The notes below the pieces were generated by a model. That model was given only the letters and a program-made list of their open reading frames with translations. It did not search any database and was not told where the DNA came from. From Barthelona sp. PCE (lineage: Eukaryota), in NCBI GenBank assembly GCA_040285745.1, contig JAUFOR010000001.1:930001-994000 (forward strand): DNA of 64,000 nt, read 5' to 3'. Shown piece by piece: positions 1-64,000 of this stretch. The position numbers were made by a program, and so were the translations under genes. Position 1 is the first letter of the stretch. Each line of letters begins with the position of its first letter.

Positions 1-43
1 TTATAATCGACTGAATAAACATACACTTAAGTTATTTTTTTTT

Positions 44-1330
44 TCAATCTTTTCTTGGCGACCAACGCACATTAAACTCCGGCAAACGCACACTCTGTGT
101 GTTATTGTTGTGGAACTGCGTCTGCTCATCCTTATCATTGTCATCTTCCATTGTTGTAATAAGGGGGTTAACCTTCAACGACTCAAGGTACTGTTGCTTC
201 AAAGGCATATCATCTACAACGCCAAAAAGCGACAGCATGTTTGACTGCCTAATGCGGGGGAACTCGGGGAGACGCACAGTCTTTATGGAAGGCGGCTGCA
301 ATTTAACATTGCGTTTTAAAAAAGATGGGGTTACCGCTTCTTCATCAGAATCATGAATTGCTCTTAATGGTGTGACCGACTCCTGTGGAGCTTTTGAAGT
401 GGGTTTGCTCACAACTGCGGGCGTACTCTCAATGATTGCATCACGGTTCCAATCGTAAAGAAGCCCAAATTTTGATATCTTATCAACAACAACCCCCAGC
501 TGACGAGCCCTCTGAAGGAACTTCTTTCGCTGTGGGTGCTGCATGTCATCGTCTGAACAGCATTGAACCATTTTTGAGACACCATCCTTATGAAACCTGA
601 ACGTGATCGATCCATACACAGCGAGAGCGTACAGAGACATCAGAATCCTGCGCAAGCTACTGATTCCCACGCCAATAAGGGCCACCGACCCTGATGTATC
701 GTCTATCCGCTCCGGAAACGGGTCTTTTATGAAAAGAGCCGATAGTTGAATGTCCATGACACAGTTCGTCAACACCGAGAGAATAATCCAGCTCAAGGTG
801 ATACGTGGAACTGTCTGTGGGACACCCTTTGCGTGGTTTATCAGTGCAAACTGTCTGCCTTCATCCCCACTTTGGTTCGGTGAAACAAGAATACCTCCCA
901 CGTTCTCTATAAGGGTTCTCCATCCGACAGGGAATGAGGAGTCCGCATAGAACACGCATTCCTTAAATAGATCTTCCCTGACCTGCATGGATCTAGATAA
1001 AAAGAGTGAATTGAAGTAGGAAAAGGAGAATGGCGTCTTAAGGTAACTGAATGAGTGTGCCACGGCAATTATATTGCCAGTGATGGTTTTGATATCACCT
1101 GTTTCATTATACTTGTGTAAAAAATCAATACTAACAAACTTATCACATTCTGAACCACTCTGAAGGTAACAATCAAGAGAATTCCCTATGTATACACCTC
1201 TGCTTCGCCCAAAATCATTAATATTAATTCCAACACGAACAACCCTAAAAAAATCACGCAATGTTGATGTGTGTGCATAGATGTCATTCGGACACTGAAA
1301 GAACATCAATGTGCGATTATCTGAAGACAT
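44..1330 (-). CDS. Hypothetical protein, probably with BRCT-like repeats
   Basis: 428-aa ORF; segments 'WRTLIENVGG...ITLSWIILSV' and 'VALIGVG...RARQLGVVVD' have BRCT-like spacing; low-complexity C-terminus. Confidence 0.45.
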   Translation of the reverse strand: MSSDNRTLMFFQCPNDIYAHTSTLRDFFRVVRVGININDFGRSRGVYIGNSLDCYLQSGSECDKFVSIDFLHKYNETGDIKTITGNIIAVAHSFSYLKTPFSFSYFNSLFLSRSMQVREDLFKECVFYADSSFPVGWRTLIENVGGILVSPNQSGDEGRQFALINHAKGVPQTVPRITLSWIILSVLTNCVMDIQLSALFIKDPFPERIDDTSGSVALIGVGISSLRRILMSLYALAVYGSITFRFHKDGVSKMVQCCSDDDMQHPQRKKFLQRARQLGVVVDKISKFGLLYDWNRDAIIESTPAVVSKPTSKAPQESVTPLRAIHDSDEEAVTPSFLKRNVKLQPPSIKTVRLPEFPRIRQSNMLSLFGVVDDMPLKQQYLESLKVNPLITTMEDDNDKDEQTQFHNNNTQSVRLPEFNVRWSPRKD

Positions 1331-1892
1331 TAAAGTACCTGAAAAAATGAAATGGTTGATAACGTTGAATGCAAGATAAAAATCTGTAATTTTCGTTTTC
1401 GCTTCAAAAAGTTTTGATTTTGTTTTGTTAAACCCATAATTTCTTCATCAATCGATGATAAATGCAATACATAACGAGTAACAAAAAAATCCATTCATAA
1501 GCTTGTTCAAGCTCTTTATCTTTTCTAATGAGGTGACATGTGGGTTTGATTGCGCTAAAACAGATAAGTAATAAGAAAAATCGAGAGTTCCAAAAAAACC
1601 TATGAATAACGCTACAGAGAAGTAATAGCTCTTCTTTATCTGCCGACAATGCAATAATATGCAACTTAATGCACGGTATTCCAAAGTAAAGGCATTTAAA
1701 ACTAGAGGTACCACAACCGGCTTAACAGCAAATCAGACTTAATTTTCTGATCTCAAAGTTATTATCCCCCAATACCATTTTTTCTTCAGTTCCCATGTGA
1801 TTCAGGAACCTTACAAAGCAGAACTCTTTGAGAATTCTGCTGTACAACTGTTATATTCATTATCTCTTATTCCTAAGTCACATTGGGTCAAA

Positions 1893-2612
1893 ATGTCTTT
1901 GAATATGGGTCCACTCGACTCTTTGGTAGAAAATTACCTTAGTTGTCGTGCACCTGATGCGGTAACTGCTTTCCAAAAAGCAACAAAGCATAACATCTCA
2001 ATGTCTGCACCCCCAGGTATCTTTCAGATCCTCCATCAGTATGAACAGGTTAAGAAGCAATTAGAGACGGTTTTATTACAATTGCAAAAACAACAACAAC
2101 CTCAACAGGCACCACAATACCAAATCGGATATTATAACGGCAATCCTGTGATGCTGCCGGTACAAGGAGGAAACTATGTTTATTCTGTACCCACATCAAC
2201 TGGTTCACAACAACAATACATTGTACCAGGACAACCCCAACAGCAACAACACATTATTAACCAACCGCAAGAACACCACACCCTCCCACACAATACGCAA
2301 CAGCAGCCCATGATTGCCAATACAATGATACAGCCTACCGTGTACAGCAATGGTCATCCTTCAAGCAGTGAAGGCAGACATTATCGTAGTCGTAGCTCTT
2401 CTCACTACGAATCTGGGCATAAGATTGCACCTCCGTTGATAGTGAAGCCATCGCCACCGCATACAGCCCCAACACCTCCTGTTAAAGTGCAAGCTTTTGA
2501 GAACAACGTGGCACAAGGACAATACAATATAAGCCCTCTCAAAGAGGAAAAAACTAGAGAGGTTAGCTCGACAGAACGTGCACAATCAATGGCATTTGAG
2601 TTTTTCTCATAG
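1893..2612 (+). CDS. LisH-like N-terminal motif protein with Gln/Pro-rich tail
   Basis: First ATG at 1893; 'LDSLVENYLSCRAPDAVTAFQKAT' resembles a LisH motif; followed by Q/P/H-rich disordered region. Confidence 0.5.
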   Translation: MSLNMGPLDSLVENYLSCRAPDAVTAFQKATKHNISMSAPPGIFQILHQYEQVKKQLETVLLQLQKQQQPQQAPQYQIGYYNGNPVMLPVQGGNYVYSVPTSTGSQQQYIVPGQPQQQQHIINQPQEHHTLPHNTQQQPMIANTMIQPTVYSNGHPSSSEGRHYRSRSSSHYESGHKIAPPLIVKPSPPHTAPTPPVKVQAFENNVAQGQYNISPLKEEKTREVSSTERAQSMAFEFFS

Positions 2613-3230
2613 TCTTGGTACAAAAAATTAGTTTTTTGCGTTTTTTTTTTGTACTTTTCTGTTAATAAAAACAACATATGATAACAAAATGAATTGCCAT
2701 TCTTTCTGAATAATAATATTGATGTTTATTGATGTTAATTTCGCAATTGATGTATGTAAAGTTTAATACTAATTATGATGCTAATCATATCCCACTCAAT
2801 TAAAGCGAACATAACTATGTTGCTTAAAGCAATAAAACCAATAAAATCCCGATAAACACAAAATTAGGTCCAAAAAAAAAAAATGTCTTTGAAATAGTAC
2901 ATTTTCATTCATTATCTTCAATAAATCTTCTTAATTTAAGTGAATAAATCCTTTAATAACACTTTAAAAACTTTTTAAACAAAGAAAAGGTAAATAAAAA
3001 TTTTTACAACTAGTTCAACAACACAATCAATATGTCTAGCATCTTTTTAATTTTATCACACAATTTTCAGATAGCTGAAAGTATTCAAATCTACATACAA
3101 CGGTAATAAAACAAAATAAAATAAAACCCCAAATTTTGCTCAATCAATATATTTAATTCCTTTTTCAGATATATTATGGTAAAATATTGGTGTATTATGG
3201 ATATAAAAAAGCAATAAAAAAAAATTTTCA

Positions 3231-3302
3231 TGACGACGGCAGGGATCGAACCTGCGACCAGCGGATTCGAAGTCCGATGCGCTTCCACTGCGCCACGCCG
3301 CC
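3231..3302 (-). tRNA. tRNA-Arg (anticodon TCG)
   Basis: Minus strand folds as a cloverleaf: GGCGGCG/CGTCGTC acceptor, GCGC D-stem, CT-TCG-AA loop, GCAGG-TTCGATC-CCTGC T-arm, discriminator A; T-run downstream (Pol III terminator). Confidence 0.95.
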
Positions 3303-3655
3303 ATAGTGTATACCAGATATTTTGCAATCAAAATATTTTGACAAAATCTCAGATACACATTCAAATCCAATCAAAAAATATTAAAGATTCTTCATACTTC
3401 TTATTTAGTTATTTTAAATAACCTTTTTATTTGATTAAAAGTGGGTTTATGAGAAAAATTAAGTTTTTATCGTTAAATTTTAAATATATAATTAAATTAT
3501 TTTTTTATGGATACTGAATATATATAGGTATTTTTTGAAACCTAAAAACTTATAAAATAAATTTATTAATGAAAATTTGAAAATAGAATATTAAATTTGT
3601 TACAACAACAAAAATAAAATTTTGAGAAAAAGCCAGTAGAATAAATTTAAATTTG

Positions 3656-5167
3656 TTATGAATAATAACCTTCACTGTCAGTATAGTTATCGTCAAAACC
3701 CCAATCATCAGAATCCGGATCGCTGCTCTCATCAGGATCACTAATCTCTTCATCATAATCAACGGACTCTTTTCCGACTTCTGCGTATTCTTCTTGAAGA
3801 ATAGAGAGATTTTCACGAGCGTTAAGGAATTCTGCCTCCATATCTTCAGTACCATACCAATGTAAAAATTCTTTTTTGGAAAGCAACACTTCTGCTGCTT
3901 GATCAATGCGGTTGAAGACTTCTGCTATGGCTGTAGAGCTGGATATCATACATACAGAGCGATTTGTGTTGGAAAACATACTGTTTGGCATAGCAATAGG
4001 GTATTTATCATTATGCATTTCAGTTCTTAAGATCTGAGGACACCAGTCAACGAATTGAATAGAGTCAGAAAAGTCAGAAAGAGGAGGTACGCCTTGTAAA
4101 ACATCACCACGGTACATTAGACAGATAGAAAGGTATTTTCCCATTCGAGGATCGCACTTTGCTAAAGCTGAAGATGAGTCAAATACTGCCTTAGTTAATT
4201 CGGCTACAGACAAGTCATTGTTGAGGGCATTACTTTTAGAGATTGGAGCATAAGAAGGAAGCATGAAGTGAAGTCTAGGGTAGGCAATCAAACTCATTTC
4301 AAAACTCGAGATTGTGTTGTTGAGTGTGCCACCGTAACGCATGGATGCAGTCATAGAAGAAACATACTGACTAATCACATGGTTAAGATTAGAAATGTCG
4401 GGGTTCATAATATCAAAATTTGTTTGACAAATATCATAAATAGCATCATTATCCAGTGCAACAGAAACATTAACATGTTCAAGGAGCGTGGATGCTGTTA
4501 ATATTGCATTATACGGTTCTACAGTAGAAGCAGCATTTTTTTCAGAAGGAAAAATGGGAATAGCCATTGTGCTTTTTTTTTCGAAACTTTCTGAAAGTTT
4601 CTCGACAAGAAGAGAACCAACACCAGAACCAGTGCCACCTCCAAGAGCACTGTAAACCATGAAACCTTCTAATGAATGACACTGATCGGCGAGTTTGCGA
4701 ATCTGTTGAAGACAGTTATCGATTATTTCATCACTTAATGCACGGCTGCGGGCGTAAGAAGCGGTAGGGTCCACCACATTGCCAGATATCAATTGATCAT
4801 TGTGAAAGAGATGACGACTGGGATTACACCTTAATATATCAATCGTTTCTGGGTCTAGATCGATAAAGACAGCGCGGGGGTTGTGTTTGCCGTCAGGACT
4901 ACTTGAGAAGTGACTGCTCAATGCTTCGTAATCAGTATTATCCTTTTTATCAGGATGCATATATCCATCCTGTTGAATGCCGTGTTCAAGACAAAATAGA
5001 TCCCAACAGGCAGTTCCCGTCCGCTAAATGTGAGTATTAACAACGAAATAAGCCACATTAAGCGACTAGAATACTAAATTACAACAAAATAGTTTTAATG
5101 TCGGTTAAAATTGTTTTAAACATACAACACCTGCCCCTCCAATATGTATAGAAATGAGTTCGCTCAT
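3656..5167 (-). CDS. Divergent alpha-tubulin (exons 5167-5126 and 5023-3656; intron 5125-5024)
   Basis: Spliced N-terminus [56 protein letters not shown] motifs; GTATGT...CTCACATTTAG intron after codon 14, same position as in the canonical copies. Confidence 0.9.
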
Positions 5168-5738
5168 TAAATTAAGGTAAAATGGTAAACTATAGCAAAA
5201 AGAGTGTGAAATTTGAAAACATAATCTAAACTCCTTATTATGGTTTCTTCATGGACATTTCAATAAATCCCCTTTCGTAACATACTTTAAAGCGTATTAT
5301 CTCGAAATTTTTTGTATTGCTTTTTTGAGCGTTATAATTAAGCAAAAAGTACATTCACTAGCGTAAATTGGTAAAGGTAAGGCTGAGGAAAAGACTTCGT
5401 AACCTAGTAAGCAATTGAAAACTCAATAAATATTTCTCAAAAAGAAATGCATTTAATATCGAGATATTAAGATTTAAAGCATTTCATTGAACGATAATAT
5501 TGAATATTATCCTATTCAAGCTATTTAAATGTGAGTAAATTGCGTTTGCAATCTTGCAGCTTTTTTTTTTTCTGAATCTCATATTTTTAAAGGTTGAACT
5601 AGGTGAAAATATGACCTGGAGGCACCAGAAATATGGGTAATTTATGAAATACAAGATATTCATTTTTGTTGTCAAGGGGGTTGTTAGCTGATATATCATA
5701 GTTAAACTCATTTAGTACTCCACTACATAACAACAACA

Positions 5739-6200
5739 ATGTCCGAAAGAACCAAGCCCGTCAGCCGTTCCGTTAGAGCCGGTGTTTCACTCTCTGTTGG
5801 TCGTATCCACAGATACCTTAAGCAGGGTAAGTACGCCGACCGTATTGGTGCCGGTGCTCCCGTCTACCTCGCCGCCGTCCTCGATTACTTGATCGCTGAG
5901 GTCCTCGATGCCGCTGGTACCATCACCATGGAGAAGAACCGTCAACGTATCACTCCCCGTCACTTGCTTCTCGGTATGAAGTCCGATACTGAGCTCGCTC
6001 AGCTCATCAGCAACGTCACCTTCCCTTCTGCAGGTGTTGTTCCTTTCATCCACCCCGAGCTCCTCCCCAAGAAGGGCACTCGTCGTACTCGTTCCGCCAA
6101 GGGCAAGGGTAAGGCCGCCGCTAAGGCTAAGGGTGTTGCCGCCAAGGGTAAGGGCAAGGCCAAGGCCAAGGGTAAGGCTAAGGCTTCCCAGGCTTACTAA
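5739..6200 (+). CDS. H2A: Histone H2A, H2A.X-like (C-terminal SQAY) with long Lys/Ala tail
   Basis: SRSVRAG, VGRIHRYLK, GAGAPVYLAAVLDYL, RITPRHL, GVVPFIHPELLPKK histone-fold motifs. Confidence 0.95.
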   Translation: MSERTKPVSRSVRAGVSLSVGRIHRYLKQGKYADRIGAGAPVYLAAVLDYLIAEVLDAAGTITMEKNRQRITPRHLLLGMKSDTELAQLISNVTFPSAGVVPFIHPELLPKKGTRRTRSAKGKGKAAAKAKGVAAKGKGKAKAKGKAKASQAY

Positions 6201-6273
6201 GCTTACTAAGCTTATCGCTCGAGGTAACTCTCACAAAAAATCATATAATCAAAAAAAAAAAACATTCAAAACA

Positions 6274-6289
6274 GGTGTTTATAAACACC
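6274..6289 (+). promoter_or_regulatory. Putative histone 3' UTR stem-loop
   Basis: GGTGTT-TATA-AACACC: 6-bp stem starting GG, 4-nt loop, A-rich 5' flank, about 75 nt after the H2A stop. Confidence 0.6.
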
Positions 6290-6607
6290 AATTAATCTTA
6301 ATTTCATGTATTTTCTAATGTAAATGTGTTCACGTACCCTTTTGTGCGTGAATCGCTATTCTTTAAGTGCAGGTCTGAATGTATCGATGTGGTGATGGAC
6401 CGTATGATGTAGGTGTCTTGCACCGGGTTCTCGGTGGCACAGACAATGTAGTTATGGACGGGACGTGATCGTTAGCGAAATTTTCAATCTGTGTCGTTCC
6501 AATGTTTGCAGAGTTATTTCAAATACCCACTGGCCTTGAATGAGCTCAGTGCTAGCCTTTTACAGGTTGAATATTTCGTTAAACTTTATATCACCTTTTT
6601 ACCAAAA

Positions 6608-7270
6608 ATGGGTTTATTTGGAAGAAAAAGAGCACCAGAACCAACTAATGAGCGTCCAGCTGATCCTTTACGCGAGCAGGCCAAAGAATGGCGCAAGAGT
6701 GTCAGAAAGGAGGCAAGAGGATTAGATAGAGAAATTAGGAATATCGATAGAGCTACATTGAAGGTCAAAGCTGAGATAAAACGCCTCGTCAGAGATGGAG
6801 ACGTTGACAGCGCTAAAATGCTAGCCAAAGAAGTTGCTAGATCCAACAAAGCAGTCGCTCGTTTTTATACAATGAAGGCAAACCTCTCTGTAATGGAGCG
6901 TAAGATCGGTGAGATGTGCTCTCAGCGTACTCTTATGCAAGCAATGGGTAATTCTGCCCAAATCATGGCACAGGTAAATTCTATGGTGAAGGTTCCCGAG
7001 TTGCAACGCACAATGATGACCATGAGCCGCGAAATGGAGCGCGCTGGCTTAGCACAGGAGATGATGGACGATGCAGTCGAGGATATCATTGATATTGAGG
7101 ATATTTCTGATGAAGCCGATGCTGAAATCGATGCCGTAATGGATGATATCGTTACAGAACTAGCAAAGACGGACCCAGTAATCCGTAGAAGGCTGGAAGA
7201 AAGCGCAAAGGAGGAGGTTGTCGATGTTGATGCCACTTCAGCAGCTCGTCTTGCAGCTCTTGGTTTATAA
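6608..7270 (+). CDS. VPS24: ESCRT-III subunit VPS24/CHMP3
   Basis: MGLFG start, 'EWRKSVRKEARGLDREIRNI', 'VNSMVKVPELQRTM...EMERAG', C-terminal MIM1-like 'ARLAALGL'. Confidence 0.9.
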   Translation: MGLFGRKRAPEPTNERPADPLREQAKEWRKSVRKEARGLDREIRNIDRATLKVKAEIKRLVRDGDVDSAKMLAKEVARSNKAVARFYTMKANLSVMERKIGEMCSQRTLMQAMGNSAQIMAQVNSMVKVPELQRTMMTMSREMERAGLAQEMMDDAVEDIIDIEDISDEADAEIDAVMDDIVTELAKTDPVIRRRLEESAKEEVVDVDATSAARLAALGL

Positions 7271-7304
7271 CCGTGTAAATAGAAACTATTAAGCGTTTTC
7301 AACT

Positions 7305-10300
7305 TTACATAGGGTTGTGGCACATGGGACAAGTACTAACAGCGCCCCTCAGTGATTCATGGATGTGATGGCTGCATCGCTTACATTTGTGAGTTTTTGC
7401 ATCAAACAGTGGAAGACCGCTTGCTACGCACAAGTTGAACGAAGTCTGACAGTGCTCGCATTCATGCGACAGTATATCGATCTCCTGAACGCACTTCGGG
7501 CAAGTGATCGTTTGTGATTTGGGATTTTTGGCCTGCTTGCGGCTAAACACTTGAATACCAACGTCCCTGTACACCTTCTTCATTTTTTCAGGGATTTTTT
7601 CGATTCCTTCCAGTTGGATGAGTGCTTCTGCAGCATAGCGCAGGTAACCACTGTACAAGGCACTGATAAACATTAGTGAATACACGTTTGCCTTGTAATA
7701 GTCAGGAATACTGTACTTTGTAACAATTCGTATCATACAGCTCAGAGCGTGGGGGTATTGTTCACTCATGACATGTCTGTGGGCGAGTAGGAGCAAGTGT
7801 GTGAGCTCGATTCTGTTCCAGAGAACTGTTACAGTCTCGTTGAGAGTATCGTCTTCATCAAACATGTTGTCGACTGTGAGGTTGCCAAATGAATTTGTTT
7901 TCATCACCTCGAGCCGAAGAACGGCGACAATGAGCAATTTCTTGATCTCAACGTTATTCAATAGGTGTAAATGGTTATCAACTGTTGTCATAATAAGTTT
8001 GGCAAGACGCAAATCATCTCCTGCTATCTTCGAAAGAGTGATACACTCGCGGATCTTGCCGCTTCTGATTAAGTGATCGGCAAGCTTCTCTCTGAGTAAA
8101 GATACGTTAGTTAGGCGTGTGTCGTCCTTGTACCTGTTGTACAGCTTCATTGCAAGACCCCATTGTGCGTGCTCCACGCATAAATCAACAGCCATGTTAT
8201 ACAACTCGAGTTCGATTAGGCAATCGACGGCATGTGAGATCTGGCCACTGATGAGGAACTTCTCACTAAGGTACTGGATTGTTGAGCTTGTTTTTGTCTC
8301 GAAGACAACGGGTTTGAGTTCAACCATCTTTTCAAACCTGTTCAAATAGAAGTAAGAGTCGATTAGGATGCGATATTCGGTTGAATTCTCAAGAAACTCA
8401 ACCGCCTGGGAGTACTTGCTCTTCTCAAAAAAGTACTTACCCAGGAACTCGTTGAGTTGTTGGCTCTCGAAGTTTGCCACATCAATCGCGTCCCTGCTGC
8501 TCTCGATGATCTCGTACATCCTTGAGTAATCTCCCAGCTGCTGCCTCAGTGAAAGCGCAAGATCCAATCTATCGTTGGTGAGGTACAGGCGCTCTGCAAT
8601 GTCAAAGTCACCCAAAAACGTGTATATCTTCGCCTGCAGCCTGTAATTATCCTTGATCTTATGGATAGACTTTACGAACTGTATTGATGGGTAGTCGCTG
8701 CACCTGATGAACGCCTTTAGCGCAATGTCCAAGTTCTCAACGCTAAGTGCATAACGGCCAAGCATCCTCCACAGTCTGTCGTGTGGGTTGTCATTAATGA
8801 ACTGGAACGCGTCCTTGAGTGATACCTCGTCTAACAAATGACGTGCGTCCCTTAAAGAGCGGCTTTCGATGTTGCCAAGGAGCTCGAGCGCCGGTTCGCT
8901 AGGTTTGATAAATAGTTTGTGAATTGCAATCGTTTTAACAGTAAGCTCCTCGAAGCTCAGCAGGTGATCAATAGTTTCGATTGGCTCCTCACTGCGCAGA
9001 TCCCTAATTATGTAGACGCATGACTTTTCCGTCGACGCAAACAAGTGGGGATCGTCCTTTGACCACAGCACGTTGTGCACATCCTTACGGGTAAGGTTGA
9101 GCTGGTTGACTGCAAGAGATGTGCCGACGGTGTCACCAGACTCCACGGAGTACACGAACAACATGAATCTTGTGGTGATCAACGCCAATCGAGAACCGTC
9201 GCAGTTGGCTTTTAGCGAGTATACATTCTTCCCGCTATCCAGCAAATTAATGCGGCTCTCCAGGATGTTGTGCTTGAATGAATAGAACAGAAAGACACCA
9301 CTCGCCAAGACGAGTATGGCATGCGTTTTTGTTACACACCCGTTCACGATTGGATCCTTTGTATGAGCTTGTAGAAGGTCCTCAGTGTTTGCACTGGAGA
9401 TTCCGCAGCTATCGTTGATATCTACCCAGAGTCTTGTTTTTTCCTCAAAAACAGACGCTTCGTCTTGGTCCTCGATCGTCTCGAAGCTCTTGCTCATCTC
9501 AATGTTGAACTTCCACACCAGTGCGGTGTTCTTAAAGCCCAGTAGTGCGTTATTGGCATCTGCAGAGACAAATAACGGCTTCTCGGAGATGTCAATACTG
9601 CACAGCGGAACACCAATGTTGTTGCACAGGCTCAGGAGGTACTCCGGTTTCTTGGCAGTAACGTTAACATCCACATCGTTGATTTCGACGTTGTCATCCT
9701 CAAACGCAATCGAGACATTGGGGAGCTGATTCTCTCCGCCATAAGCTTTGGTAATCACAGAATCTTTCTCGCTGAGCAGCAAAGCATATGATCCGGCGCT
9801 GTTCAGGAACTCGAGGTTACGATAGTACTTAACATTCTTCTCATCCGTCATTGTGTTCCAGAAAACAACAACGTACTCCCATTTGTTCCTTGCACTGAAC
9901 GAGTAACATAAAGTCGCGTTATTCATAGCGCAGCAGAGAGTATCGACAACAACACCTGCGAAAAAGACATGGTCGTTGACAGAATAGGCGAGACGGTGTC
10001 CGCCCGGTGAGAAAGTTATTGCTGATACAGGGTCACGGTGATTACGAACGTTGAAGATGATTTCACCCTGCTTGTTTAGGATTGCAACAAAGTGCTCCTC
10101 CGACACGGGGTTCTTCGCCGTAACCGCCAACAACTTTCCGCTAAAGTGAATTGAGCAATCGTTAACGATGAAGTCCAGTTTAGTTACGAACAAATTTGAC
10201 TTCTTCGCCGACGCCCCAAGGCTTTTTGCATCATCAAACACAAACATGTGGCCCTGGTCGTCGAATATGACGAAATGGCTCAGACCATGGTCGGTGTGTA

Positions 10301-10922
10301 AGACTTCAAACACTGTTGGATTTATGGAGCCATCTAGGGACACATCATTAGACGAAGAGATAAAGCTCATGAGCGGCACGCGGAGCACAGGGCTGCCACG
10401 GGGGTCAAGAATGATGAGGACCATATCCACAGTAAGCAGGATGATGCCCTTGCCGTCAGATGTCCAGCGAACAAAGCGTATGAGCTCAGTAAACTGTTTT
10501 TGCCACTGTCTTTTCTGCGGGAGTGCCTCGAGGACGATGGATCCGTCATCGTAGATCATGCAAATGCGGTTACCTAACGGACTCCAACAAGCATCGATGA
10601 GTGTTGCGGAGTTTAAATTGGAGTACTGCATAAACCAGTCGCCCTTTGACACGCCCCATGTTACAACGAGCCCATCGGTATCGGATGTTAGAAGCGTTTG
10701 GCGCTTATTACACCAGGCAAGTGTATCAACGACATCGTTGTGTCCATCCAACGTTACAGTTGATTTCACAAAATCACGGTCGCTGATATTATCCGATATA
10801 TAAAGGATTTTGAGAAGATTATCACCTCCTATAGCAAGGGAGCTGTGAAAGCTGTGCCAGCTCATCGTTGAGATGTGTACGCCGTCAGGCATGCGTACTT
10901 TCTTTGCGAGATACACGTACAT
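7305..10922 (-). CDS. WDR35: WD repeat protein 35 / IFT121 (IFT-A)
   Basis: MYVYLAKKV start, WD40 repeats, 'SRSLRDARHLL...FINDNPHDRLWRML', 'AFIRCSDY', C-terminal Zn ribbons CVASG and CPMCH. Confidence 0.92.
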   Translation of the reverse strand: MYVYLAKKVRMPDGVHISTMSWHSFHSSLAIGGDNLLKILYISDNISDRDFVKSTVTLDGHNDVVDTLAWCNKRQTLLTSDTDGLVVTWGVSKGDWFMQYSNLNSATLIDACWSPLGNRICMIYDDGSIVLEALPQKRQWQKQFTELIRFVRWTSDGKGIILLTVDMVLIILDPRGSPVLRVPLMSFISSSNDVSLDGSINPTVFEVLHTDHGLSHFVIFDDQGHMFVFDDAKSLGASAKKSNLFVTKLDFIVNDCSIHFSGKLLAVTAKNPVSEEHFVAILNKQGEIIFNVRNHRDPVSAITFSPGGHRLAYSVNDHVFFAGVVVDTLCCAMNNATLCYSFSARNKWEYVVVFWNTMTDEKNVKYYRNLEFLNSAGSYALLLSEKDSVITKAYGGENQLPNVSIAFEDDNVEINDVDVNVTAKKPEYLLSLCNNIGVPLCSIDISEKPLFVSADANNALLGFKNTALVWKFNIEMSKSFETIEDQDEASVFEEKTRLWVDINDSCGISSANTEDLLQAHTKDPIVNGCVTKTHAILVLASGVFLFYSFKHNILESRINLLDSGKNVYSLKANCDGSRLALITTRFMLFVYSVESGDTVGTSLAVNQLNLTRKDVHNVLWSKDDPHLFASTEKSCVYIIRDLRSEEPIETIDHLLSFEELTVKTIAIHKLFIKPSEPALELLGNIESRSLRDARHLLDEVSLKDAFQFINDNPHDRLWRMLGRYALSVENLDIALKAFIRCSDYPSIQFVKSIHKIKDNYRLQAKIYTFLGDFDIAERLYLTNDRLDLALSLRQQLGDYSRMYEIIESSRDAIDVANFESQQLNEFLGKYFFEKSKYSQAVEFLENSTEYRILIDSYFYLNRFEKMVELKPVVFETKTSSTIQYLSEKFLISGQISHAVDCLIELELYNMAVDLCVEHAQWGLAMKLYNRYKDDTRLTNVSLLREKLADHLIRSGKIRECITLSKIAGDDLRLAKLIMTTVDNHLHLLNNVEIKKLLIVAVLRLEVMKTNSFGNLTVDNMFDEDDTLNETVTVLWNRIELTHLLLLAHRHVMSEQYPHALSCMIRIVTKYSIPDYYKANVYSLMFISALYSGYLRYAAEALIQLEGIEKIPEKMKKVYRDVGIQVFSRKQAKNPKSQTITCPKCVQEIDILSHECEHCQTSFNLCVASGLPLFDAKTHKCKRCSHHIHESLRGAVSTCPMCHNPM

Positions 10923-11353
10923 TTCGGGTAGATGTGAAAAGGGGATAAAATATTGAAAACTCTTGATTGAACAAGTTTTTGAGTTCCTGTTGGCTGGCGG
11001 GAGCGTTAATTCTTTTTGTTGTGGAACCTTCATGTCACTAAACTTCTTGTTTGATGGTACAGGCTACGAAAATTCAGAGTTATCGTATTTAGTAGTATAT
11101 TGGTTATTATTGTCTCCATGTGGATAGTGATTATGTTAAATCCAATTTAAAGAATGCAATTGTTTTCCATGAGAAGATGAAGTAGGTATCGTTTTTGATG
11201 TCGTCGTACAACGACTCAATTGTACTCTTGGAAAAGTAACTCCACGAACCGATCAATTACAGGCATTGTCGCATTAAGAAGCACATCGAATCTACAAGTG
11301 TGAGCTTTTTGTTGTTCCACAAAATTTCACTTATTTCGCACATCGGAATCACC

Positions 11354-12178
11354 ATGGCGGAGCACAATATACTCACAAAAATCGAGGGACACGTAATCCA
11401 GGACATCTGGATGGACAACGTAGAGTTTGCAATGAAAGAAATCTGTTTTCGCGTACAGCAATACCCTTACATTGGAATTGATACAGAATTCCCGGGTTTG
11501 GTGTATCCCAAGGCAGCAGATTTAGCAAAATACAAAGACCAGCAACTTTCACCTTATGCTCGACTTCGTATGAACGTAGATAGAACTAGGATCATCCAGC
11601 TGGGCCTTACGCTTTCAGACGAGCACGGTAACCTCCCCCACACACCCCCACACACATGGCAGATCAATTTCGTGTTTAACATTGAAAAGGAAGAGATTAA
11701 GGAAGATGCGCACGCTTTGCTCATTGAGGCAGGTATTGATTTTTCACGCCACGCTACCCACGGTGTCGATCACAAGTTTTTTGGATACCTGCTGAATGCA
11801 AGCAATTTATTATACAACAGAAGTATTAAATGGGTTAGTTTCCACAGCGGTTTTGACTTTGGATACCTCCTGAAGGTTGCAACTAACTCTAAAATGCCCA
11901 GAAATCAGGAGTCTTTTTTGGTGAAGTTGCGTACGCTGTTTAATGATATATATGATATCAAGCATCTCATGAGCAGTACAAAGCTGTACCACAGAGGCCT
12001 ACAACACGTGGCGGATTCCATTAACATCAAAAGAGTAGGTGAGGCACATCTCGCCGGTTCTGATAGTATGGTGACGCTAGCTGTGTTTCTACGCATGATG
12101 CAGCCCAATATAGTTGAAGAATACTCCGTTCTAGAGAACCTGCTAGATCCCGATGATAATTCAGGTCCTTTCTTGTAA
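11354..12178 (+). CDS. CAF1: CCR4-associated factor 1 deadenylase (DEDD)
   Basis: IDTEFPG, IIQLGLTLSDEHG, WVSFHSGFDFGY, HLAGSDS motifs. Confidence 0.95.
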   Translation: MAEHNILTKIEGHVIQDIWMDNVEFAMKEICFRVQQYPYIGIDTEFPGLVYPKAADLAKYKDQQLSPYARLRMNVDRTRIIQLGLTLSDEHGNLPHTPPHTWQINFVFNIEKEEIKEDAHALLIEAGIDFSRHATHGVDHKFFGYLLNASNLLYNRSIKWVSFHSGFDFGYLLKVATNSKMPRNQESFLVKLRTLFNDIYDIKHLMSSTKLYHRGLQHVADSINIKRVGEAHLAGSDSMVTLAVFLRMMQPNIVEEYSVLENLLDPDDNSGPFL

Positions 12179-12226
12179 AAGTAAGATTTTTTTTTGTTTT
12201 TAAAAACAATTAAAAATGATTGTTTA

Positions 12227-13369
12227 TTATCCGTCACGCTTAACGAAGAAAGGCATATCACGGTTGTTAGTAACAGTTGTGTAAAGAGCCTTTCTGTTGC
12301 GGTACTTCTCACGCAACCGCTCAATCTGCCTTGAACCAGTCTCAGGGTCATGACCAGCCTCATAGTAGTACCGCACGATGGCGCTAGTGACCTGTGTGGG
12401 ATCGTATTTAAACTCCATTCTCTGACGCTCACGTGCTCGATGAACCAATTCTGTCTCCTCCACTTGCCTCACACCAATGGATGGCTTTGTGAACTGGTTC
12501 CTTCGCGTGATAACTGTACCGTCTGTAAGGTGAATTTCATCGCGATCAACGTATTTAATTTTTTCACCAAAGTTCGATTCCTCCTCCTCGTAAAACTCAG
12601 AGATAACGTCCATATCCTCACCTTCAAGGTCAAACATGCAATGGTGGCAGTCTCTCATATGGTGGCGCACGCTCTCGAGATCGTGATAGTTTCTGTGGCA
12701 GTGCAAACAGGTTGTCTCATAAACAACTTTATCTACAACGAATTGCAGTACAGAACCGAGGTCCAGACACCTCTCCAGTGCAGGAACGTAGAAGGAGTGC
12801 GCAGAGTGCATATGAGCGAGGTTTGCCTCAAAGTTCTCACTTGTGTGAGTGCAGAAGATGCAATCGCAATCAGTCAGTTCTGGTGGAACATATTCTTTAA
12901 CTTTCTCAATGACTTCAACCTCCTCAGTGTATTCCTCGCCGAAACCGTCGGCCTCAGCATCGGCACGGATTGAAGCAAGGGCTTCCTCCGCTGTAATGTT
13001 ATCTTTCTGCATACGATCGCGGATCTCCATCTGGAGCTCTTGTTTCTTGAATTCAGCAACGCGTGTGAGGTGCTTGCGGGACTGGCAGTGCTGTGTATAG
13101 GCGTTTTTGGATGAGAAAGTCTTACGACAGTAGTTGCACTGGTAGATGATCCTTTGAGTTTTGGTAGACTTCTCCTCAACTGCTTCGCTCTTCATACGCT
13201 GGAAACGCTCCTCTGTGATGGGTGGCTGACCCTGGGTAGCGAGATTGAGATTGTGCTGGTGAATTTCACTTTTGTAGTGCTGATGTTGGCTCTCCAAAGA
13301 GTTCAGAAACATATGGCACGTCGAACACGTGTATCTCCCCGATCTGCCTTCCCTTGCAGCTTTTGGCAT
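12227..13369 (-). CDS. REI1: Cytoplasmic 60S biogenesis zinc-finger protein REI1/ZNF622
   Basis: C2H2 fingers YTCSTC...HYKSEIHQHNL, CNYCRKTFSS...H..SRKH, CIFC...NLAHMHSAHSFYVP, CLHC...VRHHMRDCHHC. Confidence 0.9.
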   Translation of the reverse strand: MPKAAREGRSGRYTCSTCHMFLNSLESQHQHYKSEIHQHNLNLATQGQPPITEERFQRMKSEAVEEKSTKTQRIIYQCNYCRKTFSSKNAYTQHCQSRKHLTRVAEFKKQELQMEIRDRMQKDNITAEEALASIRADAEADGFGEEYTEEVEVIEKVKEYVPPELTDCDCIFCTHTSENFEANLAHMHSAHSFYVPALERCLDLGSVLQFVVDKVVYETTCLHCHRNYHDLESVRHHMRDCHHCMFDLEGEDMDVISEFYEEEESNFGEKIKYVDRDEIHLTDGTVITRRNQFTKPSIGVRQVEETELVHRARERQRMEFKYDPTQVTSAIVRYYYEAGHDPETGSRQIERLREKYRNRKALYTTVTNNRDMPFFVKRDG

Positions 13370-13544
13370 GTTATGAAAGTGGTATAATAAAGGAAAAGGT
13401 TTATAGCAACACTTTTTACTCTCGTCGTCCCAAGGGTGGCACGATGGTTCCTTCGGAACCACGTGTGAGAAGTTCACAGATTGATATAATGTGTGAATAT
13501 TGGAGTTTGAAGTGGTATTTGTATTAACGATTTTATGCCGTATC

Positions 13545-15413
13545 ATGAACACATCTATCGTTAGTGAGGTTTTCCACGGTCGGTGCAGGGATCTAGGGCT
13601 TGAAGCAGATGACGAAAGTGATTTTGAAACTTTCAGCGCAACGTTTAAGAAGGCTAACCAAGAACCAGGTGTTGCCGCTCTACGACTGATGCGCCTGGGA
13701 TCCAACGCAGCAATCGCGTTGGCCAAGGGGCTTAAGCGCTGTGATATTCGTTACCTCGATTTGTTTGGTAATTTCATCCACGATCTGGGCACAATGGCAG
13801 TCCTTCAGCTGCTGTCATCCAACCCCTCGATTGAATATCTTGACATTGGCTGCAATGACATCAGGAGTGAAGGCTGTATTGCTCTTTCTCAGGAGCTCCA
13901 TAAGACAAATATCAAGACGTTGTTATTGGGAAGGGGCTCCGCCGGTAAGGTCTCTGATGACCACCGTCTGGTACCCAACCATTTCAACGCAAAGGCTTTC
14001 TCTATGCTCTTTAGGTCTTTGCGGGAGGCACGTATAGTTAATTTGGATTTGAGTTACCTCTCGTTGGGGTCGAACTCCGTGTCTGTCCGCAACTGCGCCG
14101 TATACCTGGGTTCTGCACGCTCCCTGGAGCACCTTAACTTGGCGTATAACCACTTCAAGACCAGCGACTTTGAAGTTTTGTTGCGAGGACTGACTGCTTG
14201 CAGCAATCTCAAATCTCTCAATCTTTCGGATACTAACCTGACCTGGAAGGGTGCGACGATGCTTGGAAACGTGTTACAGAACACAGCTGAGCTCGAGACG
14301 CTGAAGTTGGTGAAGAACACTCTGGGAGATAACGGGCTCGTCATCATAGCGCCTGTCATCGAGCAAACTAACATCAAGGAGCTGTATCTAAGCAGCGTGG
14401 ACTGCTCGTCGTTTGCGATAAGTCGTTTAACGTTGCCACCAACAATCGAAAAGCTGTGTCTGAAGAACAACAGAATAGATTTGGACGGCATTGTCGGCCT
14501 CATCAACTCTTTGAGCGGAAGTAAGATCAAATATTTGAATTTGAGCGGGAATAACCTGAGTCACATAGACGGACAGATTTTCTTGGATCTGCTCAACTCG
14601 ACGTCGCTTGAGGTGTTGGTGCTCGATAATTGTCATCTCACAGACGAGAGCATTGCGCCGATCTTTCAGCACTTGAATCCGTCACTGACACACATTTATT
14701 TAAGGAAGAACTTTTTGTATGGGGATAGTGTTCTTGATGCGATGGAGAAACAGTTTTCGGCTTCTATACAACTGCTAGAGGTTGTTAATCTGACCGGAAA
14801 CCAACTAAACCATGCCGTTAGCTCACGCATTCAGAAGCTATTGTCGAGAAATACAACGAGAAAGAGGCAGGAGAAGAAGAGAGTCTTGCATCACCAGAGG
14901 TCAATCCTTGAGTTCCAGGCGTCAAAAATCCCCGGCCTTGAGAAGGAGAAGGGATACCACGAGAGCAAACTTGCTGAGCACGAGGTAACGCTGGAGAAAA
15001 AGAGAAAGGAACTTGATGCGACGAGTGCGAACAACAGGTCGATTTTGAATCAGCTGACGAAAGAGTTGAAGAAGGCCATCAGCGAGAAGGAGACCACGGT
15101 TGATGCGATCATTTCTGTTAAGGATGATGTTCTGAATTTCAAGCAGAAGAGCACAATTGAGTTGGCCGCCCTGGAGAAAGAGCTGGAGGAGGAGACAAAG
15201 CAGATGAACGAGGCACAGGAAGAGCTCAACGCAGTCAACGAGGTCATGGCAGGAAGTGGACCCAACATTAGTGATAGGAGGAAAGCTCTTAAGGCACGTC
15301 TAGCTGAATTACAGAAGGAGAATCAGGATATGAGGAAGCAAATTAACGATTCCAGGTCAATGCCGAACTCTGCACGAGATACAATGAGTCCACACACTCG
15401 TTTTGATCGGTAG
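13545..15413 (+). CDS. RNI-like leucine-rich repeat protein with C-terminal coiled coil
   Basis: Repeated LxxLxLxxNxI units (LDLFGNFI, LDIGCNDI, LNLAYNHF, LNLSGNNL); heptad-rich C-terminus. Confidence 0.8.
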   Translation: MNTSIVSEVFHGRCRDLGLEADDESDFETFSATFKKANQEPGVAALRLMRLGSNAAIALAKGLKRCDIRYLDLFGNFIHDLGTMAVLQLLSSNPSIEYLDIGCNDIRSEGCIALSQELHKTNIKTLLLGRGSAGKVSDDHRLVPNHFNAKAFSMLFRSLREARIVNLDLSYLSLGSNSVSVRNCAVYLGSARSLEHLNLAYNHFKTSDFEVLLRGLTACSNLKSLNLSDTNLTWKGATMLGNVLQNTAELETLKLVKNTLGDNGLVIIAPVIEQTNIKELYLSSVDCSSFAISRLTLPPTIEKLCLKNNRIDLDGIVGLINSLSGSKIKYLNLSGNNLSHIDGQIFLDLLNSTSLEVLVLDNCHLTDESIAPIFQHLNPSLTHIYLRKNFLYGDSVLDAMEKQFSASIQLLEVVNLTGNQLNHAVSSRIQKLLSRNTTRKRQEKKRVLHHQRSILEFQASKIPGLEKEKGYHESKLAEHEVTLEKKRKELDATSANNRSILNQLTKELKKAISEKETTVDAIISVKDDVLNFKQKSTIELAALEKELEEETKQMNEAQEELNAVNEVMAGSGPNISDRRKALKARLAELQKENQDMRKQINDSRSMPNSARDTMSPHTRFDR

Positions 15414-15438
15414 ATGTAAAAATGTAACTTTTTAGATT

Positions 15439-16986
15439 TTACTGAAGCACATCCTGAGTGTGTAACTTTCTGGCACGTTTGGGACCCCAGTGAGACGTGG
15501 GGTTCGGCGGGAACAGCGCTTTCCGCCTCTTCTTGTCTTGGATGGCCTGAGGGTGCTTGCTGAAATCAAACTTATCGAAAATATGCCTTGTGTTCTCGCG
15601 AATGGTGGAAATGAGTCCCTCATCGCGTGGGGGTTTTCCGTTACGCTCCTGATCCTCATCGGAAAGCTTCACAAGCATACCCCACATGAACTCAGGCTCA
15701 GCATCCGTCTTGATACCGTTGGGTTCGTGGTGGAAGCGCGCCACACGGTACTTGTTGTTGTACAGGGCGCTCGTCAGCTTCAGCATGCTCGGCTGAGACA
15801 TACGTATTATGCTCGTCATTTCACCAATGGGGTAGAATAGAGGACGCGGTACCCGTATTTCTCCAAACATGAGCTCTGTCAAAGCCTTGATTCTGTCCTT
15901 GAAGCAGATATGGGGCTTGTACTCTGCTTCTCTTGCTGCCTTCTCAGTCAGGGCTTCGATTTTGTCGGCATCCTCGGCCTCAATGAGTACAGAACGACCC
16001 ATGGGTGCATCAACCGCAATGTGATCGATTACGTAGTCCATTTTCATCAGGAAATTGGCATCTGCAATTGGACCATTCCAAATTGGGCCACCGATTTTCA
16101 TCGGGCTCTCACACAACGGACACTTGTGTGCCGGAACCCGGTTGTTGTTTAGCTTTGTCTCCGACACTTGCTTGAGGACGGGGACGAATTGGGGTGTCTT
16201 GCACTGGACACACTGGAAGATGTAACTGTTCCTAAGCCCACTGCTCTTTGCTTCCTCTGGGTTTTCAAAGACACGGACCACACACCTTATATAGTAGTCA
16301 ATGGACATGCAGAAGAGGGGCTGGATGATACGCTTGTACTTGGCAGCAGTTCTTGAAAGATGGCCAAGAAGCATCCGAAGAGAAACTTCATGTCTGGTGC
16401 CTGTATGTGTCGGTACAGCCTGGTAGCGGGTGTAGCACGTCTCAGGACCGGTCGAGTTCATGATTGACATGTCAGTTGAGGTGATCATGAGGAGACCACC
16501 AGGCTTAATGGTGGAGATTGCGAGATCCGAAAAAATACAGCACGAACCGTATGGATCGATATCAATAACGTCATACAGACGGTTTTCCTCGACTGCACGG
16601 ATCATAGTGATACGTACATCATTCAAGCAAGGAGTAAAAACGTCGCCCAAGTTGTTGAGCTTCTTGAGGTGCTCAATAGACTTGAATGCCTCAGACTCAA
16701 TGTCGTTGACAACAATCTCCTCGATACCATCGATCTCTTTGGCAAACCTTACGCTACGAAGACCTGTGGCAGATAAACCTTCTAAGACGCGTACACCTGG
16801 AATCTCGGCGGCTGGAAGGCGCTTTGGGTCGGACTCGTATTCAGAGCGCAACAGACGGACGTATGCGTTGAGTGCTACGACTGAAACATCTCTGTTTACC
16901 TGCATTGCCGGGTTGTAGAATACAGACTGCAAGGCGGACTGAATGCTGACAGCTGCGCCCTCTTCAATGACTGCTTGTCGTTCCAT
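15439..16986 (-). CDS. TRM1: tRNA (guanine26-N2)-dimethyltransferase
   Basis: VFYNPAMQVNRDVS, LEGLSATGLRSVRF, IDIDPYGS, GGPIWNGPI, NPTSHWGPK motifs. Confidence 0.95.
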   Translation of the reverse strand: MERQAVIEEGAAVSIQSALQSVFYNPAMQVNRDVSVVALNAYVRLLRSEYESDPKRLPAAEIPGVRVLEGLSATGLRSVRFAKEIDGIEEIVVNDIESEAFKSIEHLKKLNNLGDVFTPCLNDVRITMIRAVEENRLYDVIDIDPYGSCCIFSDLAISTIKPGGLLMITSTDMSIMNSTGPETCYTRYQAVPTHTGTRHEVSLRMLLGHLSRTAAKYKRIIQPLFCMSIDYYIRCVVRVFENPEEAKSSGLRNSYIFQCVQCKTPQFVPVLKQVSETKLNNNRVPAHKCPLCESPMKIGGPIWNGPIADANFLMKMDYVIDHIAVDAPMGRSVLIEAEDADKIEALTEKAAREAEYKPHICFKDRIKALTELMFGEIRVPRPLFYPIGEMTSIIRMSQPSMLKLTSALYNNKYRVARFHHEPNGIKTDAEPEFMWGMLVKLSDEDQERNGKPPRDEGLISTIRENTRHIFDKFDFSKHPQAIQDKKRRKALFPPNPTSHWGPKRARKLHTQDVLQ

Positions 16987-17306
16987 TGGTTTGAAAGGGA
17001 TAATGAAATGGATATGTTGCATATTTTTTGTTATATGCCTTTTACCTCGGTATCTATGTTAATAAAATCTACATAAATCTCGAGCCACACAATACTAGGG
17101 CTCTTTAAAACATAAATGAGAAGAATAAAAACAGGGGAAACTCTAAGCCAATTTTCATGCAAAGCACTGGCGATATGGCCATACAACTGCAAGTTATAAC
17201 ACATTTGGAGAAGCAATACATCGTGTCATAAATGACGAATTTAGTTGCTGATTCTTGTCTCGTTTTTTGTTTTTTACCTTATTTCTTCCTTAACACAAGC
17301 ATTCAT

Positions 17307-18692
17307 ATGTCTGACGGAAGATTTCGTGAGAAGGGACAGCAGCTTGGTCAACAAGCCAAGGTGCAGGATGATGCTGAGAATTTTGAGGAAGCTTTGAATC
17401 TGTACACACAGAGTATCCAGTATTTCATGACTGATTTAAAATGTATGGTTGCAAAATTACACGTTAACAGCGTGTTAATGCGAAGAAATATTTTCTAACT
17501 CCTAGATGAAAAGACTGATCGTATGAAGGAAGCTATCCGTGGTATCATTGCCCGGTTCCTCGATCGTGCAGAGCAGATTAAGCAAATGCTAGCGAAACCG
17601 AAGAAAGTACCTGCATCAGGTCCTAAACGCCCCAAACAAGGCAATTCAAACCAGAAATCGGAAGAAGGTGAGGAAGGAGAAGGCGGAGAGGATGATGTCG
17701 ATGAAGACACAGCCAAGCTGAGGGAGATGATTGGACAAGCTATCGTTCGTGACAAGCCTAATGTTCGTTGGAAGGATATCGCCGGTCTTGAGACCGCCAA
17801 GAACTCCCTACAAGAGGCTGTTATCGTTCCCATTCGATTCCCCCATCTTTTCGTTGGTAAGCGTGAACCCTGGCGTGGTATTTTGTTGTACGGTCCCCCT
17901 GGTACCGGTAAGTCGTACATTGCCAAGGCAGTAGCAACAGAGGCAGACGCCACATTTTTTTCAGTAACTGCTTCGGACCTTGTTTCCAAGTGGCAGGGTG
18001 AATCAGAGAAGCTTGTCAAGGCGCTCTTCACATTGGCCGGAAAGGAGGCCCCATCGATCATATTTATTGATGAGATCGATGCACTTTGTTCTACCCGTTC
18101 GGAGAACGAGAGCGAGTCTTCTCGTCGTATTAAGAACGAGTTCCTTGTCCGTATGCAAGGTCTCGGATCAGCCGAGGGCGTGCTCGTACTGGGTGCCACC
18201 AACCTCCCGTGGATGATTGATTCAGCCGTTAGGAGACGTTTCGACCAGAGAATTTATATTACGCTCCCAGATGTCAACGCTCGTGCTGCGATGTTTAAGA
18301 TTCATCTTGGTGAAACCCCCAACGACCTCAGCGACGCTGACTTTATGCACATGGCCACCGAGACCGAAGGGTACTCTGGTTCGGATATTAACTTGATTGT
18401 TAGAACCGCTCTCATGGAGCCTATCCGTCGTTGTCGTCAGGCCACACACTGGAAGGTTGTCCGCGGAAAGAACCCCGACGGAGAGATGCAGGACGGTATG
18501 CTCACCCCTTGCTCTCCAAGCGATCCAGCAGCGCAGGAGATGACGATGATGGATATTGAAGGCAATCGTCTTCTGGCACCTCTGATCTCTCGCCAGGACT
18601 TTATGAAGGCACTTGCCAAGGTACCTAAATCCGTTGGAAATGAGGATATGACTAAGCACTTGGAATTCACTCGCGAATTCGGTATGACTTAG
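17307..18692 (+). CDS. VPS4: AAA ATPase VPS4 (exons 17307-17442, 17506-18692; intron 17443-17505)
   Basis: MIT domain joined in frame (DLK|YEKTDRMKEAIR) by GTATGG...CTAACTCCTAG intron; GPPGTGKS, IIFIDEID, beta-domain TPCSPSDP, C-terminal FTREFG. Confidence 0.95.
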
Positions 18693-18795
18693 TTTTCCTT
18701 TGTTTTATATGTAAATATGACTGTTTTATTCATCAATGCTTTTATGTTACAGAAAAATTGATTCAAAAACGCTAACTGTTTTTTTATCTCTTACA

Positions 18796-20394
18796 ATGTC
18801 GGTACCAGTACCGGCGGTTGTCACTAGCGTATCTTCGCCTCCCCGACAACGGGCACACACATTAAATTTAACGAGTAATCACAGTTTTTCGGATGGAAAA
18901 CTTCAATCTGCCATTTCTAGGCAGCGGGAAAGAATTTCTGCAAAATACAAGGAGCGCTTCGAGGTATCACGGAGGGAAAAGGAGCTTTTAAATGATTTAA
19001 AGAATGTTGAGTTGGTTAAATCAAGTTGTATTCCCACTGAACCTGTAGTGTCACCATCACAGCGATCAGTGAAGCGATACGATTCAGGTCACGAGGATCT
19101 TGATGTGTGTGACGATTATTTACTTGAGCGACTTGCCGAAGTACGGCAACGCGCTGCAAATGTACTTACTCACCAGGCTCAACATCGCTCCGACAAGATA
19201 GAGGATATAGAGCAGCGATCACCGCTCAAAAACAGGAGGAAAGAGTCGGGGATTGCACTGACAAAATTGCAGGAACATAAACTGGCAATGCTTGAGAAAG
19301 AGCGAGAAAGGGGTCGTGAACCGTATGAGGATCCAAAAAAAGCCAAGCAACAGCACGTGCGCGAGACTTTGAAGGAAATTGGTGTGACAAAGATGGGGCT
19401 GGAGACCTTGAACACATTAGAAAGACAGCGGTTTTCGAGAAGCGCAATGAGGGAGTACCATTATCGTTCGATGCAGCAGAGAGACAAGCCAGAGATGATC
19501 GTTGCAGCTTCTGAAAGATTGGACAGCGTCCAGGAAGCTGATGAGGATATGGTTGCAGCCCATGCAGACTTTTTGGGATCACTGAGATCACAGGATAGGG
19601 GATTAGAGTTTCTGAAGAACAATGACAAGCGCAGAAGTATCATGAAGATAGCAAAAATGTTTCAGTCAAAGATCGGTGATGTGAACAAGGTTAAAAAGGT
19701 GAGAAAAAAGTTGAAAAAATGGAAAAACGTAAGCAACATGGGTCAGATACAGGCAAGATACCGGCGGCACGCGCATCTTGAGGATATTCAGGTGAAACCT
19801 GTTTATCAATCAGAAGAAGAAAAGAAAAAGGTTATTTCACCAAAGAAATTTAAAATAATTGATGGGAACGACATTAAAGTTGATGAGGAGGATCGTAGTT
19901 TGTGGAAGGAAGCAATTAGAGACATGAATAGAGATGATTTGCTTAGAAGATCCATATACACAGTTATTGAAGAGCTGAAGTACAAGGTGTGCGAGAAGCT
20001 CCAGGACGAGGCTCTTGCGGAGGAAGATGAGCGTTTGCAAAAATACTATTTCGAAATCGAAACCCAACAGAGATCTGTTAAAGAAGAACTTGCGAGAAAA
20101 AAGCAGAAGGAGTTCGAGGAACGCCAGGAGAAAAAGAGACGCAGAGAAGCTATGCTTATGAAAGAGGCTGACTTTTTTAGACGGAAGGAAATTGAAGCTG
20201 AAGATTCAGCTCGAAAGACTGAGAACCTTCTGATGCCAATGTATGACCCACACAAGTTCCATACATACACAAACGAGATGCTAATGAGTACTGGTGTATC
20301 CGAGTTTGTGGAGAAATCTGCAACGATGGACAAGGTTATTTGGGACAAGGATTTTGTGGCCATGATTAAGGATGAGTTCCTTTCGTTTATGTAA
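18796..20394 (+). CDS. Hypothetical charged coiled-coil protein
   Basis: Long E/K/R-rich ORF; no family motif recognised. Confidence 0.7.
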   Translation: MSVPVPAVVTSVSSPPRQRAHTLNLTSNHSFSDGKLQSAISRQRERISAKYKERFEVSRREKELLNDLKNVELVKSSCIPTEPVVSPSQRSVKRYDSGHEDLDVCDDYLLERLAEVRQRAANVLTHQAQHRSDKIEDIEQRSPLKNRRKESGIALTKLQEHKLAMLEKERERGREPYEDPKKAKQQHVRETLKEIGVTKMGLETLNTLERQRFSRSAMREYHYRSMQQRDKPEMIVAASERLDSVQEADEDMVAAHADFLGSLRSQDRGLEFLKNNDKRRSIMKIAKMFQSKIGDVNKVKKVRKKLKKWKNVSNMGQIQARYRRHAHLEDIQVKPVYQSEEEKKKVISPKKFKIIDGNDIKVDEEDRSLWKEAIRDMNRDDLLRRSIYTVIEELKYKVCEKLQDEALAEEDERLQKYYFEIETQQRSVKEELARKKQKEFEERQEKKRRREAMLMKEADFFRRKEIEAEDSARKTENLLMPMYDPHKFHTYTNEMLMSTGVSEFVEKSATMDKVIWDKDFVAMIKDEFLSFM

Positions 20395-20452
20395 ATAGAT
20401 CTGATTATGAATTGATTGTTGTTTTTCTTTCTCTAACCATTTCAGTTTTTGC

Positions 20453-21637
20453 ATGAGTCAAAGAAAGGAGCGTAAGTGTCTTAATTGCAACGAGCGGCCG
20501 CTGTGGTATATTTATTAAAGCATGACGTAACTGAGTGTATAGATTTACACAGAATTATTAGGATCCTTCTCATTATAAGTAACTTTTTGCTTTAATTGAG
20601 AGATCCCTGTATCTTAAATAACTGTACATTGTTTTTTTACATTGAAAATTACTATGAATAGGTTTTTTTCAACAAAACTTGGTGTAACATGCGTATTGTA
20701 ACTAAAAGTAACATTTAGCCCAGAGGCAAAGGCAGAGCCATTGTGCTTAGACTGCTTAAAGCGCCTAAATAGACATACATGTGATTTTTGCAAGATTGAT
20801 CACCATCTTATGGAACGTGATGAGAATGCAGAGAATAAGTTATGTTTTGACTGCCGCAGATACTTCAAGAGATATCAAGAAGAGCCAACATTCTGCTCAT
20901 ATTGTGCTCACAAAGCATGTTTTGGTGGAAAAAGCATATGCTACCGTTGTGAGAAACAGGAGGTCAAATACGGCTCTCCAAGTGCGTGTGAGGATTGTGG
21001 GAAGCTCAGTGCATTCAGCAGCCCAAGCATATTGTCAAAATCAGAAGGAAGAACGATCTGCTTCTGGTGCTTAAGAGAATTTCTTACGCAGAAGCGTCGT
21101 GAAAAGTCAATGTCAAGGAAGAGAACGGCCAAGCAGACTGACCTTATCTCTAAATTACAGAGAGCCAGTTGTCAGAATTGCCGTCAGTCAAGTTATATTA
21201 TAGATAACCTCAAGAAGCAATTGAAGGAGCAAGAGAAGACCAGCAAAATGGAGCTTTTACAGCTGGAAAGCACAATCAATGCACTGCAGAGCAACAGAAA
21301 GGATGCAACAGTCGACGTCATTACGGAATACGAAGAGAAGATGATGAAGTTGAAGGAAGAATTTGAGAAAGAACGCGTGGTATTGCAGGAAGCTGCAGGC
21401 CGTGCCGATGATCTCAGGAGTAGGCTACAAGACTATGAACAGAAGGTTGCAGAGGCTCGTGGTGAGCGATTAGGACTTGAAAATGAAAAAAAACGTTTAT
21501 TTGAACAGTTGCAGGATGTTAAGAAGCAGTTGAGTGACGTTCAGACGAAAAACGCAGATTTCGACATGCCAGTCAGCACTAAGGCCCCAATTGTAGATGT
21601 AGAGAGTGATGATGATGATGACTTGAAGTGGATGTAG
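20453..21637 (+). CDS. FAM76-like Cys-rich protein (exons 20453-20505, 20719-21637)
   Basis: CxxC series 'CSYCAHKACF...CYRCEKQEVKYGSPSACEDCGKLSAF...EGRTICFWC' resembles FAM76; GTATAT...GTAACATTTAG intron links an upstream CLNC exon in frame. Confidence 0.75.
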
Positions 21638-21655
21638 TCAACAGTAAAGCAAGTA

Positions 21656-23494
21656 TTATCTGACAAGCTTTATCTCTGAGACGGGATAGAATTCACTATT
21701 TTGGGTTAACAAATCAAGGATACTGACTCGTTTTTCAAAAATCGTGAAGCTTGTGAATGATTCATCAAAAACAATTAAATCGTATACAACATCGTATCTA
21801 TCCAATTTCATGTGCAGCCGCATAACGGAATTCCACTTGTATGGTTGGTAAGTGAACTGTGTTGTGTTGATGAAATCCCAAGGGAGATTCAGGTGAACTT
21901 GCTCGACTTCCTCACCAGTAAATCTGAACAGCTGGTCCTCTATGAAGAACACCCGGTCGTTGACGAAGTAACTGCTGAAAGCCTGATTTCCACAAATATG
22001 ACAACCGCTAAACACGTTGAATTCTTTGCTTTCTGCATCGTACACCACCACCTTCATCTCACTTCTTTGTTCAGAGAGACATATGTAGGGGCTGTAAAGG
22101 TTGGGGATGCAAAAGTAATGCATATCAGTGGACATTTTGTGCTGAGCAAAGTCGAGGACAACTCCAGCATCGTCCACACTCACAAAAGCCAAATATGAAG
22201 AGCCGGAAACCCACATGCATCCACCACACGAGGATGTGACGTCAAACCAGTTGTTGAACGGAGTATTGATAACTGTGTCGCCGACTGTGATTACCTGATT
22301 GTAACAGTTTTCTATAACTGTGAAACAACCGGCACTGTATTCAACGGTAACGTGTTCCATGTCCGTTCTTAAATATTCACAGTGTATTTGACCGTCTTTG
22401 AAAGCTACAAATTTCTTCTTGTCTCTGATCTGAACACCGGCTTGGGTCAGCGTGGAGCAATTGCCCTCAACCACACCATGTATCATAGCAGACGGGTTTT
22501 CGCTGAAAACATCAATGTGTATGATGTGGTTGCAAGAAGCAATCGCAGGTGTTCGTATGGCCGATCCGGTTTCTGTCAGTGATATTCGCATATCAGCAAT
22601 GATACCGTACCCAGCTATATTGCGCTCAACCGTCAAGGGATACATCACGCTATCTATCATACCGTAGACTTCACCGTTAAGGAACGTAAATGACATAAAG
22701 GTGTTGCCTGACACGTCCGTGTAGCACTTCACTTCACCTTCGTCAAAACTGTAAGCAACTAAATTCGTACTGTATTGGATGAAGCACAGATCGTCCAGGA
22801 AAAATGCGGATTTAGGTTCTGCGTGTTCCATTAGAAAACTACAGCACAGCTTTTCAGAATGGACCTCGGCTCCAGAATCGCTTTCAGTGATGGAAACCTT
22901 GTAAATGCAATCTTGTGTGATGAATAAACATCTTACGTCAGTATTGATAACTGGAACCATCACGTATGTGTCACTGTACGGTACAGGTATGTCAAGGCAC
23001 TGCACTGTGTTATTTATGATCACCGGCGCTACATATTTAGTATGCACGGGATCGAAAAATATGCAAATACGTTCATAGGCTTGCACTTTCTTCACATTAA
23101 ACCGTTGTACCTCATATGAATACGCATTAACAACAGCCGAGTGATTTCCGTAATGTGCAACAATGAAGTAAGAGTCTGTAAAGACACTATAGAGTTGTGC
23201 GGATGCAATTGGAAAATCTATTGGACTGAATCGATTTGTCTCCTTAAGTTGACCACAATCCATTCCATAGTATATGATTTCACCATTTTTTTGAACAACA
23301 AATGAGTTCTCCCCATTAAGGGTTTGTTTAAAACTAGACCAACGTGCTGGTAGTATCACTTCCCGTTTGGTTTCTGGGAGCAGTACGAATGTCGTGGTTT
23401 TTGGTGTGTGTTTGTGTGATTCAACAATGCAATGGTGTTGTTTGCAATTTATGCAAACATCCTTTGAAAAAATGTGTGGTTGGATGCGTGGCAT
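21656..23494 (-). CDS. Hypothetical protein (beta-rich, probably lineage-specific)
   Basis: 612-aa uninterrupted ORF; no recognisable motif. Confidence 0.7.
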   Translation of the reverse strand: MPRIQPHIFSKDVCINCKQHHCIVESHKHTPKTTTFVLLPETKREVILPARWSSFKQTLNGENSFVVQKNGEIIYYGMDCGQLKETNRFSPIDFPIASAQLYSVFTDSYFIVAHYGNHSAVVNAYSYEVQRFNVKKVQAYERICIFFDPVHTKYVAPVIINNTVQCLDIPVPYSDTYVMVPVINTDVRCLFITQDCIYKVSITESDSGAEVHSEKLCCSFLMEHAEPKSAFFLDDLCFIQYSTNLVAYSFDEGEVKCYTDVSGNTFMSFTFLNGEVYGMIDSVMYPLTVERNIAGYGIIADMRISLTETGSAIRTPAIASCNHIIHIDVFSENPSAMIHGVVEGNCSTLTQAGVQIRDKKKFVAFKDGQIHCEYLRTDMEHVTVEYSAGCFTVIENCYNQVITVGDTVINTPFNNWFDVTSSCGGCMWVSGSSYLAFVSVDDAGVVLDFAQHKMSTDMHYFCIPNLYSPYICLSEQRSEMKVVVYDAESKEFNVFSGCHICGNQAFSSYFVNDRVFFIEDQLFRFTGEEVEQVHLNLPWDFINTTQFTYQPYKWNSVMRLHMKLDRYDVVYDLIVFDESFTSFTIFEKRVSILDLLTQNSEFYPVSEIKLVR

Positions 23495-23964
23495 ACTAAT
23501 TTAGCCCATAAATATGCAATATGCCGAATTAAAAAGAAAAAAGTGGTTGAAAGAAACGATAAAAATGAGGAATCAGGTAGTTTGCAGGAGTTATCTATTT
23601 TTAATAATAGAACACTTAATTCGGTGATATATAAGGTTTTGGCAACCGAGTTGATACTTGTAAACTAAAGTAATGCAAACCTGCGATGTCAAGCGTGTAT
23701 TTGCATCAATATTTGTGTTTAAGTGTTGTGATGAAGGGTATTGCATCGATTTTACAACGTTTATTTTTGAAAAACTGTTCATGAAAATCATTGGGGTTCC
23801 GTTTCATTTTTTGACGTTGGACAAATGTTTAGCTCAATGTCAACCAGTACTGATTAGGAACAATATCTGGCAGGGGAGAACATGTGATCGTGTTAAAGAT
23901 GCTTTTAGGGATAAGTTTCACTATTTAGTTTTTTATCTCCTTCTTTAAACATATTTTTAGAAAA

Positions 23965-26646
23965 ATGTTTGGGGCTGATACTATAACAAGGATCGGTAAC
24001 TCGGGAAGCAACATGTATAACTTCTGTGTTGTGTCACATGTCGATAGCGGAAAATCTACCATGGTTGATGCGCTGTTAAGTCTGAATAGACTAGTCTCTG
24101 AGGAACTAGTTGGCGTGGCAAGGGGAATGGACACAAGACCTGACGAGCAGCGCAGATGTATTACGATGAAGAGCTCATCCACTGTTTTACTCATTAAAAA
24201 TCCTTTGAAGAATAACGTAGCATGCGTGAACGTCATGGACACCCCCGGGCACTTTGATTTTTGGGCGGAGGTCGATGCTGCACTTGGGCTTGTGGACGGG
24301 TGTTTCATCTTGATAGATGTTATTGAAGGTATCAGAAATAGAACAGTGTCTGTTATCGAGCGAGCTTTTAAACACAGGCTGTTCCCAGTTCTGGTGTTGA
24401 ACAAAATCGATAAACTGCTCACTATTTCGAAAATGGACGAATCTGAGATAGCAGAGCATTTGGAGGGATTGATCACAACAGTCAACAGTATAACAGCAGG
24501 CTTTGCCGCCGAGGAGTTCTTCAGTAAGAGCGAGGAGATTGATATTGATAAGATGGATCGACATCCCTTTATATTCGATCCAAGAAGAGGAAACGTCATT
24601 TTTGCGTCTGCGCTCAACAACTGGGGATTTACACTTCCGCAGATGGCGGAGGTGTTGTCAGAGAAGCTTAAGATGCCTGCCCAGAAGATCCTCAAGAATC
24701 TCTGGGGTCATCGATATTTCAACGGTAAGAGCTTTGTGGGAACTCCACCGTCGAGCCGCTCGAAGCGCTTCGTGTCAATGTGCATTTTTAAGTACATATG
24801 TCAGATCTTTCAGGCAGAAAGAGAGGATTTTCAGGACAAGTTGCACTCGATTGCAGAATCGTTGGGACTAAGATTAGGAGAAGGCACCTTAGACTCAAAG
24901 GCGATACTGAGCAAGTGGCTACCGATGAAGAAGCCATTAGTAGAGTGTCTATTTAAGTTCTTTCCCACAGCGGCCGTTGCCCAAAAGTATAAGTTGAATA
25001 TTTTTGGAGTTCAGACCCCTGAAGTATCCCACGCAATGGTAACGTGTCATAACGACGGCCCCGTTCTGGGGTTCATCAGCAAGATCCTCCTGCCCTATGT
25101 CGACACAGATTCAGGGCAGCCGCTCGGTATTGGGCGTCTGTTCAGCGGAACGTTGCGTCGCGGTTCAAAAGTGCGTGCAATTGTCAACGGAGAATCTCGT
25201 GTGGTCACGGTTAGTACTGTATTCCTTTTGATGCCAAGGATGAATGTCAGAATTGAAGAGGTTACCGCAGGTAATCTTTTTGCGATCAGTTACGACGGAA
25301 TGGACACTTACACCACTCTTATTGATATGGAGATTGAGTCAAACGACTTCTTTTTCAACCCCTCACATTCAAAAGCTCTTCTGACATTTAAAGTCGATCC
25401 TAGCGTCCCAAGCCAGCTCCCACGACTGCGCCAGACACTCATGAAGCTCGACCGTATGGACAGCGCGATGGATTTTTCGATTTCTAAGAAGGGCGAGTTC
25501 CTGGTGAGTGCAGTAGGCCCCGTTCATTTAGAGGTAATTAAAAAGTTCGTTGAGAAGAGCAGGTGTGATACGCAATGGTCAGTTCCGATTGTGCCCATGC
25601 GTGAGACAACGATATCAGTCCGTCATAGGGGAATTGTTGAGTCTCCCTTGTTGTATTTCGATGTGCAGCTTGGTACCCTGAGTGATGATGTTGTTGACAG
25701 AGTCATGGAGCACCAGGACGATGTCAAGGCTGGCGATTACGAGTTTCTTCACGGACTCCCGTTTTACGATAACGTTGTCAGTGATAAGGTCCTGTGCTTT
25801 GGCCCAGACCACGGCTGTAACGTCTTGCTTTGGTCACTCCCACAGCAGTTTCGTGACAGTGAATTTTTTAATTTAATATCAGAGTCGTTGCGGAAGATCC
25901 TCATTCAATCGTTCCAAAATGCAACTGCAGTCGGTCCTATTTGTGGAGAGAAGATGCACGGTATCTTTATCCGTATCACGCGTATCGAACTCGCTGAGTT
26001 TGCGAAGCATGAGGAGATTGTTGCTTCTTTAAAGGAGCAAATCCAGCAGAGCAACGAAGACGAAGATGAAGAGCTTGTTGCACGTTTGGCCGAGGTCACT
26101 GCTAACTATGATAGGGAGCAGAATGAAAAAGAAGTAATTTCACATTTTCATAGAGGTGCAGTGCACAGCATTATAACTCCTATCAAAATGGGTTTCCATG
26201 AGGTTTTCATGGGCTCAGGCGTTCGTATCGTGGAGCCCGTTTACACAATCGAGGCTGAGTTCAGTTCTGCATGGATTTCTAAGGTCACAAATTGGTTACA
26301 GCAGAAGCGAGGTAATGTCACCCAATTAAACGTTCGGACTGGTTCAGACACCTATATACTTTCGGCAGAGCTCCCCGTTTACGAGAGTTTTAATGCACAG
26401 GAGAGCTTAATGAGCGCGACTAGTGGTTTTGCATCGTTCTCTATTGTGGGACTGATCTGGAAGATGATCGATGAGGATCCATATTTTGTGCCAAAGACAG
26501 AGAATGAGTTGGAAGATTACATCGAGGGTGAGTTTGATGAAATTTTTGTGAAGAAGATGATTAATCACATTAGATTAGTTAAAGGATTGTTAGTTGACAG
26601 TCAGCTGAACGTTGATGGTGAAAAATTGACAAATATTAAGAAATAA
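23965..26646 (+). CDS. EFL1: Elongation factor-like GTPase EFL1/Ria1
   Basis: HVDSGKST, EQRRCITMKSS, DTPGHFDF, NKID; EFL1-type C-terminus 'WKMIDEDPYFVPKTENELED'. Confidence 0.88.
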   Translation: MFGADTITRIGNSGSNMYNFCVVSHVDSGKSTMVDALLSLNRLVSEELVGVARGMDTRPDEQRRCITMKSSSTVLLIKNPLKNNVACVNVMDTPGHFDFWAEVDAALGLVDGCFILIDVIEGIRNRTVSVIERAFKHRLFPVLVLNKIDKLLTISKMDESEIAEHLEGLITTVNSITAGFAAEEFFSKSEEIDIDKMDRHPFIFDPRRGNVIFASALNNWGFTLPQMAEVLSEKLKMPAQKILKNLWGHRYFNGKSFVGTPPSSRSKRFVSMCIFKYICQIFQAEREDFQDKLHSIAESLGLRLGEGTLDSKAILSKWLPMKKPLVECLFKFFPTAAVAQKYKLNIFGVQTPEVSHAMVTCHNDGPVLGFISKILLPYVDTDSGQPLGIGRLFSGTLRRGSKVRAIVNGESRVVTVSTVFLLMPRMNVRIEEVTAGNLFAISYDGMDTYTTLIDMEIESNDFFFNPSHSKALLTFKVDPSVPSQLPRLRQTLMKLDRMDSAMDFSISKKGEFLVSAVGPVHLEVIKKFVEKSRCDTQWSVPIVPMRETTISVRHRGIVESPLLYFDVQLGTLSDDVVDRVMEHQDDVKAGDYEFLHGLPFYDNVVSDKVLCFGPDHGCNVLLWSLPQQFRDSEFFNLISESLRKILIQSFQNATAVGPICGEKMHGIFIRITRIELAEFAKHEEIVASLKEQIQQSNEDEDEELVARLAEVTANYDREQNEKEVISHFHRGAVHSIITPIKMGFHEVFMGSGVRIVEPVYTIEAEFSSAWISKVTNWLQQKRGNVTQLNVRTGSDTYILSAELPVYESFNAQESLMSATSGFASFSIVGLIWKMIDEDPYFVPKTENELEDYIEGEFDEIFVKKMINHIRLVKGLLVDSQLNVDGEKLTNIKK

Positions 26647-26702
26647 GCGTTTAAAAAAAAAATTTGTGAAGATTTACTAGTTGACAAGCAGTTCAACGAT
26701 GA

Positions 26703-27394
26703 CTAGAAGCACTTCGAGAAGGTATATCCACAGAACTGAGCGACAATGAAATAAATAACAACGAGCAAAATCAAAACACAGAACATTGTTGACTTGATGC
26801 GTGCACATTGCATAGTATGCTTAAGGCGGTTGGCAGCACGGTCGTAACCAATGGCGGTGTTGCGCATAACATCGGCATCATCGACAGTTCTCTGGAGTTT
26901 GTTGCCCCTTTCAAACAAAGTGTTAATATTACTTGTCATTGAGGCCGTTGCACTGTTCAATTGCTCTTTTGTCTTCTGTAAGACACTGGGTCCGCTGAAC
27001 CTGTTCACAAGATTCTGAAGCTGCTCGCCAAAAGAGGTGTTAAATGAGTATGCAGCAGCGGCGGCAACGTCTTGACTGCTGTAAGCGCTTGAGAAACGCT
27101 TACGGAGTTCGTTGAGGAGTCTGAGGGGGGATTCGGCGTCGCTACTGGCATCAGCAACGCAAATATAGATGATGGACTGCTCAACGACAACATGAATAGT
27201 ATATGCACCAAATCCAAAGTTACGTCTGTCGTTTACGCTGTTTCCAACTTTGTCGGCAACAGAAGCACGGACACGACTGAAATCGGCTGAATGTGAGGGG
27301 ATAGATTAATTGTTAACAATTACATACATCCATCGGCATTGTAATCAACCAGAACGGTATTCTGGCGGGCCACGCATGCGTACTTGATAGTCAT
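26703..27394 (-). CDS. VAMP7: Longin R-SNARE, VAMP7-like (exons 27394-27328, 27286-26703; intron 27327-27287)
   Basis: MTIKYACVARQNTVLVDY longin start; GTATGT...CTCACATTCAG intron keeps frame; SNARE motif 'MTSNINTLFERGNKL' and C-terminal TM helix. Confidence 0.85.
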
Positions 27395-27636
27395 TTGCGG
27401 GAGAAAAGGGAATAAAAAGTGGAACAAAAAAAAATTTGATTTGAATGCTTGCTGTGTTTTACTTTTAACCTTAATTCATGTATATTCAGAGTGTATAGAT
27501 AATGAATGGTAGAATAAAAAAAAAAATACATTTTTTTGTGGTTTTTGCAGCACATGTTAAGGATAGTTTTGTGTTTGCACATGTTTTGCAGTGGGGAACC
27601 GTCAGTCATATTAATTAGAAAAGGGGAGAAATCGAG

Positions 27637-28299
27637 CTAAGTAGGATTAATTCCAGAAATTTTGAAAATATATAGTTTCTCATATCCCACTTTCCGTTTA
27701 ATAACAACAGTACACTTTAGACCAAGCTCCTCAGCGATATACCGTTTTAGCTGCTTCGGTTTGTTCTCCTTTAACACTACTAGATAGCAAATACCATTTT
27801 CAGTAAGGACTTGTGGTAAAGAGTTCAAAAAACGGAATGTTGTGTCTGTTCCATTTGTACCACCATTCCATGCACTCGTGAGGTCGCCTATATTGACCTC
27901 ATCTGTTGCTGAAGGTACATACGGAGGGTTGAAGATGACAACATCGAATTTTTTATCACTGATTTCTGCAAAAAGATCGCTTTTGCGCAGATTTACGGTC
28001 ACACCAGCTGTCTCTGCATGTATATTTGCACACTCTAGAGCCTTTTCATTGATATCAACGCCCCAAAATTCAGAATCCTGACGTTGTCCGAAATAATGAG
28101 CCAGGCTAACAATAACTGTACCGCTGCCCACACCAACCTCGATCCACCGTCTCATTCCAGAGAGAAAGTTCTTCTGAAGATCGATTGCGTCGAGCATCAA
28201 ACTTGTGTCTTCTCTAGGAGGATAAACAAGCCCATCGAATGCTTGGAACATGTCCAAATCGGGTTCAATTGACTGAACAACAGACTCATATGAAGTCAT
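27637..28299 (-). CDS. N6AMT1: HemK2/N6AMT1 (Mtq2) eRF1 glutamine methyltransferase
   Basis: VYPPREDTSL, EVGVGSG, VIFNPPYVPS, AWNGGTNG motifs. Confidence 0.9.
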   Translation of the reverse strand: MTSYESVVQSIEPDLDMFQAFDGLVYPPREDTSLMLDAIDLQKNFLSGMRRWIEVGVGSGTVIVSLAHYFGQRQDSEFWGVDINEKALECANIHAETAGVTVNLRKSDLFAEISDKKFDVVIFNPPYVPSATDEVNIGDLTSAWNGGTNGTDTTFRFLNSLPQVLTENGICYLVVLKENKPKQLKRYIAEELGLKCTVVIKRKVGYEKLYIFKISGINPT

Positions 28300-28377
28300 A
28301 ATGTAAACGGGTAGATTTTCTCGCTACAGTTTTTCAGTCTCTTTCCGAAATTCTTTGTGATTTACTTGAGCAAAACA

Positions 28378-28848
28378 ATGAAAGAATCTGTTCCTATCCA
28401 CGTGAGTCAAGCAGGAGTTGCGAGTATGGACGATATTGATTGGAATTCGGTTATTTCCACTTTTATTCTAAGCAGCGATGCGGGAGATCATGTGTTTGTC
28501 ATTAAACAGACGGACAAGTCCATTGTATTTCAGAATTCGGCTTTCGAATTGGATGAAACCACCATTGATACATGTTGTAGAATTTTCCTTGACAATGGGG
28601 CGGTTGTCTTTAAAGAAGGCTTTGAGTTGTTCAGGTCACAGCACTTTGATCCAATTCGTGTTGATGATGAGGGTATATACGCTCGTAAATCAAATTCTCC
28701 AAATGAGGGTATCGTTCTCATCAGAACCTTCCATTTTGTCATTGGTGCGACGTACGCTTCTACAATGTATCCGGCGGCGACAGTTGAGTGTTCAGAAGCA
28801 GTGGGTGACTATGTCCGAGCTTTAGAAGAGGATTTTGTCCGTATTTAG
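28378..28848 (+). CDS. Profilin-like protein
   Basis: 'WNSVISTFIL...EGFELF...IRVDDEGIYARK...GIVLIRT...E.VGDYVR' follows the profilin pattern; start uncertain (28378 or 28426). Confidence 0.7.
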   Translation: MKESVPIHVSQAGVASMDDIDWNSVISTFILSSDAGDHVFVIKQTDKSIVFQNSAFELDETTIDTCCRIFLDNGAVVFKEGFELFRSQHFDPIRVDDEGIYARKSNSPNEGIVLIRTFHFVIGATYASTMYPAATVECSEAVGDYVRALEEDFVRI

Positions 28849-28970
28849 TTGATTTTTTAAAGTGATATTAGATTTTATTCAGGTGTCCATCGTTTTTCAC
28901 ACCATTTATTATATGTATACGTGTAAATAGTCCACATTATGAGTGTGTTTATTTTTCCAATCTTTTTCAC

Positions 28971-29573
28971 ATGCCTCGTCGTAAGTCGAAGAAAATTGAC
29001 TTGGATTTTCAACTGGGGGAGCAGATTGCAAAGCACCTGGAGCGTCTAGAGCATTCTAAAAACATTTGGGATGAAGTTGCACAAATAATGGACTGTGAGC
29101 CTGAAAGAGTTGTTACATTGTTTGAGTACTACACAAAGATGATTTCTCGGAAGAAGAGAGCAAGCAAATCACAAAAAGACAAAGAGAAGAAACTTTCTGT
29201 GGAACAGATCGATGAATTAGTTTTCTCGTCAATGTCGTCTGGAAACCAGAAGGCATACACGCAATTGAGGGCAGTGATGGGGTCAGCAAAGACCGAAACA
29301 CCTGAAATTATTGTGAGTGACGGTGAAAATGACAGTATTGTTAGTCAGAATCACGGTTTTGATTTTGGCAGTTTTGATTTCACAGAAGAAAAGGACCCTG
29401 GTAATGATCCCAAACCGAAAAGCAAATTGAATCAGAGGTCGTTCTTTTCAGATGATGAAGACAGTTTATTTGCGATTCATGATACCAAATTGGCCCAGTT
29501 ATCGAGCAGGTTCGGTAATAGTCGAGTTAAAAAGTCTAAAAAGAATAACGTTGTCAATCCTAATACAGATTAG
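28971..29573 (+). CDS. Hypothetical basic/acidic protein
   Basis: 200-aa ORF with NLS-like start MPRRKSKK. Confidence 0.6.
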   Translation: MPRRKSKKIDLDFQLGEQIAKHLERLEHSKNIWDEVAQIMDCEPERVVTLFEYYTKMISRKKRASKSQKDKEKKLSVEQIDELVFSSMSSGNQKAYTQLRAVMGSAKTETPEIIVSDGENDSIVSQNHGFDFGSFDFTEEKDPGNDPKPKSKLNQRSFFSDDEDSLFAIHDTKLAQLSSRFGNSRVKKSKKNNVVNPNTD

Positions 29574-30562
29574 AATTTTTTTCCTCTTCTCTTTTGTTTT
29601 CGTTTAATTGGTGACGTCTCATGTGAGCGCAGCTTGATGTATTTATCAACAAACTTCTCACTCTTCTTCAAAGCAAAATATTCAGCTAAATTTTTTTGTT
29701 CTTTGCGTAGTATCCTTAGTTCTTGTAATAGTTTTTCAATATAAGACTTTTGTTTCTTTCGTATAGCGTTGCTCTTTTTGTAGTTTTTCTTTAAATTTCT
29801 AATTACAGCATTTTTTTTTTTCAATTTTTTGCTAGCTTCTCTGTAAATGTCAAGCTTCTTCAGCAGATTACTGTTTTCTTTCTTCAGCTGCTCGATCTCA
29901 TATCTCTGCGATGCTGTAAGATTCTTCAAACTGGAGTTTATGCTTATTTTTGGATTTAAAGCCTTTCGCTTTTTCTTTTTCTTTTTCTTTGGTCTTTTGA
30001 CAATTGGATCATCTACAACAACACGCGGCGCCCGTAATTTAACATCAACTTTGTTCTTTTTGCGCTTTTTCTTCGGTGAATGTGCTAGAATCTCTGTTAG
30101 ATCCTGACAAGTTGAATTGAGAGAAACATCACTTATATCTGATTCATTAAGGTCAAAGTCGCTCAAGGATACATCGCTCATATCGGTGAGACGCTCACTT
30201 AACCCTATAATATCAACATCCTCGAATTCAGAGTCAAATTCAGCTACATCACTAAATGCCTTCACTTCTGGAGATATTTCAGGCTGGATCTCGAGCTTTG
30301 TTGGTGTTGGCGCCTCCAACAATGTCCGCCTCATCTCCTCAATGTGAGTGTTGGCACGATTGAATAAATTGTCAAACTTGCTTCGTAATTCTACAATTTC
30401 TTGCTTAGTGGGCGACTCAGGATCCTTCAACGGTGGTTCAGTGTCTACATAAGGAGGAGGACTGGATAGAGCCATGTGCGCCATAGCATTCGTCTTCATT
30501 TGGCTCTTTCTCAGCTGATTCTCTAACATCTCCATGGCGTTGTTCATTTCACTCACGTGCAA
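29570..30562 (-). CDS. Hypothetical Lys-rich coiled-coil protein
   Basis: Long ORF; start codon uncertain; stop overlaps the stop of the convergent gene. Confidence 0.6.
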   Translation of the reverse strand: MHVSEMNNAMEMLENQLRKSQMKTNAMAHMALSSPPPYVDTEPPLKDPESPTKQEIVELRSKFDNLFNRANTHIEEMRRTLLEAPTPTKLEIQPEISPEVKAFSDVAEFDSEFEDVDIIGLSERLTDMSDVSLSDFDLNESDISDVSLNSTCQDLTEILAHSPKKKRKKNKVDVKLRAPRVVVDDPIVKRPKKKKKKKRKALNPKISINSSLKNLTASQRYEIEQLKKENSNLLKKLDIYREASKKLKKKNAVIRNLKKNYKKSNAIRKKQKSYIEKLLQELRILRKEQKNLAEYFALKKSEKFVDKYIKLRSHETSPIKRKQKRRGKKF

Positions 30563-30849
30563 CCCACAAAAAAGTGTAAAGGAGGAAAAGTAATGTAAAA
30601 CAACAGAGATGGTTTGATCTTTTAGTTATCGATCTTTTAGGAGGTGTTGCGGAACAATTTGCAAAATCTATGATGGTTATTAGTGTAAGAATTAGTGTGA
30701 TAGTTTGTGCCGGCAAAATGCAGTTCCTTGTTGAAGTGTTTTCAAGGACCAAGGTAATGCCAGACAGATGCTTCAGGCAAAGCATTTGTTGATCAGAACA
30801 TGTTTGCAACTTTCACACTTTTTCTTTATTACAGCATAAGTTTAATTCA

Positions 30850-33800
30850 ATGGGAGTTCCAGCATTCTACAGATGGCTTTCTAAACGGTTTAGAAAGTCC
30901 ATTATTAAGGTCAAAGAGGAGTTTCCTCACACAGTCAATGGTGAATATATGCCAATTGATGCTACACAGCCTAATCCAAATGGGTTCGAGATACACAACC
31001 TCTATTTGGACATGAACGGTATCATTCACCCATGTTTTCATCCCACAGATGTTGATGCACCAAAGTCTTGGTCAGAGGTCTTTATTAACGTTTTTGACTA
31101 TGTTGACCGCATATTCACAGTTGTTAGACCTCGTAATTTACTATTTTTGGCAATCGATGGTGTCGCTCCTCGTGCAAAAATGAATCAACAGAGAATGAGG
31201 CGTTTTAGAACAGCTCAGGAGAAGGCAATCGCAAAGGCCATCGCCAACGGGCTCGACGCTGCCAAGTTGGAGTTCCTTAATGAGATATATATCCCGGAGG
31301 AAGGGAACAGCGAAACTCAATTCGATTCAAACATCATCACACCCGGAACTCAGTTCATGTTTGAGCTGTCTGAGGCACTGCGCTGGTTCATACAAATTAA
31401 GATGAACAGGGATCCGGCGTGGCGTGGTCTTCAAGTTGTATTGAGCGACGCAAATATGCCAGGTGAGGGCGAACACAAGGTCATGGATTACCTGAGGTCG
31501 CAGCGCGGTGTCATGCAGGCATGGGAGCGCCGCGACAAGTGCAAAGGCCCGCCCCCGTATAACCCGAACCTCGTCCATTGTCTTTATGGCATGGATGCGG
31601 ACCTCATTATGTTGAGTTTGGCAACCCACGAGCCGAGGTTCATCATTCTCAGGGAGGATATATTCGGCAAGAGCATCCGCTTCTGCCCCGGCTGTGGATC
31701 CCCAGACCACGGGAGGGATAGCTGCCCTGAGATTGCGAAAAACCCCAGTGCCCAGGCTCAGCATTTCGATAAGTTGCCGTATGGACACAAAGAATGGCAG
31801 TTCTGCTGCATGAACATCCTGCGCGACTACATGGACCGTATGTTTGGCACGCACTTTAACCTCAAACAAACTCTTGGTCCTCGTTACGACTTGGAAAGGG
31901 TGATTGATGATTTTATCTTCCTTTGCTTCCTGGCCGGTAACGATTTCCTGCCGCACATTGCATCGTTGGATATCCGCGAGGGTTGTATCGATTTGCTGCT
32001 GAAAGTGTATTTGCGTAAGCTTCCCGTCCTGGGCGGATACATCACCGACCGCGGTATCATGAACTTCCAGCGGTTAGCAGTGTACATGGACTCGCTTAAA
32101 CTGCACGAGTCCAAACTGTTTGAAATGAGAGAGTCGGACAGGCGTCGGAAACTGATGCGCCGCCGCGCCCGCGACAAAAAGAGATGGAGGGAGAACAAGG
32201 AGATGAAGGCAGCAGAGAAGAAGGCCGACATGTTCAGGAACACAGCCATTTTGAAAGATTTCGTGGTTGCAAAGCAGGTTGAGGAAGACAGGAAAATCGA
32301 AGACTCGAAGCGTACCGCATCTATGGTCCAACCAGACCCTGCAACGCCTGAAGTCGTTCGCAAGATGCAGAAGACAAAGACAGAGGAGTCGAAAGATTTC
32401 GACATGGACGCCTTCACGGAGCTTGAGATTCTAGACCTCAAGAACCCTTCAGTGCCAGACAGCGAGGTCATCAGTGACTCCTTCCACGAGGTGGACGCAT
32501 GCACCGCGAAATTACTGCTGCGTCACCCACTCAAGATGTTTTCTGAAGGATATAGGGAGCGGTATTACAAGTACAAGTTCAAATTCACCGATGATGATGT
32601 CGACATCAGCGTGCAGCGTGCGCGTATGAGGGATCCCGCCGAGGCAGAGCGCATCTATATGTCGTGCCACGACTTCACTGCGTCAGACTACAAGGGTGAT
32701 CTTGCTCATCTAGTCACATCGTACGCTGAGGGTCTCGCATGGACCTTCCTGTACTACTACAGGGGTTGCGCGTCATGGACGTGGTACTACCCATACCACT
32801 TTGCACCGTTGGCGGAGGATTGCACCCTTTTGGCGCATATTGATGGAAAGCGTATCTACGAAAGATTTGGGATCTCACCTATCAACAGGACCCACGTGCT
32901 CGAGTCCAAGACACCAGAGCCGTCCAACCCTCCGCTTGACAGCCCGGTGTGCCCGTTCCACCAGCTCATGTCTGTTCTCCCGCTTTATTCAAGCCACGCA
33001 CTACCAGAGTCGTTTAGAGATGTTATGATGCGCCTGCCGGAGTACTATCCGCTGAGTTTCCGTCTCGACAGAAACTTCCACGAGCAACTATGGCAAGCGA
33101 TTGCGATACTACCTTTCATTGATTTTGGTCATCTCATCGACGAGGCAAAGGACGAGATGATTCTTTCACAGGCCGACAAGTTCCTGAAGCTGAGAAACAG
33201 ATACGCAACAAACACACTGTTTGTGCACCAAAGCAATGGTTTGTGGCCACACGTTGTCGCTACGACCGCTCTTGCCGAACCAAAGTACGAGACCTACGCA
33301 GAGTGGCGCAAGGAGCGTGTTCATGGTAAGAGCCGTAAGACTCCAAGTGCCGCCTATTGTTCAGTTTTGCTCAAACCTGATTGGCACGTCGAAAAACCCG
33401 AGTTCAATTCAGGCCTGGATGAGACCGTCCCTCCATCTCGATACGTCAACCCCAAGGGCCAGTTCATCAACAGCATACAGTTCTTTAAGCGATATGGTGC
33501 ACCCAAGATCCCATTCGGTGCACCACCCGACATGGAACTCGATTCACTACAGCAGCGTTGGATGCTTCCGTTTGAGGAAGGGGAGTACTGCAAAGTGTTT
33601 TCGTGCTCGATGGACTTTCCAGATTTTCCAGCTGGTTATAATTATTCTGTTAATTTACTGCCCGGAGTGCACATGCCACAGCCGGTATTGAACCAGCGCG
33701 ACTTTGATTCCATTGAGAGGAGGCACGTCAACACTGAGCGTTTTACACTTGGTGAGGAGCTTGCTTTTGCTGAAGACAAGGCATTCCAGGATACTGTTCC

Positions 33801-34053
33801 TATTAACATTGGTGATGGCTTCTTGCTGAGAAGGCTCGTGGAGTGCATCGATTCAGAACCCATCCTTCGCATGCACTACGATCCCAATTTCAACATTAAT
33901 AACGTTCGCAGTCATCAACCTAGAGTAGATCGGGGTCGACAGGTGCTGAACAATATTGTGAGTCAGAAGGGAAGGCAACGCCGACACAACCCTAAGCCAA
34001 AGCCAAAACAATTGCAGAGTACATCATTCTTGAAGGGTTTTATTAAGAAATAA
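30850..34053 (+). CDS. XRN2: 5'-3' exoribonuclease XRN2/Rat1
   Basis: MGVPAFYRWL, NLYLDMNGIIHPC, DGVAPRAKMNQQR, GEGEHK, zinc knuckle CPGCGSPDH...C, WYYPYHFAP. Confidence 0.95.
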   Translation: MGVPAFYRWLSKRFRKSIIKVKEEFPHTVNGEYMPIDATQPNPNGFEIHNLYLDMNGIIHPCFHPTDVDAPKSWSEVFINVFDYVDRIFTVVRPRNLLFLAIDGVAPRAKMNQQRMRRFRTAQEKAIAKAIANGLDAAKLEFLNEIYIPEEGNSETQFDSNIITPGTQFMFELSEALRWFIQIKMNRDPAWRGLQVVLSDANMPGEGEHKVMDYLRSQRGVMQAWERRDKCKGPPPYNPNLVHCLYGMDADLIMLSLATHEPRFIILREDIFGKSIRFCPGCGSPDHGRDSCPEIAKNPSAQAQHFDKLPYGHKEWQFCCMNILRDYMDRMFGTHFNLKQTLGPRYDLERVIDDFIFLCFLAGNDFLPHIASLDIREGCIDLLLKVYLRKLPVLGGYITDRGIMNFQRLAVYMDSLKLHESKLFEMRESDRRRKLMRRRARDKKRWRENKEMKAAEKKADMFRNTAILKDFVVAKQVEEDRKIEDSKRTASMVQPDPATPEVVRKMQKTKTEESKDFDMDAFTELEILDLKNPSVPDSEVISDSFHEVDACTAKLLLRHPLKMFSEGYRERYYKYKFKFTDDDVDISVQRARMRDPAEAERIYMSCHDFTASDYKGDLAHLVTSYAEGLAWTFLYYYRGCASWTWYYPYHFAPLAEDCTLLAHIDGKRIYERFGISPINRTHVLESKTPEPSNPPLDSPVCPFHQLMSVLPLYSSHALPESFRDVMMRLPEYYPLSFRLDRNFHEQLWQAIAILPFIDFGHLIDEAKDEMILSQADKFLKLRNRYATNTLFVHQSNGLWPHVVATTALAEPKYETYAEWRKERVHGKSRKTPSAAYCSVLLKPDWHVEKPEFNSGLDETVPPSRYVNPKGQFINSIQFFKRYGAPKIPFGAPPDMELDSLQQRWMLPFEEGEYCKVFSCSMDFPDFPAGYNYSVNLLPGVHMPQPVLNQRDFDSIERRHVNTERFTLGEELAFAEDKAFQDTVPINIGDGFLLRRLVECIDSEPILRMHYDPNFNINNVRSHQPRVDRGRQVLNNIVSQKGRQRRHNPKPKPKQLQSTSFLKGFIKK

Positions 34054-34071
34054 AAGTTCATAGGTTTTGTT

Positions 34072-34647
34072 TTATTGCAAAAATGATTTTGCTCGTTCTA
34101 CAAGCGCTGGAACCTTCTCTAGTGGCACCATATCTAGCCTTTGGATTATTGTCTGTACTAGAAGTGTGCTATCATGAGTCTCACCGCGTATCCACACTCT
34201 GTTGTTACTACCACACGCGAATTCATAGTTAAACTCCTTTCCAATTATCCTGGGGATGTTTTTTGAACGTGAGGTGATGTTTGCTCGTAGTCTGTATATA
34301 GTTTTGGGGCTGACTGGGAATAAATAACCGTCTTTGAGAGGACCAAAGCCTGTACCCCTTCCATCCTCAGAGACACAGCTCATGAGGCAGAATGATGTGT
34401 TTTTGTCAGCTTCAACAATGCGACAGAAAAGGACAGTGCCAATAGTAACACGTCCACGCATTGTTTTACGATCTGCACCCTCGAATGCAGTGGAATCAAG
34501 AAGCCCTGTGATCGATGAGCCAATATCGCATGCGTAATACTGTGAAGCTCCAGAGTCTGAAGACCTAGTTCCAACAACTATGCCTAATACAAGGTCGTTG
34601 GCTTGAGGGACGTATACTCGTGAGAAGTGGTGCGAATTCTCGTTCAT
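34072..34647 (-). CDS. RRP40: Exosome cap subunit RRP40 (S1 + KH)
   Basis: YVPQANDLVLGIV, AFEGA, GFGPLKDG, ACGSNNRVWI motifs. Confidence 0.85.
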   Translation of the reverse strand: MNENSHHFSRVYVPQANDLVLGIVVGTRSSDSGASQYYACDIGSSITGLLDSTAFEGADRKTMRGRVTIGTVLFCRIVEADKNTSFCLMSCVSEDGRGTGFGPLKDGYLFPVSPKTIYRLRANITSRSKNIPRIIGKEFNYEFACGSNNRVWIRGETHDSTLLVQTIIQRLDMVPLEKVPALVERAKSFLQ

Positions 34648-34771
34648 AAATAGTAAGAAAAGGTTTTAAAACGAAAAAACGAGTAGGAAAATTGTTTTTT
34701 TTTGTTTCATCGATTTAAACCCTTTTCAAAAGTTTTCAACCCTTTTTTTTGGAACTAGAAGAAGCTTGAGA

Positions 34772-35676
34772 ATGAATATCGAATCAGAGTATCTTCAAAA
34801 AGCCGTGGGAGGACCCTTACTGGACGGACTAAGTGCAACCGTGTTAGCTTCACCTCCAGATCCGGTCAAATACTTGGCAGAATACCTTTTGTCATATCGC
34901 CAAAACGCTCTGAGAGCCAACGAGGTATATTTGAAAAATTCTAATTTTTAACTAATTTTTAGCTGAGAGAAAAGGAAAAGCTTGCTTCAGAGCAGATGAA
35001 GGAGCTCGAGCAGCAGCGTCTTGCAGATCTGCAACAAAGAAAAGACGATCTTATTCAGAAGAAGAAGCAATTGGAAGAGGACCGTAAGCAAGAGATTGCC
35101 AGACAATCAGAGTTCCCTGATTTTCTGGTCAAGCGCCGTGCACAGTTGGAAGAAGAGCGTATTATGAACGATCCTGTCCTTAGAAATCAAAGAATATATG
35201 ACAAGGTTGTCGAGGGATTGTCTGAGCTTTCCTCAGCATTGCTGCTTGAACTCCGCCGTATGGACACTGCAGACCCGGCTACACACCGTATTATGAAGGG
35301 TGTATTCTACACATTGGGTCATCAACCAAGCGACATGACAACTTGGATGGGCGTTCGTCAGCTTATCACCGGCACTTTGTTCGCATCATTGATTTCTTTC
35401 AAGCCTGATGATCGATCTACGAAGCAGACTTTCGAACGTGCTGGTCATACCATTGAGGATTTGGAAGGTGCAGATATCGCCAAGTTTGAGCTTAATGAGG
35501 CAGTGCAGGTGATGTATGATTGGCTTAAGGTTGTCATTCCACTGCACATTGCTCACGTTGAGAAGAAGGTGGAAGAAGCAGTCGAGAACGATATCAGTGT
35601 TGAGGACGTGGATGATGAGGATGAAGCAGATCTTGCTCAGCATGAGGACAAGTCGACACTCCCTCCTTTGGAATAA
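34772..35676 (+). CDS. Dpy-30 motif protein, DYDC-like (exons 34772-34924, 34963-35676)
   Basis: 'ESEYLQKAVGGPLLDGLSATVLASPPDPVKYLAEYL' Dpy-30 motif; 38-nt GTATAT...CTAATTTTTAG intron joins the two ORFs in frame. Confidence 0.8.
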
Positions 35677-35758
35677 GAATAGGTGTTTTGTAACATTATT
35701 TGTAAAGATAAAAAAATATTTTTCTTTTTCCGTTCTTACAACTGATTATATATTACAT

Positions 35759-36310
35759 TTATTCTGTTTGACGAGCGACCGGGCGCTTTGCTCTTCTGGA
35801 TTGTACTCGAGGTCCGATGTTCTTGTACTGACAGGGAATGCGAGGTTTAACTTTCTTTTCAAGCTGTCTGTCTCTGATTGCTCTCTTGACGTGCTGGTCC
35901 CTGAGCAAAGTTGATTTTGTCACGTATGGTTCCGAAAAGTGTTTTTTTCCTGCACGATGTGATCTTTGGAGGGCTTTTTGATGAGATACAACATCTTCGA
36001 ATGTTTGAGAGGCAATGATATCCGTGAGAGACTCACTTTCGCGTTTGGGAACTCTCTTAGCAGGCTTACGCTTCATCTTTTTTGAAGTTCTAGGTTTGTA
36101 GTTATGTGTGGAAAATTTTTTGTTACGTTCGATATAATCAATGGGGTCTTCGTTCATTTTCAACCTTGACTTGCGCTCTATTTCGCTAGTGAGAGCTAAA
36201 ACTTCAGCAATATTTTCTGAAGGCTCGGATACGATACCGTGAGTCATGTGCCGGAGTTTAGACTTGTAATATTTGCTTTTTCCTATCGGTGATTTGTAAA
36301 AAATTGACAT
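35759..36310 (-). CDS. Hypothetical basic protein
   Basis: ATG at 36310; K/R-rich ORF. Confidence 0.55.
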   Translation of the reverse strand: MSIFYKSPIGKSKYYKSKLRHMTHGIVSEPSENIAEVLALTSEIERKSRLKMNEDPIDYIERNKKFSTHNYKPRTSKKMKRKPAKRVPKRESESLTDIIASQTFEDVVSHQKALQRSHRAGKKHFSEPYVTKSTLLRDQHVKRAIRDRQLEKKVKPRIPCQYKNIGPRVQSRRAKRPVARQTE

Positions 36311-36460
36311 AATGAATATCTTCAGAAAAAACTGTGTGGTTATGTATAAATGAGATTGCGATCGACTGGTTGTACTTGAAATATTGGATAAATACCAACT
36401 TGGATTAAATTTAGACCAAAAGGGATCAAAAAGGCAAAACAAAAATTTTCATCGAATAAT

Positions 36461-38460
<2,000 letters not shown>

Positions 38461-38533
38461 TCTGTAAAGAATCTGATTACTTTCCTTTATTACCCGTTAA
38501 CATGGATGAGACTCTGGAAGAAAATCATGGAAA

Positions 38534-40699
38534 CTATTCATTATGATAACCCTCATAATAATCGGGCATTTGGTACTCAACGATGGACGCCTCCGCCAGG
38601 AACGAAGGAAGGTGGAACGTTTCCACTGTGGGATTCATCGATTCCGGGTCTTCTTCAACGTTGTATGTTTTCAACACCATGGTCTTGGTCTCTTTTTCGT
38701 ATGACATTTCTTGAACAGTGTTATTGGGTAGATTTAGATTTCGGCTCATTTTCTCAGTCTCTTCTTTGTATGACATATCATGAACAACATTATTAGGCAT
38801 ATTTTGCATATTCATAATGTGTAAATTGTCGTTTGTGTAAAAATGCGTTTTAATTGCACCATCTTCAATGTATACTTTAATAATACCATCCCTTAAGTGT
38901 ATGCAGGAATCTCCCAGGAAATCTCGGAATAAGTTGCCTCCATAGGGGTCATAATCAAGCCAATACTCATTAAGAAGAACAGGCTCTAAGAAGCTTCCTG
39001 TTGACCAATCTAAACAGCGTAAATGTTGCGTTCCTCCATCTTCCCAGTATACACATTCAATAAACAGCTGATGATCAGGTGTTTCAGCCAATGTACGAGG
39101 GTTAAAGTGAACATCTATATCATATCCATGTTCAGAAACAATGTGCTTTTGAACATCCACAACATACCCGTTGACATTGAACCGAAAGAAATGGATTGCA
39201 TTACTACACAGAATACACGCTGAATTATCAATATGTGAACCATGAGCACTACTGACGGAAATATTCGGAGGAAGATCCAAAATCACATTATTCCCTAAAT
39301 GAACCAATGTTGTACCATCTTCACGATATTCAACATTTAAGGGCAGCCCTTGAATAAAACCTAAGTGTTTAGAGCCACAATGAGGTAAAATAGTTGTGAT
39401 GGGTTCGGATTCTGAGTCGTTCCAACGTAATTTGACATATGTAGCACCTGTTTCACTACGTACCTCTGCAAATACAATAAAATCATCTTCATTTGGAACT
39501 GATAGGATACTACACCTCGTACGTGAAAACTGTTTCCATAGCCCATGCAGCACAATAATCTTCCTTTTTTTGAAAAGAAAGTAACATCTTATCAAAGAGT
39601 TATAATCATACACTTCCGCTGTCCCATCAAAAAAAATTCGTTTTGGGTGAAGACTGTTCAAACACACAACCTCATCATCAACTGCTCTGAATTTGATTGG
39701 GCCATAACGTCCTGTTATTTCATCAACACCATAAAAAACACAATCTTCGTCACGAAAGGAATTATCGTTCAAATTTATATGCTTCAACCCATCGCAAACT
39801 ACATTATTAAAATTCATTTCACTCTCTAACATCTTCAATTCACCGTTTTCAATATGAACCACCATCGTGAAACTTGATTCAATGAATACCATTGACAAAA
39901 CATCTTGAGTGAGCGTTAATAATGCAAAATTTGAGTCTATATCAATATTCAATCCTTTAAGCTGTGGAAACCTTTCTGTTAAGTTAACTTGGTTCCTTTG
40001 GCTGTCAAATATTACCAATTCACCATATCTATGATCGCCAAGGATTGAGCCAAAACAATCCGAGTTGTAACACCTGATGATGAATTTTGAATGGATACCA
40101 AGCAACTGTTCAACATCAGGTTCATGTGCCTCGTCCATGTCATCAGCAGAAAAATTGTATTGCCATGTGGTATCATCTTTGCATTTCCTTAACAAAATGT
40201 AGTTTGAATTGATGATTGATTGAGAGCTATACTCTCCAAGACATCTATATTCCTCGGTTATAACATTAAATATGTAGCACTGCCTCACTCTTCTAAAATT
40301 AACGTATTCTTCAATGGTGAATAGTAGGTGGTTTTCATCCATCGGAATTATTCTGCTAATTTTGGATCTTCTTATGCATATTCTCCTTCTTGTATGCACA
40401 TCACTCATGATATGATCAAATAATAAGATATCAAGATGGGTTACAATATTATTTTCGCAAAGTATATCGATGATCATATAAGATTCTCCGGCTCTAAGCT
40501 TAGTTGTGTATTTAAGAGGCTCACGCGTATCCCCCACATACCCAACAAAGTCCTTGCCTTCAACGGCGCTCTCAATGAGGCTGATATCTGAGTTTTCTCT
40601 TGATTTAAGCAATCTTAGACCCTTTCCCTCAAATATCATCTGCCCCTCGGGATACGCCTTGATGATAAGGTCGTCTTCGAATTTTCGAACCCTAGGCAT
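38534..40699 (-). CDS. Hypothetical 721-aa protein inside the inverted repeat
   Basis: Uninterrupted ORF, AT-richer than housekeeping genes, 23-aa internal duplication near the C-terminus. Confidence 0.75.
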   Translation of the reverse strand: MPRVRKFEDDLIIKAYPEGQMIFEGKGLRLLKSRENSDISLIESAVEGKDFVGYVGDTREPLKYTTKLRAGESYMIIDILCENNIVTHLDILLFDHIMSDVHTRRRICIRRSKISRIIPMDENHLLFTIEEYVNFRRVRQCYIFNVITEEYRCLGEYSSQSIINSNYILLRKCKDDTTWQYNFSADDMDEAHEPDVEQLLGIHSKFIIRCYNSDCFGSILGDHRYGELVIFDSQRNQVNLTERFPQLKGLNIDIDSNFALLTLTQDVLSMVFIESSFTMVVHIENGELKMLESEMNFNNVVCDGLKHINLNDNSFRDEDCVFYGVDEITGRYGPIKFRAVDDEVVCLNSLHPKRIFFDGTAEVYDYNSLIRCYFLFKKRKIIVLHGLWKQFSRTRCSILSVPNEDDFIVFAEVRSETGATYVKLRWNDSESEPITTILPHCGSKHLGFIQGLPLNVEYREDGTTLVHLGNNVILDLPPNISVSSAHGSHIDNSACILCSNAIHFFRFNVNGYVVDVQKHIVSEHGYDIDVHFNPRTLAETPDHQLFIECVYWEDGGTQHLRCLDWSTGSFLEPVLLNEYWLDYDPYGGNLFRDFLGDSCIHLRDGIIKVYIEDGAIKTHFYTNDNLHIMNMQNMPNNVVHDMSYKEETEKMSRNLNLPNNTVQEMSYEKETKTMVLKTYNVEEDPESMNPTVETFHLPSFLAEASIVEYQMPDYYEGYHNE

Positions 40700-41421
40700 G
40701 AATAGCCGTGATTATGTAGGTGAATATTGAGATAGCATGTATTTCTTAAAAATCAGTGTTTACACGTGGAATATATAGATGATATAATACATGTGAAGCG
40801 TAAACAAAAAGCGCGAATGTGAAACAGAACTGCATTTGTATTTCTATCCCCTCACAATTTTATTGATGTGGTTCACAGGGCTTGTACCACGTGATACCTA
40901 AAATGGTGGACGCGTACGGGGATTGGGTTGGTTGTGGGGCACGTTTTGGCTACATTGCGGGTGCAGATAGCAGATAATATATTTGAGTGTTTTGTAGATG
41001 ATTAAAAAATCTCCCAACAATAATCTGGTTTCTTTCAGCATGAATAACGATTGGTGCCACGATATCTATTACCCTGTTGCCAATTTTGTTCTGCATGCTG
41101 CAAGTGCCACCCTTCTTTGTTCCCCTCCTCCCTACGGTGTATCAGCTACCTTCTTGACGCTTCTCTTTCACATTCTTTTTATCGAATTTGAATTGCAATG
41201 AACACGCTTCATTTTGTTATTCAAATCACTGAAGATGAAGCCAGTAAGAGATTTTTAGAATTTGAATCTGTTTCCGACTTGGTGGGATCTGTCTTGACAC
41301 TTTTTGACCTTAAATACATATATAACACCATGTAAGGCATGAAAAATGCTGCAATAATAGAGATTAGTGATTTTTTCAATTTTCTTTTTTCCACTTATTA
41401 CAAACAATATCTCTTGGTGAC

Positions 41422-44400
41422 ATGATACAAATATTTGCTGATAAAGACAGAAAGTTGACTATTATACGTCAAAACGAATCTGGTGGTCTTGAACCAATTA
41501 CTCTCGCAACAGAGAAATATTTAAATATCTTTTGGGTTTCAAGGAACGAAAAGGTTCTGGCCACTGTGCATTCAAACCCTTCTAATTCTGGTTCCTCAAT
41601 TATTAAAATTTTTGGTATTCCATCTTTAAGTTTATTTAGTTCAATTAATGTGGATGGTGAGGTTAAACATGGCTGTCTGAGCTATGATGGGCAATTTCTT
41701 GCATATAGCTCAGTCAATCGATACTATAGCTATGATTTGGAAACAAGAAACTGCCTTTCCACCATTTCTTGTTCTGGTGGTTCTATTTGTTGGGTTAATT
41801 CTAAAAATATCTTAATTATAGACAATAACTATATTTGTGTATACGATCACAATCAGCAAAAACAAGGACAGAGAGCAGGTAACCTTATCTTTGAAGAACA
41901 AAATCAATTTTTTATAATGCTTTCAGGGTATCAGGGTAATGCACATAGAATATTAAATTTGTCAGGTTCAGAGATAGAGAGATATCCAAACCCAAACGAT
42001 ACAAGAATGCTTCTAGGTGACATTTCTGCTCAGTATATGGTCCTTGCTAATAATTCTGTGATTCAATTGTTCAGCAGAAACACGAAGCAAATATGCTGTT
42101 CATTCAACGTAGAGGGTAAAAAGCAGTCCATTTATATTTCACATGACGAAAAGTATTTTTCAGTCAATATGCAATGTGGAGATTCACAAATATTTTGTAT
42201 TCAGTCAAGAAAGCGTATAACAACTATTGCCAAATGCTATATTGGAAGTACACCAACAATTACAGTTTTTAATAAGCATTTAATCAAAATTGATACCACA
42301 CAATTAGGTTCTTATATTGTCAAAGCTGGTGAAATCATTCCTTGTAATCCCCAAATGCTAATTTCTAAAGTTCCAAACGGTTATCTATTGTTTTTTAAAT
42401 CCTATGTTTCACATGTATCCAAATCAGGTGAATGTCAAAGTTTTGATTTTGATGACGATATTGTTAATGTTCAAAGAGAATCGGAATCGGTATTTAGAGT
42501 AGAATTTGGGAATGGAACAATTATGTTGAAGGAATGGGCTGGATCTGATTTTGTTCGAAAAGTAAGATGTGATAATGGCAGTAGTAATCTCATTGATGCT
42601 AACTTGAGTATCATTAACCTTCGCTCCAAACTTGCTGAGCAGAGGATAATGTATCAAAAGGAACTTAATGAACAGAAAATATTTTTTCAAGAAAAACTCA
42701 CTGCTCAAGAAGAAAAAACTCAAGTGAAGTTCTCAGAAATGGATGTGAAGTTCCAGGTTACATTCGATACATTAAGTCAGTTGGTACCCAATTCAGGCAA
42801 CAAGGAGTTCGGTGAACTGATTGCGTATAGCAATGAATGTGCAGAAGTTATCCAACAACTCTATGTTCCATCGCAGTCTTTCTTGGACTGGATATCTTCA
42901 GATCCAACTGTGCAGACAATGGAGAAGCACTTAGATGAACTGGAAATGGCCATATCATACGTCAGGGATTTCAGAAACATCATTGTAGCGTTTGAGATTA
43001 ATGAAACGTTGGCTTCAACCTTTTCATCTCGCTTTGACAAGCTTGTTTCCCGGTTTCCCATCGCAAAGGTGCTTAATGAGAGAGCTTTTGCCGAAAAACT
43101 TAGAGAGTTAACATCTTTTGATTTCAGCTTTGAACTTTTTCACTTACTTTCGGATCAAGATCTGAAAAATTCACATGTTGTAATGAATTTATTCATTGAC
43201 AAACTCAACACTCTTACGCGATCTTCCAAGCAAATCAAAGGTATCGCTAAGGATTTGGAGGAATCTCGGGAAGAGCAAGAGCTTGATTCTCTTGATCATC
43301 CAGTGAATTTTGATCGACTTTACACATTGCAACAGAGAATGGAACGCCATGCGTCGGAGATCAGTGAAGCTGAATGTGTCAATTTTGAAAAAGCAAAGGG
43401 ATATATGACTCGTCTGGTTACTCAGAACATCAAAACGCTCAAAAAAACTATATGTGAACTGGCACTAGCAGTTGACCTTTCCAAGACAATTGAGGAGTTG
43501 GATCTTAAAGCAATAAGGTTCCCTTCGATTCCTAAGATCATTAGTTATGACAGCTATTTGAATGGTGGGCTTCAAGATTTTGGATTATATAACGGCACCA
43601 TCGATACGGATGATCTGTTCATCAAGTGTATTTGCGTCTCAAAGGGGATGAAGCGCGGTCTGGATGATAATATAAAGGCAATAAGACGCGAACTGCGCGT
43701 TCTGACCAAGCTAGACCCTTGCACAGTAACTCTTAAGAACGTAGTGTTTGTACCAAAGATGTCACGTGGAACTGCTACCATGATGTTTGTGTGTATTGAG
43801 CTGGAGCGTGCACCGTTTGATCTTGAGAAGTATCTTGAATCATTTCCTGATGTTAACCAGGAGACGAAGAACTCTCTTGCTCATCAGCTTGTGATGTGTA
43901 TCTTCTCTATACACGCAAAGGGTATCACTCTGCGTGATATCAAGCCACAGAACATCTTAGTATATTGTAACAAAGATGGAACAAATCCCAAGTTGAAATT
44001 ATGCGACTTTGGTGTAAGCATCGACAACTCACAAACTATTGGAGGTAACACTATGGTTGGAACGTTTGGTTATATGGCCCAAGAAGTTATGATGGGCCAA
44101 CCGCACACTTTACTGAGCGATATTTTTGCACTTGGAAAAACTGTTGCCTACATTTATGCACAAGACAGAACAAACGTTGCTCAGCTTGTTTTACCTGAAG
44201 ACTGCATGCATTTTGAAATCATCCAGCGCTGTCAAGCCAAAGATCCTCAGCTCAGACCGTCCATTTACGAGCTTAACTGTCATGAGTGGCACACTAATGT
44301 ACCCGCAGCTCAGGACCGCCTCACACTCATCCGCCGTCAGATCAACCAGTTTATTGTCACAAAGCAGGCTCTGTTACGCGATAACGATCGTGAGGGAAGC

Positions 44401-45627
44401 ACCATGAAGTTTGAACAAGTGGAGCAGACCTTTGACGAATTTTTCGTGACTGTGTTCAGCGATATCAACTCGTTTATGAGTGGAACCGAATACTTCGATG
44501 CCTCAATTACATTATACGGTATGGAACAACTCTCAATTCCCCAATTCATTGATTACATTTTCGAGCATCATTCTTTGCCTCAAATCAATACCGAAACATC
44601 AGATGATGTCTTGATAGCCATGTGCGGCTTCCTGTACTGCTGCTTTGTGTTCCAATCACCAATTGATGACTTGCAGGTTGGTCAGTTTTTGATCAACGCA
44701 CTCAGTGAAGATCACGATAAGCTTTCTGATAGAAAAGTCTTTGGCAAGGTGTTCCCAACCGAATCGGCGTACATCCTTAACATGCTGAATCACGAGGGTC
44801 TGAACTTCAACTTCTTCGGAGGTGAGGACAAGTTGGTAACTGCTGAAAACATTGATGAATTCCTGCAACTCGCCCGTGTCACGGTTTCCGAACCATGGAT
44901 GGAGCTGTCTAAGAAGGTTAACGCAGTGTTTAACGCTCATGAACTCACTGCCCAGCTTGGCGTCACCCTCACTTTCTCTGAAGTCAAATCTATGATGTGC
45001 GGACCTCCTCGTTTCACCGCAGAGCAGGTGCTTGCTACCTTTAACTATGATGACAAGGTACCCAATAACGTGCGTGATGCACTAGCAGAAGTTCTACAAG
45101 GTTTCAACTCAATGGACATTCTCCAGTTCGTTTACTGGTTAAATGGCTCACCGGAACTACACTCATACATCGTCATTCTACAGCCTGACGACACTATGCT
45201 ACCTACTGTTGCTCTCTGTGATCACTCTCTGAGATTGCCCAACAACATATTGCGTATCCGCGAAGGACTACCACTAGCTATTCGCGGTATCCTGCCCAAG
45301 GAGTTCAAGTTGCTCATCACACAGCGACTTTCGCAATGGACGCAGGAAGATGTTGACAATCTCAACAACCGTCTTCAAAATGCACCACGCAAAACCATCG
45401 ATTTCAATCGAATTGATGGGGTGCCATCTTTGCGTGTCTGCCCGAACTGCTTGACTCCTGTAGAGCATATTAGCGGTTGCAAGAGCATGAAGTGTCCCAC
45501 ATGCAGTCGCAGTTTTTGTTTTGTTTGCCTTTCTGCGAGTTGCGGTCACCATGGACGTTGTCAGGTTCAGGACATACAGCGTGTGACTCTCACACAAGTT
45601 AAAAATAGAATGAAAGAGTTCCAATGA
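41422..45627 (+). CDS. Multidomain protein: beta-propeller-like, coiled coil, Ser/Thr kinase, HECT, RBR RING2/IBR-like finger
   Basis: Kinase LRDIKPQN, KLCDFG, VGTFGYMAQE, SDIFALG; HECT-like VTAENIDEFLQL, MMCG, QFVYWLNGS, LPTVALCDHSLRLP; CPNC-x9-C-x4-C-x2-C-x4-C-x2-C. Confidence 0.85.
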   Translation: MIQIFADKDRKLTIIRQNESGGLEPITLATEKYLNIFWVSRNEKVLATVHSNPSNSGSSIIKIFGIPSLSLFSSINVDGEVKHGCLSYDGQFLAYSSVNRYYSYDLETRNCLSTISCSGGSICWVNSKNILIIDNNYICVYDHNQQKQGQRAGNLIFEEQNQFFIMLSGYQGNAHRILNLSGSEIERYPNPNDTRMLLGDISAQYMVLANNSVIQLFSRNTKQICCSFNVEGKKQSIYISHDEKYFSVNMQCGDSQIFCIQSRKRITTIAKCYIGSTPTITVFNKHLIKIDTTQLGSYIVKAGEIIPCNPQMLISKVPNGYLLFFKSYVSHVSKSGECQSFDFDDDIVNVQRESESVFRVEFGNGTIMLKEWAGSDFVRKVRCDNGSSNLIDANLSIINLRSKLAEQRIMYQKELNEQKIFFQEKLTAQEEKTQVKFSEMDVKFQVTFDTLSQLVPNSGNKEFGELIAYSNECAEVIQQLYVPSQSFLDWISSDPTVQTMEKHLDELEMAISYVRDFRNIIVAFEINETLASTFSSRFDKLVSRFPIAKVLNERAFAEKLRELTSFDFSFELFHLLSDQDLKNSHVVMNLFIDKLNTLTRSSKQIKGIAKDLEESREEQELDSLDHPVNFDRLYTLQQRMERHASEISEAECVNFEKAKGYMTRLVTQNIKTLKKTICELALAVDLSKTIEELDLKAIRFPSIPKIISYDSYLNGGLQDFGLYNGTIDTDDLFIKCICVSKGMKRGLDDNIKAIRRELRVLTKLDPCTVTLKNVVFVPKMSRGTATMMFVCIELERAPFDLEKYLESFPDVNQETKNSLAHQLVMCIFSIHAKGITLRDIKPQNILVYCNKDGTNPKLKLCDFGVSIDNSQTIGGNTMVGTFGYMAQEVMMGQPHTLLSDIFALGKTVAYIYAQDRTNVAQLVLPEDCMHFEIIQRCQAKDPQLRPSIYELNCHEWHTNVPAAQDRLTLIRRQINQFIVTKQALLRDNDREGSTMKFEQVEQTFDEFFVTVFSDINSFMSGTEYFDASITLYGMEQLSIPQFIDYIFEHHSLPQINTETSDDVLIAMCGFLYCCFVFQSPIDDLQVGQFLINALSEDHDKLSDRKVFGKVFPTESAYILNMLNHEGLNFNFFGGEDKLVTAENIDEFLQLARVTVSEPWMELSKKVNAVFNAHELTAQLGVTLTFSEVKSMMCGPPRFTAEQVLATFNYDDKVPNNVRDALAEVLQGFNSMDILQFVYWLNGSPELHSYIVILQPDDTMLPTVALCDHSLRLPNNILRIREGLPLAIRGILPKEFKLLITQRLSQWTQEDVDNLNNRLQNAPRKTIDFNRIDGVPSLRVCPNCLTPVEHISGCKSMKCPTCSRSFCFVCLSASCGHHGRCQVQDIQRVTLTQVKNRMKEFQ

Positions 45628-45684
45628 TGCAATAAATGAGATTTTCTTCCCTCATATGTTAACGGGTAGAGTAAGATTTTTACA

Positions 45685-47685
<2,001 letters not shown>

Positions 47686-47738
47686 CTTAAATATTTTGCT
47701 TTTGCAAAAAATATTATAATCCTTTACATATTTGGGCA

Positions 47739-49049
47739 ATGTCTGTCCATTTCATCTTTAAAAATGGAAAGACATCACGAGGGGAGCTCACAGATTCGAT
47801 GAAAATGGAGTTTAGACCTCTAATATATGATTTGAAGAATCTTAGACCAACAGTTGTCGTGGTAAATGAGGTAAATGAGTTTGAAAACATGCTTGAACCA
47901 GCTGAAATAGTATTTAATACAGACCTTACAGATTATTTTTACAAAAGTTTGTTTGATTTCGTCGATCCGCTTCGAAACGCCATTAAATCAGCACACCCTC
48001 TTCTCCCCAACATGAAAAGTTTCCTTTCTATGATGAAGGGAGAGGTGAAGGTGATGTTTGATATTATATACGATAAATATATGCGTTCACATCAGGTTCT
48101 GGTAAATCTTGAACGAAGCGCACACAGTAATGGGTCAGAAGAAATGAAGGATGCTCAAGAACCGATACCAGAATGGTTGTGTGAAGTTTTTGAGCAACAT
48201 GCATGTCACCACCCGTTACCCCACACATTAAAAGATTTTTTTGTTGGAACTTCGAAGCAGAAGTTCATCTACGACGATTTATGCAAGAAATGCGGCCGCT
48301 TGAAAGATATATTAGAAGTATTTAGAGATCAAATAGATAAAATCGGGTCACTGGATAGATTCTTCACATTGTTTCCCGATATTGAGAAGCTAATCGGTCA
48401 CCTGAAGTATATAAACAGCGTGATGAATAGCCCTGAAGACCACGAGCAGAACTGGCAAGTCCTTGGCGAAATTGACCAGAGCATAAAGGAGTCAGCAGCA
48501 ATCAATAACACAGAGGTGGATTTTGTCCTCGAGTTTGAAGCTTTTTTCACACCACTTTGGGAGATCGCTGAGGAGATGACCAATGCATTTGTACTGATGA
48601 AGGATCTGGAGACGATCCAGAAATCGTGCGCTGAGGAGCCGAATCAAACAGAGGAATTGGAGCTGTTCAAGGCAGAATTAGAGGCAAGGAACGCGTTCTA
48701 CGTTAAGTTGTCGAACGTTTTAGACCAGACTTCGAGGATAATTCAGAGAGAAGTTGACGAGGAAAAAGATCGAAGATTTGAGTTTAGCAAGCGTGATATG
48801 TCAGAATGGCATCCAGGTCTGGTCGAGATACTGAATGACGATATCATGGACGGTGTCACAGAACCGAAGAGGGACATGTCTGGAGTACAATATTTTGAGT
48901 CCGTTGAATGCGTGGCGCATCCGATGCATGATATTGAGTTGAAGGCAGAGAATTCTCTGGAGCAGAAATATAGAGCGCTCTTGTCGAAGAACAAGGAATT
49001 GAAGGAGGAGATCAGCTTCCTCCGTTTGCAAAAAGTAAACTGGACTTGA
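47739..49049 (+). CDS. Helical protein, possible Atg17/Atg11-like scaffold
   Basis: 'ELEARNAF...EEKDRRFEF...WHPGL' resembles the end of the Atg17-like domain; terminal coiled coil. Confidence 0.4.
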   Translation: MSVHFIFKNGKTSRGELTDSMKMEFRPLIYDLKNLRPTVVVVNEVNEFENMLEPAEIVFNTDLTDYFYKSLFDFVDPLRNAIKSAHPLLPNMKSFLSMMKGEVKVMFDIIYDKYMRSHQVLVNLERSAHSNGSEEMKDAQEPIPEWLCEVFEQHACHHPLPHTLKDFFVGTSKQKFIYDDLCKKCGRLKDILEVFRDQIDKIGSLDRFFTLFPDIEKLIGHLKYINSVMNSPEDHEQNWQVLGEIDQSIKESAAINNTEVDFVLEFEAFFTPLWEIAEEMTNAFVLMKDLETIQKSCAEEPNQTEELELFKAELEARNAFYVKLSNVLDQTSRIIQREVDEEKDRRFEFSKRDMSEWHPGLVEILNDDIMDGVTEPKRDMSGVQYFESVECVAHPMHDIELKAENSLEQKYRALLSKNKELKEEISFLRLQKVNWT

Positions 49050-49053
49050 ATAT

Positions 49054-50571
49054 TTACAATCTGTGTTTTAATCTGGTGTGTGGAAGCTTCTCTTTCACAA
49101 CCGTTGATCTCTCTCTGTTAGCTCTCCTTGTTAGATCCTTTTTAAACGTCGCATACCGATTTGCTATTCTCGGGTGGCTCGCCTTTTTGGCTATGTTAAG
49201 GCTCAAACTTGTGTTACGGCGCGGCTGCTTGGTCGACTGGGGCCCCTTTATGATGTTAACAAAACAACGCGTGAGCGAAAAGGAGTGGTATGGGTCGAGA
49301 ACATCGCCAATAATATCTATGGATTTTGCAATGATCTGATCAGCCCTGTCCAGCAACAGGAGCTGCTGTGCCTTGTCGTACATCTCAATCTCAAGCAGAT
49401 GCTCAATCTGTGTCGCCATTGATGAGAAATAGCCTGTTTTGGGGTCAACAACGACCGGTCCTCCGAAGAAACGGAACAGCACCGCAAGGGCACAAGAGCT
49501 AATTGAAAAGAGAGAGAATGAACAAATATGCGAGAAGCACGGGTATCTCGACCTAACATTATTCATAAATCGTGACCAGAGCAGATCCATATCGGACAAG
49601 ATGTGTTCCTTGACCAGCGAAAGGTGCTCTTCAATACCTTCAGTCATGTTTTTCCTGAGGTTCTTGTCGAATGATGCCTCACTGATGATTGTCACATAAA
49701 GATACTGTGCCGTTACGAAAACGAGGTTTATGATGACGTCGCAGATAAGAATAGACCGGAAATCTACCTCACTTAACACGGAATGATGAATGACATATTG
49801 CAAGGGTGCTGATTCCAAAAAGAGTTCCAGATATACACGAATCCCATCCAGCCTGAGTAAAGAAAAGTCGTTCGGCTCGGGTATGCCCACGTTTCTGGCG
49901 GGGTTGTGAGAATACTTTCCGAAAAAATTATACTGCGACATGTGCAATTTCCTTACTCTTTTAATATCATCGGAGCTACGTTCTCTGAACAGGTCAAGCT
50001 TGTGCTGCAGTAGTTGCAAGTTTTCCAACGTCATGATACGCTGTAATGACTGACTGGTCACATCGTTTTCTGTCCAGGAGTCAACATCAAGCTCATCATT
50101 TTGACTGCGTTGGCTTCCCTTCTTTATGATTTTAATGTGTTGCATGAATATGTCTTGCTGAAAAGTGCCGCTTAGAATCAAGAAATCTAATAGCAAACGG
50201 TTTTCTGTCAAATTTTCAGAAGAGAATACCTTCACTTTTCTTTTCTGCTTCTTTTCCCTTAAAAGAGTTCCCATTAGCAGGTTTCTGTTGGCTCTCACAG
50301 GCTCTAAATCAAGATTTGGTGATAGATTAGCGCTCACATGTAAACTTTCATAGCTAAGCCCATTATTTCTGAAAACAAACTCTACACTGAGAGCGTTCTC
50401 CGCCAAAAGTTCCTTGATGATGTTGTTAACAGCAGCTTTCGTTGGAGTAATATTCATACGCTCTAAATACTTTGCTCCAAACTCCTGATATGCTTGTTGC
50501 CTAATTTGAGGCGTTATCTTTGTTATTTGCCGCTTAACCGGGATGTCTATTGCAAAATCTTCTACATTCAT
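49054..50571 (-). CDS. Hypothetical protein
   Basis: 505-aa ORF, no motif recognised. Confidence 0.7.
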   Translation of the reverse strand: MNVEDFAIDIPVKRQITKITPQIRQQAYQEFGAKYLERMNITPTKAAVNNIIKELLAENALSVEFVFRNNGLSYESLHVSANLSPNLDLEPVRANRNLLMGTLLREKKQKRKVKVFSSENLTENRLLLDFLILSGTFQQDIFMQHIKIIKKGSQRSQNDELDVDSWTENDVTSQSLQRIMTLENLQLLQHKLDLFRERSSDDIKRVRKLHMSQYNFFGKYSHNPARNVGIPEPNDFSLLRLDGIRVYLELFLESAPLQYVIHHSVLSEVDFRSILICDVIINLVFVTAQYLYVTIISEASFDKNLRKNMTEGIEEHLSLVKEHILSDMDLLWSRFMNNVRSRYPCFSHICSFSLFSISSCALAVLFRFFGGPVVVDPKTGYFSSMATQIEHLLEIEMYDKAQQLLLLDRADQIIAKSIDIIGDVLDPYHSFSLTRCFVNIIKGPQSTKQPRRNTSLSLNIAKKASHPRIANRYATFKKDLTRRANRERSTVVKEKLPHTRLKHRL

Positions 50572-50700
50572 GAGAGAATATAGGTTGAAAAGGGTTGAAA
50601 TATGAAAAACAAACTAGTGCACTTCATATTTTATTTATTGTTTAGCATTGCTCTCAAAGCATGTTATAGGTTTGAAATAAACGAAATGAAAAACACCTTA

Positions 50701-52423
50701 CTATCCTTCAATTTTTCGCTCATTCATTAACTTGTTTTGTATTTTTAAAGAACTTAATCTATCTCCCTTCCCCATGTACGGCATTCTGGGCATATTTTGT
50801 AATTCTAGCGGATTTCTACGTCGATTTGACGTTATAGATTTTCTAGCAAATTCTGTGTTATTATATTTATCAATCACTACTTGCTCTCTCCTACCGTATT
50901 CATCCTTATCTGAGGCAGGCACGATTACTTCCTTCTCTCTTTCCAACTCTGCAAGCTTTCTTTTTGAAATGCTTCTTCTAGTTTTCTTATACACTCTATT
51001 CTCCGTTATAGCTTCCCTTGATAACTTTGACAAACTTCTCATTTGAAACGCTGGGGATTTATGCACTGAGAGACTGTGTCCACTGGATATCATACTGGGT
51101 GGAGTACAAGGACTCTCTGGTTCTAAAAACTCACTTAGGTCATGTCCTGTTTCTTCTTCAATCGCAAACTTACTCTTGATCTGTCTGTTCATGAACGGTG
51201 TCTTGAGGTGTGACGCGCTTGCCTTTGGTGTCTTTGTCAGATGTTGCCCCAACCTTGGCAAGGTTTTCTTCCGTGGGGTCTGTTTCCTCCTGTTGAAGAA
51301 TGACGATTTCTTTCTCATAAAGCTTACTTCTGATATTTCTGGTATATTCAATGGTGATGAGCACTCTATCCTATCCTCCACCTCTTCATCACTGTCTTCA
51401 TCACTATCTTCATCAAAAGCATTCAAAAGATTCTTGTTCAGATCAGCTTGCAAGCATCTTGTCTTTTTTGCATGGTTAGGGTGCGGTGTTACTTTGTATT
51501 CGCCCGGTCTGCGCTCGAACTCATTGAAATCCACCTTGTTACATATAGTATTTGGAAGATTGGGCTCTCTAACTTGACAACTATCTGGCGTGTCATGGAT
51601 GCAGACGTTTTCCGAGAAGCGAATATTCAGTTGCTTCTCCATCGGCCTCTCTGCCTTGAGGGCACTCTTTGGGGGTGGTACATACACCGAACGTTTGGCA
51701 ATTGGTGTCGTAATTCTGCAAGTGGACTCAATGACGTTTTCATCTTCGTCATGTAATGACAGTGCTTGGAATTCGGTGATGATAGAACCATGGTCGTTAG
51801 TGGGAGTTGGAGTTCGTACAGAAGCCATGCTGCACTTGAAATCTGAAAATTGCTGAATTAACTCATTGGCGACACCAGATCTCTTCATCTTCTTTTCCAT
51901 ATCAGCCAACAGATCCTCAGCAATCACATCCTCTTCTTGATACTGTTGCATTATCGCTGAGAAAGATACGAAAATGGGGTGGCTGATTGAGTCATCCGAC
52001 TCGTCAAGGTAATTCTCGAATAAATCTGCCACTAATTCCTCACTCTTGTTGCCCAGTTTGCCCGCTTCCATGAAATTAAGCACAGCAATTCCAAAGCCTA
52101 ACCAAAATTCGAGGTTTTCAATTGTCTCCTCTTCATTGCTTTCCCGAAGTTTCTTAAACATCCTCACCTGATGGCCTGGCGATCCCAGGTTGCTTTTTGT
52201 GAGTAAAACTCTCTGATGCTCATCAAAAGTCAACACAGGCGCAATTTTTTCTGGAGTGTGTTCGTATGTAGGCACTATTTCAGCACGCTTATTTGCATTT
52301 TTGAGCTCTTTGAGAGCATTGTGGTTTTTATATGTATTGCTAAACGTTAATATTATGAAGTAGAATGGAAAAAACATACGCCACATTCTTTTGCAGTTGT
52401 TGCTGTAGTACTGCAAGGTCCAT
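50701..52423 (-). CDS. Hypothetical protein with S/T-P-rich C-terminal half (exons 52423-52380, 52339-50701)
   Basis: MDLAVLQQQLQKNVA|NTYKNH joined by 40-nt GTATGT...TTAACGTTTAG intron. Confidence 0.7.
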
Positions 52424-52975
52424 TTGTGAATACCCAAACAATGCAAAACGTTGAAAAGGGGGAAATTTGAGGTAACATTAGAATAGTGCTTTTTAAATCT
52501 AAACTAACCTTTGGCAGAATTTTGCACAATGGAACAATCACTTGCAATATCAAGGAGCAATATATAAGACATTGACAGTAAAAAAATGGCTATAAAGGCA
52601 TTTCGATAGTAACGTGTTCCTTTTGCACTAAATATGATCAAAATATGCAGAAAAAAATACCACACAAACTTTTAACGATCTAGAACCTCATTACATAAAA
52701 AATAAGTGGAGATGTTCGAATGAAAAAGTTTAACTTTTTGTTTTAGCATGGTAATAGAATTTATTTTCGGCAACAAACTTTAACTGTATGCATGATCAGA
52801 CATTATGATGCATAAAAATTTATTATATAAGATATACAAGTATATAGTAAGTGCAGGTTTTTATATATCCATGATCGCTTCATTTTTGAGTGTTTAAAAC
52901 CTTAAATTCCTTAATATAATAACGAAAAACATACATTGATCAACATGTCAAGAAGGCTCACCTGCAATTGTTTTT

Positions 52976-54574
52976 ATGAACTACTTTGCCTTTTTTTTAT
53001 TTTTTTGTGTTGTTAGGGTCGGGGCCCAGACTGTTGAGAGCTATCACGGGTTTTGTGAATCATTTTGCCATGTTTATTCACCAACAGAATCTTTATGCGA
53101 CAGTTTCTGCTCAAAACCTTATGTTTATGACTTCATGCTGATATCAAAGCGTCATGAAGCCCCTCTACATTATTGTTTATTAGATTCATGTGAATCAATA
53201 TGTTTTTTGTATGAAAAACCTGTTAAATGTGCTGAATTATGCACAAGTAACAGGTTTGCGAAGAAAATCGCACGGGGTTGCAGGCAAAAATGTGCATCTT
53301 CATCAGATATCAACCATTGTGTTTTCCAATGCATTCTTCCTAATAGAAATGTTTCAGATCCTGTAAGTTACCCCCCACTTCTCAGATATGCGTTCTCCAG
53401 TGAGTTCGGCAGGCCTCTTATATACTATTCGAGAATATACCTGGCGCACTTGGATGGATTCCAGGAAGGTCTCGTTTTTCTTCCTAGACATCTAAAAAAG
53501 ATGAAACCAAACGCAATAAGACTGCAAAGGAGCAGCAGAAAGCTGGTGGAGGAATGTAGAGAAGTTTATATTGATAATGTTCAGTTTCTAAATGTGAATT
53601 ATAGGTTGATTGGTAAAATAGATATCAACTGCGGTAAGTTTATCGTAAAGAAGAAGCTAACAAGTCGATTTTTGAAAGGTAAAAGCGTAAAGAAGAGCTT
53701 TGAATTTCGATTAAGCCCTTTGCTCTTTATGGGTCGTGATCACATGAATCATCAAACATTTGTAGATTATTTTGGCGGAGACGAAGAGCATATATTCGAA
53801 TTAAAGAATACACAGAGTTTCAACAACAAGATGAACAGTATATTGGAATCAATAATTGAATATAATCAATTTGATATAAAATCACCTTCTTTTTATCAGT
53901 TCCTTCTTCCCTATTACTTCCAAAACTGCTTGAATGGTATATTTGAGCAATTAAATAGATCCAATTGCGCAGATTTAGTGAGTGTTTTCGATTTTTACAG
54001 AAAAAGGGAGAATTACTTATCTGACAGGAAGATAGTGCCGTTTGCACTGGGCGATGATAGTTTATACATTGATTATACAGATGTAGATTCAATTTTTGTG
54101 AAAAATCGTTTTAACACTCCTGTTTTTGTTAACAAAACTATTCTACGTCACAAAAGTTACAGTTCTGAGGCATTTCAATGGAAATATGTTAGCTTAAACA
54201 ATGGAATTTTTTTAAGTGCTTCATTTCCAAATTTCTACTCATTAATGGACGTAATATTTGAAAATGACCAGGATACAATCGATTTTAGAGTTAATGGTGA
54301 TGATTTATGTGTATATCAGAACATTATTGTCCCACGTCAAAGATTTTTAGCAATGGAGAAGGAGATGTTTAAGATTGACTTGTTTAGCTACAGCACAAAG
54401 GCGCCACGCGTTTGTAATCAGATTAGATTGGTAAGAATTGAAGATTCTGAAGACGATAATGTGTTTTACTTTTTTGATCTAAATTCACAGAAGTTTGTGA
54501 GTTTTAAAGACAATATTCTCATTTTAACTAGTTTTTTTACAAAAATTTCAGCTTTTCAAGCAGTAATTGTTTAA
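52976..54574 (+). CDS. Putative secreted protein with Cys-rich N-terminal repeats
   Basis: Signal-peptide-like MNYFAFFLFFCVVRVGA; three Cx3C-x8/9-Cx3C units. Confidence 0.65.
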   Translation: MNYFAFFLFFCVVRVGAQTVESYHGFCESFCHVYSPTESLCDSFCSKPYVYDFMLISKRHEAPLHYCLLDSCESICFLYEKPVKCAELCTSNRFAKKIARGCRQKCASSSDINHCVFQCILPNRNVSDPVSYPPLLRYAFSSEFGRPLIYYSRIYLAHLDGFQEGLVFLPRHLKKMKPNAIRLQRSSRKLVEECREVYIDNVQFLNVNYRLIGKIDINCGKFIVKKKLTSRFLKGKSVKKSFEFRLSPLLFMGRDHMNHQTFVDYFGGDEEHIFELKNTQSFNNKMNSILESIIEYNQFDIKSPSFYQFLLPYYFQNCLNGIFEQLNRSNCADLVSVFDFYRKRENYLSDRKIVPFALGDDSLYIDYTDVDSIFVKNRFNTPVFVNKTILRHKSYSSEAFQWKYVSLNNGIFLSASFPNFYSLMDVIFENDQDTIDFRVNGDDLCVYQNIIVPRQRFLAMEKEMFKIDLFSYSTKAPRVCNQIRLVRIEDSEDDNVFYFFDLNSQKFVSFKDNILILTSFFTKISAFQAVIV

Positions 54575-54584
54575 ATAAAGAAAA

Positions 54585-57500
54585 TTACATTGGATAAGGT
54601 CGACGAACCTTCTCAACAATGCTTGTTGTGTGTGCTTCAGGCTTCTTATATGCACCAAAAGCATGGGCAGTCTGAATAGCACGAGCAAGCTTCCTCCAGT
54701 TTTCACGAGAGGTAGGGCGAACGTCTTCAGCGAACTCCTTCATTCTAGCTTTACGGGTCTCTTCCTCTTCCTGCTCATAGACTGAAGAGATAGAAGAAGT
54801 AGGCAACTTAATGAAGCGAGAAATCCAAGATACAAGGAGAATAGGTGCGGAAACATAGACACATTTCAACCAGTAATCGAACTTAAGCGGTACTGTTGAA
54901 GCGAAATCACCAAAGAATTGAACCATAAGGATCTGCATACCAACAGTGAAGACAAGGACACCGATAAAGATCCAGTTGGTGAAGAAACCAGCCATGAAGT
55001 TGAGCTCATTGTAAGCTCTTCTGGAAGGTAATTCGTTAAAGATCTGGAGGAAAACGAAAATGTTGAAAATAATGGTGTAGTGCTCTGCTGAATTCGGAAC
55101 GACATCAGGGAAGAGAATGTCAACATTGTAAAGAAGAACAAACTCGACAACAAGCTGGTAGATCGTACCAACAATGATGTTTCTCCACATAGTGGGGGCG
55201 ATAAGAGATTCAGAACGGCCATAAGGCTTTCTCTCCAAGAGCGCATCAGATGGAGGCTCGGTGGAAAGGGCAAGAGCAGCGAGGGTGTCCATAATAAGGT
55301 TGACCCAAAGGAGTTGAGTGGCCTTGAGAGGAGAACCATTACCGGAGACGGAACCGACAAATGCGACGGTAAGAGCGACTAAGTTAACAGTGAGCTGGAA
55401 CTGAAGGAACTTACGAATGGAATCGTAGACGTTTCTTCCCCAACGAACAGCCTTAACCATTGAAGCAAAGTTATCATCTTGAATGATAATATCAGAGGCG
55501 TCCTTTGCAACATCGGAACCAGCAATACCCATAGCGAAACCAACGTCGGAACGGCTCAGAATGAGGGCATCATTGGTACCATCACCGGAACAAGCAACAA
55601 CCTCGCGACGGGAAATGAGGTACTCAACAAACTCGAGCTTGTCCTCAGGTGAGCAACGAGCAACAACAGTGACGCGGTTAATCTTCTCCCACTTCTCAGG
55701 GGTGTCGGGACCTTCCTGGATGATCTTGGTGAGATCCTTACCCTCCAAAGCAATGGAATCCTTCTTGAAGATTCCAGCCTCCTTGGCAATGTAAGTAGCA
55801 GTCTTGATGTTATCACCGGTAGCCATACGGACGACGATACCAGCCTTGGTAGCGGTAGCGACGGCACCCTTGACTTCAGGACGGAGGGGATCAACGATAC
55901 CAAGGACACAGAGAAGAATCATCTCGTTTGAGACTGGGTTATCATCTTGGTGTTGGATTTCGCGGACACGGTCACCATCCATGGGAAGGTAAGAGAGTGT
56001 AAGGGTACGAAGACCGTTTGATGTCATCTCATCGATGGCTTCGTTAGCCTTGGTGCGGTACTCCTCAGTGAGTTCAACAATGGTGCCATCAGGGGAGAGG
56101 ACACGGTTGCAGTCCTTTAAGAGAACCTCGGAGGCACCCTTTGAGAGGAGAGCAAACTCCTCTCCGTGGTGGACGACGGTGTCCATACGCTTAACGAGGG
56201 AGTTGAAGGGCCATTGTGTAACGGGCTTATTCTCCTGACGGTAGGCGAAGTAATCTTCGACACCCATCTCAAGAGACTTGAAGAGGAGAGCGCCTTCTGT
56301 GAAGTTACCCTTGACCTCAAGCTTATCGTGCTTGTTCTTCTCGAGTGTAGCGTTGGAGTTGCTGATCATATTGGTAATCATGAGCCACTCCAAGTCATCA
56401 GTGATCTGTTCATTGCTGAGCATCTCGCTGTTCCACACCTTCTCAACTCTCATTTCACCGAGAGTGAGCGTACCTGTCTTGTCAGAGACGATTTGAGTGG
56501 CACCACCCATGGTCTCACATGCCTCGAGCTTACGAACGAGGTTACGATCCTTGAGCATCTTGAGCATTGAGTAGGCAAGTGCAATGGTGACAGCCAGAGG
56601 AAGACCCTCGGGGACGGCAACGACAACAATGACGACGGCTTCAATGATAGGGTGAATAACACCGCTCCACTTAAACTCGACGCGATCGTTGATGATCTCA
56701 ATAAACCATCTGATATACAGAGCAATCATAACGAGGGTAGCAGCACCGAAACCAATGTAACCAATGGTGTCAGCAGCCTTAGCGAGCTTGATCTGAAGAG
56801 GGGTTTCGCTGGTCTCCTCGCTCATCTTCTTCATCTTATCACGAAGACGCTGGTTGTACGTGTTGGGAGCAACAGCCAAAACTAAGAAGTTAACAGATCC
56901 GTGACCGACGAGGGTGGATGCCCAAACGATGGATCCATTGCCTGCCTCAGGTTCCTTACGGACGAGGTTAGGCTCACCAGTGAGGTTTTTCTCCGAGATC
57001 TTACCTTCCGTTGTCTCAATGACGATACCATCGCATTCAATGGTTTTACCGTGTTGGGCAATGATGACATCACCGACAACAAGATCAACGTTTTTGAGGG
57101 GCGTGGGACGGCCATCGCGCATGACCATGATTTCATGGACAGCAGCAATAGCACTCAATTTACGGAATTGCTTCTCCTTTGAATAATCATTACCGGCAGT
57201 AACAACGGTAACAATTAGAACGGCAATGAGGATGGCGAGACCTTCGATCCAGCCGCTGGTTGGATCTTCCCAAAGACCAAGAACAAGCGAAATAATCGCA
57301 GCAACGATAAGAATAATGAGGGTGTGGTCATTCAGGGCTTCAACAAACAAATCCCAGAATGTCTTACCTTGGCGCACTGGGACTACGTTCTCTCCGAAAC
57401 TAGCTACTCTTTTAGCAATGTTCTCTTCCTTAAGTTCATCTCCGGAAAGTCCAAGAGGTGAGGTTTTGAGTCCTGCCATCAGCTCTTCGGTTGATCCGAG

Positions 57501-57647
57501 TGCGGCAAGGTTCTTTTCAGTTGTTTCAGGATCCTGAGGCGTGGCAAAGACAGAAGTCAATGCAGCAACGTCATATTCGCCAAATTCGTGAACTTCTATA
57601 TCTACAGCTTCGTTAGCTGGCATTGTCATCGCTTCTCTGAGTTCCAT
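54585..57647 (-). CDS. P-type IIB Ca2+-ATPase (PMCA-like)
   Basis: VAVPEGLPLAV, SDKTGTLT, ATGDN, SGDGTND, QFQLTVN, QLLWVNLIMD; basic amphipathic C-terminal segment (CaM-binding-like). Confidence 0.95.
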   Translation of the reverse strand: MELREAMTMPANEAVDIEVHEFGEYDVAALTSVFATPQDPETTEKNLAALGSTEELMAGLKTSPLGLSGDELKEENIAKRVASFGENVVPVRQGKTFWDLFVEALNDHTLIILIVAAIISLVLGLWEDPTSGWIEGLAILIAVLIVTVVTAGNDYSKEKQFRKLSAIAAVHEIMVMRDGRPTPLKNVDLVVGDVIIAQHGKTIECDGIVIETTEGKISEKNLTGEPNLVRKEPEAGNGSIVWASTLVGHGSVNFLVLAVAPNTYNQRLRDKMKKMSEETSETPLQIKLAKAADTIGYIGFGAATLVMIALYIRWFIEIINDRVEFKWSGVIHPIIEAVVIVVVAVPEGLPLAVTIALAYSMLKMLKDRNLVRKLEACETMGGATQIVSDKTGTLTLGEMRVEKVWNSEMLSNEQITDDLEWLMITNMISNSNATLEKNKHDKLEVKGNFTEGALLFKSLEMGVEDYFAYRQENKPVTQWPFNSLVKRMDTVVHHGEEFALLSKGASEVLLKDCNRVLSPDGTIVELTEEYRTKANEAIDEMTSNGLRTLTLSYLPMDGDRVREIQHQDDNPVSNEMILLCVLGIVDPLRPEVKGAVATATKAGIVVRMATGDNIKTATYIAKEAGIFKKDSIALEGKDLTKIIQEGPDTPEKWEKINRVTVVARCSPEDKLEFVEYLISRREVVACSGDGTNDALILSRSDVGFAMGIAGSDVAKDASDIIIQDDNFASMVKAVRWGRNVYDSIRKFLQFQLTVNLVALTVAFVGSVSGNGSPLKATQLLWVNLIMDTLAALALSTEPPSDALLERKPYGRSESLIAPTMWRNIIVGTIYQLVVEFVLLYNVDILFPDVVPNSAEHYTIIFNIFVFLQIFNELPSRRAYNELNFMAGFFTNWIFIGVLVFTVGMQILMVQFFGDFASTVPLKFDYWLKCVYVSAPILLVSWISRFIKLPTSSISSVYEQEEEETRKARMKEFAEDVRPTSRENWRKLARAIQTAHAFGAYKKPEAHTTSIVEKVRRPYPM

Positions 57648-58304
57648 GTCAGGCAAAGCGGAAGAAATTTCAAAAGCAAGTGAGATTCACAAAATCTTCC
57701 TCTCCTCGCTTCAAAAAAACTGATGGCGCGCCTTTCTGACTAGCATGAGCACACTTATAATGCTTCAAACCAATTTAGATGAACTTCTATGTTGAAATAT
57801 TCTTAACGTTCATATTTGCTGGTCTTACGTGGTCATATGCAGGTTTTATTGGTGCAAAATCCCATGCAGCTTAAAGAAAATGTATTTTAACGAATAGAAA
57901 ATTGAGAAGCTGCTTTTATCTCTGTTGCTTATGTTTCGGCTTTTATACCTTTTTTTTGATGAAGAAGGAAGGACGAGCGATATCAATTTGACACCAGAGT
58001 CACTTTTCTCATTAATCCGGGCTTTTTTTCTTTTTTTCGGAGTTAATTTGGTTGGTTCATGCTTTGAAAACGTCAGAGCTGCATATTTACCAATAACCAT
58101 TGCAAATCAAGAATTTTTCACACAGTGAACGGTATTGCAAGAATTTTTTAGTTTTACCCACTTCATTCTGAATTTTTCTTTTTTTTTTATGGTCGCCGTG
58201 TGGGTATAATAAAGAATTATACAGAATGCGGAGTTTGTGATATTATGTAAGTATGTTTTCTTGCTATTAAGTTTTTAACTTATTTCTTGTATTACTAATT
58301 CATA

Positions 58305-59423
58305 ATGGATGCAGATACTGTCCCAACAGGCCAATACGCCGTTCTTGTTATGGGTAACAATGATGTTTACAATAATCTTACCTACTGCATTAGTTCAACT
58401 CTTAATCTCAATGATGGGAAACACCAAGCTTTTGCTGAGGACTGGATGAACGAGATCTTCGTCAACCCTTCATGCATTCTTGATGATTACGGGAATCTAC
58501 GGATTTTCCACGAAGATGGAGAAATTCTTGATTCAATCATGGAGAAAGTGGAACGTTCAGTCGCTGACATGGAGCAATACATGGGGGTTTTTGTCATCAT
58601 TGATGCTTCCAGCCCCAATCTCTCTGCTTTATTTACCTTCCTCGATAGTCTTGACCAACGGTATGGTTCTGTTGATCACCATGTTTCCAATTTATTCATT
58701 CCAGTCTATGACGAGCTTGATCACTCTGCAGCTATTAACACAGCGATGTTAGCCGAGAAGAAAAACGCTATTGTGGTTCCTGTCTCCAGAAACATCCATC
58801 GAATCAGTCATTTGATGTGTCGTATTGTCACGCATGTAATGGTAGGTTTCTGCTACGACAACTGCTCTGTGAAATCAATCGATGATCTTCGCGAAATGAT
58901 GATGGCAGGATCCAAAAATCATCGAAAAGAGGGTGACCATAGTACCACCACCAATTTTTTGACGTGTGCTTATGCCCCATACACCGCCGAGTTCGATCCT
59001 GCCTTGGATGATGAGCATTACGAACAGTACATACCCGAGCGTTGTTATGATGAGCGCAATTTGATGCTTAATCACTGCGATGCATATTCAGGTTATCTAT
59101 TTGCGCAGTTCCTTATGCTTAGCGGCATGTGTATCCCCAAATATTTCTCCAAGGGGTGGGCAAAGTGCAAAGGAAGCCGTGAGCACTATACCATCAGTGA
59201 TCACTATATCAATTGTTTCTCTGCGACACTCCACTACATCAAAAGCCACCCTGACGCGGACGGCGCTATGTTTGACTACGACAGGGATGGCTTACTGTTT
59301 ACACATAATACCGGCATGGCAGGTTTGTTTTTGAAGTTAAAAGATGTTACTGATGACGCCACGGGCGCGCGATTGCAAGCAGTGGTAGACGCATATGCAT
59401 TCTTTGATATATATACAGAGTAA
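58305..59423 (+). CDS. Highly divergent tubulin-like protein lacking the GGGTGSG loop
   Basis: Colinear with alpha-tubulin: ILDSIMEKVERSVADMEQYMGVFV ~ [33 protein letters not shown] ~ [37 protein letters not shown] ~ [27 protein letters not shown]. Confidence 0.7.
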   Translation: MDADTVPTGQYAVLVMGNNDVYNNLTYCISSTLNLNDGKHQAFAEDWMNEIFVNPSCILDDYGNLRIFHEDGEILDSIMEKVERSVADMEQYMGVFVIIDASSPNLSALFTFLDSLDQRYGSVDHHVSNLFIPVYDELDHSAAINTAMLAEKKNAIVVPVSRNIHRISHLMCRIVTHVMVGFCYDNCSVKSIDDLREMMMAGSKNHRKEGDHSTTTNFLTCAYAPYTAEFDPALDDEHYEQYIPERCYDERNLMLNHCDAYSGYLFAQFLMLSGMCIPKYFSKGWAKCKGSREHYTISDHYINCFSATLHYIKSHPDADGAMFDYDRDGLLFTHNTGMAGLFLKLKDVTDDATGARLQAVVDAYAFFDIYTE

Positions 59424-59505
59424 TAAAGTATTTTTTAAAAAGTTAACCTGTTTTCCATTCTTTCGCCTTTTCACAACCTTGTATATTATTTAAATACCAA
59501 TTGCG

Positions 59506-61731
59506 ATGGGGAAATTCCATATAGACTTCATAAAAAAGCTGTCCACTGCAAGGAATACAAGTTCTACAGAAATGTACCTCCTTTTAAGTGATATCATCAC
59601 TTCTGATGAAGATTACTCGCTGTTGGTCATCAGTGAGCAGTTTCTCAACGCAATTACCGCAATACTTCTTGAGAATGATGGGCAACTCTCTCATTTAATC
59701 ATCCTTATTGTTAAAAAGCTTGCGGGTAAGTCTCATGAGGTCCTGTCTGTGGTTGAAAGCCCCCTGTTTGAAGCGTTATTGATCGTTTCTGAAAAAACAG
59801 GCGACGAATTACTCCGATCACTCATTTTCAGTTTCATATCTCAAGCAACTGTGCACCGTGCTTGTGCAGAGCTCATGAGCCATAACCCCAAGTTCTTTGA
59901 GTTCATTGTCAGTGCCAGTATTTCCATTGAGGGTGATCATCTTCTCTCCTTACTTCAAGTTATTGAACACGTCACGGTTACAAAGCACGGCTCCATCCAA
60001 GTGTTCAACGACGCGAACTTGTTGTCTATCTTACTCAGAAGCCTTGAAGATCGTCAACACATCATTGTCGTGGCAAAATGCTTCTCACAAATTTGCCGTC
60101 ACAACTTCCTAATCAATCATAGAGTATTGGAAACTGTGCTTCAGCGGCTAGTGGCGGTCCTGACGGATTTCTCTAATGATGTGGATGTTGCAACAGCTGT
60201 AGTCACATGTCTGTGGAGCTTCTCAAAATTTACAGAGTGCGCGACGTTCCTTGTCCGCGACAGAGCATTTCTTTCGATGGCACCCGTCTTCTTAGCCAAC
60301 GTAGACCGGAAATCGCACAAATTAATTCACTCTACACTCTCTACGCTTCGCAATCTGTTGCTTCAGCCAAGCTCTCCCCTCCTTACAAACGCAGAGTGGC
60401 TGGTGCCAGTGCTAGATAGCGTTTCCAATGTACTGTGTACGAGTAGCATTGATTCATTAGATGACGAGATAGTTGTTCTATGCATCACGTTTTTGACTGG
60501 AATCAGTGAGAATCCTGCCATTGCACGAACATTGTTGCACTCGGACCCACTGTTTAAGATGTTCAGCATGTTATTTGAACGGTCGATCAACTACTTCAAG
60601 ACTGTGGGTGAACTCGAGCCAGACGATCAGAACGCTTTGTATATTCCACGTATCCTTAAGCTGTTCTATAACTTAAGTCTGCTAGTGAGCGCAAAGGAGC
60701 TTGACAATCAAAGGAAGAGACTTTTCTCAAATAACTTGATAGGGTTCTACAGTGAACTGCTTGTGCATACAGTACAAATTCTTTTAAATGATAAGAAACC
60801 TCAGTTTGACCGCAAATTCTGCTTAATAGTACTGCATTTACTTACTTCCCTTATGTACTCGATATCATTCATAGCGGAGATAGTGCCAAAGTTTATCAAG
60901 ATTTCTGGACTATATAGGTCTCTATTACGGGTTATAGCCTCACTCCTCGAGGACAATTCAAGTGTTATTGCGATTTTCAGACTTGCAAACCTGGACCATA
61001 ACGAGTTTACTCGAAAAACATTTGTAATTTTGCTCAATTTGAGTCATAACCCAATGACATGTCACCAACTGTTCCAAGAATCTACAGTACTCACTTTCTT
61101 ACATCAAACACTGGAGTATGTGGAACATCCGAACGATCTGACACGGGCGCTGCCTAATATCAGCTCTCTCCTGTTGGGAATCTTCCAGAACATAGCGTCT
61201 GAGCGCAACGGTGCCGCAAGGCTTGCAAGTCCGGGATTTTTTTTGCGGTTATCAAGATTCTTGAAATCCGATACAGGTGCTGCTGTTAATGCGGCAGGAA
61301 CTATGTACAACATCATGCTGCACTCGCCTGAGACGGGAAGCACGTTCGTACAGTACGATGAGTGTGTTGAAAACATAGCAACAGTGCTACACGCTTCGAA
61401 AAACACACCTGCTGCCCTAATCAGGAATGTGTGTCTTCTACTCCACTCGCTAACGACAGATATCCGCGCTGGTTATGAGCTGAGTACTAACACAATGATA
61501 TATTCAGGGCTAATATTCTGCTGCACGTTTTTTGAGGAATCTGTGCAGAGGTTGGCGGGAGAAACCCTGTTAAGGTTGGCTGAGGCACAATCTGTGCTTG
61601 GAAGGACGAAGGGCTCAAGTATAGTGAACCGCAAACAGCTCATGTCAGCGCTTGACGTACTCCTCAACAGCAATGATCCCAGCATAAGAAAGAGCGCGCT
61701 TGATCATATTATTACTCTAAACGAAATGTAA
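59506..61731 (+). CDS. Armadillo/HEAT-repeat protein
   Basis: Leu-rich helical repeats with ARM-like LWSFS, LRNL, LFYNLS, LLNLS, FQNIA, MYNI. Confidence 0.7.
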   Translation: MGKFHIDFIKKLSTARNTSSTEMYLLLSDIITSDEDYSLLVISEQFLNAITAILLENDGQLSHLIILIVKKLAGKSHEVLSVVESPLFEALLIVSEKTGDELLRSLIFSFISQATVHRACAELMSHNPKFFEFIVSASISIEGDHLLSLLQVIEHVTVTKHGSIQVFNDANLLSILLRSLEDRQHIIVVAKCFSQICRHNFLINHRVLETVLQRLVAVLTDFSNDVDVATAVVTCLWSFSKFTECATFLVRDRAFLSMAPVFLANVDRKSHKLIHSTLSTLRNLLLQPSSPLLTNAEWLVPVLDSVSNVLCTSSIDSLDDEIVVLCITFLTGISENPAIARTLLHSDPLFKMFSMLFERSINYFKTVGELEPDDQNALYIPRILKLFYNLSLLVSAKELDNQRKRLFSNNLIGFYSELLVHTVQILLNDKKPQFDRKFCLIVLHLLTSLMYSISFIAEIVPKFIKISGLYRSLLRVIASLLEDNSSVIAIFRLANLDHNEFTRKTFVILLNLSHNPMTCHQLFQESTVLTFLHQTLEYVEHPNDLTRALPNISSLLLGIFQNIASERNGAARLASPGFFLRLSRFLKSDTGAAVNAAGTMYNIMLHSPETGSTFVQYDECVENIATVLHASKNTPAALIRNVCLLLHSLTTDIRAGYELSTNTMIYSGLIFCCTFFEESVQRLAGETLLRLAEAQSVLGRTKGSSIVNRKQLMSALDVLLNSNDPSIRKSALDHIITLNEM

Positions 61732-61736
61732 AACAT

Positions 61737-62438
61737 TTACTCACGGTATTTAAACATCAAAACTGGAATAGATATGCCCAACAAAGCAAGAAAACTGAGG
61801 AACCACACAAGATATTTGGCATACTTCTCAGTCTCAATATTCTTAGCAATTGGAAGATCCTTGAGGTAAATAAAAGCCACATTAATTATAAATGAATAGA
61901 AGTAGTAATTGTATGCTGTTGCTACTATTCTGAACAGTATAAAATCGCTGATTAAAATAAATTCCACAAAACAACCTGGGAACATAAACATGAAGACGTA
62001 GACGAAGATTATGTTATTGTAACGATCCCACCACCGCAGGAAGTTGTGTGGTTCATCGTGTAACAGCTTTCTCTTTGATATCTTGTTCATTAAGAAAGCA
62101 AACATTAAACCTCCACCGATTAATACAAATACAACATTAACAATCAGATAGAAGAAGAATCGCTGGAATGTGTGTCGGATACACCAGTACAGTGAACCGA
62201 AAAAAATGCCCAGAATGAGTAGAACCAAAAACAGCACATTTTGTCTAGCGCTTGATCCTCTAAGCTGTTTCCTGATTTTCTCATGGCCGAAATCATAGAA
62301 TTTGTACTTAAAGAGCGATTTAATCATCGATAACATCTCTTCAAAAGGCCATGTGTATAAAAATCCGAATCCTTCAAAGAAATAATATGAATGAGAGTAC
62401 TTGAAGGACTCAGATGTCGTTTGTGAAACATCTGACAT
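61737..62438 (-). CDS. UNC-50/Gmh1-family multipass membrane protein
   Basis: 'RKQLRGSSARQNVLFLVLL' resembles UNC-50 RKQTKxxWARDDPAFLVLL; about five TM segments ending in LP. Confidence 0.6.
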   Translation of the reverse strand: MSDVSQTTSESFKYSHSYYFFEGFGFLYTWPFEEMLSMIKSLFKYKFYDFGHEKIRKQLRGSSARQNVLFLVLLILGIFFGSLYWCIRHTFQRFFFYLIVNVVFVLIGGGLMFAFLMNKISKRKLLHDEPHNFLRWWDRYNNIIFVYVFMFMFPGCFVEFILISDFILFRIVATAYNYYFYSFIINVAFIYLKDLPIAKNIETEKYAKYLVWFLSFLALLGISIPVLMFKYRE

Positions 62439-62484
62439 TGTGAAAAGGTAGGAAATGCAATTTACATCATGATTAATAAATCGT

Positions 62485-64000
62485 TTAATCTGTCTCCATC
62501 AACATAGCGCAACCCCTTAGAATGAGTGTGTCTGGGGTCAGTTCACCCGTAGGAAGATAAACTGTAACAATATATGAAGTGGAATGACCTGTTGTGGATA
62601 GCGTACCTTGTCGACCAGCAGTACGATAGACTGGGCTTGCGTAGAAGTTCTCCTTATCGTGGAGTGCTTTAATCTCCTCCTTACGCTTGGGTTTGAAAAG
62701 AATGGGTCTCATAGGGTCATACAATTGTCTGGGCAATGATTCCTCAACAACAGTGCCGAAACGGGCACCATGTAAGAACAGGCCGCTCATCCACGAGGCG
62801 CCCTGAACCGATTCTGGTTTATCTTCACCATCATAAACGGTGAACTCAAAAGCCAACTCGTCGATGGGAATTTGAGCTGAACGAGCATAGTTTTGTAGCA
62901 GACCTGTGAGGAAACTGTGCGGGAAGAACAATCCAGGGAACCAAATCTGAGTGAAATCCCTCGTCTCATACAACTTGCGGACAAAGCGTACACGTTCTAT
63001 CAAATCTGGGAACCACACAAACAACCCCTTCTGCGAGGGATAAGCGCTGTTAGCCCATAGTTTAGGAACACGGCTGAGTGTGAATGCGCTAATGATTTCT
63101 TCGAGCTCAGGCGTCAACACAATATCACCAGACAGGGCGAGCAACAGTGACTGAAGCGAGTCCTTAATGGTGAGCATGAGGCGGTTGTATGCAAAGATCT
63201 CCTCAAGCAAGACGGTGTTGAAAGAGTTCTCGTACGATACAGGAAGATCAGCAGCAACGCGGTCAGTATCGAACGTGAGTGGGAGACGCGCCAGGAAACC
63301 ACGGGCGATTTTGCTGATATCACTGCCGCTATTCGACGTGTCACTCGCCTTTGTGATCGAAACTGTCGATAGCAATGAGTTGGACAATGACTTGGCTTGC
63401 AGAATGGCAGAGTCGATAGCGGCGTTGTTGTGGAAACCAAACAGATGAGGTTTGTCTGTGTTCTCAACTGCGTCCAGGTTACCCTTGAGCCCCTCAATTG
63501 TGAGGAAGCGCAGATCCCCAAAGAGATAGGGGTTGGTACGGGTGTCCAGATCCGCCATGTTCATCATACTGGGATTGATTAGGTTGTTCAGCACTGAATC
63601 CATACAGCGGCGATCCCAATCGTCGGTTACACGGCCACCATAATTGATGGCTGAGATCATATACTGGAGTGCCTTGAAGTCGATGTTTAGCAGGTCGCTC
63701 GAGATGGGAACGAAATTCTGGATCGTAGCAAGAGAGATTGCGTAGTCAGACATGGTGAACTGGTAGGGGACATTGAAACCGAGTGGGCCGAAGTTACGAC
63801 GACGGGACACGATACAGTGGAATAGCGAGAGATAGAACATAAGCACGCGACGGTTAGCTGCGTTCTGATTCTTGATGAGAGTTACAGACTCAGGCTCATC
63901 GCGTTCCTCTGCGTCTCCCAAACCGAAATCAAAGTCATATTCGTCCTCCTCCAAGACGTTCATCAGCTCCATCATGTTGGCCTTGACTGTAGCCGGCATT
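62485..64000 (-). CDS. Axonemal dynein heavy chain, C-terminal part (runs off window)
   Basis: RRNFGPLGFNVPYQF, INYGGRVTDDWDRR, FGFHNNA, LTGLLQNYAR, PVYRT...LSTTGHST motifs. Confidence 0.95.
   Translation of the reverse strand, partial: MPATVKANMMELMNVLEEDEYDFDFGLGDAEERDEPESVTLIKNQNAANRRVLMFYLSLFHCIVSRRRNFGPLGFNVPYQFTMSDYAISLATIQNFVPISSDLLNIDFKALQYMISAINYGGRVTDDWDRRCMDSVLNNLINPSMMNMADLDTRTNPYLFGDLRFLTIEGLKGNLDAVENTDKPHLFGFHNNAAIDSAILQAKSLSNSLLSTVSITKASDTSNSGSDISKIARGFLARLPLTFDTDRVAADLPVSYENSFNTVLLEEIFAYNRLMLTIKDSLQSLLLALSGDIVLTPELEEIISAFTLSRVPKLWANSAYPSQKGLFVWFPDLIERVRFVRKLYETRDFTQIWFPGLFFPHSFLTGLLQNYARSAQIPIDELAFEFTVYDGEDKPESVQGASWMSGLFLHGARFGTVVEESLPRQLYDPMRPILFKPKRKEEIKALHDKENFYASPVYRTAGRQGTLSTTGHSTSYIVTVYLPTGELTPDTLILRGCAMLMETD

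What the first reader, a model, noticed from the sequence alone, without database searches (positions are those of the whole stretch)
3656..5167. Divergent alpha-tubulin missing the GTPase-activating residue E254
Seen: canonical [12 protein letters not shown] reads LNNTISSFEMSL, so D251 is T and E254 is S; the T3 region [11 protein letters not shown] reads NVVDPTASYARS; GGGTGSG is intact; the acidic tail is longer; the intron position is shared with the canonical gene. Known: alpha E254 triggers GTP hydrolysis in the adjacent beta subunit, and E254A gives GTP-locked stable microtubules. Inference: a natural stabilising or capping isotype for permanent flagellar or root structures.
Basis: partly seen in the sequence, partly recalled or inferred. 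Interest (0 to 1): 0.7.

Follow-up and report, generated by a model that had tools for sequence, protein, structure and literature searches.

The report
Catalytically disarmed alpha-like tubulin paralogue
A tiny anaerobic flagellate carries, besides its normal alpha-tubulin, an intact but very diverged extra copy that has lost the residues alpha-tubulin uses to switch off its neighbour's GTP; similar odd copies exist in other protists and their roles are unknown.

Summary
Window 3656-5167 (minus strand) holds a two-exon gene for a 469-aa protein identical to NCBI "hypothetical protein PCE1_004437" of Barthelona sp. PCE. It has both tubulin Pfam domains, matches alpha chains best by sequence and by fold, and sits on the alpha side of an alpha/beta tree. 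It is only 49% identical to the same genome's canonical alpha-tubulin.

In gap-free register D251 is T, E254 is S and Q256 is E. Also changed are R2S, K352R, Q11G, E71D, N101A and Y224I, and helix H10 has a 4-residue deletion. GGGTGSG is intact.

The frame is kept by selection: 0 of 300 neutral simulations stayed open. No closer relative turned up in two protein collections or one metagenome scan.

Losing E254 is not unique. It is kept in 147 of 147 canonical alpha rows but in only 35 of 68 diverged alpha-like rows. This gene is therefore a new member of the "alpha-like tubulin" grade (Tetrahymena ALTs, Naegleria "bonus" tubulins). This scan noted a Naegleria case before, on other DNA.

A role as a non-hydrolysing, stabilising or capping subunit is plausible but untested. 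Expression, the beta partner and localisation could not be examined here.

The parts
5126..5167 (-). Exon 1, 42 nt, residues 1-14 (MSELISIHIGGAGV). Carries R2->S and Q11->G.
   Evidence: Matches the N-terminus of NCBI protein P0003.
5024..5125 (-). Intron, 102 nt, phase 0 after codon 14, GTATGTT...TCACATTTAG.
   Evidence: Same position and same end motifs as the 46-nt intron of the canonical alpha gene at 37853-37898.
3659..5023 (-). Exon 2, residues 15-469 (P0001, 455 aa).
   Evidence: Pfam PF00091 (5.7e-41) and PF03953 (1.8e-27). Best solved-structure matches are alpha chains.
3656..3658 (-). Stop codon TAA.
4289..4324 (-). T7 end and helix H8, residues 248-259 (LNNTISSFEMSL). T251 codon is 4313-4315, S254 codon 4304-4306, E256 codon 4298-4300.
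   Evidence: Gap-free HMMER alignment, column table, coordinates. The AF2 model has helix 252-259.
4745..4783 (-). Remodelled T3 loop, residues 95-107 (GNVVDPTASYARS). One inserted residue and N101->A.
4622..4642 (-). Intact T4 signature GGGTGSG, residues 142-148.
   Evidence: T4 positions are kept in 92-100% of other alpha-like rows.
4382..4405 (-). H6-H7 loop and start of H7, residues 221-228 (NPDISNLN). Y224->I, N228 kept.
3998..4105 (-). H10 to S9 region, residues 321-356. Four-residue deletion in H10, K352->R, one inserted residue in S9. This is the least conserved part of the protein.
   Evidence: H10 1 of 15 identical, S9 1 of 7. (H10 shortened to 329-332)..
3659..3772 (-). C-terminal tail, residues 432-469, 38 aa with 16 D/E and 8 S/T, ending YYS. 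Predicted disordered.
   Evidence: pLDDT 49-68 over the last blocks.

Best explanation
This is a real, selectively maintained, lineage-restricted alpha-like tubulin paralogue of Barthelona sp. PCE (renamed Microbarthelona vorax in PMC13087550). It most likely arose by duplication of an alpha-tubulin gene that already carried the codon-14 intron.

It keeps the tubulin fold and the core of the nucleotide pocket: T4 GGGTGSG, D69, E183, N206 and N228. It has lost the apparatus by which alpha-tubulin activates GTP hydrolysis in the beta subunit below it (R2S, D251T, E254S). The rest of that minus-end-facing surface is also remodelled, with a deletion in H10 and changes in S9.

Inferred mechanism, not shown: it pairs through its less altered plus-end face with a beta-tubulin. 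Wherever such a dimer sits on a beta-GTP, that joint cannot hydrolyse. The protein would then act as a low-abundance, non-dynamic (stabilising, seeding or end-capping) subunit rather than a bulk lattice isotype.

Shown here: gene structure, alpha affiliation, substitutions, fold prediction, maintenance of the reading frame. Inferred: beta pairing, incorporation into polymers, the effect on GTP hydrolysis, low abundance.
For: Identity and integrity:
- 100% match to an annotated 469-aa protein.
- Both tubulin Pfam domains.
- All 60 solved-structure hits shown in the table are alpha chains; the best is 6u0h_A at E 3.8e-132.
- AlphaFold2 mean pLDDT 90.7 and pTM 0.89.
- The 50 Foldseek PDB hits listed are tubulin entries, chains A or C, with TM 0.93-0.96 normalised to the target and rmsd 1.6-2.4 A.

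Alpha affiliation:
- Alpha plus alpha-like rows split from beta with SH-aLRT 100 in trees of 75 and 26 rows.
- There is no gap in the S9-S10 loop segment, which is alpha-specific by my recollection.

Selection:
- 0 of 300 neutral simulations at the same amino-acid divergence stayed stop-free (mean 13.8 stops, minimum 4).
- Nucleotide identity by codon position is 0.63 / 0.74 / 0.41.
- It keeps 40 of 45 positions that at least 80% of 51 other alpha-like tubulins keep.
- The host genome is reported as 10.2 Mbp, the smallest for a free-living eukaryote (PMC11316075, passages).

Origin:
- Same first exon length, intron position and intron-end motifs as the canonical gene.
- A clade of the two Barthelona proteins is not rejected (p-AU 0.584).

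Loss of catalysis:
- Substitutions are documented.
- The roles of E254, D251, R2 and K352 come from PMC10319017. E254A gives GTP-bound stable microtubules and E254D gives slowed hydrolysis in PMC7018511.
- The interdimer-face elements are the most diverged: 16 of 51 identical against 192 of 370 elsewhere, Fisher p 0.007. The regions were defined post hoc from recalled secondary-structure boundaries.
Against: - No expression data, no orthologue and hence no dN/dS, and no view of the rest of the genome. Neither a beta partner nor a diverged beta-like paralogue could be sought.
- GC3 is 0.321. That is near the bottom of the 18 other ORFs measured (0.319-0.600) and far below the canonical alpha (0.546), which suggests low expression (inference).
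- The N-site pocket is itself altered (Q11G, E71D, N101A with a T3 insertion, Y224I). GTP binding and heterodimer stability are therefore uncertain.
- The face that must dock on beta-GTP is so changed that the protein may never occupy a lattice position where the missing Glu matters.
- Loss of E254 and D251 is no more than the overall 43% loss of invariant positions predicts. About half of other alpha-like tubulins show it too. It may reflect relaxed constraint rather than function.
Confidence: 0.5

Rival explanations
1. It pairs with a diverged beta-like tubulin encoded elsewhere in the genome and builds a separate, specialised polymer with co-evolved interfaces. This has been hypothesised for Tetrahymena BLTs with novel alpha partners.
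For: All lattice surfaces are changed: lateral 38 of 84 identical, interdimer 16 of 51, plus-end face 33 of 68. PMC3382179 (passages) argues that diverged BLTs may not co-polymerise with canonical beta and act in nuclei, not in axonemes.
Against: No such beta-like gene lies in this 64-kb window, and the genome is not held, so the idea is untested. A 10.2-Mbp genome leaves little room for a second tubulin system (inference).
Confidence: 0.2
2. It does not polymerise at all. It would be a tubulin-fold protein with a non-lattice role, for example binding beta-tubulin, tubulin cofactors or a nucleator, or marking the minus end of protofilaments where alpha's minus face is exposed.
For: The minus-end face is the most diverged, including a 4-residue H10 deletion. 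A review by Fulton judges Naegleria's highly diverged 'bonus' tubulins unlikely to assemble into microtubules themselves (PMC9081340, passages).
Against: The fold, T4, N206, N228 and much of H3, H11 and H12 are retained, as expected for a protein that still makes tubulin-type contacts. There is no direct evidence either way.
Confidence: 0.2
3. It is a decaying or functionless duplicate whose open frame is fortuitous, or a gene-model artefact.
For: There is no expression evidence and no orthologue. GC3 is low. Many canonical-invariant residues are lost, with 144 of 248 kept.
Against: 0 of 300 neutral simulations keep the frame open, and a random sequence of the gene's composition has a probability of about 6e-13 of having no stop. 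The codon-position pattern is 2nd > 1st > 3rd. Splice signals are intact. The fold prediction is confident. 40 of 45 alpha-like core positions are kept.
Confidence: 0.05

Closest known systems
Canonical alpha-tubulin: the same genome's gene at 36539-37939 (minus strand); solved examples 6u0h_A and 3j8x_A
   Same: Same fold, both Pfam domains, alpha-type S9-S10 loop length, K40 position retained, GGGTGSG, N206, N228, and the same intron position.
   Different: 49.3% identity over 430 residues. Tree branch length 0.81 against 0.039. R2S, D251T, E254S, Q11G, E71D, N101A, Y224I, H10 deletion, and a tail of 38 against 16 residues.
Alpha-like (ALT) and beta-like (BLT) tubulins of Tetrahymena (Eisen et al. 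2006 as cited in PMC9294176; PMC3382179)
   Same: Non-canonical paralogues beside a canonical set, with altered GTP-site and interface residues and atypical tails (passages read). A Tetrahymena utriculariae alpha-like protein (P0179) is among the nearest diverged rows in the trees.
   Different: No demonstrable orthology: the placement is unresolved (SH-aLRT 80-87, long branches). The organism is a metamonad with a minimal genome rather than a ciliate with 17 microtubule arrays. ALT functions are unreported in the passages read.
Naegleria 'bonus' highly diverged alpha- and beta-tubulins (PMC9081340) and Naegleria mitotic tubulins (PMC9036621)
   Same: Extra, strongly diverged alpha paralogues of unknown role, with gaps and additions (passages).
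   Different: Different lineage, with no closer sequence relationship seen. The mitotic tubulins build dynamic spindles. The passages I searched in PMC9036621 do not mention E254.
Engineered hydrolysis-deficient human alpha-tubulin E254A / E254N / E254D (PMC7018511, PMC8764682, PMC11893814)
   Same: The catalytic Glu is absent. The predicted consequence is a beta-GTP that is not hydrolysed at that joint.
   Different: Those are single-residue mutants of an otherwise canonical lattice subunit. Here about half of all residues differ, including docking surfaces and the N-site pocket. Of these papers, PMC8764682 and PMC11893814 were seen only as search listings and abstracts.
Blattamonas nauphoetae 'putative Tubulin alpha chain' KAK2955454.1 (P0257)
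   Same: Another metamonad alpha-like tubulin with T at 251 and no Glu at 254 (it has D). It is a near neighbour in both trees.
   Different: 31.5% identity to P0003. It lacks the H10 deletion and has a different T3. The grouping joins long branches and may be an artefact.

Membership tests
Tubulin/FtsZ superfamily (eukaryotic tubulin) | Pfam Tubulin GTPase domain plus Tubulin C-terminal domain above the curated cut-offs | tested here: met
   PF00091 at 141.3 bits (cut-off 33) and PF03953 at 96.4 bits (cut-off 26.6).
Tubulin/FtsZ superfamily (eukaryotic tubulin) | Tubulin fold | tested here: met
   AF2 pLDDT 90.7. Foldseek TM 0.93-0.96 normalised to the target against solved tubulin chains.
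Alpha-tubulin lineage (alpha as opposed to beta) | Closest by sequence and by tree to alpha rather than beta | tested here: met
   All 60 PDB hits shown in the table are alpha chains. The alpha/alpha-like against beta split has SH-aLRT 100. Gamma, delta and epsilon tubulins were not in the trees.
Alpha-tubulin lineage (alpha as opposed to beta) | Alpha-type long S9-S10 loop (the alpha-specific insertion is recalled knowledge) | tested here: met
   No gap against canonical alpha across columns 358-372, although only 2 of 15 residues are identical.
Canonical (lattice-forming, GTPase-activating) alpha-tubulin | Catalytic E254 and D251 in T7/H8 | tested here: not met
   S254 and T251. 147 of 147 canonical rows keep both.
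Canonical (lattice-forming, GTPase-activating) alpha-tubulin | High conservation (canonical rows here are 70-100% identical to the Barthelona canonical alpha) | tested here: not met
   49.3% identity to the own canonical alpha. Mean 46.9% identity to 174 canonical-like hits.
Canonical (lattice-forming, GTPase-activating) alpha-tubulin | Intact N-site GTP pocket (T1 Q11, T2 E71, T3 N101, T4, N206, Y224, N228; the residue list is recalled) | tested here: inconclusive
   T4, D69, N206 and N228 are kept. Q11G, E71D, N101A and Y224I are changed. Nucleotide binding was not assayed.
Canonical (lattice-forming, GTPase-activating) alpha-tubulin | Forms a heterodimer with beta-tubulin | not testable with these tools
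The own genome's beta gene is not held.
Alpha-like tubulins (loose grade: ciliate ALTs, Naegleria 'bonus' alphas) | Alpha-affiliated, far below canonical identity, atypical tail, present beside a canonical alpha gene | tested here: met
   It keeps 57% of 228 canonical invariants, equal to the median of 51 other alpha-like rows. This is a grade and not a clade, because relationships are unresolved.

The most novel reading that the evidence does not exclude
The gene encodes a natural, genetically hard-wired 'GTP-lock' subunit. An alpha-like/beta dimer would be placed at chosen sites, such as the origin or the ends of the few root, cytopharynx or internal microtubules of this minimal flagellate. 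The joints it makes can never hydrolyse GTP, giving permanent seeds or caps without MAPs. More broadly, about half of the diverged alpha-like rows sampled here have lost E254, which would then mark a recurrent, unrecognised class of non-catalytic alpha subunits.
Probability: 0.2. Interest if true: 0.75.

Novelty: new member of a known kind. Interest (0 to 1): 0.4.

Why it matters
Alpha E254 is treated as universally conserved, and hydrolysis-dead tubulin is known mainly as a laboratory mutant. This is a natural, selected alpha-derived protein without it, in what is reported as the smallest genome of a free-living eukaryote, where idle genes are unlikely to persist.

The survey here also suggests that losing the catalytic pair is common once an alpha paralogue leaves the canonical role: 33 of 68 diverged alpha-like rows lack Glu at 254. 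That sample is biased and unnamed.

If such proteins enter polymers, they would be built-in stabilisers or caps. If they do not, they show what a tubulin fold does outside the lattice. Either way the gene is labelled only "hypothetical protein", and the main text of the genome paper never uses the word tubulin (0 occurrences in a term search).

Tried and rejected
- **Own genome:** not held. No inventory of tubulin genes and no search for a beta or beta-like partner was possible.
- **Sequencing runs:** none was listed, and no RNA holder was listed. Expression was therefore not examined.
- **Complex prediction** with a canonical beta-tubulin from the search results: the queue was full, and the tool was declared unavailable. 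Nothing was folded.
- **Orthologue hunt:**
  - In the 5.8-billion-protein search, nothing above 50% identity appeared except the protein itself.
  - In the exhaustive representative search, nothing exceeded 53% identity, and those were partial matches. That library is clustered at 50% identity, so close relatives could hide under canonical representatives.
  - None of 271 retrieved proteins is closer to this protein than to canonical alpha.
  - The metagenome scan gave 5 loci at 34-49% identity.
- **AU test** on the 75-row tree did not finish in three runs. It was replaced by a 26-row set chosen by me: 11 canonical, 10 diverged, 3 beta, plus the two Barthelona proteins.
- **Rescue by the nearby Glu:** rejected, because the stretch is gap-free and helix H8 is in register. 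Side-chain geometry could not be measured because model coordinates are not returned.
- **Literature:** searches for a described natural alpha isotype lacking E254 surfaced none. This is not proof of absence.
- **Earlier notes:** none exist for this genome.

Full report
**What is there**

The minus strand of window 3656-5167 carries a two-exon gene:
- Exon 1 is 5167-5126, 42 nt, encoding MSELISIHIGGAGV.
- A 102-nt intron follows at 5125-5024, GTATGTT...TCACATTTAG.
- Exon 2 is 5023-3659, with the stop at 3658-3656.

The 469-aa product is letter for letter the NCBI entry "hypothetical protein PCE1_004437 [Barthelona sp. PCE]" (P0003). Strain PCE has since been named Microbarthelona vorax (PMC13087550, passages read). 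The main text of the genome paper never uses the word tubulin (PMC11316075, term search, 0 occurrences). It reports a 10.2-Mbp genome, the smallest known for a free-living eukaryote.

**It is a tubulin of alpha descent**

- Both tubulin Pfam domains score far above their cut-offs.
- All 60 solved-structure hits shown are alpha chains, the best at E 3.8e-132.
- An AlphaFold2 model built on a 110-row alignment is confident, with mean pLDDT 90.7 and pTM 0.89.
- The 50 Foldseek hits listed are tubulin entries, chains A or C, at TM 0.93-0.96 normalised to the target.
- In trees of 75 and 26 rows, alpha plus alpha-like sequences separate from beta with SH-aLRT 100. Gamma, delta and epsilon tubulins were not included.

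The stretch from R243 to R264 is 22 residues long in both proteins and aligns without gaps. The protein's own numbering equals canonical numbering there.
- D251 is T, E254 is S and Q256 is E.
- The model places helix H8 at 252-259, as in canonical alpha. The nearby Glu therefore sits two positions further along the helix and cannot replace E254. I could not measure side-chain geometry because coordinates are not returned.
- T3 reads GNVVDPTASYARS, with one inserted residue and N101A. GGGTGSG is intact. The tail is 38 residues against 16.
- The canonical alpha gene in the same window (exon 2 at 36539-37852) has the same 42-nt first exon, the same phase-0 intron position and the same intron ends.

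All parts of the observation hold.

A QM/MM study of the beta E-site includes four alpha residues in its quantum region: R2, D251, E254 and K352 (PMC10319017, passages). Here they are S, T, S and R.

The N-site pocket is also altered (Q11G, E71D, N101A, Y224I), while D69, E183, N206, N228 and T4 are kept.

Identity to the canonical Barthelona alpha is 49.3% over 430 residues. The protein keeps 144 of 248 positions that are at least 95% invariant in 107 canonical rows.

Divergence is uneven. I grouped the secondary-structure elements into faces, using boundaries recalled from memory and chosen after seeing the data.

| Group of elements | Identical to canonical alpha |
|---|---|
| Minus-end-facing, interdimer (T7, H8, H10, H10-S9, S9) | 16 of 51 |
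| Plus-end face | 33 of 68 |
| Lateral elements | 38 of 84 |
| Core strands and helices | 64 of 109 |

The interdimer elements compare with 192 of 370 elsewhere (Fisher p 0.007). H10 has a 4-residue deletion and is shortened in the model.

**Is it a working gene?**

- In simulations that mutate the canonical coding sequence neutrally to the same amino-acid divergence, 0 of 300 runs stayed free of stops (mean 13.8, minimum 4).
- Nucleotide identity to the canonical gene runs 0.63 / 0.74 / 0.41 by codon position.
- Splice signals are intact.
- It keeps 40 of the 45 positions that at least 80% of 51 other alpha-like tubulins keep.

These results argue strongly against a pseudogene. Against high expression, GC3 is 0.321. 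The canonical alpha has 0.546 and 18 other ORFs of the window range from 0.319 to 0.600. Expression itself could not be checked, because no sequencing run was listed.

**Relatives**

- Apart from itself, nothing in the 5.8-billion-protein search exceeds 50% identity.
- Nothing in the representative library exceeds 53%. That library is clustered at 50%, so it is a weaker test.
- None of 271 retrieved proteins is closer to it than to canonical alpha.
- A metagenome scan gave 5 loci at 34-49% identity.
- In the trees it sits on a branch of 0.81-0.94 substitutions per site, against 0.03-0.04 for the canonical Barthelona alpha. Its place among other long-branched alpha-like sequences is unresolved.
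- A clade of the two Barthelona proteins is not rejected (p-AU 0.584, 26-row set).

Together with the shared intron, this fits a duplication within the barthelonid line followed by fast divergence. N-terminal introns are widespread in alpha-tubulin genes (PMC4202323, passage), so the intron alone is weak evidence.

**How unusual is the missing Glu?**

The two searches returned 215 alpha-side proteins with at least 300 aligned positions. Seventeen beta rows and the duplicate P0001 were excluded.

| Group | Rows | E at 254 | D at 254 | Other at 254 |
|---|---|---|---|---|
| Canonical (at least 70% identical to a plant alpha) | 147 | 147 | 0 | 0 |
| Diverged (includes this protein) | 68 | 35 | 12 | 21 |

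All 147 canonical rows also keep D251. Among 51 other diverged rows, retention at 251, 254 and 224 is 49% each. The sample is what the searches returned, is mostly unnamed, and may include mispredictions.

Of the 10 diverged rows looked up, 4 carry an informative name and 2 of those name an organism:
- a Tetrahymena utriculariae protein;
- a Blattamonas nauphoetae "putative tubulin alpha chain", which has T251 and D254.

So loss of the catalytic pair is a recurrent feature of alpha-like tubulins and is no more than this protein's overall divergence predicts.

Such paralogues are known as a kind. Tetrahymena has three alpha-like and six beta-like genes (PMC9294176, PMC3382179; passages). Naegleria has seven "bonus" alphas, judged unlikely to assemble on their own (PMC9081340, passages). 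My searches found no paper describing a natural alpha isotype without E254.

**Mechanism**

Shown: an intact, selected, alpha-derived tubulin fold whose beta-GTPase-activating residues are gone and whose docking face for beta-GTP is the most altered surface.

Established from papers: E254A human tubulin yields GTP-bound, stable, strongly nucleating microtubules, and E254D slows hydrolysis (PMC7018511, passages).

Inferred: if this protein pairs with a beta-tubulin and sits on a beta-GTP, that joint stays GTP-bound. The protein would then act as a rare, non-dynamic stabilising, seeding or capping subunit. The cell has few microtubules outside its two flagella: roots R1 with 2, R2 with up to 8, R3 with 2, about eight internal microtubules, and cytopharynx supports (PMC13087550).

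I give this reading about 0.5. Identity as a real alpha-like gene without catalytic residues I hold at about 0.9. The rivals are a private polymer with a diverged beta-like partner (0.2), a non-polymerising role (0.2) and a functionless remnant (0.05).

Axonemal use is thought to constrain tubulin most, and Tetrahymena's diverged BLTs are non-axonemal.

**Limits**

- The own genome is not held.
- No orthologue exists for rate tests.
- Supplements of the genome paper were not consulted and may list tubulin genes or expression values.

Noticed in passing
window 36457-38400 (-) and 45745-47689 (+): The canonical alpha-tubulin gene with its upstream region is present twice as an inverted repeat. 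1943 nt align with 2 mismatches and three 1-nt homopolymer length differences (near 46451, 46653 and 47326), each of which breaks the frame of the second copy. This looks like unpolished long-read errors in a repeat, or a very young pseudogene.
   Followed up: partly
window 5024-5125 (-), 37853-37898 (-), 46247-46292 (+): All three alpha-tubulin introns begin GTATGTT and end TCACATTTAG. ACATTTAG occurs only 5 times on both strands of the 64-kb window. This may be an extended 3' splice or branch motif of this organism.
   Followed up: partly
window 5739-6197 (+): A histone H2A-type gene with a long Lys/Ala/Gly-rich C-terminal tail is transcribed divergently from the alpha-like tubulin gene. Their start codons are about 570 bp apart, across an intergenic region of 24% G+C.
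   Followed up: no
window 3230-3303 (-): tRNA-Arg (anticodon TCG) lies about 350 bp downstream of the alpha-like tubulin stop codon.
   Followed up: no
window 47-1444 (-), 1746-2612 (+), 21659-23500 (-), 38537-40711 (-), 52943-54571 (+), 58302-59420 (+): Six long open frames (288-725 aa) have no Pfam match at E <= 0.001. Two of them (38537-40711 and 52943-54571) share the low GC3 of the alpha-like tubulin gene.
   Followed up: no
window 7308-11063 (-) and 62488-63999 (-): Flagellar genes lie in the same window: an IFT121/WDR35-type protein and the C-terminal end of a dynein heavy chain. Snf7 (6608-7267) and Vps4 (17502-18689) ESCRT genes are also present.
   Followed up: no

What the first reader, a model, noticed from the sequence alone, without database searches (positions are those of the whole stretch)
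58305..59423. Pseudo-GTPase tubulin-like protein
Seen: colinear similarity to alpha-tubulin from the helix H3 region to the C-terminal helices, but the position of GGGTGSG reads ASSPNLS, the N-terminal nucleotide loops are shortened and there is no acidic tail; the 372-aa frame is intact. Known: tubulin families keep the glycine-rich signature, and misato/Dml1 is a known divergent relative. Inference: a nucleotide-free alpha-derived tubulin, the third tier of tubulin divergence in this window.
Basis: partly seen in the sequence, partly recalled or inferred. Interest (0 to 1): 0.7.

Follow-up and report, generated by a model that had tools for sequence, protein, structure and literature searches.

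The report
Degenerate tubulin-like gene without GTP loops
An intact gene in a very small protist genome encodes a protein whose rear third still resembles tubulin while every glycine-rich GTP-binding motif is gone, so it is probably a tubulin copy turned non-enzymatic, though the evidence is only statistical and modest.

Summary
The 372-codon ORF at 58305-59423 (+) is real and intact, with normal codon bias. It has no GG or GxG anywhere and no acidic tail.

Residues 217-347 resemble the tubulin C-terminal (intermediate) domain:
- Pfam Tubulin_C is the only family hit for the C-half, at E 0.039 and below the cut-off.
- An alpha-tubulin HMM that I built gives 18.0 bits. The best of 2000 shuffles gives 8.1.
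- Among 162 window ORFs the target scores 15.7 bits. The next non-tubulin scores 4.3.

The N-terminal 216 residues give only a marginal colinear signal, and it depends on gap penalties.

Structure prediction failed: pLDDT was 41.7 for the single sequence and 38.3 with a tubulin alignment. No homologue was found in 1.8 billion representatives. The databases also lack close relatives of this organism, so orphan status says little. No RNA run was listed.

A DHH-phosphodiesterase hit (E 0.007-0.015) is at noise level.

Verdict: probably (about 0.55) a strongly degenerated, alpha-like tubulin paralogue that cannot bind GTP in the usual way. Function is inferred, not shown. This is a new variant of a known kind, of moderate interest.

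The parts
58305..59423 (+). Intact ORF of 372 codons plus stop: the gene
   Evidence: ORF. (in-frame codon bias +0.164 bits per codon; P of an open frame about 4e-10). (the same 372-aa protein is present in public collections).
58305..58952 (+). Residues 1-216: an alpha/beta N-terminal half. It is possibly a degenerate tubulin GTPase domain with deletions. Assignment is uncertain.
   Evidence: No Pfam family at E<=10. The lenient semiglobal alignment to alpha-tubulin profile columns 1-265 scores 28.0 bits: 5 of 600 shuffles and 0 of 50 real 216-aa control segments reach it. The signal is lost at stricter gap penalties. The low-confidence AF2 model shows alternating strand/helix elements between residues 65 and 160.
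58602..58625 (+). Residues 100-107 (DASSPNLS), sitting where the tubulin T4 signature GGGTGSG would lie. It contains no glycine.
   Evidence: HMMER local alignment. Semiglobal alignment. Motif scan. The placement rests on alignments that are not significant by themselves.
58953..59345 (+). Residues 217-347: tubulin C-terminal (intermediate) domain-like segment. It corresponds to alpha-tubulin positions about 266-393 (strand S7 to the start of helix H11; element names recalled from the tubulin structure literature).
   Evidence: BLASTP against the window's alpha-tubulin: 28.5 bits, E 3e-4, 31/139 identical. hhalign: E 0.0026, probability 11.6 %. Pfam PF03953: E 0.039, 14.6 bits, sole hit. My alpha HMM: 18.0 bits, with the best of 2000 shuffles at 8.1. 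Semiglobal z of 4.8-9.9 at all 5 gap settings. 0 of 71 real control segments reach it.
59346..59420 (+). Residues 348-372: short C-terminal end. About 45 residues of tubulin H11-H12 have no aligned counterpart, and there is no acidic E-hook.
   Evidence: hmmalign leaves profile positions 394-452 unmatched. No D/E run is present.
58251..58314 (+). Intron-like string overlapping the start codon: GTATGT ... TTTTTAAC ... TACTAAT ... CAG. Status unknown.
   Evidence: Read. It resembles the introns of the two tubulin genes. I found no in-frame upstream exon by eye. No RNA data were available.

Best explanation
WHAT IT IS
- The gene encodes a strongly degenerated paralogue of tubulin, most likely of alpha-tubulin.
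- It keeps a recognisable C-terminal (intermediate) domain at residues 217-347.
- It probably also keeps a shrunken Rossmann-like N-terminal domain.
- It has lost the glycine-rich T4 signature.
- By alignment it has also lost the T3 loop, much of helix H7 with T7 and H8, most of H11-H12, and the acidic tail.

WHAT IS SHOWN
- The ORF is intact and has normal codon bias.
- The motifs are absent.
- Residues 217-347 show above-chance similarity to tubulin.

WHAT IS INFERRED
- The N-half descends from the GTPase domain.
- The protein does not bind or hydrolyse GTP and cannot activate hydrolysis in a neighbouring subunit.
- The ORF has been kept open and codon-adapted in a 10.2-Mb streamlined genome, so the gene is probably functional.
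- My preferred mechanism, at about 0.3 on its own, is a nucleotide-independent tubulin-fold subunit. It would use the retained intermediate-domain surface (M-loop and the S7-S10 sheet) to bind canonical tubulin or microtubular structures of the flagellar apparatus, as a static structural or regulatory component rather than a dynamic polymer former.
For: SEQUENCE SIMILARITY OF THE C-HALF
- Pfam scan of residues 201-372 returns one family out of 24,736, Tubulin_C: E 0.039, residues 217-297 against profile 4-82 of 126.
- My HMM, built from 30 alpha-tubulins (A1), gives the C-half 18.0 bits, P 6.5e-8. The best of 2000 shuffled C-halves gives 8.1 bits.
- The same HMM run over all 162 stop-to-stop ORFs of at least 80 aa in the window ranks the target directly after the tubulin genes, at 15.7 bits and E 5e-5. 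The next ORF scores 4.3 bits.
- BLASTP against the window's own alpha-tubulin gives E 3e-4 over 139 residues.
- hhalign finds the same register at E 0.0026.
- Semiglobal profile alignment of the C-half gives z 4.8-9.9 at all five gap settings. 0 of 71 real-protein control segments reach it.

DOMAIN ORDER AND THE N-HALF
- The domain order is right. The best local N-half matches found by two programs lie on the same colinear diagonal, at H3-S4 and at H4-S5.
- The lenient semiglobal N-half score is reached by 5 of 600 shuffles and by 0 of 50 real segments.

STRUCTURE LEAD
- The Atlas's own ESM model has tubulin alpha, misato and a Tubulin/FtsZ cluster as 3 of its first 4 structural neighbours, with TM 0.48, 0.48 and 0.42. 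The model has pLDDT 0.37, so this is a lead only.

GENE REALITY AND CONTEXT
- Gene reality.
- The same contig carries canonical and divergent alpha-tubulin genes.
- The genome is reported as 10.2 Mb, the smallest known for a free-living eukaryote (passages of PMC11316075).
Against: WEAK OR MISSING SEQUENCE SUPPORT
- Full-length Pfam scan finds 0 families at E<=10.
- Tubulin_C scores 14.6 bits, below its 26.6-bit cut-off.
- hhalign probability is only 11.6 %.
- phmmer of the C-half against the PDB lists no tubulin at E<=10. Its single hit is a formyltetrahydrofolate deformylase at E 1.1.
- No Tubulin (PF00091) match exists for the N-half.
- hmmalign treats the whole N-half as an insertion.

FRAGILE N-HALF SIGNAL
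- The N-half signal vanishes at 3 of 5 gap settings.
- A wrong-domain control reached z 2.4.
- After MAFFT --add, the count of matches to conserved tubulin columns is not above shuffles: 60 against a mean of 53.9, sd 5.0 and maximum 67 over 100 shuffles.

CHANCE-LEVEL HITS OF COMPARABLE RAW P-VALUE
- DHH phosphodiesterase TM1595, E 0.007-0.015.
- Csn2, E 0.0075.
- phrog_6550, E 0.005.
- An SdrD-B repeat protein, E 2.4e-5, summed over 11 repeats.

STRUCTURE PREDICTION
- AlphaFold2 gave pLDDT 41.7 for the single sequence and 38.3 even with a 31-row tubulin alignment. It drew the C-half mostly helical.
- Foldseek gave nothing at E<=0.001.
- VIA-align gave only generic alpha/beta matches with Z<=6.5. 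BtubA was at rank 16 and TubZ at rank 24, tied with many unrelated folds.

There are no orthologues, no expression data and no functional data.
Confidence: 0.55

Rival explanations
1. Unrelated lineage-specific orphan. The protein has no evolutionary link to tubulin, and the C-terminal resemblance is a chance match of the kind any orphan produces when scanned against many libraries.
For: - The library-wide E-value for Tubulin_C is only 0.039, obtained on one of several fragment scans.
- Four other unrelated families hit at similar or better library-wide E-values.
- hhalign probability is 11.6 %.
- Neither AlphaFold2 run produced a tubulin fold.
- There are no homologues at all.
Against: - The tubulin match spans 130 residues in the correct domain position.
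- It is found by BLASTP, HMMER with two different profiles, and hhalign, all in the same register.
- It stands 10 bits above 2000 shuffles and 11 bits above every other non-tubulin ORF of the window.
- The rival hits are short, repeat-inflated, or limited to one member of a family whose Pfam profile does not match.
- An independent language-model structure also points to tubulin-superfamily clusters.
Confidence: 0.17
2. Chimera. A genuine tubulin C-terminal-type domain (217-347) is joined to an N-terminal alpha/beta domain of different origin, so the N-half is not a decayed GTPase domain.
For: - Only the C-half is statistically supported.
- hmmalign leaves residues 1-216 unaligned.
- The N-half signal depends on gap penalties.
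- The N-half attracts weak hits to other alpha/beta families: DHH phosphodiesterase residues 95-206 and generic Rossmann or Rab-like folds.
Against: - As far as I recall, no Tubulin_C domain is known outside the tubulin/FtsZ architecture.
- The N-half has roughly the right length: 216 residues against about 265.
- Its best local matches fall on the colinear diagonal in two programs.
- 0 of 50 real segments and 5 of 600 shuffles reach its lenient colinear score.
Confidence: 0.13
3. Decaying tubulin duplicate without function. The gene would be a relic still open by luck or only recently released from selection.
For: - The window shows active tubulin gene duplication: two 99.7 % identical alpha copies, one with three frame-breaking single-base indels.
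- The target has lost nearly all functional motifs.
- No orthologue or expression evidence is available.
Against: - At about 20 % identity to alpha-tubulin the divergence is far too deep for neutral decay to have left 372 codons open. P is about 4e-10 by composition.
- Codon usage in frame is as good as that of the neighbouring genes.
- The genome is reported to be highly streamlined (passages of PMC11316075).
Confidence: 0.08
4. DHH/DHHA1-type phosphoesterase relative (NrnA/TM1595-like). The D100 and D124-H125-H126 residues would be remnants of motifs II and III.
For: - phmmer against the PDB gives TM1595 phosphodiesterase at E 0.015 for the full protein and 0.0069 for the N-half. It covers residues 95-206 against 80-187 and aligns 'DASSP' and 'DHH'.
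- The protein length (372 aa) is close to the 338 aa of TM1595.
Against: - Only this one protein, as two sequence variants, is hit at E<=10. I recall many DHH-family entries in the PDB.
- The Pfam DHH profile PF01368 gives no hit at E<=10.
- E. coli RecJ gives nothing (E 3.3) and pairs a different tripeptide with its DHH.
- No GGGH motif of DHHA1 is present.
- The E-value is in the range of the Csn2 and phrog_6550 chance hits on the same half.
- The C-half matches tubulin instead.
Confidence: 0.04

Closest known systems
Alpha-tubulin (canonical; the window's own copy at 36536-37941, minus strand)
   Same: - The two domains come in the same order.
- Residues 217-347 align without large gaps to alpha-tubulin positions 266-393, including the YAP, CD..G, LM..G and PK positions.
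- The alpha profile scores higher than the generic Tubulin_C model.
- The S9-S10 loop has the alpha-type length in the alignment. That beta-tubulin is shorter there is recalled, not tested.
   Different: - Identity is about 22 % in the aligned part.
- There is no GGGTGSG or any GG or GxG.
- The T3 region and the H7/T7/H8 region have no aligned counterpart.
- About 45 C-terminal residues and the acidic tail are missing.
- There is no intron after codon 14, unlike both tubulin genes of the window.
- PF00091 does not match.
Misato / DML1 (divergent eukaryotic tubulin relative)
   Same: - It is a tubulin-related protein too divergent for ordinary tubulin trees (passages of PMC9871819).
- A misato cluster is the second structural neighbour of the Atlas model, at TM 0.48.
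   Different: - The misato Pfam models PF10644 and PF14881 give no hit at E<=10, whereas PF03953 does.
- Misato proteins in the Atlas cluster are about 569 aa, against 372 aa here.
- Misato is described as having motif extensions, whereas this protein has deletions.
The window's divergent alpha-like tubulin (P0003, 3656-about 5170, minus strand)
   Same: - It is on the same contig.
- It is a tubulin paralogue specific to this lineage as far as the databases show. Its best non-self hits are 44-49 % identical alpha-tubulins.
   Different: - P0003 passes both Pfam tubulin models (E 4e-37 and 2e-27).
- It keeps GGGTGSG and the conserved intron position.
- It has a long acidic, serine-rich tail.
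- The target is far more degenerate, and it is less similar to P0003 (E 0.46) than to canonical alpha-tubulin.
DHH/DHHA1 phosphodiesterase TM1595 (PDB 5o1u, 5o4z)
   Same: A local match of residues 95-206, including a DASSP pentapeptide and a DHH tripeptide, at E 0.007-0.015.
   Different: There is no match to the DHH family profile, no DHHA1 motif, no match to RecJ, and the C-half resembles tubulin.

Membership tests
Tubulin/FtsZ superfamily | N-terminal GTPase domain recognised by Pfam PF00091 | tested here: not met
   No hit at E<=10 for the full protein, for residues 1-216 or for residues 76-216. My alpha-tubulin HMM gives the N-half -0.9 bits.
Tubulin/FtsZ superfamily | Glycine-rich T4 signature [SAG]-G-G-T-G-[SA]-G | tested here: not met
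   0 matches. There is also no GG or GxG anywhere in the 372 residues.
Tubulin/FtsZ superfamily | C-terminal (intermediate) domain recognised by Pfam PF03953 at its gathering score (26.6 bits) | tested here: inconclusive
   It is the sole Pfam hit of the C-half, but at 14.6 bits and E 0.039, below the cut-off. My alpha-specific HMM gives 18.0 bits, P 6.5e-8, with 0 of 2000 shuffles reaching it.
Tubulin/FtsZ superfamily | Colinear two-domain architecture (GTPase domain, core helix H7, intermediate domain) | tested here: inconclusive
   The order and approximate lengths fit, and the local N-half matches lie on the colinear diagonal. About 22 residues are missing where H7/T7/H8 should be, and the N-half signal depends on parameters.
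Tubulin/FtsZ superfamily | T7 loop and H8 acidic residue that activates GTP hydrolysis in the neighbouring subunit | tested here: not met
   Profile positions about 241-265 have no aligned target residues in either the semiglobal or the HMMER alignment. The pattern G..N.D gives 0 matches.
Tubulin/FtsZ superfamily | Tubulin fold in three dimensions | tested here: inconclusive
   AF2 gave pLDDT 41.7 and 38.3. Foldseek gave nothing at E<=0.001. VIA-align listed BtubA at Z 5.4 and TubZ at Z 5.3 among many unrelated ties. The Atlas ESM model (pLDDT 0.37) has tubulin-superfamily clusters as neighbours at TM 0.42-0.48.
Alpha-tubulin family | Acidic C-terminal tail (E-hook) | tested here: not met
   There is no run of 4 or more D/E, and the protein ends about 45 residues short in the alignment.
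Alpha-tubulin family | Closer to alpha than to the other tubulin classes in a phylogeny | not tested
There is only indirect support: the alpha HMM scores 18.0 bits against 14.6 for the generic model.
Misato/DML1 | Pfam PF10644 (Misat_Tub_SegII) and PF14881 (Tubulin_3) | tested here: not met
   Neither is listed at E<=10 in any scan. The Atlas structural neighbour at TM 0.48 is only a lead.
DHH phosphoesterase family | Pfam PF01368 match with motifs I-IV (DxD, D, DHH, D), plus the DHHA1 GGGH motif | tested here: not met
   PF01368 gives no hit at E<=10. A DHH tripeptide is present at 124-126, but there is no GGGH and no N-terminal DxD in a strand context. RecJ comparison gives E 3.3. Only TM1595 of the PDB is matched.

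The most novel reading that the evidence does not exclude
This would be a 'pseudo-tubulin': a tubulin-fold protein that has discarded the whole nucleotide pocket, the T7 activating loop and the motor and MAP-binding helices, yet is maintained by selection in the smallest known genome of a free-living eukaryote. It would work as a non-exchanging, GTP-independent building block or cap of microtubule-based structures, such as flagellar roots or basal-body-associated arrays. That would make it a second, independent example, besides misato, of a tubulin turned into a non-GTPase, and one that arose from alpha-tubulin itself.
Probability: 0.3. Interest if true: 0.7.

Novelty: new variant of a known kind. 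Interest (0 to 1): 0.45.

Why it matters
Tubulins are among the most constrained proteins known, and every accepted eukaryotic class keeps the GTP pocket. In the passages I read of Findeisen et al. 2014 (PMC4202323), six classes are recognised. Misato is treated as a separate, very divergent relative (PMC9871819).

A selected tubulin descendant with no nucleotide loops would show that the fold can be reused without GTP. It would also give a natural minimal version for asking which tubulin surfaces suffice for lattice or partner binding.

It sits in a deep-branching metamonad with a 10.2-Mb genome. Retention there argues for a real cellular role. It also illustrates how far paralogues can drift beyond the reach of standard annotation: it has no Pfam hit as a whole protein.

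My full-text searches found nothing describing such a protein:
- 'GGGTGSG' plus 'divergent tubulin': 0 papers.
- 'tubulin' plus 'pseudo-GTPase': 7 papers, none about a tubulin judging by title and abstract.
- The word 'tubulin' occurs 0 times in the main text of the genome paper. Its supplements were not examined.

Tried and rejected
HOMOLOGUE SEARCHES
- The word-indexed search found only the protein itself among 1318 candidates.
- The exhaustive HMMER search of 1.84 billion representatives found the protein itself plus one bacterial SdrD-B repeat protein. That score is the sum of 11 copies of a 35-residue motif, so I rejected it as repeat-inflated chance.
- Genome-contig scan with the target found none. 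The scan with EF-2 also found none.
- Metagenome-contig scan with the target found none.
- The scan with the neighbouring Ca-ATPase, run to look for synteny, found 10 loci at 36-46 % identity on contigs of 4.5 kb or less. None is a close relative, so they were not used.
- IFT121 of the window finds only itself at E<=1e-20. The databases therefore hold no close relative of this organism, and the target's orphan status is uninformative.

EXPRESSION AND EARLIER NOTES
- No RNA holder was listed, so no reads could be laid.
- No whole genome is held for the window.
- Earlier notes of this scan returned nothing.

STRUCTURE
- The AF2 single-sequence run and the run with a 31-row tubulin alignment both gave low confidence. 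The second run is in any case not independent of the hypothesis.
- Foldseek against the PDB and VIA-align wide gave no discriminating match.
- The Atlas feature search gave scores of 0.78 or less for the whole protein. For the C-part, the best named cluster was Tubulin_2 at 0.75. Shuffled proteins reach 0.8 or more a third of the time, so I do not count this as evidence.

ALIGNMENT STATISTICS
- MAFFT global identity (22-25 %) was rejected as a statistic, because shuffled sequences do equally well.

OTHER FAMILIES
- The DHH, Csn2 and phrog_6550 hits were judged to be noise.

NOT RUN
- No complex prediction was run. No beta-tubulin of this organism was available, and the target has no alignment.
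- For the same reason, no phylogeny against beta, gamma, delta, epsilon tubulin or misato was made.
Full report
THE LOCUS

The window is an intron-poor eukaryotic chromosome segment. It carries flagellar and cytoskeletal genes: IFT121, a dynein heavy chain C-terminus, Vps4, XRN, EF-2, a P-type Ca-ATPase and tubulins. A protein encoded elsewhere on the same 1,334,541-bp contig is named by NCBI as a hypothetical protein of Barthelona sp. PCE. In the passages I read of PMC11316075, this deep-branching metamonad has a 10.2-Mb genome, described as the smallest known for a free-living eukaryote.

The finding's ORF (58305-59423, plus strand, 372 aa) is intact. The same 372-aa protein is present in public collections. 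Its in-frame codon usage is +0.164 bits per codon, against -0.28 and -0.81 in the other frames, while 21 other ORFs of the window span 0.044-0.469. An open frame of this length has a probability of about 4e-10 at local composition. It is therefore a real coding gene.

The glycine-rich tubulin signature is indeed absent. The protein has 19 glycines but no GG and no GxG. There is no acidic tail.

The claimed colinear similarity to alpha-tubulin is real and above chance for the C-terminal third:
- BLASTP against the window's own alpha-tubulin aligns residues 218-356 with 232-367 of that ORF: 31/139 identical, 28.5 bits, pairwise E 3e-4.
- hhalign against a 30-sequence alpha-tubulin alignment (A1) finds the same register, 217-347 against 266-393, at E 0.0026 but only 11.6 % probability.
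- A Pfam scan of the whole protein finds nothing at E<=10. A scan of residues 201-372 alone returns exactly one family, Tubulin_C (PF03953): E 0.039, 14.6 bits, below the 26.6-bit cut-off.
- An HMM that I built from A1 gives the C-half 18.0 bits (P 6.5e-8). The best of 2000 shuffled C-halves gives 8.1 bits.
- Run over all 162 stop-to-stop ORFs of at least 80 aa in the window, the HMM ranks the target immediately after the tubulin genes, at 15.7 bits and E 5e-5. The next ORF scores 4.3 bits.
- A semiglobal profile alignment of my own gives z 4.8-9.9 at all five gap settings. 0 of 71 real-protein control segments reach the score.

THE N-TERMINAL 216 RESIDUES ARE MUCH LESS CLEAR

- No Pfam family matches.
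- HMMER's best local match is target 73-105 against profile 113-144, the H3-S4 region. It places 'ASSPN' opposite 'avGGG' and scores -1.4 bits, P about 0.04.
- hhalign's best is 113-143 against 154-180, at E 0.42.
- Both lie on the colinear diagonal next to each other.
- hmmalign treats the whole N-half as an insertion.
- My lenient semiglobal alignment scores 28.0 bits. 5 of 600 shuffles reach it and 0 of 50 real 216-aa segments from 19 other window proteins do. It strings together plausible landmarks: PSCILDD with [14 protein letters not shown] with YRQLFHPE, the H3-S4 block, an RYG/DYG pairing, and YDN with LDN.
- The signal is present at only two of five gap settings (z 3.1-3.2). It vanishes at the three stricter ones. 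A wrong-domain control reached z 2.4.
- A count of matches to conserved tubulin columns after MAFFT --add is no better than shuffles: 60 against a mean of 53.9 and a maximum of 67 over 100 shuffles. The 22-25 % identity of the MAFFT alignment therefore carries no weight.

RIVAL SIGNALS

- phmmer against the PDB gives one protein, the DHH/DHHA1 phosphodiesterase TM1595, at E 0.015 for the full protein and 0.0069 for the N-half. It aligns a DASSP pentapeptide and a DHH tripeptide.
- I judge this to be noise for five reasons. No other DHH-family chain is listed at E<=10. The Pfam DHH profile does not match. E. coli RecJ gives E 3.3 in a different register. There is no DHHA1 GGGH motif. The same half also draws unrelated hits at the same level: Csn2 at E 0.0075 and phrog_6550 at E 0.005.
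- The only non-self hit in 1.84 billion representatives is a bacterial SdrD-B repeat protein. Its score sums 11 copies of a 35-residue motif.
- These hits set the noise floor. They are a reminder that the library-wide significance of the Tubulin_C hit (E 0.039) is modest.
- The tubulin signal differs from them in four ways: its length (130 residues), its correct domain position, its recovery by four methods in one register, and its margin over shuffles and over real ORFs.

STRUCTURE

- AlphaFold2 on the single sequence gave pLDDT 41.7. It showed an alternating strand/helix pattern between residues 65 and 160 and an unconvincing all-helical C-half.
- Foldseek found nothing at E<=0.001.
- VIA-align against 48,161 chains gave only generic alpha/beta matches at Z<=6.5. 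BtubA (Z 5.4, 138 aligned) and TubZ (Z 5.3) were tied with many unrelated folds.
- A second AlphaFold2 run with the target aligned to 30 tubulins is a test biased towards tubulin. It still gave pLDDT 38.3 and pTM 0.28. This is no support, and a mild warning.
- The Atlas's own ESM model (pLDDT 0.37) has tubulin alpha (TM 0.48), misato (0.48) and a Tubulin/FtsZ cluster (0.42) among its first four neighbours. That is a lead, not a test.

RELATIVES AND EXPRESSION

- No homologue was found anywhere.
- This says little, because even IFT121 of this window finds only itself at E<=1e-20. No close relative of the organism is in the collections.
- No RNA run was listed.
- A synteny attempt through the neighbouring Ca-ATPase gave only distant homologues on short contigs.

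INTERPRETATION

The most economical reading, with confidence about 0.55, is a strongly degenerated tubulin paralogue.
- It is probably alpha-derived. The alpha HMM beats the generic model. Canonical alpha beats the window's divergent paralogue. The S9-S10 loop has alpha length in the alignment; the beta comparison is recalled.
- By alignment it lacks T3, the T4 signature, about 22 residues around H7/T7/H8, most of H11-H12, and the E-hook.
- From established knowledge of tubulin (recalled: the T1-T6 loops bind the nucleotide, T7/H8 activates hydrolysis in the next subunit, H11-H12 and the tail bind motors and MAPs), such a protein should neither bind GTP nor drive dynamic assembly.
- I infer a nucleotide-independent structural or regulatory role through the retained intermediate-domain surface. 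This functional step is inference only.

The rivals, with my confidence in each:
- Chance resemblance in an unrelated orphan: 0.17.
- A Tubulin_C-type domain joined to an unrelated N-domain: 0.13.
- A functionless relic: 0.08. This is disfavoured by the open frame and the codon bias.
- A DHH-type enzyme: 0.04.

COMPARISON WITH WHAT IS KNOWN

- It fails the defining tests of tubulin-family membership: PF00091, the signature and T7.
- It only approaches the Tubulin_C model.
- It does not match the misato models.
- It is best described as a new, extreme variant within the tubulin superfamily rather than a member of any named class.
- My literature searches found no description of a tubulin lacking all nucleotide loops. 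Findeisen et al. 2014 recognise six classes (passages), and PMC9871819 treats misato as the separate divergent relative (passages).
- I did not examine supplements of the genome paper. They might list this gene.

Noticed in passing
window 36536-37941 (-) and 46205-47610 (+): There are two alpha-tubulin gene copies in inverted orientation, 99.7 % identical over 1790 bp. Copy A is intact. Copy B carries three single-base indels: at 46451, at 46653 and, by my reading of the frame change, near 47330. These split it into three ORF pieces. This could be residual homopolymer errors of a long-read assembly in a repeat, or a very young pseudogene.
   Followed up: partly
window 3656-about 5170 (-): A divergent alpha-like tubulin (P0003, annotated at 469 aa) is only 44-49 % identical to other alpha-tubulins. 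It passes both Pfam tubulin models, keeps GGGTGSG, and has the intron at the same position as alpha-tubulin. By reading, its T3 and T7 regions are altered, and it has a long Asp/Ser-rich tail.
   Followed up: partly
window 37853-37898 (-) and 5024-5128 (-): Both tubulin genes have a short intron after codon 14, starting GTATGT and ending CACATTTAG. This fits the remark in Findeisen et al. 2014 (passage) that intron-poor species tend to keep an intron at the N-terminus of alpha-tubulin genes.
   Followed up: no
window 58245-58314 (+): Just upstream of the target's ATG, and overlapping it, is an intron-like string: ATG-TAA, GTATGT at 58251, TTTTTAAC at 58272, TACTAAT at 58293, and CAG ending at 58314. 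If it is spliced, the start codon at 58305 would be removed, and Met16 would be the next in-frame start. I found no in-frame upstream exon by eye.
   Followed up: partly
window 59506-61731 (+): The downstream neighbour, 82 bp after the target's stop, is a 741-aa protein with only a sub-threshold Ric8/synembryn (armadillo-like) match at E 1.9e-5. No functional link to the target is evident.
   Followed up: no
window 7305-11033 (-): IFT121/WDR35 has strong Pfam matches yet finds only itself at E<=1e-20 in the 5.8-billion-protein collection. This shows how poorly this lineage is sampled and how divergent its proteins are.
   Followed up: partly
window 59238-59351 (+), residues 312-349: This stretch resembles the start of bacterial SdrD-B (calcium-binding beta-sandwich) repeats at 38-45 % identity over 33-40 residues. 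I judged it a chance motif match. It lies outside the part matched by Pfam Tubulin_C (residues 217-297).
   Followed up: yes
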